Origin: Orbicella franksi
Taxonomy: Eukaryota
DNA length: 64,000 bases
Assembly (NCBI GenBank): GCA_964199315.1
Contig: OZ116698.1
Location: forward strand, 11,284,001 to 11,348,000
Reading direction: 5' to 3'
Shown: positions 1 to 64,000 of the stretch, piece by piece
Position numbering within the stretch: position 1 is the first letter of the stretch
How the letters are laid out: each line of letters starts with the position of its first letter
Made by a program: the position numbers and the translations under genes
Notes under the pieces: generated by a model
What the model saw: only the letters and a program-made list of their open reading frames with translations
Databases searched by the model: none
Told to the model about the DNA's origin: nothing

Positions 1-104
1 GTTAACTGCAACTGTAAAATTTATCTACTGTGTTAACTTAGCAAATAGCCTTACTCTCAGAGGAGAGCTAGGAACTAAGAGAGTTAACTTAGCAATCTTC
101 TTAC

Positions 105-3100
105 GTTGACACCCAGCAGAAGAGAATCCATAAAATCCATTATCACATGAGTCACATGTACGACCCACCACACCAGGCTGACAGTCACACTGGCCTCCAT
201 AAGCTTCACATTGTGAACCTGTCACACTACCAGTGGGCTCACAACCACATGCTGTACAAACAAAAAAGAAATTGTATAGGATTATCTTAACAAAAATATG
301 TACTATCGATTGCTATAAACCTACTTTTGAATACCACTAGGCTTCTTGCCTTTCAAGTCACTTTGAGGAAAGGCATAATAGAGAGAATGTCGTGAAACAA
401 AGGGGAGGATTTAATTTTTAGCCAAATCAGCTAGAACCTATGCAAAAAGAATGCAGTATTTATTATTCTTTTAACATGCAGACTCTCTTCTCTACAAATG
501 GAAGTAGCAAATAACAAAGTATATTTTCTCAGAAATCATACTGAGTCAACATTGTTGAAATGCAAACATCATCAAACTTTTAGAAAGGGTAAAAGTAAGT
601 AAGAACTTTATTTAAGTGTCAATGTATTTAGCCCATGTGGGCTAATTGGGGACACCCTATTAACTCTACCTAAAAATTTTTATTAATAGTATTATAAGAT
701 TCTCTTAAAAAAATAAAATTGAAATATCGGCAAACAATGGAAGGAAATAAAAGAGTATATGTTGTCCTAAGAAACACCTTAATTATAATGTTATATTAAT
801 TAAAGTTTAATATTCTAAAATTCTATATTAATGTACAATTAAAATTCAAAAAATTTGTCCTTTCTTCTTAATGGATGGGTGAGGCCTCTTATTTCAGGCG
901 AAAAAATTTACTAGCCGCACAGGTTTCCTTGGGTGGGTCAATAGAGCTTCTTTCACAAGACATACCCTAAATACATCAATAAAGAAATGAGAAGAGGTTC
1001 TCATAAGACATGCTGGTGTAGTGGATACTGCAATGCAAACTCCATATACACCAGTAGGTGTTTACAAGTGTCTAACTTTTTAGGGGGTAAAGGGGAATAG
1101 TAATTGGGTACTTACCCAAAGTACCATTGTATATCTCTGTACTAGCAGAAAACACCAGTTTATCACAATAAGCTGGCTCCTGTTCTGCAAGAGACAGAGC
1201 TGCCTGTTCACAGCTCTGCAGCTGATCTTGAATGTCTCTTCCTGACTCAGTGTACACCCTAGTTGCACTGACATCAGGAATCAAGACCACTGCATCAACA
1301 AGAATAGGACAGTAATCACCACCATCAGTGCTGTTGTAGATCAGTGAGATGTTGTACTTTTCACCTGACAGCAGTGCTACAGTTTGAGGTGACCTCCATG
1401 CCTGTCTTGAACCTTGTTGTAGCTCATCTGCAAAGACCTCAAATTCCACACTGTCATTTGAAATGGTGCTTCTGAGACTCAAAACAAGCTTTGCACCAAA
1501 ACCAAATGTGCAAGTCCTTGAAATGCTATAACGTATAATAACATGGAACTGATGGCTGGCAAAGACTTCAGCATCACTGATGTGAGCATACTGCCCTGGA
1601 TGGAGGGTGGCATAGCCATGGCCAGTGAAGTCTATTCCTTGGCCCTCAGAGGGAGTCAAGGTTGTGAAGGTGCCATCCATGTCTTCCACTTCAAACTTGA
1701 CAAAGTCCAATGCTGGATAAAAGTGCTCTCGCTGAGATCTTTCACACTGGCTCCCTTCAAGTCCAGGACGACAGAAACAAGTTCCTAAAACAGGACAATA
1801 AAAAAAGCTCATTGTGCTATGTTTTCCAAGAGTGGTTAAAGTTTAAAAGGGTGATACAGACATTTTTCACCAAACTTCTGAACAGTTGTCTTCATAAACT
1901 GCCCTAATCTTTCCAATTAATTTCTAAATGCTTCTAGTTATTCAGAGTTCTGAAGATGTGAAGAAATCACATCACTTATGCAGTGACATTTGGGCAACAG
2001 TTCACATCAACTGAAATACAGCCATAGCACTGTGGTTTTAAGATGATTTCCAGTCCGTATTGCACACTCTTGAGAGTTTGCTCTTTTTGTTTTGTTTCAT
2101 GTAAGAGACCACAAAATGGAAACATTTTGCAACTATTTACATGAAGTAAATTCAAAGTTTCAAAATAACTGCCATTATGAATGCAAAGCTTTTTGCTTTG
2201 TTCTTTCTCATATCACTTGATGAAACAACTTCGCAGCTGTAAAAATCAATGAAGCTGTTGGAAAAAAGAATTTGAAAGGCCTCAAAGATAAGGGATGTGG
2301 TTCATAACGAATAAGATCGATTTGCATCAGGGTGCTGAGAGGGTTATACCCCTTGTGCCCTCCCCCCCCCCCCCTGCAAACATTAAATTTATTAGTGCCC
2401 ATTTATACACCTGGGTAGAGAGAGGTGCTGTGAGAGTAAAGGATCTTGTCCAAGAGCACAACACAATGTTCCCAGCCATGGCTCGAACCTATGCCTTCCA
2501 CACTATTACATTATACACCACTAGTAATATACATTGTGCTCACCTGACACTTTGTCACACTGAGGGAAAGCCCCACCTAAATCACAGGGACACCGCAAAC
2601 AATCTGCATTCTCCGTAATTGGAAAAAAGTAAAAGCCATCTTTGCACTCCACACAGTATGTGCCTTGGACACTCCCCTTGCATGGACAGTCTCCTGTGTA
2701 CTGGTCACACTGTATGGTGTTGTTAACTGTACCAAGAGTATTGCACCCACAGGCTAATAGAGAAGGTTGACAGTATTCTCACTCTAGTACCAACGATATC
2801 AGCAAATCTAGACATCCAGTATCATTAAAATCTGGACCATTGGATAATGCAATTGAATAGTTTTCATTGGCTTAGCCATCATGGTATATGAGCAGTAATA
2901 TTTATATTATACCATGCTCTACAAATATAGTAAGTATATGCATAATTTTTGGGGCATTTCTTATTTGCATATTATTTTAGTTTTCTTTGTTTTTTGGGGC
3001 ATTTTTAATAAAACAATATTCCACTTGCACTTGTTGGATATTAGATGATTATAACCAACTTGGCAATTTGTACCTTGTTGGTTATCTATCATCTTGTACC

Positions 3101-6100
3101 CAATGTGCCCTCCTGGAATAATTGTTAATAATGATTCATGAGACATATTTGCTTGTGAAGGTTGATCAAGAAACATAACACAACACAACATCTCCCTGCT
3201 GGAAAAGATCCTCCAGTGTACAGGATTAGCAGTTTTTTAAAAGAGTAACTGCCATTGTGAGAGCTCATTATTCACAGAAATGTACTTTTTGGATGGAACA
3301 GCAAATGCATATGCAGGGGTTTCATTAACGTTTTCAGCAGGAGGGCAACTGGTTTTCACAGACGGGCAAAAATATTTAAACTGAAGTTGTTTGTAAGAAA
3401 AACTTTCTGCTAGATGGTTAAACTAGCCAGGCAAAATTGTCCTCACAGCCGGTCAATTTGCCCGGTACTCGGCGCTTAATGAAACTCCTGCATGTGGTTA
3501 TCAATAAAATATCATTTACAAAAAGACAAATTGTGACAAGTTTTCTTGAACTGTAAGTAGAACTACTATGTGTCAGACTAAGTCAAATGTTATGAGAACC
3601 CCAGGAACATATTTCAGTACTCCAAAATTCTGTGACTGAGTTTTTGAAACAAACCTAAATTTCCCAACATCCTGTGGAAAACAGTTAAAATAGCCTGCAA
3701 GTGCAGGCATATTTAGGGTGTGTGAGTGCACATTTTTGTATTAGACCACCATCTTGGATTTGGTGGAGGGTTGGGACGAAGGAAAATTTGCTGAGGGAGT
3801 AGCATCCAATTACAATCCAAGATGGCGGCATCAAAAACCTGGTTTATCAAGAGTAGGCTGCAGTTAAAAAGGATAGCTAACCTCTGCATTCTCCAGGTGG
3901 ATTTCCTCTGTATCCCCAGTAACCTGGAATACACTGATCACACTGCCGTCCAAACACGTTGTTCTTACACTGGCACTGCCCAAGCTGCTTTGTGGGTGTA
4001 GCTTCCTGCAGACATGTCCCGTCATTTGTAATACCCTCTGGGAAACAGTCACAAGCTGCAAAGAAAAATGTTCAGGTATAGATTTAAAAAGCCTTAAAAT
4101 GGACTTGGATATTAAAGTGCATGTCATAGGAAGTAACAAAAAAAGAACATAACATAAAATTCCAAGAGTAAGCACTTCCTTTCTCCCCCCGAAAAAAAAA
4201 AATTGTAATTATGAGCCCTACTGAAAGTTAGCACTTATTCTCAGATACAAAAATGCTTCTGATAATAAGCCTCCCAACCCTAATATTTATAAGCCCATGG
4301 CTTAAATTTAGATTTAGATTTAGCCACCACTTCTTCTTATCAATAAAAACCATCTATTGTAGTGCTTGTTTTGTATTTTATGCTGTTGGAGCATGTTCCT
4401 TGACTTGCAATGTTCATTAATAAGACAGTCACTGTAGAACTTCATTTGTACTTCATGTGTTATATTATATTTTGAGTGATGCTTGCATGCACCTAAATTT
4501 TGAACACACAACATCCCTTCCAAAATAATATACAAACATTGTTCAAAGCAAGTACAAAATCTCTTCAATGATAAGCACCTCCAGTGAAGTGCTCCCCCTG
4601 AAAAAAAATAAATATTAAGCCTACCCAAAAAGTTTACACCTGTACTGGATTAAATAATGCAAAGAAGGAATAAAATATACATTAATTGGATCTCATAATT
4701 TTTGAGATTTTCAAAACTTTTTGTGTACCAATTAATAAACCAGCACTCTTACCAATGCAAGCATTGAGATCCTCTATTGATACATCCATATTCCTGTAGT
4801 ACTTTGGTAAGCACTTCTCGCAGTGTTGCCCTTCAGTATTGTGTTGACAACTAGTACAAATGCCATGACTCAGAGTATTGTTGTACTCACAGGACAATCC
4901 ATGGTTATTGCACTGGCATTCTATACCACATCAAAACAAACACAGTCAAACAATTCTAAGCCAGAAAAAAAATCATTCACAACTACAATGAAAACAGTTT
5001 GAAGCTACATAATGAATCTAGGTATTTTCCATAATTTTATGATTACTAAAAAAAAGGAAGAAGTTTATTTACTGAGATACTACCTTGACATTCATTTGCA
5101 TGGCTGGCATTAGCTGGCATCCATGGATGATTATTGAATAGTGGCTTGCACATTTCACAATCATCTCCCATAGTATCGTGCTCACACTCACATGTTTCTT
5201 CCATGACTGGTCCAGTGCAATATTTAGCATGGCCATTACAGTTGCACCGTCCTGTAATCACAATATCTGAGATGGCGTAATAGTATTTGTTGAGAGTGCC
5301 CTCATTCTCAAATATATTTTCAAGCCCATCTGTGGGTGGGTACACAAGCCTGATCCGTACATTTGTTGCAAGCATGAAGTTCTGCATGTCTTGATCAAAG
5401 TAACCACAACCTGGTTCATACCGTGCATCAAATCTGTACTCCACCTTGCCATACCTTGGAGGGTATTGCCCACTATAATCCTCAGTACAGGTCACATTAA
5501 ATGGATGGTTTGTGAGGACAGCTGCTACTCCAGGCATGTTGAAAGAATCTGGGCACTTGAAAGCAAAATATTGCAAAACACTCCATGTTTTTCCAAAGTT
5601 TTTAGACTTCTCCAGGAACAAGGCCTGTGGTCTTTCATTGTAAAATCTCAAAGTGATACCACCACTTATGTGGAAGGTTCTGCCAAAAGACAATGTTATG
5701 TTTACCTTTAAAGGATTAAACCGACTTGAAAGGCCTAGGTTGTTTGTATCCCACCATGTTTGAGACTGCCACCAAGTTCCTGTTTGAGAGGAATATGGAT
5801 TATTAAATTCCTTGTTGTCAACCATATACTCTGGTGGGTGTCTTTTGGTAATGCTGTTTGCATCACATTCAAAGCATTGTTCCCCAGGCCCAAGTTCACA
5901 GAACCCACTAGCAGGTCTCCCACAGGTATTTGATGCTGAAATATTCCTCTTATATGCCATGTTGACTGGGCTTGGAATGCAAGGATGAGGCCGTCTCTGA
6001 GAATCATAGCACCCATTGAAGCTACAATCAGCAGCATCTATTGACACATTGAGTGAATACAAGAGAAACTGAATAAACAGTAAAACCACTGGCCTGTAAA

Positions 6101-6107
6101 TTTTCAT
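105..6107 (-). CDS. Laminin beta-like (beta/gamma-type) chain, 5' part: signal peptide, LN, LE repeats, laminin IV type B (LF) domain, further LE; continues beyond position 1
   Basis: In-frame GT-AG exons on minus: 6107-5084 (MKIYRPVVLLFIQ signal, LN, LE1), 4920-4753, 4055-3882, 2753-2544, 1784-1116 (LF: FYPALDFVKFEVED...LVDAVVLIP...CDKLVFS), 251-105 (CGCEPTGS...GQCDCQPGVVGRTCDSC, as in beta chains). All six introns are phase 1. An upstream in-frame ATG near 6149 is possible. Confidence 0.9.
2377..2489 (-). mobile_element. Partial copy of the same SINE
   Basis: CATTTATACACCTGGGTAGAGAGAGGTGCTGTGAGAGTAAAG..CTTGTCCAAGAGCACAACACAATGT..GGCTCGAACC matches 53107-53198. Confidence 0.75.
3311..3493. 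mobile_element. MITE with ATGCAGGGGTTTCATTAA / TTAATGAAACTCCTGCAT TIRs (laminin beta-like intron)
   Basis: 18-bp near-perfect terminal inverted repeats; a second copy lies at 19400-19561. Confidence 0.75.
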
Positions 6108-6845
6108 CTTGAAAGAAGCATTGCTCGAGAATCCAAACAAAAACATCACAGCTTATTTCAGAAAGAGTTTGACTGTCATCTCCAGCAGACGTTTAAAGTT
6201 TACATATGGGGAAAGACTACTGATTCAAGTGCTGATTGAAGTAGTGCAGCCTCGAATTAGTGGTGGTAAGCAATAATCTGATATACAGCTTAAAGGGAAT
6301 TCTCCAAATATGAATATGCTAATTTAAACACATTATTCATAATTCATGCCCAAAATTAATTAAATATGAGGTAGACACTATTTTGACATATTAGCGGCCC
6401 GAATCTACGAGACTTAAAAATTAAGAGAAAGGCATGTCAGCAAGTGCAAGTCAAGTCAAAATGGTTGCACTGCAAAGTGTAAAAGTTAATAAAGTTGCAT
6501 GTCAGAGCAACTAAAATGCAGTCAACGTCATTCAAATTAACAGTTACTAGAAGGCGTTTTGACATGTGCAATCACTTTACCTTCATTGATGTGTGTGTGG
6601 GCTTGACGCTGTGGTCAACATTTTGCAGTGTTTTGCAGGTACTTGAAATCCAACCAGTTGCAACTGACCGCGCGCGCACAGCAAAGAAACCGCGATGAAA
6701 TTTCCACTTTGACCTTCCCGTTACTAATGAAAAAGACTACTTCATCAAGAAATAATTGGTTATTTGTCGTTTTAAATAACTCCAGAGGGATTGCCCTTTT
6801 AGTTGAAGATTCGATGGACATAGCAGGAATCATGATCGAATTTTC

Positions 6846-6946
6846 CGCCATTTTTGACAAGTGATAAGTAACGTAGTACTTCAGGTGGTTTTACATGAAC
6901 TAATAAGTTACCGCTTGCCATTTTACCATCAATTTTCAAAATGGCG
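6846..6946. promoter_or_regulatory. Candidate bidirectional promoter between the laminin beta-like gene and NDUFAF3, with YY1-like AAAATGGC motifs
   Basis: CGCCATTTT at 6846-6854, GCCATTTT at 6917-6924 and AAAATGGCG at 6938-6946 (overlapping the NDUFAF3 ATG). The two start codons are only ~830 bp apart. Confidence 0.45.
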
Positions 6947-9900
6947 AACGTTCTTCGGTGTTCAAGACATCTTTTAAGAAGACCAATCTGCTTGTGAGTA
7001 TTAATACTACTGAGTTATCTTCGTAGAATATCATGCAAAATAATTCATATATTATTTATTTAACTTTGCCTGTTCCTGATGATAACGTCGCCTTCTATAC
7101 AACCTTAGTAACCTCCAGTACCTACCAACTTGCACTTCGAATATGCTGTAAGTTACATAAATCTAAACTAACTTAAATATGACTTAATTGTTAACAGAAT
7201 CCCAAGACGATATGAACAGCACAGTATAGAAAAAGAACCAATAAAGACAACAGTGACTTTTATAACAGATGTCAAAGACAATCATGGTATTTTGAACACT
7301 CCGCCGTTTGTTACATCATACAGCAATCGCGGTTTTCATCTCAAGGGTATCAAAGTGTTCGGTTCTGTAGCAGTTCTTCCTTCAGCATTTTACCACTGGC
7401 GGGTAAGTTACTAGTGTTAATGCAGGATTTGTGCTTCGCATTTGAATGGAGGAACAATTTAACAAATTGATGTCAGGTTTTCATACGTGTGTCCTGATAT
7501 TGATCATGAATTTTGTCATAACATTGTCAAAGTAGCTGTGGATCCACGAGGTGATAGCCGAGTGGATCTGCAGACTACTTTGACAATGTTATGGCAAAAT
7601 TCATTGTCAATAACAGGACAGACGCATGATAAACTGACATCAATTTATTTTTACGGTAACTAATTGTTAAATTGTCCACTCTCACTCTTTGATGTATTGC
7701 ATAAATTATGAATTTGTGTGTCAGTGTGCATATTGACAATGAAAATTAGCCAATGAGCATGCATGAATTTCTGTAGTTATCGTAAAAAAAACATGATGGT
7801 TGGTGTACTGGCCCAGGGTGAAAGGGGGGGAGGGACTCCCATGTAAAAAGGACTGGAGTGCTCATCATACCTTTTAGGGATTAAAAAGGGGGTTTTGGTA
7901 ACTCTAAGGGTGTTCAGCCTCAAAAGGTCCACAGCACAAACTTTTGTGGTACCTTTTAAAGCATTGAGTCAAAAAAAATTTGACAGGAGATAATTTGTTG
8001 TTTTAGAATTGGTACCTCCTATGCCCGGTTCAAACGCCGTACTTCATATGAGCTGAATCAAATGCTAATGGGGGAGAACAAAGGATTTTTCTCATTTGCA
8101 TTCGACTCGGCTCATGTGAAGTGTGGCGTCTGAACTTGGCCTTAGGAGTGAAAAAACATTTCAAGCCACGCCCTCAAAACAGGATCCTGGTGCCTCTTAG
8201 AGGTTCTTTTTATCATTTCCGATAAGTATCCCTGTTCTTTTTATATGGGAGTCCCCCTCCTGGGGCACTGGACTCCAGATCAACAGGTCTAGGTTGAACA
8301 GCCTGACTGGTATCATTGTGTCTTAGGGCAATAGGGATGTCACTGATCATGAGCATTGGTTGCCAGCTAATTTCCCCTGCTGAAAGAGAACTTAAATTCG
8401 TCTAGAATTTCACTCAAAAACAAAGACTTGGGTTATCTTTGGAGGTGCAAAAGCTAGAAAAGCCAGCTGGGCTTTTTAATGAGCCAGCTTTGTGTTTTCT
8501 TGGCCACATGCCTTGGTTAAGACTCTTTTGATGGCTCCATAGGGTAATCATTTAAACTGAGTGATTACCCTATGGAGCCATCTGAAGTGTCTTAACCTAG
8601 GCATGCATTGGTGATATATTTTGAAAGCTGTTTTTTGTGGGCAGCAGGGATGGTGCAGTGGTGAGAGGGCTCGCCTCCCACCAATATTGCCTGGGTTTGA
8701 GTCTGGCCCGGTGCCATACGTGGGTTGAGTTTGCTGTTGGTTCTCAGTTTGCTCCAAAATCATATAAACTCTCAATTTTTTATGATTTCTTTGATACTGT
8801 TAAAAACTGGCAAACATAGTGATTTTCATCTCTAATGATAAATAATAGTAAAATAGGTGCACGACAGGATTTTAAAGTCATCACAAAACTGATAAAAATT
8901 TTAAGAATAAAACCAATAGATTACTGTCAGTGCATGTACTAAGGTTGTGGTAAGGTTTTCTTTTTCCAGGAATAAAGTGTGATCAATATGCTCAGTAGTA
9001 AAACTTGAAGTGAAGGATTTTTATTTTTACTTAATATATTACATTTTAAAGGTCGTAAAACCTGAAGATATAACTGCAGAGAGTCTGGCTCTTTTCACAA
9101 TAATGGAACCTCCTATAGGTATGTCATTTTCATAGATATCACACATTAACCACATTTTTCCATGGTCTATTACTATAAGTGTAAGTTTTTATTATCAGTT
9201 GATAGCGGAGCTCCTGCACACCGAAGGCACGCGAGCAAAGCCCTATACCTTAGAAAATTTGGTAACCTATCGACCTGAAAAATTTTGGTTGTCATGTGAC
9301 TGTCCATATGTACATATGTCCGTACATCTGTACACCACTACCTTGACAACTAAGAGAGTAGCACCATTACCATAGCTACATCTTTGATTTTGGGCATCCA
9401 CGCTATTGTCAATTGACAGCTGTCACAACAAGCTATCCACTGACCAGTATCATGTGACTATATCGTGGGCTCAGGTTTAGAGCTCTTCGAGGTTTTGTGT
9501 TTTTTAAAGTTGACCACTGAGCAATTACTGGTTTACCGATTGGATCGCGGGCTCAAGTCACATTATTTCTCTGGGGAAGAAGGAAGGAGTACTCGCAAAG
9601 GCAAAATTTTTGAGGGCAAATTAATCCCTGGCGTGCTGTTGACTTTTCTTCTGACATATCCCTTGTACAATGGTCTCTTGGAAAGTCCCTGATATATTGC
9701 ATACGTAATTTCTACAATCTTGGTTAGGCTTGTTGGGTATAGTTTGTTAAAATTTAGCTGGAAAAAATAGCAAGACCACATGCTAAACAATTACATGCTC
9801 ACAATTGATCATTTTTTTTGAGTGTCTGATCCAATAAAAATTAATCCTCTTTTTCCTTTATTGTCAGTTATTGCAATCAGGAGCTCCCCTTTAGGCTTGG

Positions 9901-11249
9901 CTAAATCTATATATTAGTTAGTAAGGTGGTGAGCAAGATGAGTTGGCATATCATTCATAGAGAAAAGGAGATCAAGTGTGCATGTGATTGTGGTTTAAGA
10001 GAAATGTCAATGATAACAGAACTAGTCAGATTCAAGGATCTAATTAAATGTTAGAGTGCAGACCACATCTTTGATGGTCAATGCATTCATCAAGTTAATC
10101 TGATGACTAATGATAATATTACTGGTCATTAGATTAGTCCAATACAAATTTTCAGCACTGGACAATTTTGCCATGTCTTGTATGTTTTAAGGGTTGCTCT
10201 TCAAATGTTGTTGATATCCTCACTTCCAAGGGATTAGTTTTCTTGAGTTAATGGTGTCATCCTAGGGGTGGGGGTACTCAAGGAAGAAAGAGATTGCAAG
10301 GTGCAAATAGCTTAACACCCCCTCCCCCCTTGAGGCATGTGATTTCATTTGGTTTAGTTTGTGAGAACATTATTTAACATTAACTTTCAAAGTTAGTGAA
10401 GCCAAAATCTTTGGAAAGTGTGCTCCAGGTGTATTGTCAGTGGCCTATGTACATGTTCTCAAAATCTTCACTGTAGCTAGCTATAACAGTGTAATCATTA
10501 CATCTTAACTTTTCATTGATATTTGTTTAGAAATTGTGGTCGTGGGGACAGGAGAGAAGATATTACGTTTAGACCCTGAAATTCGCAGCTATTTGAAGAA
10601 GCATAACATTCTCTTGGAAGTTCAGGATACAGTAAGTTTTGTTGTTCAACTTGACCCACTCATGGAAATTTGAGAGAACTTGAAAAATCTGAGGAAATAC
10701 TTACCTGTCGGCTTGTGTTCCCACAGTATTTGTCATTCTCCCAAACTTCCACTTATGTTTTTATAAGTCAATAGAAACACGGTACATGTTTTCTATTTCT
10801 TAAATAGTGCCACTGAACATTCTTACGTGTCACTGATATTTTTACTCAAAGAGACATGTCTTAGACTCAACAAAACATTTCAGACAACACTCTTAAGAAT
10901 AACAAAAGAGAAACGTATTTCACTTAATTTTTGCCAGAGTCATACTACTTCATAGCCAGCAATTTTAGTCCAGATAACACTTGAGGCTCTTCACTATATC
11001 TCACCTGATCATAAAAAAATCCCCATAAAGCCTGAGTCAGGCTGACCTGAAGTTTTTTTCCCCTGGCTTTCTTTACAACTGTGTATGTGCATATAACTGT
11101 GACTGTATCTTCTTTTAAGCTATGTAAAATTCTATCTAAATGATGTTATTTTCTAGGCAAATGCAACTGCTACATTCAACTTTCTTCTTGAAGAAGCAAG
11201 GCTGGTCGGGGGTGCTTTTATACCACCACGGACAGTAGAGGAAGACTGA
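6941..11249 (+). CDS. NDUFAF3: NADH dehydrogenase complex I assembly factor 3 (Mth938 domain)
   Basis: Not in the ORF track; five exons 6941-6993, 7198-7402, 9052-9118, 10531-10631, 11157-11249 join in frame: MANVLRCSRHLLRRP (mitochondrial-type presequence)...SYSNRGFHLKGIKVFGSVAVLP...EPPIEIVVVGTG...LEVQDTANATATFNFLLEEARLVGGAFIPP*. These match NDUFAF3 family motifs. Confidence 0.93.
7459..7790 (-). mobile_element. Interspersed repeat/MITE family member (TTAACAAATTGACGTCAG end), copy 1 of 3
   Basis: Reverse-complement similarity to 30082-30402 and 51378-51820 (CATAACATTGTCAAAGT, TGACAATG, CTCATTGG.TAATTTTCATTG). Confidence 0.75.
7812..8264. mobile_element. MITE with CCCAGG..GGAGGGACTCCCATGTAAAAAG / CTTTTTATATGGGAGTCCCCCTCCTGGG termini
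   Basis: Clear terminal inverted repeats in NDUFAF3 intron 2. Confidence 0.7.
8646..8758 (+). mobile_element. tRNA-derived SINE head fragment
   Basis: A-box-like GATGGTGCAGTGGTGAGAG and a degenerate B-box GGGTTTGAGTCTGG; no cloverleaf 3' end. Confidence 0.6.
9185..9915 (+). repeat. Probable interspersed repeat in NDUFAF3 intron 3
   Basis: GCGGAGCTCC at the start and GGAGCTCCCCTTTAGGCTTGGCTAAATCTATATATT at the end resemble a repeat recalled from coral genomes; single copy in this window. Confidence 0.35.
10655..10805. repeat. Degenerate palindromic interspersed repeat
   Basis: GGAAATTTGAGAGAAC...TTCTCCCAAACTTCC arms; related sequence near 54465-54540. Confidence 0.5.
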
Positions 11250-12329
11250 CAGCCAATCTGCGACAGTAAGAAAAGATGTTGATTGTGCAGTGAACTACAG
11301 CTGAGAGAGCTCCTAAATATCATGCAGGCACTGAAAGATGGCAATAACACGAAGGGAACTTTTGACAACTCACTCATTTCAGTTATTTGAAATCTCTTTA
11401 TCTTCAATGGTAAAGCAGGAGACTTATTTAATAACGCAATTTCTTGGACAATAGAAAGGAGGTAAAGGCTTGTCATAGACCAGTACATAACAAGACATTG
11501 TCATTCAATACTATGAGAATGAACTAAAAGTAATTGTCTGTACTGGAGGAAGCTCTTCAAAATTGTTGTGCTTTTCCTATTGGAAAGCTTTGTACCAGAG
11601 AGAACTGAATTTTGTTCAGTCCTGGCTAGCTCCTTCATGCAGAATCACTAAGCAAAGCCCTGTAAAGACAATTTTGGGAATGTTAAGACAATTCATGTGC
11701 ATTCTGGTATTTTAAACAATTGCTGAAAAGTTATCTTCATATCATCACGATGGTGGCTGAATGTTTTTGCTACAGGCTTAGTGTAGTTGCAGCAGTCCAG
11801 CAATTACAAGAGGTTAAGTGGTTCTGATTATAAAGTTAGATAGGTCGGTTCTAAAGAACCAGATTAACTATACGGATCTTAGATTTGAGCACCATGCACA
11901 GTATCTAGCCACAAATTTTAACCCATGAAAGTACAAAAATCAGCCTGTGCACCCTCACCACTTTCATGTGGGATTCTGAGGGACAAAGGCTTGACAGAGA
12001 GTTGTGACAATCCAAGCTACTATGCAGCATCACTACTATTGCTTTTGTGCATGTTTTTTTTTTTTTTATTGTGTAAAATCATCATTTGAGTTTTTAGGTC
12101 GTTTTAAGACAAGTCTGTATGTAACAGAACCACCTAAAATATCTTAGTTTAGCTCTATCATTGTTTTAAAGACTAGTGTATCCTTGGTTCATTAAATAAA
12201 TGCACTTGTTAAAGATGTTGTTGTGCAGAGTTAAAATATTCAGCAGGTCACAAGTATGGGAGAAAGGAAAAATCTGAGTCCCCAATGAGATTCAGATCGC
12301 AAGTTGGGAACTCAAATCATTTGGTTATA

Positions 12330-14200
12330 GAGTCCTAAAGTGTGACATCACAAAAAAATTAATTTGGGAAATTATGGGATTTGGCGCTTCTCGAATAGAG
12401 CGTCCTTAACAAAAGGGTCTTTGCCAAAAATTACCTCTCAATTGTAATTCCCAGCCAAAATATAAAGGATGAAAATTTGGTACTGCCCCATATAAATCTC
12501 TCTAATTTTGAGTCAGTTCTAAACTGAAGGAACTGAAGCAAATTTTGAAGGATTTGTACGGGTTGCTATCAAATGTTGATCCCTTATATCTCTTTCAGGG
12601 ATTGCAATTCAGAGCTAATTTTTGAGATGAGGGCATCCTTTAGGATCCTCTATAAGAATATGACATCATATCCCATAATTTCAAAAATTTTTATTGAGTT
12701 ATTTGTTTGTAAAAAAATACCTCTTAGTTGGCACGTCGGGTATGTTATGAACGAGTCAATGGATGAGTGAGTGAGTGAGAGATGTCTGTATGTCACACCA
12801 ATCAGATTGGAACTTCTATAAACAGCCAATCAAATTTCTTGTTGTAAAGGTAAATGGTACGTGAGAAGATTTGATCCCAATAGAGTTCAGAACAGCCATA
12901 TGTATTCTTCTATAAAAGAGGAGGAAGTATTCATGTATTGGGTTTACTTCGACATTTTCTGTGGGTTAGGCTGAGGATTTTAGTTACGAATGAGATGAGC
13001 CTTGAGGTTTGAAACAGTTTGTGAGTTAGTAGTATGCAAATGAAACGAGATATTTTCATTTTTAGTTACAAACTTGATACTTTTGTTTTTCACAAGGAGT
13101 AAATTCAATTAGAGGTCACGAATCATTGCTTCTAGTTCTTAGGACATGTTTTGGAGGAGACTACACTATTTAGATTTGAAACAGTTCTAATGTTTACAAT
13201 AGTAGGTGCGGGTAACGATTGTTTTGTTCTTGTTGCATGCAAATATAGCAAGATATTTTTATCTTTTAGTTACAAAGTGTAATTTGACACTCTTGTTTTT
13301 CGCAAGGGAGTAAATTCAATTAGAGCTGATGAATCGTCACCACTCTTTCCCACGAGATGTTTGCTATCTTTAGTAACAAATGGTAACTTAACACTTGTTT
13401 TTTATATGGGAGTAAATTCAATTAGAGCTGACAAGTTATCGGCTATTGTTTCCAGGATATTAAACAAAAAAGAAGCTTTCATTTCTGGACAGTTTTTACA
13501 TCTCTGCAGTAGCAGTTTAATAGTTTTATTTGATGACATTCATTTCAGTCCGATATTTTTAAAGGCAGAAAGTATGAAACCTGTTCAAATGTTCTTTAAA
13601 GACTGCGTGGCCCCAAGTTAAAGTGCAATTTAATTAAATCAGACTTTCAACGTGTCAGAGAGGTTTTTTCTCTTTCTATTTTTGGTGAACTTGTGTTGTG
13701 TTGTGTAAAAGGGTAAACTTACGACTCGTATAAAATGTGAAAAAGTCTCTTAATTAACTTGAGTATTTTTGAGCAAAAGTTCTTCTTGGGGGTTGGAAGG
13801 GCTTGTGATTGGTGAGTGAGGGAGTTATGCATGTGCGCGTGTCACACCCATTACAGTGCGGGTTGTATCAAAGAACGAATCAAATTGCCCGTTAGAAAAT
13901 AAGATGGTATCTACATTAATCTGGAGATGTGTCAGATTACTGTAGTTTGTTCAGTCAAACACTTTATGGCTTACTATTTAGCTATCTTACCATGACCGAT
14001 GTAACATCGCATGTACATCATAAATTCCCAGTTTCTTTCTTGCTGTACATCGCAACCGAAAAAAACTTGTCAAATTAACCAAATCATTACTGTAAACAGC
14101 TCCATGAATGCACCTATCTCCAACACAGTGTCACCCAAAAAAATAACTCTTGCACGCCTTGCGTGCCTATGTTTTTTGTGACGTCGTCACTTTAGGACTC
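12330..14200. mobile_element. Non-autonomous DNA transposon, ~1.87 kb, TIR-bounded, TA-flanked
   Basis: Left end GAGTCCTAAAGTG-TGACATCACAAAAAA; right end TTTTTTGTGACGTCGTCACTTTAGGACTC; TA on both flanks; internal subrepeats; no transposase ORF. Confidence 0.8.
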
Positions 14201-15219
14201 TATGGCCACTGCATTATAGCTCTATGATACTGCTTCAAATATTAGCCCTCATTCCCCTAGAGAGTACCGAGAGTAAGTAAATATTAGGATCAATATCGAA
14301 TTTTTTTTGTTTCCTAAAAGATAAACTTAAGGTGGGAAGGGATGGTTCAATTGCCCTTCCTCTTTACCCTATACAATTCAAATTTTATATAATTACAAAT
14401 TTGTCAGTACCAAAATTATAAACATCTGGATAAATTTCTGTAGGATCTATCTCTTTGCCACATTTGAGAGTAAACAAAATTTTATACTGTAGTTCCTTTT
14501 TGTCAAATTAAAATTTCTTTTCAAACTCAGTAACTAGCAGTTGTTTCGCCAGACACACATCGCGCGCGCGTTAGCGAGAGAGAAAATCCGGACCGCGCTA
14601 AGAACCAATCAGATTGCAGGATTCGTTACCGTGCCCTCTTCTGTACATGTAGGATTGAACAGTTTTGTGACAGAGCTCAGTCAAAAATTTTCTGGTATTT
14701 AAAAAGGGAAAATTCTTTCATGGCTAGACTTGTGTTTCGAGAAAATAGTCGGGATGTGCTGAGATGTTATACGACACACTAAGCGTAAAATACAAAAGAC
14801 TTCAATAAAGTGATGAAATATTTGTAATAGTCTACATTTTTGAAAACCCATAATGAGCCTAAAACGGTTCGCAGCTCGACTTTCTGACTTGATAATTTGT
14901 CACTGGCAATTTTTCACTCGTTTTTAAAAACATTAAAAAATAAATCAAATCAAGCCAAAGAATTTTCTTCAGAGCGAAAGAATGAATCGACAATTTTTGT
15001 TTTTGTAGTGTCCATTTCTCGCCTAATCTTCTTCGGTCAAGTGCTGCAGTTTGGCAAGAAAACTTCTGAAGAACAAATGTTTACTTTACGACATATTCGC
15101 AGCTAAACTAAGTCTTGGTAAACTTTTAATTTCTGGGCGGAAAGGCGGGGACATAGTTTACACTTCAGCGCAGAACTTTTTGAACTCCGAGGAAAGCCTC
15201 AAATTTCGTCAACACGCCT

Positions 15220-15272
15220 GTGATTGGTTGTTTTTGGATTATCTCCAAGAACAGCCAATCACGGCCCGGAAA
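15220..15272. promoter_or_regulatory. Laminin gamma proximal promoter: inverted CCAAT pair followed by an ETS-like CGGAA
   Basis: GTGATTGGTTGTTTTTGGA (15220-15238) pairs with TCCAAGAACAGCCAATCAC (15244-15262), followed by CCCGGAAATTCCG; ~170 bp upstream of the ATG. Confidence 0.45.
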
Positions 15273-15428
15273 TTCCGTCCCGCTGAAGAATGCACACTAA
15301 AGTTTATAATTCACACAGGTATCCGTAGATGTCTGGCATATCACATATATCAAATATCGTGAAATTCCCCTCCATGCATGATCCGCCGTTCGCCTACCGA
15401 AGATTACGAGCATAACACGAGAGGGATC

Positions 15429-18400
15429 ATGGAGGTGTGCTGTCATTATCGTGCGAAGAAACATTGGAAGAGTTTTTCGTCTGTGCTAAGACTTCTGGCC
15501 CTGCTCCTGTTTGTCAGAGAGATTGATAGTCAATCTCCATGCTATAACGAGATCACTAAAGCTCCTCTCAGATGCATGCCTTCTTTCGGCAACGCTGCTT
15601 TTGGCAAGACAGTTATTTCTAACAACACTTGTGGGACGCCTCCGAGCGAGTTCTGCGTTCAAACCGGCGTCACTTCACCCACGAAGGAATGCGAAGTTTG
15701 CGATGCAACAGAGGATAGGTACAGCCATCCCGCGTCTTACATAACGGACATAAAAGATGATCAAAACAGAACCTGGTGGCAGTCAGAGACACTGCTTGAC
15801 AACCCGGACAAACCCGTAACTCTTACCCTGGATCTTATGAAAAGCTTCGATGTGTCTTATATCAGAATTCGTTTTCGATCGCCAAGACCTGAGTCGATGG
15901 CAATTTACAAGCGAACCAGCACCGATCCGAACGGGCCGTGGATCCCATATCAATATTTCTCAGCTTCGTGTGAGAAAACTTACAAGGTGAAAAGTAATGA
16001 CATTGCGATAACAAATCAGCAAGTATTGTGCTCGAACGAATTCAGCAGCATTTCGCCGCTAACTGGAGGCAATGTTGCGTTTACTACATTGCAAGGTCGA
16101 CCGGATAACCTCAATTTTGATAACAGTCCTGAATTGCAAGACTGGGTTACGGCGAGCTCGATCCGAATAGATTTGGATCGGATGAATACGTTTGGAGACG
16201 AAGTGTTTGGTGATTCCAACGTTTTGCGGAGTTACTACTTCGCTATTATAGATTTGACAATCGGAGGACGTTGTAAATGCAACGGGCACGCTGCAGAGTG
16301 CATGGAGAAACAAGATACTTTAGGACGACTTGAGCTGAGGTGTATATGTGACCACAGAACGATGGGAGTAGACTGTGAAAAATGCGAACCGCTTTACAAT
16401 AATCGCCCATGGGCCAGGGCTACAGAGAATAGTGCCAACGAATGCATCAGTAAGTACATTATTTTCTGTATTCATGGACTTACTTCAGGTATATCCTTTT
16501 ATTCTGCTCGCCAACCCTGTCAGCGCGAGACAAGTAAATTTGACGCTTATCTTGCGGTAAATCAAGCTGGGTTGGCCAATAGCCTGCAGCGCTGCAGATG
16601 ACCTGCTTAATATAACCTCACTGCATTTTTAAAGAGTTAAAGTTCGCACCGTTTTATACTAGATTTCTTGAACCTTTTATTTTTTAGTCAAGCTCACGCA
16701 TTATCTGTCCTTCACTCTCTGAAAACCACGAAACCACTCAAAGGTCCTGAAACAAATGTTCGATTTCTCAGACCGGAAGTCAACCTTCTCGAATATACAC
16801 GGTTTCTGCGGCTTGTTTCGTGACGGGGTGGAGGTTTACAAAGAGCATTTGATCGCGCCGGAATGAAGGAATCCAGGTTTTCTTTTTGTGTATTTACGTT
16901 TGAACAGTCAAAATTCCTCCATAAATCAATTTGGTTTTCCATTTTCTCTGATACAATAAATATCAAATTTATTATATATTGGCAATTTTTTTACAACCTC
17001 CGATGTGTATTACTGACACTAATTTATTACGCATCCACTTCAACTATACTTGAGATTCAAGGAAAAATGGCTGTTATCTGCCTGTGTATCCACACATCCA
17101 CTTCAGAGTCTCGCTCTATGTGAACGCATGAATGGATAATTACATCCAGTGTTCTTAATTTCTTTGTGATTATGAACGAACAAATGGATTTATTGTGATT
17201 CTGTACAGTGTACAGCTTAGCCCCTAAAAGTGTAAAATACCACAACCAGTTTAAGGACTCATCTGCTTGATATTATGTCTGTCGTTTTGTGTAATACCAG
17301 GGATGATACTTGGTCCCACTGTAAAGTACACAAAAATGTGTCATGGAATATACAGACATGAAGAGAATGGATTGCATGATGAGCTTGGCTTTCAAAGCTC
17401 ATTTGATAAGAGAGTTGAAAGATCAAAGATGTTATATTGATAGGTTAAGCAGCTGGTGGCCTCAGCTTTGTTATATAGGAGATTAAGAAAATGTTCAGGT
17501 GCTTGCACTCGTTTCTTATGTGTAAAAACTTGACAGAATTTTGCTGAAAGGAGTTTTCCAGATGCTAATGTGTTTGAGAAATTCCATCAAGGCGAGTGTT
17601 TTTTTATAAAGACTTGCACAGTTCTAAATTTTTTGTAGTTAATCACTGAATGCTAGGTTGTGCCAGGGCTGCTGCATATGTCACTTGATCAGACAGCCTA
17701 ATCATATAACTTGCAGAAACCTTCAGAATTTGTTGAACAGGATGAGGTTTACTCTGCCATTAATTTGCACAAACTAATGTCAGATGACTTGTTATTCAGG
17801 TGAACATTGTGACATATATCTGCTTCTCACAGATATCTAGAGAGTGGTATACTGGTAGGACTCATTTTGAGTCACACAAGGCAAACAGTCACATCTGTGT
17901 AACAGAAACCAGTTGGGTGGTTTGTTGATTACTCTAATCTACTTCATATGATGTATATTTGGGATCACAAATTATATCACCCTTTGTGTGTGGTTTGTGA
18001 ACAAGACACCCCGAGTAGTATAATTACATGTGAACTTCATAAATCAAATTCCTATCTCTATCTGCTGAATGGTATTTACAGTATTTTTGGTTAAACATGT
18101 ACCTGAAATATTCTAGACTCTGCTACTAGGTTTAAACAACTTCAGAATGAGATTATTTTCACACTGGTAACATAGGCTTTAGTGTTGCAATGCCTCCTGT
18201 GTTTTTCTTCTTAGAACGTGACTTAGGTTTTGACCTTTCTAGCAAACCTTCTGTAGCTGGGATTTCAAGTGTACACACTTACCGGTTTAAGTATGGGAAA
18301 CTGCATAATGTATTTGCAAAATAGGAAAACAAAATGGCATAAAATGATCAACCTGTTTTTGCAATCAATTTTCTAACAAAATATCTGACATGTACTACCC

Positions 18401-21400
18401 TAAATTCAGTGGGTTTCAGACTGGAATGTTTAATTGATACTATAAATATGATTTGTGGCACCTTCCTAGGTTTGTCAAATTCCCTCATTTTGTAGGGACA
18501 AGAATTGGTTACTAATGTCAAAAATTTATATTTAGTACTGGGAACCCTGGAATTTGTAGTTAGAATTCCTGTAAGTCTTCCTAGTAAGAGCACATTTTTT
18601 ACAACTCTGTAGAAGTCTGAAAGGGCTTTTTGTGACTGATAAAATATATTTTCTGTATGGCTGTTTCTTTAGAGTGCGACTGTAGTGGTTTAGCAGACAG
18701 TTGTGTGTATGATGAGAACCTTGGCTATGGACACTGTGAAAACTGCAAGAGAAATACAGCTGGTCCAAAATGTGAACGATGCCGTGACAATTTCTTCCGC
18801 CTGACTTCTTCAGATGACTGTCAGCCTTGTAAGTGTGACCCTGTGGGCTCAGTGTCATTACAGTGCGATCCAACAGGCCAGTGCACCTGTAAACCTGGAG
18901 TGACAGGTGTCAAATGTGACAAATGCCAGGCAGACTACTTTGGCTTTTCACAGACGGGTTGTAGGTAGGTTTACTAAACAAAATTATTGAAAACAGACAT
19001 TTGACATCTTTTGGATACTTCCTCTGCAACAATACCTCATCTTCTGCATCATGCGAGCTTCAGTTTTCTTGTGCTCCTTTTTCAGGCCTTGCCAGTGTTC
19101 TCCTGAAGGAACTGACCCCAGTAACACGCAGTGTAATGAGAAGGGGGAGTGCTCATGCAAAAGGAATGTCATTGGTGCCAAATGTACACAGTGCAAGACA
19201 GGCTTCTATGGATTGGAGAGTACAAACCCACATGGATGTAAACAGTGCTTCTGTTATGGACACAGTAGTGTGTGTGAGGCAGCTATGGGTTATACTGGAT
19301 ATAACATTTCAAATCAGTTCTCGTCAGGTCGAGAAGGTTGGACTGTTATCAATGAACAAGGTACATGTTATAATTCTGCCAATATCCTGAGGGTGTAGAC
19401 AAGGGCTTCATTAACGATTTCAGCCGGAAGGCAACTGGTTTTTATGGGCGGGCAAACCTTTTTGAGCTGAACTTCTTTTTAGAGAAGTTTTCCTCTAGAT
19501 GGTCAGACGGGGCAGGCAAAATTATCCTCACAGCCAGTCAATTTCCCAGTGCCCGGCCCTTGACTGCAATGGACTCCAGATTGACATATTAGAGAAGTAA
19601 TGACCTACGTCACCAGCATGTTAAACTCTGAATCAGGCAGTCTTGGTTTGGCACTAGCCAGAGTTATCTTGTGTTTTTAGTCCTTGCAAGCACCAAGTGA
19701 ATTTTTTGCTTATTTTGCAAAAATGTCTGTCATCAATTCTATGTTACATTTAATTTAGAGCTAACTGAAACAGTGATTTTCAGCCCTATAAATTTTGTTA
19801 ATTCTACCCAAAGGTCAAAAGTGCCATTGTACTACTTCTGTGCAGGTAAAACTGGCAGGTCTGTCAATCAACTTAAGAGAAAAGATCAATTAAGTTGTTT
19901 CATGATGAACAGATAGTGTTTAATCTTGTAGGTGACTGACATTTTACAGTTAACAAATAATTTGGTATTTTGAAGCACAGACACTTTTATACTTTCATCA
20001 AATCCAACATTGGTTGAAGATTTGTTTTGATTTTTGGTAGAGCCAATCAAATCTTGTCAGTCTAGTGTGAATGAGCCCTGGTGCCTTGTAGTGCCTCTGT
20101 CCATCAAGGTTATAAATAGAGATAGATATCGGCATGCTGTTACAGTAGCCTGACACAATGCTGGAAAGGGTCTAAGGACATTGATCGGGTTGTTGTTTTT
20201 GTGTGTTGATTTTCATGGGACTACTGATGTTCACTTTTCAAGTACATGTACCTCTCTACATGTACATCCATTGGCAGAATCTTGATGTAACATACCTTAT
20301 AAACACAGGCTGCCCATGACTTGCGGGCTTGAAAAAATACATAACTTTACTGTTAAATCTAAGCTTGTTTATGCATTCATTTTTTTTTCTGTTGCAAACA
20401 TTTTAGCACTATTGTAATCACTTTTGTTGTGTTGGTCATCATTTACTCGACTTTTCTCATTTTTGTTCATATTTTGATATTGTTGTGCTTATCTTATTTC
20501 AACAGGTACTAATGTAACTGAGCAGTATATCATCCTTCGTGAATCTTCCCACATCAGCGTAACAGCTGTAGGAAATGAAGTCCTTTATATATCAGCCCCA
20601 GATAAATTTCTTGGAGACCGCCGCAGCAGTTATGGCCAGCTCTTTGGGTTTACCTTCCGTGTGGCTGCAACTGAAGGAGTTCAGGTGAAACCAGGAGACA
20701 TTATTCTGGAGGGAAAGAATGGACTGAAGGTCTCTGCAAGGCTCAATGCACAGAACAACCCTGTTCCTTCTACCACTTTTCAAAACTATCTGTTTCGTCT
20801 TCATGAAGACCCATCTTTGGGATGGGAACCACTGCTCAGAGGGTTTGACTTCCAAAAACTCCTAACCAGTTTACTAGCCATTAAAATTCGAATGAACTAT
20901 GCATCTCAGGGGACTGGCTTGATTGACAATGTTTTCATGGAGTCAGCAGTATATTTACCACAGTCTCTTTTACGTGTTCCTTGGGTTGAAGAGTGCAGCT
21001 GTCCAGCTCCTTACACAGGAGATAATTGTGAGCAATGTAGTGTGGGCTATACCAGACAGAGAGGATCCGAGGATAAATATGGCCAGTAAGTAATTTATGT
21101 CAAAAAATCATACTGTGAAGTGTTCCACCTTGACAAGCTGGATTTTGAATATTTCAGCACTCAATGAAAGGCAGTGTTCAATCTAGAATAGGTCAAAGTG
21201 GGTCCTATGTCCTACTTGACGTTTTAAATTGGGAAGATGCATAAATGACTAAGGATGACTCCATGTGACAATGTCAGCCACGTGTCTGTTAAGAGGGGAT
21301 TGACTGAATTGCAAACAGTCTTTAGTTAATAAATCCTTCCATTTCTAGTTTTTGCAGCTCTTTCTTCAATGGGCATGGCACCCTTAACCCTTCTTTGTTT

Positions 21401-24400
21401 TTAGGTGTGTTCCCTGCCAATGTTATGGTCACTCTGAGTCATGTGATCCAGTGACAGGTGTTTGCTATTGCCAAGACAACACAATTGGTGACAACTGTGA
21501 GACATGCAAAGAAGGTTTCTATGGTAATCCAACTGAAGGTACCAAAGATGACTGCAAACCATGTCCCTGCAAATATGGTTCCCGTTGCATTCTGATAGGC
21601 GAGAATGTTGTTTGCACAGATTGTCCTGAGGGACACTTAGGGGATCTCTGTGAGTACTGTCAAGATGGTTACTATGGTGACCCATCGGGCCTTTTGGGTT
21701 TGCCAACTGCTTGTCAGAAGTGTAACTGCAGTGGCAATATAGACTTCAATGCCATTGGGAACTGTCAATCTCTCACAGGCGACTGCTTAAAGTGTATTTA
21801 CAACACTAGGAATGGCCCGCTTGAGAGATGTGAACTTTGTGCAGTTGGGTTTTATGGAAATGCTACTGAATATCCAAAGCCACAGTGCATTGGTAAGTAA
21901 TGGAAACTTAAACTGTACACACACACACTTAACTTCAACTGCATTTAGAGACTAATGCAAGTGTAAAACTGATCCCCTGGTAGCATAATTGGCAATGTAG
22001 TTGTCAAATACAGAGATAATGTGCTGTCCAAGGGTGTGGCTTACCTGGTGTCTGAGGAAGCAAGCACCAGCATCACCAAGCAGGGCTAAAGGTGGAACCA
22101 ATGGGGTAAGCAAAAGAGGGTCAGAAGTGGCTTGCAGGCTTTAACTGCTACTAGCTGCTGAGAGAAGCACGTGAAGGGAAGGGGTGGAAAGGCAACTTAA
22201 AAGATTCATGCCCCACATGGGGTGAAAGGATTTAAAGAAGAAGGAGATATTGTGGCTAGGGTGCTTTTACAATTGTTTTCTTTTTTCGGTCAAGGGTAGT
22301 TTTAAGTTGTGGAACTTTCATCGTAGAGGTGCTTCTACTCCAAGCTACTTTCTGTCCTTCTTGTGAACATTTTGCCTCTTTCTGTCCTCCAGCTTGCAAC
22401 TGCTACAATCAAGGCACAATGACCCCTCCTGACCACAACCCGGAGTATCCCCTCCCTTGTGACGATAAAGGCAAGTGTACTTGCTTGGAAAATGTTATTG
22501 GAGACAAGTGCGATAGCTGCCGAGATACCTACTGGAATGTGGGCTCAGGAGTTGGCTGTGAGCAGTGTTTGTGCAATCCCATTGGCTCTCTAAACAATAG
22601 TTGTGAAGTCATTATCGGCCAGTGTCCGTGTAAACCTGGGGTGACTGGAAGGACATGTGATCAATGTCAGTCAGACCATTACGGGTACTCAGACCAGGGC
22701 TGTGAACGTAAGTAGAATGAGAATACCAGATGACGATGCGTATACCTATTTCTATAAACCTCGCAATGTTTTGAAAGAGGACTGGAAGGCATGAAAAGCT
22801 TGAAGCTTGAAAATCTTTTTTGGCGTTCGTTCAGCACCCAGCCAAGGTTCTTGGCGCAGCTAGTAATCATACACGTTGTAGATATGTGCTTCGTAATCGC
22901 TTTCTACTCTCTTTGATAGGGAAAAAATCGGTGGATAATGTACACACATTGGACGTTTGCATTTTTATGTCTTGCACGAGATACCCCTTCAGTTTCATGT
23001 TTGAGCGACGTTTTACTTCATGCCGAGAATGTTCAAGATTGTCGAGTGTGCACCAGCGGATGCACGCTTAAAAAACAGTTAACGTGGACCTCTTCAGTAA
23101 AAACCCCTATTTTGGTTCTTTCTTGTTAATCTTCACCTCTTTTGTTCTTAGGGATAGGGGCATTGTTTGTGTTTTTTCGTTTGGCCAATTATAAAGAACC
23201 TTAAATTGTAAACGGTACTGGTCGCAAAAAAACTAAGATTCGGTTATCTATCCACTCTCAGTCTTATCTCAATATACACTTAGTTTACTACAAAATTCTG
23301 ATAATATACTTTGGGCGTGGTCGTACAAGTATTTTTCTTCAAAAGTTATTTTTGTTGAGCTTATTTTAGGTGGCTTTGTTGCCAGAGGAGCTAATTATCA
23401 GTGGGATTTTGGTGTGTGAGATATCTGTTTGGTGTTGTGTGGGATGTATTATAGAAATCTTTGTAAACTTTATCGTGTTTCTTTTCTCAGCTTGTAACTG
23501 CAACCCAGAAGGTTCTCTTAATGTGAGCTGTAATGAATACGGAGAATGCAACTGCAAGTTTGGAGTACTGGGCATCAAGTGTGGTACATGCGAGGAAAAT
23601 AAACATAACTTGACTGCCGGCTGTGTCAGTAAGTACTGCTACAATGCTGAAATAATAATAATAATATTAACACAATAGCCAGGCAATCTTAGGCCCTGTC
23701 ATCACTAATCCGTCACGAAACAGGAGCTTTTCGAAAACGCTCTTCAAACCGGAGGATTTTGAAAATGAAGTTATATTTCTACGGTTCGGACCTATCGTCT
23801 ACACTAGTCCGTCACGAAAACGGATCTTTTCCCATAACCGCTCTTCAAACCGGAGGAATTTGAAAACGCCGGCTTTTCAATTTCGTGTAGTCGGAAAATA
23901 TTAAGAAAACGGAACTTTTCGAAAACGATATCGTCAAGATAATCATGGGATTACGGTAGCAGTAGTGGATGTAATAATGCTTGTGATATTTTTTTCGCCG
24001 TAGGTTGCCCGCCATGTTATAGCGAAATCCAACGATTAGTTAACCGCTTGCGAATAAACATCCGAAGGCTCGTGAAGATCATGAACAACTTCAACTCGAG
24101 CTCAAGCGGACAACTTGTCGTGGATGCGAACTTTGAGCGTCGCCTGAAGGAATTGACGGAAGCAGTGAATGAACTGCTCAACAAGGCAGAAAGCTCGAAC
24201 TCTACAGACAAAGCCCTACAGGAGCAGCTTCAGGTCTTGGACAGCCGTGTGGAGAAAATAAATAAGGTCATATCGGATGTGTCCAACAACACGAGCGAGG
24301 CGGAAGGGATCATAGCCAGTGCGCTGGGGAATATATCTGAAGCCGAGGCGTCGATCAATCGATCACGTGCATTGCTTGACGAGGCAGAGAAGCTGTTACT

Positions 24401-27400
24401 GAACAAGGGTGCTAGGGCGTTAAATGAGTCGATACAAGCAGCGAACAGCTCCAGTGAACAAGCCATAAGAATGGCGGAGATCTTGAATGAGGTAATGTCC
24501 TTTTTGATAGGGTTGATTCTGTTTTGAACTTTGATGCTCAACTGGCAACCAGTCCATGATATTAGACTGATCTTTGTAGAGTTATGTAGTCACTATGGGT
24601 TGCATCTTTGATTTTCTTAAACTGAACATGAAAAGCCGAATTAATTAAGCAGAGGCGTCTGTTAACTTGGGCTAGTTTACTTCGTCATATTGTGGTTGAA
24701 AATTGCCACAACGACCATTTTAAGATAATTTTGTGAAGATTTTCGAATTTCCTTTTAACCTCGACTGCTTTTGACATTTCTTGGTGTTTTAAAGCTTAAG
24801 TCCTAGTTGCAATCCTTTTCTATTAAAAGTTCTGTTAGATCGTTATTAATAAACTTAGGCTCAATGATGATACCTTCAGTCTTAACTGTTCATTTTATCA
24901 CCGGGTTGTGTTTCTTTCTGTAGACCACTATTCTAGCAGATAAACACGAAATGGAAGCGGAGGATGTCATTGAAAAGGCGAACGAAACTCTCCACAAGTC
25001 TAAACAAGCCCTAAATGCTACAGAACACGCGATGAATGCACAGGAAAAGACAACTGATGGCATAGAAGAATTACTGAAGAAGCTTAACAGAACCATAGAT
25101 CTGCACGAACAGGCGGAAAGCGCAGCTGAAAAGTCACGTGAAGAAGCCCAGAATGCAATGGACGAGGCTGTGGAGCTGTACGGGAATGGAACCGCACCTC
25201 TCCCCGACCTCGGATTGTCGGAAATGCAAGGTATGTTAAAAAGCAACTTGTCCGATGGGCGGGTTAGGTTCTTAGGAAAATACGCCCGATCAGAATACAA
25301 AGTGGATTTCAAAAAACTAGACGAACAAATATCTTTTCTACTTGTCTAGTACTACGATATTTTTTACGTAAAAGCGATCAAGGAGATGTGACAAAATTGG
25401 TGAATGATTCCGGTTTCCAGCCTTCAAGCGTTTAAATGAGGTGATAAACAATTCTCATGCCAGTCCTGCTAAATTCTTTAAGCTGAATCTGGAGACGAGA
25501 ATAGCAATGAAATAGTTTTGCTTTAATTGAGTCAGATCGAGTGTTCAGTTTAGGTTTCTTTTCGTGGATAACACTCAATTCAAGCAAAACTATTTAGTAC
25601 TTAATCAACACTCTCTACATTCCACATTGTAGAGTTTTAAATCACAGGCAACGAGACTTTCACATGCATTCTTAGTATATAAAGAAGTCATAGGAATTTG
25701 AAAATGATGAACGAGTCATTTAAACGTCATTTGAAATTATTATCGGTGATTATTATTCTTAATTGTTTGTTCAAAGCTCCGTTATTAGAATTTGATTGCC
25801 TTTCAGCAAAACTTAACACCTCCAAACAAGAGGTGGCCAACGCGTCCAAGAGTGCTGAAGAGATCCTCAGTACCCTGGAGACTTTAGTTGAGAGCTTTGA
25901 CATGAAAGAAGAATACGTCAGAAAGAAAATGGCTGAGTGGTCAGGCCTTTTTGAAAGACTAGAGGGCCTGATGACAAATGTCACTGATGCTAACAAAACT
26001 GCGCATGATGCCATTGATCGAGGGGAGGAGACATTGAAAAAGGCTAAAGACATGTTAGAGAGACTCAAGGTAACATTTAGACTAAGGAGTGTGGCCTTTG
26101 ATCAGTTCATGATTTGAAATGGGGCAGAACGTTTGCGTAAGGCTTAGTGCCAGGTGCAGTGATGTAGAGCTAGGCAAACTTGCACAGCCTGTCACTATGC
26201 TCAAGCGAGGGGATTATGGTGGAAGGTTTCAACACACTCTGAGTATTAGAGAGCTTGAGCAAACCTTGACTGCAACGGCTTTGTACATTTCGTAGCCGTG
26301 AAATGACCAAGTTCTGTGCTTTTTGGAGAACGGGAGTCACGACGGTTTATTTTTCGTTTTTCCTTTTAAAATTTATCCCTTGTATTACATATTTAGTTTG
26401 AGTAGGTTTCTACACCGTTCGGCCTACTAAACAGATCTAGATAATTGCGAAAATCGAAGTTAAAGTATGAATCATTTTTTACTAGGCGTCGTCTTTTGCG
26501 TAGTCGTCGTCATTGCTTAAGCTCCCTATTAACAGCAGCAAACAGCTGTTGAAGCCCTCCGGTACCTTTTGTCAGTCTGGCAGAGCGAGAACTAAAGGCT
26601 GGAATACCTAGCAAGGCATTCAACATAACTTTTACTTATTATGTTTTTCTCTTTATACATCAAGCCCCTCTTGAAACATAGGCTTCTAAAAGGCTAATTG
26701 TCAAACAATAGCAACAAAGTCTAATTGTTACCATCAAAAGTAATAATTCTTGATGACAATGCTGCTGTAAATATCGATTCATGATTCGACAAAATCGAGT
26801 TTTTGAGTTATAAACTATCAAAACGTGCTTGTACACCAGGGTGCTTCTTCTTCTTCTTTCGCGTCCTCTACCCGAGTGATGCATGGGTGGGATGTTGATT
26901 CTCAATCGCAGAATTTAAATCTAAGACTGTTGATTCTGACTTTCCAGAAATTCAACGAAATCATAGACAGTTCCAGAGCAGAGGCTGATTTAGCCGAAGC
27001 TAACATAACGAAAGTTGAGCGACTTATCAGTTCAGCAAACAACAAGTCAGATGAGGCTACCGCTAACCTGGGTGATGCACAGGAGCTGGCCGAAGAAGCA
27101 GCGTCAACAGCCGAGGGGGCGCGAGATATAGCTAACCAAACGCAACAGGTGAGGAGCGGGTTATCAGTTCATTAGACTATGTGAAAATTTAACGTTGTCG
27201 TGTCTGGAAAGACGTGGAAAATTCAGACAAGTTCCTAGTGTGTTTATGTGCGAGGTACCTCTATTACAGGGGTTCTACTGATCTCGAAAAGCTCTTGTTC
27301 AGCAAAACGTGGTAATGTGGCCTTTTTGGCCAGATTTCAACTATATTCTGTTAAACGAATGCCTGTTGATTGAGAGAGGTCTTAAGGGGTAAAATGGGAA

Positions 27401-28282
27401 CGGGTATTTGCCGAGTTTTTCACTGGGACAACGAAAATGACAATGAAAATTACCACCACCACCACCACCGCCCCACCCGCCCTTTTACAGGACTCTCTGT
27501 AAAGTGTTCACACCCGGGGCTGCTGTAGATGCGAACAGTCACCTATTTGGACATGCTGTTAACCTCTTAGTTCCAAAAAGTAATCGGCGTCTGAATTCTC
27601 GCTACAGAAGTAATATATTGTGAAGCAGACAAGTGATGAGAGTAAAGAATATCATCAACTCACGGAGGGTCTGTTGTCTTGATGTACTACCAAATTCTCA
27701 ATAGTGACGTTAAGACAAATGTAAGATAGTCATTAAGGAGAGTTGATACTTCGATGTTGAGGCTGAGGGAGTCAATCTATATATCTCCAACAGAAGGCTG
27801 AAATGATAAAGAAAGAGGCAGAAGAGCTTACAATCCCACGAGACAGTGTGACTGCACCCGTATCAGAAGCCGCCAGTCAGTTGTCTGACTACAAGACCAC
27901 CGCTGAAGCACAGGGACAGAGCATCAAAGACGCACTGAACAAAACTAAGGAAGCTGGCGAGGCGGCAAAAGAAGCTCGAGATAAAATACAAGATGTACTT
28001 GAAAAGTTGCTAGCACTGTTGGCGGAGATTGATGGCTTGGGCAACGTAAATATGTCGAGGTTGAATAACCTTGAAGAGCAGCTCCAGAATGACACGGACA
28101 CCGTGCGTCAGTTGGATCGTGAAGTTTTGGCAGTGGAACAACAGAGTGATTTCATTAAGGAAAGCATCAAGAAATACACCGTTGATCTGAATAAATACCG
28201 AGCGGAAAAGAAATTGCTACAAGAAATGTATGAGAAATTACCCAAGGTATGCCCAAGAGTCACGCCAGACCCAGAGGACTAG
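15429..28282 (+). CDS. LAMC1: Laminin gamma chain, complete
   Basis: Exons 15429-16449, 18673-18964, 19086-19360, 20506-21085, 21405-21892, 22393-22707, 23491-23628, 24004-24491, 24924-25230, 25807-26069, 26948-27148, 27794-28282, all GT-AG and frame-compatible. LN (CMPSFGNAAF...NTFGDEVF), LE, L4, LE with NIDFNAIGNC, then a coiled coil starting at CPPCY. An upstream in-frame ATG at 15378 is possible. The symbol denotes the gamma family, not strict 1:1 orthology. Confidence 0.93.
19400..19561 (+). mobile_element. Partial copy of the 3311-3493 MITE (laminin gamma intron)
   Basis: Shares TTCATTAACG..TTTCAGC.GGA.GGCAACTGGTTTT and GGCAAAATT.TCCTCACAGCC.GTCAATTT. Confidence 0.7.
23690..23945. repeat. 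Harbinger-like MITE fragment with an internal ~100-bp tandem duplication
   Basis: CACTA.TCCGTCACGAAA and CGCTCTTCAAACCGGAGGA.TTTGAAAA each occur twice (~23703-23765 and ~23802-23867); starts with AGGCCC. Confidence 0.6.
26245..26530. mobile_element. MITE with ATTAGAGAGCTTGAGCAA / TTGCTTAAGCTCCCTATT termini
   Basis: Imperfect terminal inverted repeats within a laminin gamma intron. Confidence 0.65.
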
Positions 28283-30081
28283 CATTTAGTCGTGATATAC
28301 AACAGCATTTTGCTTAGCGGGCCACTGGTATGATAAATATTGCGTGACTTAAATCAATTCTTGGACATGTCAGCTCCGAGACACGCCGAACAACCTAAAT
28401 ACGGTTTCTCGATTGAGAAAATTGCATTTTTTGTCATCAAATAATATTATTGTAACTATTCTTGAAGATTCGAGGCATTTTGTTTCATGCTACCTTAAAA
28501 TTAAGCGTTGAAATTTGGAAGGAAGTTGCTGATCGATATGCTATGGAGTAAAGATGCCATTTTGGCATTCACAATTCTAGTATCATATTATTTTGTAATA
28601 TTAGCTTTTTAAAAATGTATTTACGGGAAGGGAGTTTGTTAGGCTATTGAAATACGTTCAGATTTGAATTGTTAAACCTGGTAAAGCTTATTTTAGTATT
28701 TTAAAACGCAAAAACTTTCACCAGCATCAAACTCAACTTACTTAACTCGTGAAATTTATTGAGGCGGAGTTTTTCTTTTAACATTTGCTCACTTTATTTA
28801 TTAGCTTACATTAAGCTTTTATGTATGAGGAATTAAAGTCTCTTAAAGCTGTTGCAAAAAGGTCTACATGTACCAGCGTGTGGCTTTATATGGGAGTGTG
28901 ACGCTTAAATTAGGGATGGCCAATGCACGACAGTTGCGAAAACAAAACAAATTCATCCGCCTTTGATTACGAGCCGGCGTACCTAACAAAGATGTTACAC
29001 TATCGTGAGGCCTGTAATGAGAAAATATTGGTCGAGAACGAAACCAGTTTTTCCTCGATAAGGGCTGACCATGTTACGTTCAGTAATTAATTTATCATCA
29101 ACATTGTCATGTTTTCTATTCATTAAGATATCTCTGCTAGACAAACCCAGGTGAGTTATTTCATTTGGATCTCATTTTGTCAGAGTCTGTATGTCACTGC
29201 TTGGGGTAGAAGTCGTTTTAATCCATCTTAGTTGAGGAAACTAGATTAAACTGACCTTAAATAGCCTAAAGATGTCGAGGCTAAAGGTTTTGTGGCTTGA
29301 CGTCGAACATTGTAAGACCTAAAATCCGCATTACACAAAAAAATATTTAATAAATGGGGCTCCAGTTTCTTGGGGCAGTTCATCGTGCCACGCCCTTTCA
29401 ATATCCAAAGTTGGTATTTTTGTAGCTCAATTAGAGACTGGAGCGATTATGCTAATGAGGCCAATTTTATAATCAAAGATTCCCAACAGCTTCAAATGAC
29501 CTCAGCCCCAACCATGGGGTTAAGCCGAGAGCGGGAAACTTTGTCTTGATTAAAATTGGATCCAGGGACACCCAGCGAGCTTTCTTTTCAGGATCTCTCA
29601 GCAAACAGAATACTCAACAAATAAACCCTTTTGGAAGAACATCCAGATGCTTTAATAGGTTACACACTTTTCTATTCACAACAAAACACAGGCAGTTTGA
29701 AAAGAATTTTACACCTTCCAAAAATTTAGTCTGAATCCAAAATAAACACGATTGTTATTTTCAGGCACTTTGAAGTTAATAGATATGAACCGTAATAGCA
29801 TTCTCACGTGGCGTGCATGTGTCAAAATTAATATATTCTCTATAATATTATTCAGAAGTATGCACATGACTGAGTGAATTGAGTATAAACAAAACCAGAT
29901 GCTTAGTAATAACGAAACCTAAAGATAAATAAAATTAATGGTTTACATTAAAGCTATCCACGTTCACACCTCTTTGGACACCTCCCCAGCCCCATCCCCA
30001 CCCCCAACATATTCAACAATGTGGAGCTTGGTTACTCAGCTTTCCTGGGTTCTTACAAAGATGTGAGAGAAATAAATAAAC

Positions 30082-30402
30082 TTTTTTACGATAACTGCAG
30101 AAATTCTTGTGCACTCATTGGTTAATTTTCATTGCCAATATGCGGATAGATACATGAATTTATAATTAATGCGATACATCAATGAGCGAAGAGTGGACAA
30201 TTTGACAATTTGTTATCGTAAAAAACAAATTGACGTGAGTTTTTCATGTGTCTGTCCTGTTTTTGACAATGAATTTCATCATAACATTGTCAAAGTAGTC
30301 TGCAGATATCGCCTTGTGGATCCACAACCACTGACAATGTTAGAACAAAATTCATGATCAGTCACAAGAAAAACACATGAAAAACTGACGTCAATTTGTT
30401 AA
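30082..30402 (+). mobile_element. Same repeat family, copy 2
   Basis: TTTTTTACGATAACTGCAGAAATTC...AAAACTGACGTCAATTTGTTAA. Confidence 0.75.
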
Positions 30403-32068
30403 GTAGAAAATGTGATCCAAAATGGTCAGGAAGGAGTATGAATATCAAACAATATATATTTTTGTCATAAAATTCTTAACTTTCTTCACGATTTAAACAA
30501 AGTACTACATATATCTTGTTCGTTAAGTCGTTCCAAGTTTCTGTTCCTATTTCTGATTTTGAACACCAAGAGAAAAGGGTAGAGAGCCCTAAGGAGAGTT
30601 CATTTACAATACTTCAAATAATGTGCAAAACCAAGTTCTCAATTTACACTCCCCAAAAGAGCTTTTCCTTCTGTCTTTTCTGAATAACTTTGAAATCACT
30701 GAAATAACATGAATCATATTTAACATATAGAGCCTTGCTTCTTTGTATCCTAACAACTTATTCTAATGTGAAGTAATCTATGACAATGATATGTATGTTG
30801 AATTATATTGAAGTCCCTTACTGTTTAACCAAGCTCCACAAGTTGAAAATCTTAATTTTCTAGAGTTCAAGGGTCCCAAGGTACAAGTCTGTAACAACCA
30901 TCACTTCATTGAAAAAAAAAAAATTCCCTCCTTGAAGCTATGGAAACACTTTGCTCTTCATTTCCACTGCAACAGTCTCAAATTCATTAATTTCACAATT
31001 TTCACAGAGAATGTTGCACTCAAATCTAAAGAGGACCTGTCTGAATTTAAAGCTTCTTAAATTAAGGTTTTGCATTCTTGGCATCACTTATTTTGCACAC
31101 AGAAGTCACATGATAAAAAGTAAACTACGTGTACCTGTCAGCTTCATAACAGCACTCTTACTTTTTCACAACCAATTTACAGACCTTATCCAAGACCCAT
31201 AGGCCTTTTTATTGTAAAAGGCACTAGGGTCACACTTTTAAGCAATTCTGTCACATACAAAACAGTCTTGAAATGAAACAATAGAGTTTGATTTGTCTTT
31301 TAGTTTATAAAGCAAGTGACTAGCAGAAGTGCTGCAATTCTGGCTTCTTATACTGACTCAGCATGCACATATACTCTACTTACAATATTATTATTATTGA
31401 TAATGATTGCTATAACTTTATCTGTGAATACATAGTATATAGTTTATAGTTGAATCACCCATCAGAATCGCCACGACCAATCCACTGGATTTGTCACTAC
31501 ACAACACTAGTGTGATGGGATTATTTATTTACAATTTGGAAATACATCCAAATAATTTTTCAGAATTAACACAAACTTTGTACCAATGACCCAGATATAA
31601 AAAATTATAATTTGAAATTTCAATAATATTCTTTTTGTATAAAACTTCTTTCCATGTCATTATTATTTCACCTACTTTTATATCTATCCATCCCTGGGGT
31701 TAACCCAAGCCATTTGTATTTAATGGGTGCACCAAGCCATTGATTTTAGCCAAGTCAGTTCAACTAAAAACAATATTGAAATGATTTTCCTGCAATATTC
31801 ACATGCAGAATCTTTAGGTAGGGCACATTATTCCTCTTTGAGGATCTTTTAGTTAAAACACTAAGCATAAATTATTGAAAGTTATCTTCACCTAAGCTAC
31901 AAGATAAAAACCGTAGTTTAGACAAGAAAAAAAAACAACTGTCAAACCAGGTAGGGGCACCCTCATATTTAAATTTAAGAACCAAAACCACACTGACAAG
32001 TAACATTAACATCCAATGATTGATCAAAAAATAAAACAACTCAAACTCTTAACTAATATTTAGCTATT

Positions 32069-35000
32069 TTAAGATTCTTTGAATGAATGTCGAGGGGCTA
32101 CAGGAGATCCTTGACCACTAGCACCGCTCTTATCACCATTGCCATCCTGATCACTGCCAACCACTTCTTGATCACTGAACAAGGGGTTGACAACTGTCAT
32201 ATCACCTGTCTGCAAAGTAAACAATAATAAATGTAGAAAATGTGTTTCCAATGCAAATTACAAAGGTATGGTAATTGAATGCATCAGCTAAAAGAAGGCT
32301 ACACAGTGTCCTTTGAACTGTGTTCTCTCCTTAACAAACAATGGTAAACATCACCTTTTGGTTTTCAAAAGAGAGGAATAACAGTTATTTCCTATTTCTG
32401 CATTTGAGCATAGGGGAATGGTTATGAAACCCGGCAAATTTCTTTGCTGTGTGTTTTTGTTCTCTTTTTTGGCCTTGACCATGTTTAATAGTTGTTTACT
32501 CCGTACTGAGGAACTAACCAATAGAAACATTTTGGTTACGTAATTCATTCATAGTGTATGAGCAAAAAACAAAAGATTGTGCACGGTTGTGGACCTTCCA
32601 ACATAAATCCTGACATCTTTGTTTCCTCCTTTGATGTTTGCTGGGCTTCATAACCATTTCCCTCTAAAAACCATAATTTGAGCAAAAGCTACCTGTGACA
32701 TTCTAAATGACAGTAACCATCTCAACATGTTGTTGTTGACACAGCATGTCTATGTGGACAACCTACCGGAGCCAGTCCGTGACACTCATAGACAGTGTAA
32801 TCTTCATCATCTCCCTCATCACTATTTTCGTCATCATCAAGTGTCTCTCCCTTAATCCCTCTCTTCGTTCCACTAGCCCTGGTTTGAAACAAAAATAATT
32901 CTTACACAATGACCATAACAATGGCACTAGGGAATAAAGTAATCACTGCATACAATCTGTACATAATTATATCAACTTACTTTTCCATGGCTGACAGTTG
33001 ACTTTTTGTCTGCTGATAATGATATATTTCTGCACTGTAATCAAGCTTATGGTCTCCCTAAAACAACATACAAAATTCCATTATTGAAAATATACACTCA
33101 CATCATTACATTCAGATTTTACTATCAATTCTTTCATATTTTCTGGCTAATACTTACACCTTTAATGTAGCTGAATGTAATTTAGGCTAAGTTAAACGCG
33201 AAACAATGCTGGCCAGCAGTCACTCCCTGGGCATTGGCGCAAGGTAGCCAGGGGATTGCACAGGGGCCTTTGCATGTTTACAGCTCGGCTTATGTTTGTG
33301 AATATCAGGTGAGTTTGGTTGAGTCATGGTTTGTATTTTGCAAGCCACAGGATGCAGAGAAAACCAGTTTTCAGGCTTGACATCTGGGCAAGCTGTAACT
33401 ATGATGTACTAACTGGGAAGTCATTCTCACTACCCTGAAAACAATTCATCTCAGTCTTTAAGTAGTTAAATTTCATCAAAAATTTTCCCAAGAAACTCTA
33501 CTCACCAGTTAGGCAAGTGAAGGACAGAATCTACCAGCCCAGTTGCAAAATCCACAAGCCCCAGGTTATTGGACACAACTTTCCTTGCCTTCTAATAACA
33601 TAGTCAAGCCAAAACACCCATGGAAAGACCAAACAAACATAATATGCTGCCAGAGCCAAATAAAAGGTTTAATTTGGTTTTTACCATACTCAAGTTTAGA
33701 GTGGCAAGGTTAACTTACTAGTGTATGTGATAAGTGAAAGATGGTAAATTTGCAGCCTGGTGAATAAAAGATAAAGATGAAAATAATGTTACCACGAGCA
33801 TGGGACGAAGAAAAAATCTGAGTTCCCAACAGGTAATGTGTTCGAATCCTGTTGGAGACTCAGATTTTTTTCCTCATCCCATGCTCGTGGCAAACATTTC
33901 ATCTTTATCATTTACTAATCATACAAATCTCCATAGTGAACGGAAACATACCTTAGTGACCTGTGCACCCTGTTTTGTAGCTCCATAACTTGAATACTCT
34001 GCTTCACTCACAGCCTTTGCTGTAGTGTGCAGCCTTACAAGAAAATATTACATTTTAGTTTAACCATTCAAACACAGCAAAACAATAAAATGTATTTATC
34101 ATGCATTGTGTAACCTTGTCCCTGGGGTACTATGTCATTGCAACATGTTGTCACAATGCTTCATTAGCAGGGCGTTGGTATATCTATATGACGTTGTCTT
34201 CATTTGTATTCATTCGGGTCATACGGCCGCTTTTTCACCCCCTAAATTAAATACCCAATGACTTTGTCTCCTTGAATCCAGGTCCTGCTGGACCTTTGCC
34301 GCAGGTTGCACCCAACAGCCTAAGTGATGAGTCTTTTTCGCTTGATGGAAGTACGCTGTCGAGTTCGTACAGTGGTTTGTATGACACCTTTGATTCTTTG
34401 ATCAAACTAGACCACTGCGAATTGTATCCTCTTTTTGATCTTGATTTGGATGATAAAGGTTTAAGGATTGGTCACTGGAATGTTAATCGCTTAACTTCAA
34501 CTAAGTTTGATCAGATCAAGCTTTTCCTTGCTGGAGAGTCTGGTAGACCTCAAGTTGACATGCTTTTCTTAAACAAAACATTCTTAAAGCCTGATATTCC
34601 TGACTCATTATATGCCGTTCCCGGATTTACAATTTATCGCTGTGACAGAATATCGAAATGTGGTGGCGGTGTAATGGCCTTTGTCAATCAAGATCTGCGT
34701 GTGAAGCGTAGAGCTGACTTGGAGAATGCTCACTTAGAGATTATTTGGCTGGAGGTTTTCCCATTCAAGTCAAAAAGGTCTCTTTTTATTTCAGGAATTT
34801 ACCGTCCGCCCTCGTACTCTTCGGCTGACGATACTCGCTCGCTGACGATACTCGTGTTAATTTCACCCCCAAGCCTTACTTTCTATTAAGTAAAAAAGTG
34901 AAGATGAAATAATTATTATCAGTCCCAATGGAGCAAGATGACATAATTCCTTGGACAATGAGAGTTGAGAATAATTTCATGTAAACAAGGCTTGGTATTC

Positions 35001-38000
35001 AAGAAAACACACACCAGGGGAGGAGTTGATGACTTTTGAAAAGGTCATACAAAAAGGTAAATATAAACTGTTGTAAGACTATGGACAAAATTCACACTAA
35101 TGCTGCATTAACTGGCTCAATTGTGCTGTGAATAACTGGGCCAGATAGTGATGCAAACAGCAGTAATTACCGCTGAACAAGCTAAAGGGTTCTCCCTTTG
35201 CCCTCAAAAAGATAAACTACTTGAAGTCCAACACTTGGTAAGCTGCTTGAATAACATAACAAATAACAACTTAAAAACTACATCTCTCAAAGAAATACTG
35301 TAACAAAATTAATGCGAGTTTACTTACTTATACCAGCAGTACCCTGCTAACGCCAACCCTGCAATCCCAGCCACACTGCAACCAATTACTATAACTAAAG
35401 AGAAAAAGATTTTGTTAAAATGACATGCTTACATCACAGTCACATGTAATTTAGCTTTGTTGTTTCGTCAATTCAAAAAACAATCCCCTTACTGTCAGAA
35501 AATAGAAAATGAGAGTCGAGTGCTTGAAAAAAATATTTAGACAGCAAAATTTGACGTGTTTCCATAGAGACACAAGCCTATTTGCAACTATTCTTGCTAT
35601 TTCTTTAATAATAGCATCTCATTGCAAATCTGATATGAAGAACATAATAATAATTATGGCTTTTAAATCAGTATTAAGTTCAAGAAGAAGTCTTCAAATT
35701 TAAAATCTTCATTACTTTGGTCAAGCTAATCAGAATTACATTTTGGCAGAATAGTAAAATGCTTCATGGTCCATTTTCAATTTCACTGAAAGTGGGAGGC
35801 AACCTGTCTACAACTGATGCCTTAGGGAATGAGGCACTGCATAAAATAAGGTGTTTATGAATCAGACAAAGTCAGGCAGCTAAACAAAAACTCCTGCCAT
35901 TTTTGCAGTTTTTACTTTTCTCCACAACTGTACCAAGCAAAGTGATGAAAAAAGCCACGATAGAGGTTTATACATTCTATGAATTTGTAGGCTTAGCCAT
36001 GATTTAAAATAGCAAATCATTCAGTGTTAAATTCCCTGCCTCACAACAACCACAAATGTCCTCTGTCACAGTGATTTTATTACAATTTGCTACCACTAGG
36101 CAGTCCCTGCGACTTGTATTTATACCTCATCATACTTTTTTGTTATGTTTCGGCAGCATATTAGGCATGTTTGGTTGCACCATGGTTTGTATTTTGGTGG
36201 CAAGACTAAAGGCACCCGATATACTGCCAAGCAGACTAAAACAAAAGGTATAATAACATTATTTATAGATATATCATACCCAAATTTGGCCAAAGTGACC
36301 ATGACATCGTAGCCATATTGGGTCATTGACTTGATATTGCAGGATATCAGGACAGTAAGCACAGTCTGTGATTGACTGATTGCAAATTTGGGTACAGTGA
36401 CACAAAAAATCACGTCTCAGTCCAAAAGCAATGTGTCCTTTTTTCCCATAGACTGACCCCATTTCTATTATTTTCAAGACCAATTATTATAACCAATTAA
36501 TTTGCAGCAATGCCAGTAACATACAATTGTAGTTATGTAATAAGTTTAAAATTTTTACAATCTTTAAACCTCTTTTAAAAACATATTTATTTGAAGTGGC
36601 TTATAATATATAACTGACATTAATTACATAGTTTATGATATTGGAATAATGTTCATAATGTTGATGTATAGAGACAATTTTTTTAGTGTATTTATTTTAT
36701 TCTTTTGTTCTTCTAATTTATTTTATCACTGATTGTGATGCATTTTTCTTTTTATTTCAATGTTAATATCATTAGAATTAGGATCATGATTTCCATTTTA
36801 ATTTTTTATTTGTGAATAGTTTTTATGAATAATTTTGTAAAGTGCATGTGAACATATCCACATGTTAATTTCCACTATAAAAGTACCATTATTATTTATT
36901 CATTATTAATATTATAATTTGGGTAGCTGATCTTTGCAACTCAATTTACTTGGACCCAATAAAGCCACAGAAATTTCTTGATATTTTAAGCTCAACAAGC
37001 TAGAATTATAATGCAAAAGAACTGGGTAGCTTTGATAGTGAACAACTCCAATGTAAACTCCAATGTAAACACAGTGATTGTAATCTGTTTGAAACTGAGA
37101 CCTGTTTTTCACTAGCTGTACCATGTTATGGTCTCCTAATAAAGTTCTTGCTCTTCTCTCTCTTCATGCTGTTTTCAGTGAGAATGTAAACCACTGTAAA
37201 CCAAGGTATCCACCCTTCGAAAGAAGCAACCCATGAAAACTGACAACCCTCCAAAGTAATGACAAAACTGAAAATAACAAAACTCAGTGAAGTTTGACTT
37301 TTTGGAAGTAAATCTGAGAAACAAATGACAAAAAGGACAGTTGATTACTCTGCCCTGATATAAAATTTTCTCTTTGCACCTCTAACTTACAGGAATATTC
37401 TACAAACAAAAATAAAATAGACTTGTTTTTGCAATTTTAATGTACGCTTACAGCAAAGAAAAGTCTAAAAGTTCCATGAAGCTGATAAAAAATTCTAATG
37501 ATTAAATGATAAGAATCATTTCACTCTGAGTAGACACGCATGATTGTATGTTTTCAAATTACCCAGAGCTGTCCATTACTCAATTTAGCTATTTGAGCCA
37601 AACTTTTGCATCAACTGTTGGAAGATAATCTTTTGGCACCTTAAAATAGACCGATAAAGCATACATTTGAAACATGAATCTTGTTTTCACAAGGACATTT
37701 CCAAACACTGGCACTGACATAAAATGTTTTAAAATTTAATTTCATTAAACCTGCATTGAGTAGCATTTTGTCTACACAGTGTTACTAATTAAAACAGTTT
37801 CCTTTTGTTTCTCTTGCCACAGCTCTTTCCAAATATAAGTCCATTCAAGGACAGCTTGCTAACAACAGTAACTATATTTCATTGTCAAAAAATTAACACC
37901 ATCTAATTGCCCTTTTTGTTCAAAGGAATCAGCCAGGTGAAAACATCTGCCAATTTATTATAATAGAAGTGACTGAAAATTTAAAAGAATTTGATTGTGT

Positions 38001-41000
38001 CCATCATAAAAGCTTAAGGGCAGTACAGGATATATTCTTATACTCCAACAGTCACTAGTTCTGCAAATTTATTATAATTTTATGGAATTTAAAAAACTAA
38101 CTTCAGTCTGAAAGTCATTGTTATTTGTCAATTTTCAATATTTTTTTTTTCCAATTTTTGCCACAACTTTTTCAGAAACCATAATATTACTTCCATTTAA
38201 CATAAAATTTTCTTGATTTTAATAATTCCATAAATATTTCTAAAAACTACAGTCATTACTTGCTATTTCACAGCAACAGTTATTTCCTGAAACACAGTAG
38301 TGATAAAATAAATGTTCGCTTCCCCAGCATATCCAAATTTTTTTGGTCCTGTATTTTCATTGAAGTTCATGACCTAAGATGATTAATGTCATAAAAAGAA
38401 ACTAGTTTGCAAGCCAAGTGCAATATTATTCTGGACGAGTCCAAGAGTAAATGAATTGAAAAGTAATTATTGGTCATCTATCAAAATATCTCAACACCAT
38501 TATAAACTTCTGAGAGATATAATGCCGAGACTCTACTGAATAAACAATATAACATATAATATTGTCAATATTGCCTGAGGAGTAAACAAGAAAAAACGTC
38601 ATCAGGAAGGGAAATCTACCGACATTAAAAACTTACGTCAGTTTTAATACACAGTCCTAGAAACGGTCTGCATGTTGCGTTAGTCAAAAGAATTCTGAAT
38701 GTATGCACATTTTACACCAAAGCGTCTTATAAAGGATTATTTTTACAAACTTTCATCTAACTGCAAAATTAATGAACATTGTATCCCCCGCTGAATGGAA
38801 ATGGTAGTTCCCTAACGAAGAGTTTTCGTATTTGTTGCAATGGAAAAAATAACAATTAAGATTATACGCAAGAAATTGTAACCCACAAAGACTTCATGAA
38901 GATTCAAAGATTCGACACGCCAACATAAGGAAATGGCTCGTATTTCAGGAAATAAAGGAGAAAGGATCACCGCAGATCACCGGACTAGTTAGTTCCAGCC
39001 TCACCTTCATAAATCAAAATTTTGGAAGTTTTGAAGCAATCACCCTTGGAAAATGCCTACAACATTTTCCAGCTAATCACACTCCTTGTTTTCGTTTTCG
39101 AAACAATGAACAAAATACTATAATCATTTCCCACGAAACATTCAGAAGTAAAAACACGGGCGCCACTATATTTTTCGTGTCTCTACTAAGTAGCTACATT
39201 GGCGTCTTTTTAACGTTGCCTAATATAATGAAAAACTGAAAATAACATTAAAATAGTGATCATGTTGTAAGCCGCCCACTTCTTCCTAAATCAAGGTTGA
39301 ATTTCACATATCAGAAATCGCGATATTTGAATATTTGTCACACTTAAATAGCACTTGAAAAATTACCTTCCCCAAAAATGTCTCCTGTTGAAAACAATAT
39401 TAAGACTTTAAATTTGATTTCTGTTAGATAAAAAAGGAGAGAAAGAACTTACATAAAAAATAAATGTCGTCCAACTCTGCTCTGGCTGGGGTGTTCTTTA
39501 CTTTCAAGATGTACGGAGGTGGTGTTGACGCTGACGAGTTGGAATCTGGAACAACCGCGAATCCGCCATTCGAAGATTCCAGCTCAGCTGTTTTGCCTTG
39601 TTCGGCAGTTTGCGCCAATTTATTTTTGCCATCTCGGGCTAGACCGTCTCTTGTGGCATGGCGTTGATCTTTATTTCTCTTCGAATCAATATTTAATCGC
39701 TCCTTTCGCTCATAATTTCTATTTGTCCTGATATCATGCCGATTTTTACTCTCTCCGTCATTTTTCGGGGTTAACCGCCTCTCGTTGTTCGAAAGCTCCT
39801 TCGATTCGACATCATGAGAATTAGCCTTATCTTCTAATGCTTGGCTTCCACTATTCGGTAACGTTTCCTCCAAGAGATTTTTACTTGATTCATCTTCCAG
39901 ACTATCCGAACTGGAGTCTTCGAGCCCGGTCGCTGGAGCGCTCTCTAAATCCCTCTCCTCTTCGTCGCTCAGAGAAGACGCTGTCGTCGGAGTATTTCTC
40001 CTGAAGGAATCGAAAACCTTGTGCAACTCTAGTCCGTCAGTGACTACTACATTTTCATACTCGGCTCTTTTCTGTTCCACACCTGAAAAACATATTCAAC
40101 ATGCTTGACGAATGAAAAATATGCAAAAAGGTACATGAACAGAAAAGCTTGTTGGTCTAAAATGGCGAATACTGCCTTAATTCTTTGTTCTAAATCTCAA
40201 GATATGGAGGAAAAAAAAATCCCACTGGCAAACCAGGATTTCAACAAAGGGTTGGTTCTACCACAGCAAGAAGCTGTAACTAGTATTTTGAAAACTGATA
40301 CATTGGGAAATTGTCATTTCTTCTGATATGAGATTCGTTGCATATGCCTCGCCATGTTTGAATTTCGCTTTCCTTCACGACGCTGAGCTGAATTTTATTT
40401 GCTCTTTTTTGGCAGTAAAAATTCTGTCAAAACCTATCTTCCAACAAAATTTATGTCGGTTCAAGTAGTTCTAATACATGGTCGAGAGATCACAATATTT
40501 TCCAGCGGACGTCCGTAAACTTCAAAAATTTGAATATTTTTCACGCCAGTGGACCGTACAACGCGGAAAAACAACAGGTCGCAAGGGCAAAAGTAATATG
40601 CTTTCAACGCCAGAAAAATAAGGAACATATGAGGTATACTATAACCTACATGCCCAAAATTTACGGGCAAAAAATCAAATTCAAGCAGAAAACGCTCTCA
40701 ATGAATAATGTAAATGTAAACAAGCAACTCGCCCGTTCGCTTCGCACAGAACTTCATTTACACCTACCGCGAGTTTTGGTTTTCGAAACTATACGTCGTT
40801 GGAAAACAAGCCTGGCAGAAGATCTAGCCTCCCAAATAAACACAATAAAGTTTCAAAATTTAAACTACGTAAATTCAAATTTTCACGACGTAATTCCTCC
40901 GTTACAAGAACCTTGGTACAAGACATCTTTCCGCTCCACCACGCGTGAACATCACTCGGTGTACCTGCAATCTTTCACGTCGGTACCAGTTTCGGGAACT

Positions 41001-41112
41001 ACTCTAGAATAAAACAACTAGAGCATCAAATTGTACAGTACTTACCTCCTATATGCTGACTTCCCTGGAAGAGTAAAAAGGAAAGAAAAAGGAGGTACAG
41101 GTTCGAATTCAT
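32069..41112 (-). CDS. NPDC1: NPDC1/CAB-1-like type I membrane protein
   Basis: Exons 41112-41046 (signal MNSNLYLLFLSFLLFQG), 40082-39453, 35394-35328 (TM IVIGCSVAGIAGLALAGYCWYK), 34033-33952, 33057-32981 (GDHKLDYSAEIYHYQQTK), 32878-32767 (DEDYTVYECHGLAP), 32209-32069 (TGDMTVVNPLF). These reproduce the NPDC1 C-terminal motifs AEMYHYQH, FTVYECPGLAP and TGEMEVRNPLF. Confidence 0.9.
33770..33909. repeat. ~63-bp-arm inverted repeat derived from a tRNA-like repeat
   Basis: 33770-33833 is the imperfect reverse complement of 33848-33909; a B-box-like GTTCGAATCC overlaps the loop. A related fragment lies near 12265-12315. Confidence 0.8.
34257..34860 (+). mobile_element. Non-LTR retrotransposon (CR1/L2/Crack-like) ORF2 fragment: APE endonuclease N-half, 3'-truncated; antisense in an NPDC1 intron
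   Basis: LNPGP leader, GLRIGHWNVNRL, LFLNKTFLKP, PGFTIYRCDR...GGGVMAFV, EIIWLEV, ISGIYRPPS. No reverse transcriptase follows. Confidence 0.88.
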
Positions 41113-44100
41113 CGCCGAAACTTCACCCCACCATTTTCAAACATTCGAACACCCGTCACCGGAAAGCTCTCTTCACGAACGGCTGTGAACGCGTGGAATG
41201 CTGGGCAATGTGTTAATTAGCATAATTAATTTATGCTACTGACGCGATAAGGACAAAAGAAACTCACTTATAGCCATTTTTTTTTTTTGAACGCGCTCTT
41301 TCCAGTTTCGCTTGCAAAATAAAACCGTTCTTGTGAGAAGCACATGCGAATCTGTTTGCAATGACTAAAGCTACTCCTGTTTACAACACAAAAATATTTT
41401 TCCAATTGGAAAAACTTAAGCGGATCAGGTGTAAAATCAATACATTGCCCCTTTCGGCATTGACGCTTATTTGCATGCGGAATTTCGTGATCCATGCCAC
41501 TATGCGAAAAATATACAGAGGTCGAGAGAAGGTCTTTTTCCTCGCAGACAAGTAGCAGTAAAAAACAAAATTATACTTTGAAAATAAAGCTGGAACAGGG
41601 AAAATTTTGTTTTCAATTTTACTTAAATTGGATTTGTGGACAGAAGAAAGAAATATTGACAACCGTTCGTGCTCGGAAAAGATGACTAGATTTCAGTTCA
41701 AGTTATTCAAAGTCCCTTTAAACCGGATTTACAGCAACGAATTTGATTGGATAGCTATTGACGTAAAGATTTAGAGCCCTTTGTCGCTAGAACAAAGTTT
41801 GCTGGACATGATTGTTGATGTGGACGCCTACAAATCAACGAAGTGGTCAATAAAATCCCACTGTGTTGGCTTGGCAAAGTAAGGTGATACGATTTATCTG
41901 GGACCGTAAAGATCCATGAAAGAGCTTCAATTTCAGGTCAAAAAGACGGCAACAACACTGATATTTTCGGAGATATTTGTTTTTATCTTCATGAGAATTG
42001 AACATCTGCGCTTGTCTCCATGGTAACAAGAGTGATTACTGAAAGAATGCGGTAAATCATAGACGTAACGCTATTATTGTCCTTGTCCTCGAACAATGGG
42101 CTAAAAAGAAAGCGGAAAAAATATAGCCACTTAAAAAATATCCTGTTTGTGGTCTTTGACATGACATGCAACGAGATCCCGGGGCCTTCAAAGGGAGATG
42201 AAAGACTTTTACGTTTTGCCAGTCGAACTTCTTTGCAATCTACGCAGGGAAATGCTAAGACCCAAGTAACAGAAATGTTCTTCATGGAGTAATTCGAATT
42301 TTTTACGTATGAGTTAATTAAAATTTTGTTCGCCGGGTGACTATTGTTATGTTAAACGTTGAATGTGCAAAACACTCCAATTAGCTGACCTCCAGATACA
42401 GAACTTTGCACCGCAAGAAGACTTATAAATTTCATTTTAGTTTCGAAAAATTCACCTGAAATTTCCAGTGAATACAAAGATTCATTTTCAGCATTTTGCT
42501 ATTTACAAACCTTTACAGTTCTGACCTAAATAAACCGTTTTCATTTCAGTACCCGGGGAAAGTATTTGCAGTGCTTTTGAGTCTTAATTACGCTGTGGCT
42601 GCCATGTAGAAAAACCCCAAGAGATCTTGAAAACCCTCTATCTTCATAACTTCTTTATACTGGTCAGCTACATTTTAACTCCATGGTCATATTATAAAGT
42701 ACACCGTTCAAAAAACTGTTCTTTCCCCAGTAACAGAGACAGCGACTTTCATTTCGTTAAATTATAATCTGCTTTTATCAGAGAGCAGCCATGGACTTAA
42801 AAAATATCAGTTGTGAAAAATATTTATTTATCCATTTATTTATTTATTTATTTATTTATTTATTATTTGTTTACTCATCCCACGTTTCTGTTTGTTTTCG
42901 TCATAACTGCGGACCGACTTTTGCAAATAAGTGGATAATGAAAACGCACAGAGAAAATGGAAATTTAAATTACGTGCTAGCTTGTAGATCAAAGGTTATG
43001 TTGGTCTAAAGAAAGGACTGGATGATCAACATGAAAAGGTATCAACCTTTACCATTTTTTTTGTAGCCCTTACTCAGCCGTTTCTTTCTCTTTTCCGATC
43101 AATTTTTTTTTTTTCAGCGAGCAAACGAGCTCGCAAGAGCGACCGCAAAAATAAACCGTCTATTTTCTGTTTCCCCGCCCCCATGCACCCTCGTGCGTTT
43201 GCGGTTGTTTAATTTTCCGTAGTTTATTTAGTGCCCTCCGAGATATGATGTTACAGAAAAGAAAAGGTCAGTGAACAGACTTATTATGTTTCGAAGGAAT
43301 CCACTGTGAAGTAATCTGCCTGGCGTGACTGAAAAATAGGTGGATCAGAAGTCCATAAATTTTGATGTCATCCGGCTAAAGTCGTTGAATACGTGTATTG
43401 TAATTTTAGTGATAAGTAAATATGCAAATATTTTAAATAATTTTATTAGCACCTCGACGCTCGATCATTCTGCCTACATGTGTTTGGTTGCGTTGTGTTA
43501 ATATTTGAAGAGAAGATATAAACTAATTGGCAGGTTGTTTTACAAATTAAAAGAATTTTAAGATATACAGTCGAAAATTTTCGAATTCGGCACGGTTTAA
43601 AAATGCAACACCACAAATGCAAGAAAGAAAAAACAACAAAAAGGAACTGAAACAGAGGGTGTTATTAATTCTGCACCCATGCCAGACCTTGCAGGCAGAT
43701 AGCAGCAGTTGTCAAGAGAACATCGAACCTCTTGTGAAATGTGACTGGTTTTGAGGTATTACGCTGAATGACCAGACCGTCAGTCTTTGAGTTTGTTGAA
43801 TGAATGTAGGATCTGCAGTCAATGCTTCCAATGCTAGGCGCATTGATTATTTGGACTTATATATCGATCTCTGCCGCCTCGAAACAGACCTGTATTTGAC
43901 TGCAGGTTTTCGGTGTACCTAGGGACTTGGAATTAAGAGGGGCTCTAGATTGTACCCTATTATTTTATACTTAATTGTTAAACCGAATAAGAAAGCCGAT
44001 AGATTTGGGGTTGGGAATTTCCAACGCTCTCTCGAGTCCAGTCTCCGTTCCTGCCAGTAACTTGATCAAGCCTGTTAATCCTGGATTCTACTCAGTGAAA

Positions 44101-45916
44101 TTTAAGAGAGGATGCGAGATGCGCTTTTTAAAACTCTTTACTCTTTTACAGACAGAAATATGTGATCTTGCTTACTTCTTTTTCAAATCTGACCCAAACT
44201 TTCCATACCCAGTTACAGACTATAGTTTAAAAACATACTCTAATTCTGCAGATCACAATGGCCAAAATTTACAGCCCATTTCAGACCAAAATGGCAGGAG
44301 CTTTGCTCCGCATATACCTCTATAACTTAGATAAGAGACTAACCCTCTCCACCCCCTCTCTCCCGCTGGGAAAGCGCATGTGCGCATGAACCTAGTCCAG
44401 GAGCCTCTGATTCACATATGGCAGGTGCACGAAGCTTAACGTTTTCGTACGCAAAAACTTTTTACCGAATAGCATAAAGCAGCTTGAAATAACCTGAAAC
44501 AACCGAATTCAATAAAGGTTAATGTTTCTACCAATGGATGTTCTCAGTGCTCTGCTGATGTTGCTGTTGTTGTCAATTTTGTCATTCTGCGTGCGATAAG
44601 AAGGTTTCGAAAAGGTCTTCTACGTACAAAATTAGTAATAAATATCATGCTTTATTGATAAATCGGATTTACGTCACTCAAGCCAAGCCGATGTCGGGAT
44701 ATTATTTATTCTTTAAAAATAAATTGCGTCAAAATTGATAAAATGCAAATCTTCTTAGCATGGAGACGACTCATCCCGCGGGAAAAGGTTTTCATTTGAA
44801 ATTTGGAAGGAATACAAGATCGTAAAACAAGTTCGGCTAGATTCTCCAACCAGTGATGATGTGAGTGCGTTCATACATCAGGATTAGCCCGAAAACCAAG
44901 TTAAGAAAACTATCTACATGTGTTTTCATTATGAAACTACTCACTTTTGAAGACAATAAACCTCAGCAAGTTCGCGAAAACTTTTAAGCCTTACTTTTGA
45001 ATTATCTTTGGTTTGAATTATATGGCTAACTGGCCTATAAATGCTTCTCATTTTCACCAGTTTGCTATCATAAACTCTTGCGAAACCAGAGAAAATCTAA
45101 TTATTTATTCAGCTGGATAAAGCATTTAACGAACAAGATAAAATATTTGTTTCATTGCGCCTGCATGCCCACGCTGATTTAAATGGAAGGAAATAAAAGG
45201 GGTTTAATTCAGCAAATATTTACGAAGCTCTGACGTCACAAAGTGATAATCACAATGCAAGTAAAGGAGAAAAGTACACAGAAATCGTATTTATTCAAGC
45301 AGATTTTTTTTATAAAGTACATTATTCTCGACATATAGGATACTCGTGTGATTTGCTTCAACCGTACAGCTTCGTCATCAAAATCGATTTTGAAAACCAA
45401 ATATTGGTGAACATAAAACAAAAAATGAATATTTCGCAATACAATATTGTTAATCATGCTGATGGTGGAAAATTAATTATTGTAAATTCTTTAGAAACAG
45501 GGACAGAAAAGACATTTATCAAACTACATAAACTGAACGGCTATCGCACGCAATTAAAATTGTGGAATATTTTTTGTTTCTTACTGAATTGACTCAGTTT
45601 TAAATTAACTGAAAAATGAACTGCGTTTTTATTTATAGTTTCCCTCTAAAACCCACAGTTACACAGTATAACGACTTGTGGTGTCAATAACATTTTTAAT
45701 TAATTCACTTTCACTTTACGAAGAATCTGTAGAAGAAGATGTTAAAGAATAGTTTTAATACTCATTATATCACACATTCGGTGAAAATTGAATGTTTTGT
45801 TTTTTTCACAAATGCTGTGTGGGTACGCTGAGATGAAAGACTACTGTCAATTTTAACGGACAGTATTTGATATAGGGTGGTAAGCTATTTAAAGATTGCT
45901 GCCTGCTGCTTATCAA

Positions 45917-46149
45917 GAAAGGGTCGGCCATGGGGGGTAGTGGTATACCAATATACCTGAAAGGAAAAACCTATTATACCGAAAATGTCCCCTCAAATTC
46001 ATGCGACATGGAAATATTTAAAAAAACAAGGTATACGTTATACCCATAAAAGGTCTAATTTTGGCGTCAAAATACCGTATACTCGGTTTAAAACCCCCCT
46101 GTTTACTGTGTAGGCGTACTTGTACCCCAAAACCCTGGCCGACCCTTTC
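45917..46149. mobile_element. MITE with GAAAGGGTCGGCCA / TGGCCGACCCTTTC TIRs
   Basis: 14-bp perfect terminal inverted repeats in intergenic DNA. Confidence 0.75.
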
Positions 46150-48089
46150 ATCGTCGTGAGAGAATTTCCCGTGACCGTCTTCCATTGTTTCTTTTTTTCT
46201 CTCGTGCACTTAACGTTTTACAGATGAATGTCTCCGTCTTATCTATTATGAAAACCAAACCCTCAGGAGACGAAATGGTGTTTTTCTTTTAACAGCAAAA
46301 GAACATAAATATACTTGAGGTTCAGCGTTATTGCGGAAGACTAGTCTCAAAAAGTTTCTTGGCACAACTGTGGGAGTTAAATTATAGATAACAGACTGAA
46401 TAGCAGAAACTATACACAATAACCCACGCAAAGTGGGTCCATTTTTGGTATCTTGGGTGTTTTGTAGTAAATTATAAACTTAGTGCAGTAACTCTTTTGT
46501 CTCTTTTGGTAACTATTTCTCTTGTGTACTCTTGTATATCAGTTGTTTTTTCGAAGAATAGGCCCCATTGTCGGTTGTTTTGAATTATAAACCTCGACAA
46601 GGTGAAAAAAAAAAAAACAAAACAAAACAATCGCTATCAAATGCTCATTAGCAAAGAAAAATACAGGTTTGAACTTAATCTACTTCCTTCCTCCACTGAT
46701 TGCAAGCCGGAAGAATGGGGTCTATTAAAATTCTGCAAACTTGCTGATCAATTAAGCTAACTAACCTACGATTATCCGCTGCGAAAAAAATATGTATCCT
46801 AAGGAGAGGCTATATAGGTTTTATCACACAAGGTTTTGGTGTCATCTTGCGGATTAGCGGTGGAAGGTTCAAGTTCATTTTTAGAATCATCCGGCTGCGG
46901 GGTAGCGCCCAATTCGTGCTAATGCTGTTAATCGCCATTGATATTGCCTGGCAATCAGTGATGTTTTAAAATCTTCCCGTTGTCGTAAAAGTTGCAGTGA
47001 GATGCTGACGCAAATGAAGGCAACCACAGGTCTCTGTTGTTTATATATTGTCTTTTCTGGCATCATCAAAGTGATCTAACATTCGACTTCTTTCAACTCA
47101 CTCAGAAGCGCGACTGTTCCTTCAGAACTGAATGACTGAGAATTGCTTCGATTTAGTGGTGGTGGTAGCGAACATACGAACACCTAGACATTATAAAACA
47201 TTTCCTTCATTGCTAACTGACGTGATTACCCTTGGTTTTTAAGTGGAATGAAATATAGGCAAAGTGCGTTTGGAGTCCAATATATCTGCACTGTAACAGA
47301 CTGAAACATTGTTGTTGCTATGGCAAAACATTTTTAGCTGAGAGCCGCACAGTTTTGAATATTTTGGCATGTACTTAGTGTCCCCTAGTTATTTTACTAG
47401 CTTTAAAAACAAATGAAAAACTTCAGTTTAGGCAGGAGTCCATTAAGTTTGAACTCATTAGAATGTCGGAAACTTCAATGCTGTACCTTCAGCCGGCCGC
47501 AATATACAGTACTCAAGTAAGAGAAAATTATGTAACTCGAGATATTACATTGCGGATAAGAAAAGGCATTAAAATGTCTAAAATAGAAAGATTGACGCAG
47601 AAAATAAATGTCAATACCGAGCCAGTGACATGTTTTTTCGATTAATCAGTCTAGTCAGTCTGACTCAGTGTCTGACTGCGTAGTGAAACGACAGACGACT
47701 AACAGAGGAAAACACCTTGATTTTTCGCCACCCTTTTCTTTGTCCAAAAAGACGCTGTCTGAAACACTTTGGCCTTTTTTTCTTACGGCTTTTTAAACTT
47801 TCGTTGGCGATAACTTTGTTGATACTAATTACCAAATAAATAACTTTCCATTGCATTAATACGCTTGCTCAACATTATTTACTGAACACGGGGTACTGGG
47901 CAACACTTTGGCCAGTTTTCTCCCGTTGATCGCGAAGGACTGGGAACTATCTCCCAGAACTATTCTCAGACTCCCAGATTATAGTAGCTGGAACGCCTGC
48001 TACAAACTGCACGATGAAGAAACTACATTTGCTGGGTGTTTATCTGTGAGGCCACAATTTTCAGATAGTTCTCTCACTCGACATTTCTG

Positions 48090-51000
48090 ATGGACGAAGA
48101 ACTTCTTCTGCAAAACCTGGAACAATATAAAGAGCAAGTGAGTTAGACATTTACCCATCTGCACGCTTTCAACTTCTATGCCGGGTCTATTAGATGGAGC
48201 GTTTTTTTTGAGAATATATTTCATCGTCCATATCTTGTCTTGTCTTGATCACTTAGATCAAGGATTGTTTTTGGTATTTGGAAACGTATGTCTTGTTTCT
48301 CTGTCTACGCAGTGATAAATTGCTTAAAATTCAATGATGCCAATGTTATTTAAATAATAATTATTGCCAAAATCAAGCTGTCAAGCCAAGTTGTATGGTA
48401 AGATATTTTATTGGAGCACTCGATGGTATTTATGTGGTATTATTTGATATTCAGTTTCTTCAGATCCAAACTGTTCTACAAACTACAGGAGAAGAAGGCC
48501 AAGATGAACTTGTCAAACTGAGGGACGATCTTGTGGAACTCATTCATGTGTCAGAAGGTGCTTAATTAACTTTCCCTGATATGCAAAAAAATGATTTGAG
48601 TACTAACAATTTATAAATTATGACATGCACTAGCAGAATGATATTCTGATCATTTTACATGCATGAACTTTGAACTGAAATGACATGTTGGAGTATGTTT
48701 TGGTTTTCTTCCTAGAAAGTCTGCTATCTCTGAAGAAAAGCAGATTGCTGGAGTTGCTTGACAACCAAGAGGAAGGACCCAGTGCAGATTCTACAGGAAA
48801 CTCAGGAGGAAAAGATACAGTAAGTTAATTGGGTTTGTTTCGATCAGATCAGTTATTATAATCTCCCAAAACTATAATTTCCCTTGCCTTCAGTTTTGTA
48901 ATACTACACATTCTAAATTGCATTCTAAATTGATGACTACTAATGCGTCAGTCAATTCCAGCTGTGCCCATGCCCCCCCCCCCTCCCCAGGCTAACCCCC
49001 GGACATAAGCATTTTTTTAAAAATGGGCAAATAGACCAATTTTGATATATTAAAATTCAGCCTAAAACAATAGACCTCTGAGAACGAGGCTCTGGGGAAT
49101 AACTACAGAATTTGTCTTGAAGATCGCATCGTTTGAATTTGCAAACCTAGAGTATTTTTAAGTGCACTCCAGGTTGACTTTCATGAATTTAAAAAATGCT
49201 AGGCTAATTTTGAATGCGAAATGCAAAATAGTTGTGTTCACCTTGACTGTGTCCAATCTCTCAACTTGTGATAAACAAAATATAGTTCAAGTTGTTGCTT
49301 TTATTTATACGCTTACAAGTAATGAAGAAATATCTAAAATTGAGAACACATACCTTTAAAAGCATCCACAAGTTTGTCTAGTCCCTGACTGACTAGCCAA
49401 TCTTCATCAAATACCTTGTCTCTGCCGATGAATTCCTCCATGGCACTTTTGAAAACACGTGTGTCAGATGTCTGGGGGTTGCCCCAGGGTATGCAAATGG
49501 CCAGCCCCTGGGCCGCGATAAAATTGCAAATGTCCCACTACCGGGACTGACACCGTGAGCAAATGCCCCGCGGTTGCTAGGTTGAAGGGGGAGAGGGGGG
49601 GGGGGGGGGGTAGGGAATGGGCACTGCTGGAATTGACTGATACATAAATGTTTTCTTTCAACTGTGATTGTTTGTCACTTAATTTATAGTATTAGTTAGA
49701 AATTGTGCAAAACCTTTCCCTTTTTGGGATGTTGGGGATGGAGAAGGTTCTTATAGTTTGGCCTTGTACAGCGTCTCCCTGCTATTTTTACCTCTCTGGG
49801 CAGCATCACAGATCACATAGCATGGCCTTGCATAGCATCTCCCTGCTATTTTTACCTCTCTGGGCAGCATCACAGATCACACTGCATGACCTAGCATAGC
49901 ATCTCCCTGCTATTTTTACCTCTCTGGGCAGCATCGCAGGTCACATTGCATGTGTAACAGGTTGTTATGTTCTGGTCCTTTAAATGCAATGCATGTTTAC
50001 CAGGTGCATATCCAAAGCGCCCTTTCCTGGGAGTCTGAGTCATTATGAAAACCTAAAAAAATACCCCATATGGAAACTTGTATGGATCTGCTACTAGATT
50101 GGAAAAAATAGAGAATGATACCCTCTGACAATGATACTGTGTTTGAGTAAAATTTTAACTTTAAAAATGAGGAAGATTTAAATAGAAATTTTTTTTCATA
50201 TCAAGTGCAATACTTTCCTAGTTCTCAGATATTAATGTCTTAACTACTTCACTGCAGGATTAGATATTATTATGCTTTGCTAGTATAGGATAAATGTAAG
50301 GCTTCAAAACAAATTCATAATTTAATTAACCTATGTGCTGGTTGATTAGGAAAGTCTGGGTGGTGAAGATTCTCTTGAGGTAGAAGATGATGATATTACT
50401 GGGATGAAATGTCGCATTTCATACACACAGGTGAGTTAATAGTCTAGATGCTACTAACAGGTGCTGAATGATTTAAATAGTTAATAAAAAAAGGGCTTGG
50501 TCCTGATTGCAGTGAAATACTAGTACCCCTGGCTATTCAGTGGAAACTACATTTTATGTGGTACAAAACAACTGACAGAAGTACCTAGTACTCAGAGACA
50601 AAAGTGGTTCTCTTTTACTCTTTGAGAAATGGAGAAGTGACTAGTCAAAAGTTACAAGTATGCAAGGACTTGACATGCCTGTAATATCTAAGACACTATA
50701 TGGTAAGAATGTTGATAAACAGAAAATGTTTTCCCTAAAGGAATGGGGAGTAACAGAACACCACAATGTCATGGTGTTTGATGCAGAAACAGTTGAGTTA
50801 CCTGGTGGCAAGGAAGAAACAAAGGTATTTTGTACCTACTTTTAATTAGATACATGTATATTTTAAAAGGAGCAGAAGAGTTGATCAAGGCTATACAATG
50901 CCCAAAATTTGGTCTTGATTGTTCAAAACAATATTATTATTAGCTTTGATTTTTTAATGAAAATTGTGATTAAAATATACAAAGGATAAAGGTAACTAAA

Positions 51001-54000
51001 AGAAACTCTCCCATTCTTTATTAGTGACCAAGAAATTAGATTAAATCAGACAAAAAAATCATATTTTGCCTTGTTATATGTTCAACAGGCTTTTGCTTTT
51101 AAATGTATTAATTCTACCTGACAATCCCTTCAACAGGTTAGGGTGTTATTTATGAATCCTACTCACAAATCCATGGTACCCTGCCCTTATTTTTTGAATG
51201 GCAAATGCAGATTTGATGATGATGCTTGCAGGTTTGTTCATTCCACATTTTCTTTTAATCAAAGAGAAAATACTTGTGATCTGTCCTTGTATGAAAAGTA
51301 CATGAAGGCCAGATTAGAATGGTTTTTTTTGGCAGGTAACATGGGCTGGTAGGCTTAACACGATACCTGGTTAAAATATTTTGTTACAATAACTGTCTAA
51401 TTTCTCACGCGCTGATTGGCTCATTTTATCATCAATTGGAGTACAGACGGATAAAATTGAAATTTATGCAAGCTTTCAAGTTCAACTTTCAGCTGTCAAA
51501 CTGTCAACTTTTTAACCAATAAGATTTTACGGACTTTTTTAAGAAGCCAATTAAAGAGTTAGAAAAGCTATTGACCATGTTTGCGTCATTTTGAATAAAA
51601 TTCACTGATCTTTGTTTACGGCAAGTTTATGGCGTCTTTTCCCCTCATTTATTCCCTGCATTTGACCATTTTGGGGTCTTCTTATTGTAAAAAACAAATT
51701 GTTTACTGCAGAACCACTTGCCATGCGGCTAATTGTTCCACAGCCACTTTGACAATGTTATGATGCAATTTAACATCAATAAGAGGACAGACGCATAAAA
51801 AACTGACGTCAATTTGTTAAGTGGATTAGAAGGTTTTTAAATTCTGAATGAGGATCATTGAAGATTATTTATTTACTTGATAAATTCAGTCCTGAGCAAG
51901 GATACAGTGTACATTAAATCAACTTAAAGATACTGCCATTGTGCTTCATAGTGATTGTAAACACTTTTCCCCCTAAGATTTATCTGAGTTATTAGCTAGA
52001 AAGGAATTTCATTTGTCTTGATGCATTTACAGGTATTCTCATGGTTATTTATTAAGTGTGGAAGATTTGATGTCATTCAAAGAGCCAGACTTCAGGTAAC
52101 CATTGTTGTGTAGATAAGTTTCAATAATATTGTATTGATTTATAACTTGTAAAATATTAAGGTATCAATAAATAAATCAATTAACTTACAAGTTACAGTA
52201 CAGACCTTTAAGGCTATACTGTAAATGGACTAGTGAAATGTTGACTACTGGTACATACCATGATGTGTGCTATGTTTAAGTGTTGAGTAAGTTTGGTAAA
52301 TGGCACACTCTATGCCAGGAAGAAGGAGAAAATGGCAGAAAGTTCCCGCTAAATTAAGTTAATATCAAATGAATGGAAATTACAGAAAAAAGCTGACAGG
52401 TAGCTCGTAATTTAACAAAAGTAGCATTTAATTTACCATGATTTTTAAAAGCAATTAGTGATCGATTATTTAATTAATACCTCTCTTTCACATTTCTACC
52501 AAGCATACAGTTAGTATGTAACTATATTTTTTCCCTGGCCTGACATTTTACTTTGTTGTCTTGAAGCCAGGTGCAGTGTGGTCAGTCATGCTTGGCAAGA
52601 TATGACGATGGAGTCTGGTACAAGGCTACTATTCAGTGAGTATTTATATGAAGTCAAACGTGAGGTCCATCTTTAAAATATGGAATGAACAAAAATTTTT
52701 TTTCACAGCATGTTTTAAAGATGGTTTTAAAGATGGACTTAAATGATATCACTAAACATACCTACTGTGTTAAATGATATTTGGTCAAACTGAGTTGAGG
52801 AGTTGAAACGTTATATAAAGATCAAGCTTAAATTATACTCGTGTAGATTTACCAAATTCATTGGTGTCTTCTCTTGATCTAACAATGTGTCAACTTACAT
52901 CTGGCTAAGAACAAATGAAAGTCCCAGATATGATTGTATAGCTTGATAACCACATGGTGAAGTCTGCACATGAGCTAAGTGGCCCATCAGGCCAGAGCTT
53001 ATCCCAGTTTCTGTAGCATGAAGTGACTAGGAGTATTTCTACTCCCTCCCTGGATGGGATGCTAGTCCATCACAGTGTTACCCCCAGTGTTAAGTTTGCC
53101 GGTATCATTTATACACCTGGATGGAGAGGGACACTGTGAGAGTAAAGTGTCTTGCCCAAGAACACAACACAATGTCCCCGGCCAGGGCTCAAACCCGGAC
53201 TGCTTGATCGGGAGATGAGTGCACTAACCATGAGGCCATCATGCCTTCTGTTGATAAACACATGATGACCATACATTAATTTATGTATTTTAATTGTTTT
53301 CTAGGTCTATAGACCATGATGTGCACACTTTTGTTGTTCATTACGATACATACAACTCTGATGCCACGCTTCATGTAGATGGGATCCTTCCGTTAGGTGA
53401 GCTTGAAAAGGATGTCAAACAAAGTCAACTAAATTTTTCACAATACTCAGCAACATACAGTCAGGAGGCCAAAACCAAGACATTGTAACATAGTCTCATA
53501 AAATTCTGTCTAACTTTGAAATCAATTCTGATATGTAGTTTTGTGGTACACAGCATATTTGGGAAATACGTGATCTTGCCTTTTTTAATGTCTGCTTTTG
53601 GAGACAAGATCTAAAAAAAATCAATGCATCTAAACATGGGGTGTACTTCAAAAATATGCCACATCCAGTAGACAGTTTTGATTTTCTAACCTGGTTCTTT
53701 CATCACTAATGTTAATAAATATATATGTTGTAATTTATTATATATTGGAAGCAGGGCTGTCGTAAAGTTTTGATTCACCTGTAACCTTGGTCTTTACCTG
53801 TTACAGACTTGTTACTTTTGGTGGCTTTTATCATCAACAGGTCTCCTGTAGCATCAAGGGCCCACCAAGCATACCCAACTGTAATAGGTGTTAGAGGTTA
53901 TGGCCCTTTCTGACAGCCAGCTATGATATTGGAAGAAGGACATTTAATCGAGTCATGAAATAAATTAAAGTACATAAGTTTTGGATTTAGAAATAAGAAA

Positions 54001-57000
54001 AATCTTTAAGAGCTAGTGTACTATAAAATATTATTAATAACAACTGGCTGCTCTGAATTTTGAATGTGTCTTTTTTTCTAAGCGAAAACAAATTCCTTTG
54101 CAGATCAAAGAGACTCAGAGAATGTGTCAGACAATGATCTTTCAAGTTCCAGTGATAGTGAAGAAAGTAGGCTTACTGAAGACATTGATGAAGAGGACGT
54201 AGCAGTAGTGAGGTTGTCATGGAAACCATCAGGGGGTCCTGTGTGCCTCGGAGAATGGGAACAACACACAAAAGTAAGACAGCAATTTTATAGACCCCAA
54301 CTCCCTCCAAGTGAGGAACTAGGTTATTTGTGTGTGATAACTCTGGAAGATAGATTGATAGTTACCTATATTTAGTCAGGGTTTTTCATTCAGCATATAC
54401 AAAGTATAAAACTGATATCACTAGAGGTTCTTACTTAACAAATAAAGAAGCCTGAGCCATATATTACACTGTGATAAAACACAATGGGCATTTGAGAACA
54501 CAAGGGAAATGTAGACAACACGAGCTGCAGGCAAGTGTTTTGTTAGCGTTAACTGGAAGCCAGTTAATGCTAACCCAGGATTAAAGTTAACAGAAGTATA
54601 AATAGTTCTTATATGCAAATGTTTTTCACTGCTTTTGTTTTGTGTATTGTGAGATTATTCAAATTCAAACTCAAAACAGAAGGCCAAACAGTATACAGAA
54701 AACCTCCCCAAAAAGTTACAAAATTCAAATCAAAGTTCTCAGGAGCTCTGCTTTTATAATTAGGCTTGGCTAACTTAGATATTATTATTTTTGGAAATAG
54801 GGTGTTGTGCTGGACCCCTGGAAAGTAAGCAAAGGATCCAAAGCAGACTGAATAGAGTGGAAAATTAAAACGTTTATTAATAAAATACTTTCCTGTGTGT
54901 CCTGGTTAACGGAATGTACATAGCGCAAGGTCCCTGACATGCCAAAAACACACACCTCATCAATATTGTTAGTGGTGACATTCTATGTCACCAATGTATT
55001 CTACTGTGTGTCACATCTCTGAGGTTTCTCCAAGTTGTTTTGAAAAATGTTTGAAGTTGATACATCTTAAGTCTAAGCATTCTAAAGTTGACCCAAAGAC
55101 TTCTAAAGAAGGCTTTCAAACATTCCAAATTGACCTGAAGTCTTTCGAAGATTGACTTCTGAACAAGTTGAGCTGATGTCTTTTGACAAATTCCAAAGCT
55201 GACCCAAAGGCTTGCAAACATTTCCAAAGATAACTGATTCAGACGTATTTGAAGATAAACCAAGGATTTCTAGACTTTTCATTATTTGTACCAGTCCATA
55301 TTATTTTTGTTTTTTGTTGTTTCTGTTCAGGGGATTGGGTCAAAGCTTATGGCCAAGATGGGCTATATATTTGGGTAGGTATATACATTCAGATACAATA
55401 AGATTGTGTTGAGCTTGAAGATATCCATACCATTCCAGGTTTTTTTTTTCTTTTTCTTTTTTGCTGGATCCACTATCAGTCTAGAAATTCTAGTTTTAGG
55501 GCATGGCAAGAAAAGGACAGAATGATAGTGTTTCAAACCAAAAAAGGGCTCTTTTTACAAACATTTAAGTCTAGTGCTTATTACCAGAGTTTTGTGGCAC
55601 CTTAGGCATAGCAAGTTTTCAGTGTTGTGTATGTAACCTTGTGATAATTATCTGAGAGAAACTCAGTGTAGACTCACTGATATTGTTTTGATAGTAAAGG
55701 CCTGGGAAAGGATGGAAGTGGCATAGTGGAACCAGTAGAAGCAGTTGTTTTACCTCAAGGTAAAAATATTAAACATACAAAATTTTTGTATTTGATCTTG
55801 AATATTCATGGCCCAAAAGATCACATCAGTCAGTACATTCATTTATCAAAATAGACAAGTTAGAATGTCTGACTCGTCCACAAATTCAGCTCTATCTACA
55901 ATCATCAGCACTTTTATCTTTTGTCTTTTCTATGATGATTTTTACAGGAAAATCCCTTGATAAGATTGCAGAACTTAGAGAAAACAATAAACTACCTAAG
56001 CCAGGAAGAAAGAAAAGACAGAGACAAAGATCATCTAAAGTGAAAAATATTAAATTGCCAACAGAAGTATGTATAAAGCACACAATCATAGTTTCTTATG
56101 AACAACACAATGTGCATGTATTGTAGGTCTGATGGTCTCAGATTGGTGCTCAAGTTAATTTCAAATTGTTTCCTACAACAGCAGTGAATATTATTTACTT
56201 TTCTATTGACTTTGATGGTATTATGACTCAGGACTGTTCCTTGCTGACTGTCACTCAATAGAACCCTTGAGCTCACAGTCTAAAAAAATGTTAATCTACT
56301 TTGGAATTGGTGCAAACATTGCAGGTGGCAAGAGGAAAATATCAACTCACTTAGTAATAAAACATATATTGGACTTTTTCTTGACAGATGAATTATAGTA
56401 ATCTTACCAGTAAATAATTATAGTTATGTAATAAAACAATGTTTTAAATGCCTAGGTGCTGAATTGTTGTTGCAAATATTTCAGGGCTCACGTGGCGACA
56501 TTTTTGATTTTATTAACACAAAACTTGGGGGCAAGAGAGGTGAGATCTAAAGTACCATAATTTATCTACTCTTGACGTGATAACTTTAGCTGGTTTAGCC
56601 ACATTTAGTTTAAAACTAAGTAAAATGTTTGTCTCATCTTTGAGTAACGTTTGGTGTTATCGAATACATAACGTTAATATTTACATTTTTAGCTTAGCAC
56701 GTAAGTGAAAATATCATAGGACTGATTTTCAGGTCTTGCTTGATTCTCATGATTAAACGATGTATCCAAAAGAAAGCATTTATTTATTTAAAGGCACTGG
56801 TCTGGAATGTGCAGTTCCATTTATGGAAGGTACCTGGAAATTTCCATGGGGTGGGCTTAAAGGAAAGGATGAAGATAAACTGGGATTTCCAGAGGAGTGG
56901 AGGGGGGGTGTCAGTAATGGTTTTCACCTTCAATGAGGAGTATGAAAGCAACACATGCAGTTCTTTTCTCTTTCCAGGAAATATTCATGACATAAGAGTA

Positions 57001-58655
57001 CCACTTCCTGGAACAAGTGCAACTGACTTTCAGGTTAAAGAAACTGGAAAGAAAAAGAAAGGAGATGATAAAAATATAAACTGGAATTTACAGGTACATA
57101 GCAGCTTTACATAAACATAGCAAGCATATTGTTGAGCCAATATCTACCCTATTCAGTCACAACGTTAGGGGGGGGGGGGCAAAAATTGTTATCTTAGACC
57201 TCTAGGAGAGGGTGAGTAGCTAATTCTGGGAACAGGGAGCTCACTCATAAAAGTCCTGGAGATTGAGGTATCAAAAATCCAGGGCCAGGTTGTTCAAAGC
57301 CTGATTGAACTAACCCAGGATTAGCAATAATTTTATTTGTGTTGCATCTTTTTGGTGAAATTTCTTGTTTACATTGTTTGTCCTTTAGTTTTGAGTTCGA
57401 CGAATCTCAAACTACACAAAACATAAGCAGTGAAAAACATTTTTATACAAGAAAAATGATTATTTTGGTTAACTTTTAAACCTAGTGGGTTAGCGTTAAC
57501 TGGCTTTCAGCCCAGACTGTAATGTTGATTAGTGATGTGACAGTGCCAGCCAACAGCCATGGTCCAGAGGTTGACCCTTAAAGGGGGAAAAAAATGAAGG
57601 GTCAGGAGTATCCTTGGAAAATTACCTTGAAGGATCTTTTGGGAACTTGCAGGTATTGCATTGTGCTGATCAGCACTACATTTTCTTCACAACTCTGAAC
57701 TGACCTTAAAATGAATTTATTTAACAATATTAAAGGTTCGATGTTGAGTAGGCTTAAAGTGAGCTTTCAGCTTTGAATGAGCTATGTCATGGTTTGGGCA
57801 TCTTAATTCTTGAAAAGTTTAGCCTAAATTTTTCAAGTTCACTATTTGTGATCCGTGTTAATCTTCACCATCCCCATCCTTGTTCTTTCATGGCTTATTT
57901 CTATGGTGTTTCTCTATCTTAGTTTACTACTACTCTAAGTTTTCTTCAATTTAAAGGTAATTTTGTGTGTCGACAAAATAATTCAAAATATCGTGACTGA
58001 GCTTCTTTAAAGTGCCTATGAAGTAAAAAATAATTGCTGCTTATTTGAAAGGCTTTTCAAAGTAAAGAAGAATGGCATTGTCCTTTTTTGGAATATCTTT
58101 TTTTGTTTTAGAGATATTTACATTTTTGTATTATGCAAATGAGGAAAGTGATGATGTCATAGGCGGTTCTACTAAAACAGTACAGTCAATCAAGAATATC
58201 TCTATGTATCGTTGCAACCTGGATAGAATATATCAAGGATGTATGCAGTTAACTGTGCTAGTAATGTTTTACCTTCCCCAGCTGTTCAAGACACAGGAGG
58301 AAATATCAGCTGTCAAGAAGCAGCTAAAGAAAGAGGAAATGGCTCTAGGCAGACATGAAGAAAAGTTAGTTATGACATTCCTAAAACTGACAGTACACGA
58401 GTCCTCATATTATGACGATTTTGTTTGTTAATATTCTGGTCTGGATAACCCTGTGTAGGTTTTAATGACATAATGACTTAGAATAAAATTGATTGCTTTT
58501 GTATTTTTCTCTCTAGGGATGCCAAAGCAGCCTCACATTTTAGACAGAAAGTCACAGCCATCAAGGCACATTTATCACAGTTACACGAAAGAGAGAAAGA
58601 CATACAACAGAAGCTACATCATAAAAAGAATCACAGAAAACTCACTGTATTTTAG
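48090..58655 (+). CDS. ZGPAT: Zinc finger CCCH-type with G-patch domain protein
   Basis: Exons 48090-48137, 48455-48557, 48716-48819, 50350-50430, 50741-50824, 51137-51231, 52033-52095, 52567-52635, 53305-53396, 54104-54273, 55331-55374, 55695-55759, 55948-56066, 56485-56539, 56978-57093, 58282-58364, 58517-58655. Motifs: MDEELL; [25 protein letters not shown] (CCCH); Tudor-like [13 protein letters not shown]; G-patch [18 protein letters not shown]; [10 protein letters not shown]; C-terminal HRKLTVF*. Confidence 0.93.
48944..49644. mobile_element. MITE with TGCGTCAGTCAATTCCAGC TIRs, TAA target duplication and a nested insert
   Basis: TAA|TGCGTCAGTCAATTCCAGCTGTGCCCAT ... ATGGGCACTGCTGGAATTGACTGATACA|TAA; an AT-rich unrelated segment from ~49030 interrupts it. 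Confidence 0.78.
49759..49951 (+). repeat. Minisatellite, 3 x 64 bp
   Basis: TCTCCCTGCTATTTTTACCTCTCTGGGCAGCATC recurs at 49774, 49838 and 49902. Confidence 0.9.
51378..51820 (+). mobile_element. Same repeat family, copy 3 (diverged interior)
   Basis: Begins TTTTGTTACAATAACTGTCTAATTTCTCACGCGCTGATTGG and ends AAAACTGACGTCAATTTGTTAA. Confidence 0.65.
52971..53238 (-). mobile_element. tRNA-derived SINE with a CORE-like central domain, near full length
   Basis: Minus strand reads TGGCCTCATGGTTAGTGCAC...CCGGGTTTGAGCCCTGGCCGGGGACATTGTGTTGTGTTCTTGGGCAAGACACTTTACTCTCACAGTG...; a partial second copy lies at 2377-2489. Confidence 0.8.
57280..57508 (+). mobile_element. MITE fragment (GGGCCAGGTTGTTCAAAGC end); inverted relative at ~54540-54735
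   Basis: Both share CTAACCCAGGATTA, GTTAGCGTTAACTGG and AGCAGTGAAAAACATTT / AATGTTTTTCACTGCT in opposite orientation, in two ZGPAT introns. Confidence 0.6.
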
Positions 58656-58673
58656 CTAGAAAGTGAAGTGTAC

Positions 58674-58679
58674 AATAAA
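58674..58679 (+). terminator. Polyadenylation signal AATAAA, probably for ZGPAT
   Basis: AATAAA 19 nt after the ZGPAT stop, followed by T-rich sequence. Confidence 0.5.
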
Positions 58680-59731
58680 AAGCATGGTTTAAAATTTGTT
58701 TTGAAGTCATCTATTGGATTTGGTAAGGCCATCCCCATTAAAATGTTGTTTCCTACCACTAGACTGACCCAAAGAATTTTGCGGTTCATTGTCTGTTAGC
58801 TTGATTTGTTGGTGTATTCAACCCCTCAGGTACCTCTGACATTGAAATATCAGACATCACAACAATCAGTTTAGAACCTCTTGTAGTGTTAGCGAGTGAT
58901 ATCAGCTCATGGCAACTGGCCAGACACGGGAAGAACTTGTATGTTTTCATACTTTTTGTTAACTTATTCAGGCTTAATGTGCAAGACAACTTGACAGCGA
59001 ACTCACTTGTGGGAAAAGTGGGTGAGGAACATACTGGCAAAGGCTTGGAGGGGATAAAAACCCATTGACCAGATGGGGAATGAGGGGCTTGGTGAACATG
59101 GCCTGGAGGGGGTGCCTCATGTCCATACTGCAAAGGTGGACATAGAGACTAGTATCCTGGGCCAAACCAGTCCAGCAAAATCGATATGGTCTCTCTCTGA
59201 AGGGGCTTCAGCACTGGGCCGAAGGGGGGCTGCAGCCAGCAATTCCCTGACCCTACTTCATTTATTATGTACAAACTAACATACAGTAAGGGACAACAAA
59301 CATAAACTGGGAGGGAGAGATGAGTGCTGCTGTGATGAAACTTGCCACCTTCTGAGAATGTGAAAGTTGAGACTGCAGACTGCATTGATGACTGCAGCAC
59401 AATGATGGCAGCCTGCCAAACAGGCTGACAGATTGGGGCACAGAGTGTCATTTATCAAAACAAAACACACAAAACAAAGAATGGGAGATGCAAAGAGAGC
59501 TGATTCACAGGTTTGTTGCCACCCAGCAAAATAGAAAGAAAATCCCCTGACTGTAAAGCAATTTTCACTGCACTTGTAGGATGATTCCTCTGGCAATGAG
59601 TGAAGATAAGAGGTTGGTTTATAGATAATTTATAAAACATAGACATGCAAGACGTGCAAGAGTTATTTTTTTCTTGTGAAGTCTTGGAAATAGGTGCATT
59701 CATGTCAAATTAACCAAATCATTATTAACAG

Positions 59732-60820
59732 TAAGTTACAGTAATGATTTGGTTAATTTGACAAGTTGTTTTGGTTGCGACGTACAGCAAGAGAGAAACT
59801 GGGAATTTATGATGTACACAAGATGTTGCATCGCTAATGGTAAGATAGCTAAATAGTAAGCCATGAAATGTTTGACTGAACAAACTACAGTAATCTGACA
59901 CGTCTCCAGATTAATGCAGATACCATCTTATTTTTTTTCTTAGATTCGTTCTTTGATACAACCCACACTGTGATTTGTGTGACACCCGCACATGCATAAC
60001 TCACTCACCGATCACATAGCCCTTCCAACCCCCAAGGAATTTTTGCTCAAAAATACTCAGAGACGTTTTCGCATTTTATACGAGTCGTAAATTTTCGCTT
60101 TTTACACAACACAAACACTACTTCACTGAAAATAGAAAGAGAAAAAAAACCTCTCTGACACATTGAAAGTTTGATTTAATTGAATTGCACTTTAACTTGG
60201 TGCCTTATGAAAAGCAAGTGTGTCAAATTAGCCTTTAACTAAAAAATAAAAATATCTCATTATATTTGCATGCAACAAAAACAAAACAATCATCACCTGC
60301 ACTTACTATTGTAAACGTTAGAACTGTTTCAAATCTGAAGTCTCGTCTCCTCTAAAACATGTCCTAAGAACTAGAAGCGACGATTCCTGACCTCTAATTG
60401 AATTAACTCCTTGTGAAAAACAAAAGTATCAAGTTACCTTTGTAACTGAAAATAAAAATTTCTCGTTGCATTTGCATATTACTAACTCATGAACTGTTTC
60501 AAACCTCAAGGCTCATCTCATTTGTAACTAAAATCCTCAGCCTACCCACAGAAAATGTCAAAGTAAGCCCAATATATGAATACTTCCTTCTCTTTTATAG
60601 AAGAATAAATATGGCTGTTCTAAACTGTGTTGGGATCAAATCTTCTGACATGCCATCTACCTTTGCAAGAAATTTGATTGGCTGTTTATAGTAGATCCAA
60701 TCTAATTGGTGTGACACACATACATCTCTCACTCACTCACTGATCCATTGACACATCCATGACATACCCGATGCGCCAACTAAGAGGTAATTTTTTTACA
60801 AAAAGATAACTCAACAAAAA
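59732..60820 (-). mobile_element. Second, inverted, internally deleted copy of the 12330-14200 element (no TIRs seen)
   Basis: Reverse complement aligns by eye to ~12700-14095 (e.g. AAGATGGTATCT..ATTAATCTGGAGA, GAGTGAGTGAGTGAGAGATG, CTCTTAGTTGGC); it lacks roughly 13310-13610. Confidence 0.85.
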
Positions 60821-61927
60821 AGCCCAGTCCACAAAAAATTCTAACAAATAAAGGAACCTGAAGATAAAATTCCCTGACCTACTTCAAAATTCCCTCACTT
60901 TTCCCAACTGTTTCAACCCTGTTCCTGTACCAGTATGCAAAACAACATCAGCAGGTTGAACAACCCTTCAGTATGAGGAAATGAGTAATAAACTTGTACA
61001 ATGCAGGAATTAATGATGGAAAAGTGACCCAAGACTGAAAAACTATTTTTAAAAACCTCAAATAGCTGGTGCAAACCAGACATTTCAGGCTTAGCCCTTC
61101 TTCTGGATGTTTTAAGGGATGCAACCTATAGTCAGACTGTTACCCCACCACTCCCTTAAGAAAAACATTCAAATTTAGATGGTTGACAACGGCTACTGGA
61201 GAAAATGGTAAACAGACTTTCTATGATTTCAACAATCTATTAGACTGGCAATGAAAGAAAATTAAAATCATCAAATAAATGTTACTAGTGTTTATTTTAT
61301 ACAAAGGTTAAAAATGCAATAAATACAACTTCAAAGGAGACAACACATCTTCATGAATATCACAAAGAGTTACATGTATACATGATGGAAATGTTTGTCC
61401 CAACTTCATGCTGACAATGTTCAATTGCAGTGTGAAATTAAAATGTTCCCTAAGCAGACACAATCTCTTTCTCCAGATGAATATGCATAATGCACTTCAC
61501 TACAAAGATTGTTAAAATCTTGATATGAAAGGTCTGTCAAACTTGTCTACTCTAAGAATTAGAAAACTTGCATATTAGACAACTGTAACAATTGATTTTC
61601 AATCAAACTGTATAACTCCTGAAAGAACATGCCCGAGAATAATGTTCTGCCATTATCTAACTACAGAATATTGATCAGTAACCCAAAAAACCTACAAAAA
61701 GTTCTAGTCATGTCCCTGATCTCGGCATAAAGTCATAGAATCAAGTTCGTTCAGATTGTAAAGTATCTTGCAATAAAAAAAAATAACACATGTACAAGTC
61801 CAATCTAATCCAGCACAGCAAGGTGATCATTGGATTTCAAGTCACTGTCCGGTCACTAAAACACACCTTCATTTAACTACAGGTCCAGTAACAAAATATG
61901 TCGCATGAATCAGTGTTCAAAAACTCT

Positions 61928-62902
61928 TCAGTAAGGATGATATCCACCACCACCGCCGCCGCCACCAGCTCCACGCCCACGTCCACGCCTGTTTGGTCCA
62001 TAGCCAGAGGCCTCAGACCTGTAATTCCCCATATCATAGCCTCCACCATATCCACCACTGCCATAGCTACCACCACCATAACCACCACCACCACCATAGC
62101 TACTGCCACCATAACTGCCATAGCCATTGTAATCAAATCCACCACTACCACCATAACCATCGTACTCCCCGCCATAACCAGCATAACTGTAATCATAAGA
62201 TTGAGAAAAACCACCATGGTTTGCACCATAACTGCCCCCTCGCATACCTCTTCCTCTGTATTCACCACCGCCGCCACCTCTGGCACCTCTGGAACCTCCG
62301 CCACCTCTGGTACCTCCTCCACGAGCACCTCCACGACCACCAGCACCAGGCGCACCTAACTCCTCTGCTTTCTTCAGTTCAACACGCTTCGCTTTGATTG
62401 TGGCATTCCTGATGATAAATAGCTTGTCCACAACGTCTTCACTTTGGAATATTACAAATGCATAACCCTTGAATTTGTTGGTGTTTCTATCCCGCATAAG
62501 TTTAATTTGTTCTGGCTGATGGGAAGTGAAGATAGAGAGGACATTGGTGATGTCTTGTTCAGTGGCCTCCTCAGTCAGCCCTCCAATGAAAAGCTTCTTA
62601 GTAATGGCCTGGGCTAGGGGATTTGGATCATCTTTAGGGATTGCTCTCCTCATGAACACCGTCTGGCCATCAATGCTTTGCGGTTTGTCATCTAAGATGG
62701 TATCAATAGCTGCTTGGTCAGACAAAGTCAAAAAGGCAAAGCCCCTTGAATTACCTTGATTGTCTTTTACAATTTTACATTCAGTAACCTCTCCATATTT
62801 TCCAAAGTGCTCCACCAAACGATCATTTGTTGTTTCAGGCTTCAGTTTAGAAATGTACAACTTCTTGAGATCGGGATTATCTTGCCAGTTTTCAGCAGCC
62901 AT
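61928..62902 (-). CDS. hnRNP A/B/D-family RNA-binding protein (2 RRM, RGG/Gly-Tyr low-complexity tail, terminal HPY)
   Basis: Single 324-aa ORF with RNP motifs KLYISKL/SRGFAFL and KLFIGGL/FKGYAFV, RGG repeats and C-terminal GYHPY. A splice acceptor (ttttgtag) lies 12 nt upstream of the ATG at 62914, so there is a 5'UTR intron. Confidence 0.92.
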   Translation of the reverse strand: MAAENWQDNPDLKKLYISKLKPETTNDRLVEHFGKYGEVTECKIVKDNQGNSRGFAFLTLSDQAAIDTILDDKPQSIDGQTVFMRRAIPKDDPNPLAQAITKKLFIGGLTEEATEQDITNVLSIFTSHQPEQIKLMRDRNTNKFKGYAFVIFQSEDVVDKLFIIRNATIKAKRVELKKAEELGAPGAGGRGGARGGGTRGGGGSRGARGGGGGEYRGRGMRGGSYGANHGGFSQSYDYSYAGYGGEYDGYGGSGGFDYNGYGSYGGSSYGGGGGYGGGSYGSGGYGGGYDMGNYRSEASGYGPNRRGRGRGAGGGGGGGGYHPY

Positions 62903-64000
62903 TTTCGGTCAACCCTACAAAAGCAAGCAAGAAAGGTCAATTGGTACAGACACAGCACATATCATGTCATCAAAATAAAATGTTAGAGAAAAATGACAAA
63001 AATGCTATGATAAGCAATATTGCCTGAAAATTTTAAACAAGACAAATGTCAACTACTTATTTTCTAAAGTCTCCTCAAAAGAAAGAAAATAAACCAGTGT
63101 CAAAAGAAATCTAAGGCAATGCACCATGCAAGCCAAAGCAAAATCTTAATATTACTATCCATGCCCTGTGAAATAAAACTTTGGACTACAAAATTGGCAA
63201 TAGACTTTTCTCAGTTTAGAGTAAACATATCTTAGTTTTAACTAGTGTCAAACAACATTGTTCATCCCAACTGGAACAAAATTTATTAGTCTTTATTCTT
63301 ATGTTCAGGACCCCTTCACAGTTGAAAATGCATAACTAAAAGCTGGGATATCAAATGGTAAATCCTTCTGGCATTAGAACCACTGTTGACTGTAACTGCA
63401 GATTAATTTCAGGAAAACAACAAATCAAAACAATTTGTATCACTAGCAGGGATGGTCCCATATTTGCTCCCTTAGTGGGAAAGTCACTATCAATGTCATA
63501 CATTCACTTAGTAATGACTGGCTGTCTTCCCTGTCCTGGTGTATATTCACCATGTATTTCAACTCTTTACAAATGTGACTCACATCCTTACACTTTGTTT
63601 GACAAATGAAGTTATCACCCACTTTGCAGTTGGTTTGAACCATAAGATTCCATGGCAATAAAAATAGTTGGAAATGTTTTGCTTTACTCCTTTGAAGCCC
63701 ATGAAGAAAATGTCTGTTGTCAAACTTTTCAGGAAAATGGTAACCCAAAATAGAATGTACAAAAAGATAAACTAAAAAGAAAAGATAAAAAACTCTACCA
63801 AAAGGAAACTCAAAAGAAATACACACAAGAACTTTGACAAAACTTTATTGAAACAGTTGAATTCCACCCCTGTTAACCTGGCCATCTTTAAACAAGGGAA
63901 ACAATTGAATCGGTTTGGAAGAAGTCCAACACACAAAAAAAACATTTTAAAGTTGAATCTCCTTTGGAAAAGTGTTATTCTACCAAATTAGTAAAGTCTT

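What the first reader, a model, noticed from the sequence alone, without database searches (positions are those of the whole stretch)
5084..6107. Full-length laminin chain whose LN domain looks like Netrin-G rather than laminin beta
Seen: the middle of the gene is beta-type (LF domain after ~4.5 LE repeats), but the LN lacks recalled beta hallmarks (CYPATGDLL, EPSTEGEV). Instead it reads ECDA..HPPEYM.D, WQSQTW, PLKVNITLSFGRT, I.L.F..ERP..LFLEKS.NFGKTW..LQYFA..C.DSF.M, CTEDYS..Y, RIRL..P, YYYAISDI...GRCNCN.HA..C...TCECEHDT.G.DC. These track recalled NTNG1 motifs (HPPELMFD, WQSATW, PLQVNITLSWSKT, RPDQMILEKSLDYGRTW, CTEEYS, YFYAISDI..GRCKCNLHA, CECEHNTTG). Established: Netrin-Gs are GPI-anchored vertebrate synaptic proteins thought to derive from a laminin independently of netrin-1, and a fourth, beta/gamma-like chain class is known from some invertebrates. 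Inference: this gene is a living representative of the laminin lineage that gave rise to Netrin-G.
Basis: partly seen in the sequence, partly recalled or inferred. Interest (0 to 1): 0.85.

Follow-up and report, generated by a model that had tools for sequence, protein, structure and literature searches.

The report
Coral hybrid laminin chain, netrin-G's cousin

Summary
Window 6107..5084 (minus strand) is the first coding exon of a spliced, transcribed laminin gene. It encodes a signal peptide, an LN domain (Pfam 8.7e-54) and LE1. Five further exons carry LE2-LE5, a beta-type LF domain and LE6, and the gene then runs off the window start.

The LN is not beta-type. Raw scores are netrin-1 175, netrin-G1 168, gamma-1 161 and beta-1 119 bits, so raw similarity alone does not single out netrin-G.

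Maximum-likelihood trees do. The coral LN sits in a clade with bilaterian laminins that carry both LF and L4 domains and with all netrin-Gs (support 99-100). Netrin-G groups with the bilaterian members, and the coral gene lies one step further out. The coral's own canonical gamma chain, 9 kb away head-to-head, falls in the gamma clade.

- Grouping with gamma is rejected (AU p=1e-4).
- Grouping with beta is only marginally disfavoured (p=0.05-0.10).

This is the published "laminin beta/gamma-like" class (Fahey & Degnan 2012). Its link to netrin-G was shown by Leclère & Rentzsch 2012, so this gene is an ordinary new member of a known kind.

The scan had already noted this gene pair and its hybrid architecture (s1-243897, s1-223832). 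One extra result: the order beta/gamma-like | NDUFAF3 | gamma is conserved with Nematostella.

The parts
5084..6107 (-). Coding exon 1: signal peptide, LN domain, LE1. It ends in phase 1 at a GT donor.
   Evidence: ORF and sequence. Pfam Laminin_N 8.7e-54. tblastn with the Stylophora orthologue P0151, residues 1-340, 71% identity. The 5084|4920 splice joint is seen in RNA contigs and reads.
6108..6300 (-). 5' UTR, at least to 6300. It holds an in-frame upstream ATG at 6146 that would add 13 residues.
   Evidence: The RNA contig in run X1 covers 5084..6300 without a break and runs on 39 nt further. The ORF listing shows the upstream in-frame Met. The orthologue alignment starts at 6107.
4753..4920 (-). 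Exon 2: LE2
   Evidence: Pfam EGF_laminin. Splice model. Joints 4920|5084 and 4055|4753 in RNA contigs of X1 and X8.
3882..4055 (-). Exon 3: LE3
   Evidence: tblastn with P0151 residues 397-454, 84% identity. Splice model. RNA joints.
2544..2753 (-). Exon 4: LE4 and the start of LE5
   Evidence: tblastn with P0151 residues 455-525, 83% identity. Splice model. RNA joints 2753|3882 and 1783|2543.
1116..1784 (-). Exon 5: end of the truncated LE5 plus the whole LF domain (laminin IV type B)
   Evidence: Pfam PF21199, 9.6e-10, 38.7 bits against a cut-off of 27. The only PDB hit is laminin beta-2 LE5-LF-LE6, 5lf2, E 5e-6. phmmer hits outside the class are all canonical beta chains.
104..251 (-). Exon 6: LE6. 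The gene continues beyond the window start.
   Evidence: Pfam EGF_laminin 1.1e-09. tblastn with P0151 residues 748-797, 78% identity. The X1 RNA contig runs on a further 943 nt past exon 5.

Best explanation
The finding is the N-terminal exon of a stony-coral orthologue of the 'laminin beta/gamma-like' chain. This is a secreted laminin subunit of about 1,750 residues.

Its short arm has a mixed make-up:
- an LN domain of its own clade, overall closest to gamma-type LN domains;
- LE1-5, then a beta-type LF domain inserted after LE5;
- more LE repeats, then (seen in orthologues only) a gamma/alpha-type L4 domain and further LE repeats.

In orthologues the long arm starts with a CxxC pair. It continues as a cysteine-poor stretch of about 580 residues that I take to be coiled coil, and it ends in a C-terminal cysteine.

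Inferred mechanism: the chain enters a three-stranded laminin coiled coil in the place of a beta or gamma chain, is disulphide-locked at both ends of the coil, and offers its LN domain to LN-LN polymer nodes in the basement membrane or mesoglea.

Evolution: the same lineage in bilaterians gave rise, by truncation after LE3 and gain of a GPI-anchored tail, to chordate netrin-G. The coral gene is a co-orthologue of bilaterian beta/gamma-like laminins and netrin-G together.

Shown here: the domains, the splicing, transcription and clade membership. Inferred: trimer assembly and polymerisation.
For: - Domains in the window.
- Splicing and transcription: a 3,420-nt RNA contig joins exons 1-5 at exactly the predicted GT..AG sites, and a second run agrees.
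- Orthologues: Stylophora P0151 (71% identical over the LN, 1,776 aa), Montipora P0152 and Nematostella P0001. Each has LN, about 10 LE, LF near residues 550-740 and Laminin_B/L4 near residues 913-1040.
- Bilaterian members with the same double LF+L4 architecture: P0026 and Antedon, Acanthaster. Some have no LF hit on record (Patella, Ptychodera) or no L4 hit (Saccoglossus, Branchiostoma P0114).
- ML trees: the clade of coral clade + bilaterian beta/gamma-like + netrin-G has support 100/99, 99/99 and 100/99. The same window's canonical gamma LN (398 bits to gamma-1) falls in the gamma clade.
- The AU test rejects union with gamma, p=1.4e-4.
- Saccoglossus, Ptychodera and Branchiostoma each have a canonical beta as well as a beta/gamma-like gene, so the two classes are separate paralogues.
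- Tail features: CxxC, a Cys-poor stretch of about 580 aa, a terminal Cys, and no six-cysteine L-beta knob.
- Literature: PMC3516229; review PMC10084454.
Against: - The L4 domain, the coiled coil and the C-terminus lie outside the window and are known only from orthologues.
- Pairwise scores do not distinguish netrin-G from netrin-1 or gamma-1.
- The AU test does not firmly reject the coral clade joining beta (p 0.094, 0.10, 0.052).
- No cnidarian canonical beta and no netrin-4 sequence could be put in the tree.
- The LF match in orthologues is below Pfam's cut-off (21.7-23.4 bits).
- I found no functional study of any member of this class, so trimer partners and polymerisation are inference.
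- The clade that holds the window gene includes unnamed metagenome and transcriptome sequences whose organisms I did not determine.
Confidence: 0.85

Rival explanations
1. It is simply the cnidarian canonical laminin beta chain, with a fast-evolving LN that is misplaced by the tree.
For: An LF domain sits in the beta position. NCBI names the orthologues 'beta-1-like' and 'beta-2'. The AU test cannot firmly reject coral clade + beta (p 0.05-0.10). Beta as sister of the whole beta/gamma-like + netrin-G clade is nearly as likely as the best tree (delta lnL 1.9, p 0.29).
Against: All three ML trees separate it from beta with 99-100 support. Orthologues carry an L4 domain that beta chains lack and lack the L-beta cysteine knob. 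The LN scores 119 bits to beta-1 against 161-175 to gamma-type LNs, and the beta hallmark strings are absent. The same architecture coexists with a true beta in three deuterostomes.
Confidence: 0.07
2. It is a recent or lineage-specific divergent copy of the neighbouring gamma gene, made by inverted local duplication, that picked up an LF domain.
For: It lies head-to-head about 9.3 kb from the canonical gamma gene. Its raw similarity is gamma-type. Orthologues carry L4.
Against: The AU test rejects coral clade + gamma (p 1.4e-4). The window's gamma LN sits in the gamma clade, far from it. The class exists across Bilateria. The arrangement is shared with Nematostella, so any duplication is ancient rather than lineage-specific.
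Confidence: 0.05
3. The locus makes a short netrin-like or netrin-G-like product (LN plus a few LE) that acts as a cue or adhesion ligand rather than as a laminin chain.
For: Many database entries for this exon are short, 330-440 aa. The clade is shared with netrin-G. In vertebrates, LAMA3 is known to produce a short netrin-like LaNt splice form (abstract of PMC7710073).
Against: The short entries are exon-1 fragments of short contigs. RNA contigs splice exon 1 on to the LE and LF exons and beyond. No cluster of transcript ends was seen (table 6). Orthologues are 1,735-1,776 aa long.
Confidence: 0.03

Closest known systems
Laminin beta/gamma-like chains (Fahey & Degnan 2012, Mol Biol Evol 29:1823; used in Leclère & Rentzsch 2012, PMC3516229)
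   Same: The LN falls in this clade with 99-100 support. An LF sits after LE5, and orthologues add L4 and a long Cys-poor tail. The class is reported from eumetazoans including cnidarians, and netrin-G nests in it.
   Different: Nothing essential differs. This coral copy is not individually described, and public annotation of its orthologues calls them beta-1-like, beta-2 or alpha-3-like. I could not read Fahey & Degnan itself, because it is not in the held library, and I rely on papers that cite it.
Netrin-G1/G2 (laminets), chordate GPI-anchored presynaptic proteins
   Same: They share the LN/LE clade and a few derived residues (M of HPPE.M, second W of WQS..W). Identity over the LN is 35-37%.
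   Different: Netrin-G stops after three LE repeats and has a unique C-terminal domain and a GPI anchor. The coral gene continues with LE4-5, LF and LE6, and in orthologues with L4 and the coiled coil. Netrin-G is closer to the bilaterian beta/gamma-like laminins than to the coral gene.
Laminin beta-1/beta-2
   Same: An LF domain is inserted after LE5 (5lf2 is the only PDB match to exon 5). The tail has a CxxC pair and a terminal Cys.
   Different: The LN belongs to another clade and scores 119 bits. The beta hallmark strings are absent. Orthologues have L4 and lack the L-beta knob.
Laminin gamma-1 and netrin-1
   Same: The best raw LN scores are to these (161-175 bits). They share general gamma-type LN motifs. 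L4 is present in orthologues, as in gamma chains.
   Different: The AU test rejects a clade with gamma. An LF is present. The true gamma orthologue is the neighbouring gene at 15378 onward (398 bits to gamma-1).

Membership tests
Laminin beta/gamma-like class | LN(+LE) domain falls in the beta/gamma-like clade, apart from alpha, beta and gamma | tested here: met
   ML support 100/99, 99/99 and 100/99 in three data sets. The AU test rejects gamma but only marginally disfavours beta.
Laminin beta/gamma-like class | Beta-type LF domain in the short arm | tested here: met
   PF21199 at 9.6e-10, 38.7 bits, in exon 5. Match to 5lf2.
Laminin beta/gamma-like class | Gamma/alpha-type L4 (Laminin_B) domain further along the same chain | not testable with these tools
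   That part of the gene lies beyond the window start. It is present in the orthologues P0151, P0152 and P0001. An earlier scan note (s1-223832) reports it in the adjoining window.
Laminin beta/gamma-like class | C-terminal coiled-coil long arm with flanking cysteines | not testable with these tools
   It lies outside the window. The orthologues have CxxC, about 580 Cys-poor residues and a terminal Cys. Coiled-coil propensity itself was not computed.
Netrin-G | Short protein: LN + three LE, then a unique C-terminal domain and a GPI anchor; no LF, L4 or coiled coil | tested here: not met
   Exon 1 is spliced to LE2-LE5, LF and LE6 in RNA. Orthologues are about 1,750 aa long.
Netrin-G | LN in the netrin-G clade proper | tested here: not met
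   The netrin-Gs form their own clade (95/94) beside the bilaterian beta/gamma-like chains. The coral gene lies outside that pair.
Laminin beta | Beta-clade LN with hallmark motifs; LF; no L4; L-beta cysteine knob in the coil | tested here: not met
   LF is present. However, the LN is outside the beta clade and the hallmark motifs are absent. Orthologues have L4 and no knob.
Laminin gamma | Gamma-clade LN; L4 and no LF | tested here: not met
   AU p 1.4e-4 against a gamma clade. LF is present. The genome's gamma gene is the neighbour.

The most novel reading that the evidence does not exclude
The cluster beta/gamma-like(-beta/gamma-like) | NDUFAF3 | gamma, conserved between a stony coral and Nematostella, may be a relic of the local duplications that created the laminin chain classes. 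If so, the same ancestral linkage might survive in vertebrates as the neighbourhood of NTNG2 and LAMC3 on human 9q34. That location is from my memory and was not checked here. It would give netrin-G's origin a physical, syntenic trace. The class could also form a laminin trimer of a so far uncharacterised composition in cnidarian mesoglea.
Probability: 0.15. Interest if true: 0.45.

Novelty: new member of a known kind. Interest (0 to 1): 0.2.

Why it matters
Little is new for netrin-G's origin. That netrin-G derives from the beta/gamma-like laminin class was published in 2012 and is repeated in a 2022 review. The use of this report is mainly corrective.

- **Annotation.** The gene and its orthologues are mislabelled in public annotation as beta-1-like, beta-2 or alpha-3-like, and should be named as the fourth laminin class.
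- **Open function.** I found no functional study of this class in the papers searched. Corals and Nematostella express it, so Nematostella knockouts could show what a fourth chain does in a basement membrane.
- **Synteny.** The conserved head-to-head linkage with the gamma gene gives a modest new handle on how the laminin classes arose.

Tried and rejected
- **Missing tree members.** A netrin-4 sequence and a cnidarian canonical beta could not be obtained. The third protein search listed only bilaterian betas among its best 120. Netrin-4 is represented only by its PDB score of 83 bits.
- **Failed look-ups.** The look-up of encoding contigs had no record for the Stylophora orthologue P0151 or for the chordate-like gamma P0031. 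Synteny in Stylophora and the position of an amphioxus gamma gene could not be checked.
- **Unfinished test.** The 68-row result stands.
- **Amphioxus tandem test.** I looked for a tandem origin of netrin-G. The beta/gamma-like gene (2.6 Mb) and the netrin-G-like gene (12.4 Mb) share chromosome CM033048.1 but lie about 10 Mb apart, which is not informative.
- **Bilaterian gamma neighbour.** Acanthaster, Patella and Ptychodera show no gamma gene within 10 kb of their beta/gamma-like gene.
- **Not attempted.** Structure prediction, because LN folds of all classes are too alike to discriminate. Fahey & Degnan 2012 is not in the held library.
Full report
**What is there**

The minus strand of window 6149..5046 is one long ORF. 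From the ATG at 6107 it encodes a hydrophobic signal-like leader, a complete laminin N-terminal (LN) domain (Pfam PF00055, 8.7e-54) and the first laminin EGF-like repeat. The exon ends at 5084 at a GT donor.

I mapped the rest with tblastn, using the 1,776-residue Stylophora orthologue P0151, and then chose splice sites. This gives six minus-strand exons in the window: 6107-5084, 4920-4753, 4055-3882, 2753-2544, 1784-1116 and 251-104. Together they encode 797 residues without a stop: LN, LE1-4, a truncated LE5, an LF domain and LE6. The gene then leaves the window.

**Expression**

A 3,420-nt assembled RNA contig from a coral metatranscriptome (run X1) covers 6300..5084 and joins 5084|4920, 4753|4055, 3882|2753 and 2543|1783. 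Each joint has CT..AC on the plus strand, which is GT..AG on the gene strand. The contig runs on for a further 943 nt past exon 5. A 940-nt contig from a poly-A library (X8) shows the first three of these joints and, with a short 38-nt overhang, the fourth. A few raw reads of a 2026 run show two of them. The gene is therefore real, transcribed and spliced as modelled. Depth is low.

All quoted strings are present, at residues 80-317.
- The recalled netrin-G1 strings are accurate: 6 of 7 are exact in rat netrin-G1.
- The recalled beta hallmarks (CYPATGDLL, EPSTEGEV) are found in beta-1/beta-2 and are absent here.
- The LF call is right. PF21199 scores 38.7 bits against a cut-off of 27.
- The only solved structure matching exon 5 is laminin beta-2 LE5-LF-LE6 (5lf2, E 5e-6), aligned end to end.
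- Within my protein set, the only hits to the LF outside the gene's own class are canonical beta chains.

Most of the 'netrin-G' motifs are general features of gamma-type LN domains. Lingula gamma-1 and macaque netrin-1 have HPP..L.D, VN.TL, YFYAISD and GRC.CNGHA too.

Raw scores against solved structures:

| Protein | Bits |
|---|---|
| netrin-1 | 175 |
| netrin-G1 | 168 |
| gamma-1 | 161 |
| netrin-G2 | 135 |
| beta-1 | 119 |
| alpha-5 | 118 |
| netrin-4 | 83 |

. BLASTP gives the same picture: 35-37% identity to netrin-G1 and amphioxus netrin-G, 33-34% to gamma and netrin-1, and 28-30% to beta. 'Not beta' is therefore clear. 'Netrin-G rather than any other LN' is not visible in raw similarity.

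**Relatives and architecture**

A full HMMER scan of 1.84 billion representatives found 1,363 LN proteins. The nearest named full-length ones are:
- Stylophora 'alpha-3-like' (P0151, 71% identical over the LN);
- Montipora 'beta-1-like' (P0152);
- Nematostella 'beta-2' (P0001, 49%).

Each has LN, about ten LE repeats, an LF near residues 550-740 and also a Laminin_B/L4 domain near residues 913-1040. Among the bilaterian members, an unnamed JGI protein (P0026) and Antedon show both domains, as does Acanthaster. Patella and Ptychodera have L4 on record but no LF hit. Saccoglossus and Branchiostoma P0114 have no L4 hit. Beta chains have LF only and gamma chains have L4 only.

In the orthologues the last LE is followed by a CxxC pair, about 580 residues with a single cysteine, and a cysteine as the last residue. 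There is no six-cysteine L-beta knob such as the beta chains in the same comparison show. This fits a laminin long arm. Those parts are outside this window.

**Phylogeny**

All trees used IQ-TREE with LG+C20+F+G4 (PMSF), 1000 ultrafast bootstraps and SH-aLRT.
- LN+LE1, 68 rows: a branch with support 100/99 separates {the clade holding the window gene, 16 rows; bilaterian LF+L4 laminins; all netrin-Gs} from {alpha, beta, sponge, netrin-1, gamma}.
- Adding eight more beta chains and the LN of the gamma gene in this same window gives 99/99. That gamma LN falls in the gamma clade at 100/95.
- LN+LE1-3, full-length rows only, 447 columns: the branch has 100/99, bilaterian beta/gamma-like + netrin-G has 97/94, and the netrin-Gs have 95/94.

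The coral gene is thus a member of the lineage that includes netrin-G. Netrin-G is nearer to the bilaterian members than to the coral gene.

AU tests:

| Group held together | p-AU | Delta lnL |
|---|---|---|
| coral clade + gamma | 1.4e-4 | 71 |
| coral clade + beta (68 rows) | 0.094 | 9.4 |
| coral clade + beta (77 rows) | 0.10 | 7.8 |
| coral clade + beta (LN+LE1-3) | 0.052 | 21 |
| whole beta/gamma-like + netrin-G clade + beta | 0.29 | 1.9 |

Union with gamma is rejected and union with beta is only marginally disfavoured. Beta as sister of the whole clade is as good as the best tree, which would fit a single origin of LF. The deep order of the classes is therefore unresolved, and the tree is unrooted. 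No cnidarian beta and no netrin-4 could be included.

Only four columns are diagnostic.

**Comparison with the literature**

[quoted passage not shown] A 2022 review repeats this (PMC10084454). The coral gene is one more member of a described class.

**Mechanism**

Shown: it is a secreted-type, multi-domain laminin short arm, transcribed and spliced.

Inferred from orthologues and from established laminin biology: the chain joins a heterotrimeric coiled coil, disulphide-linked at both ends. Its LN takes part in calcium-dependent LN-LN-LN polymer nodes. Whether it substitutes for beta or for gamma is unknown. The missing L-beta knob and the L4 domain look gamma-like, and the LF looks beta-like.

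**Surroundings**

Head-to-head with this gene, on the plus strand, lies the coral's canonical gamma chain.
- Its first coding ORF is 15378-16601. The LN scores 2.6e-78 in Pfam and 398 bits to laminin gamma-1.
- LE exons follow, then L4 at 20661-21089, more LE repeats, and coiled-coil-like ORFs to about 28282.
- Between the two genes, tblastx finds the exons of a DUF498/NDUFAF3 homologue on the plus strand, at about 7223-11261.

Nematostella has the same order and orientations, plus a second LN-LE-LF-LE-L4 gene in tandem. Two earlier scan notes describe the same things (s1-243897, s1-223832). I confirmed the gamma gene, the NDUFAF3 gene and the LF+L4 architecture independently. The coral's tandem second copy I did not see.

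In deuterostomes the beta/gamma-like gene sits next to an M16 peptidase gene instead, and no gamma gene lies within 10 kb.

**Verdict**

The gene is a new member of a known kind, and interest is low.

Noticed in passing
window 15378-28282 (+): The canonical laminin gamma gene lies head-to-head with the finding's gene, about 9.3 kb ATG to ATG. Its LN scores 398 bits to laminin gamma-1. L4 is at 20661-21089, and coiled-coil-like ORFs run from 24048 to 28282.
   Followed up: yes
window ~7223-11261 (+): Exons of a DUF498/NDUFAF3 homologue lie between the two laminin genes. The order and orientation (beta/gamma-like | NDUFAF3 | gamma) are identical to Nematostella chromosome OW051992.1 (L001). This microsynteny is therefore conserved between anemone and stony coral.
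   Followed up: partly
L001:28297-34756 (Nematostella): A second LN-LE-LF-LE-L4 gene (1,855 aa) follows the first in tandem. An earlier scan note says this coral also has a tandem pair, just beyond the window start.
   Followed up: no
L002, L005, L007 (amphioxus, Acanthaster, Ptychodera): In three deuterostomes the beta/gamma-like laminin gene has an M16 peptidase gene (PF00675/PF05193) immediately upstream. In amphioxus a second LF+L4 laminin (2,217 aa) lies beyond it, head-to-head.
   Followed up: no
L004:34179-35981 (Branchiostoma belcheri CM033048.1): About 8 kb from the amphioxus netrin-G-like gene lies a 600-aa LRR + Ig protein. Vertebrate netrin-G ligands (NGL/LRRC4) have this make-up. 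It may be a linked ligand-receptor pair.
   Followed up: no
P0099 (Glandiceps talaboti, 975 aa): A hemichordate protein at the base of the netrin-G clade (95/94 support, long branch) combines LN + LE + EGF with a tyrosine-kinase domain (PF07714, 6e-70). It is either a receptor kinase with a netrin-G-type ectodomain or a fused gene model.
   Followed up: partly
P0039 (Priapulus caudatus, 634 aa): An ecdysozoan LN-LE fragment falls in the bilaterian beta/gamma-like clade. The 2012 papers state that the class is absent from ecdysozoans.
   Followed up: no
window 2062-2592 and 3301-3477: Intron stretches have very high word depth in RNA contigs (up to about 5,000 against about 20 on the exons) and many loose ends. 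This looks like copies of an abundant repeated element.
   Followed up: no
window 6144-6146 (-): An in-frame ATG lies 13 codons upstream of the ATG at 6107, inside the transcribed 5' region. The true start codon is not settled.
   Followed up: no
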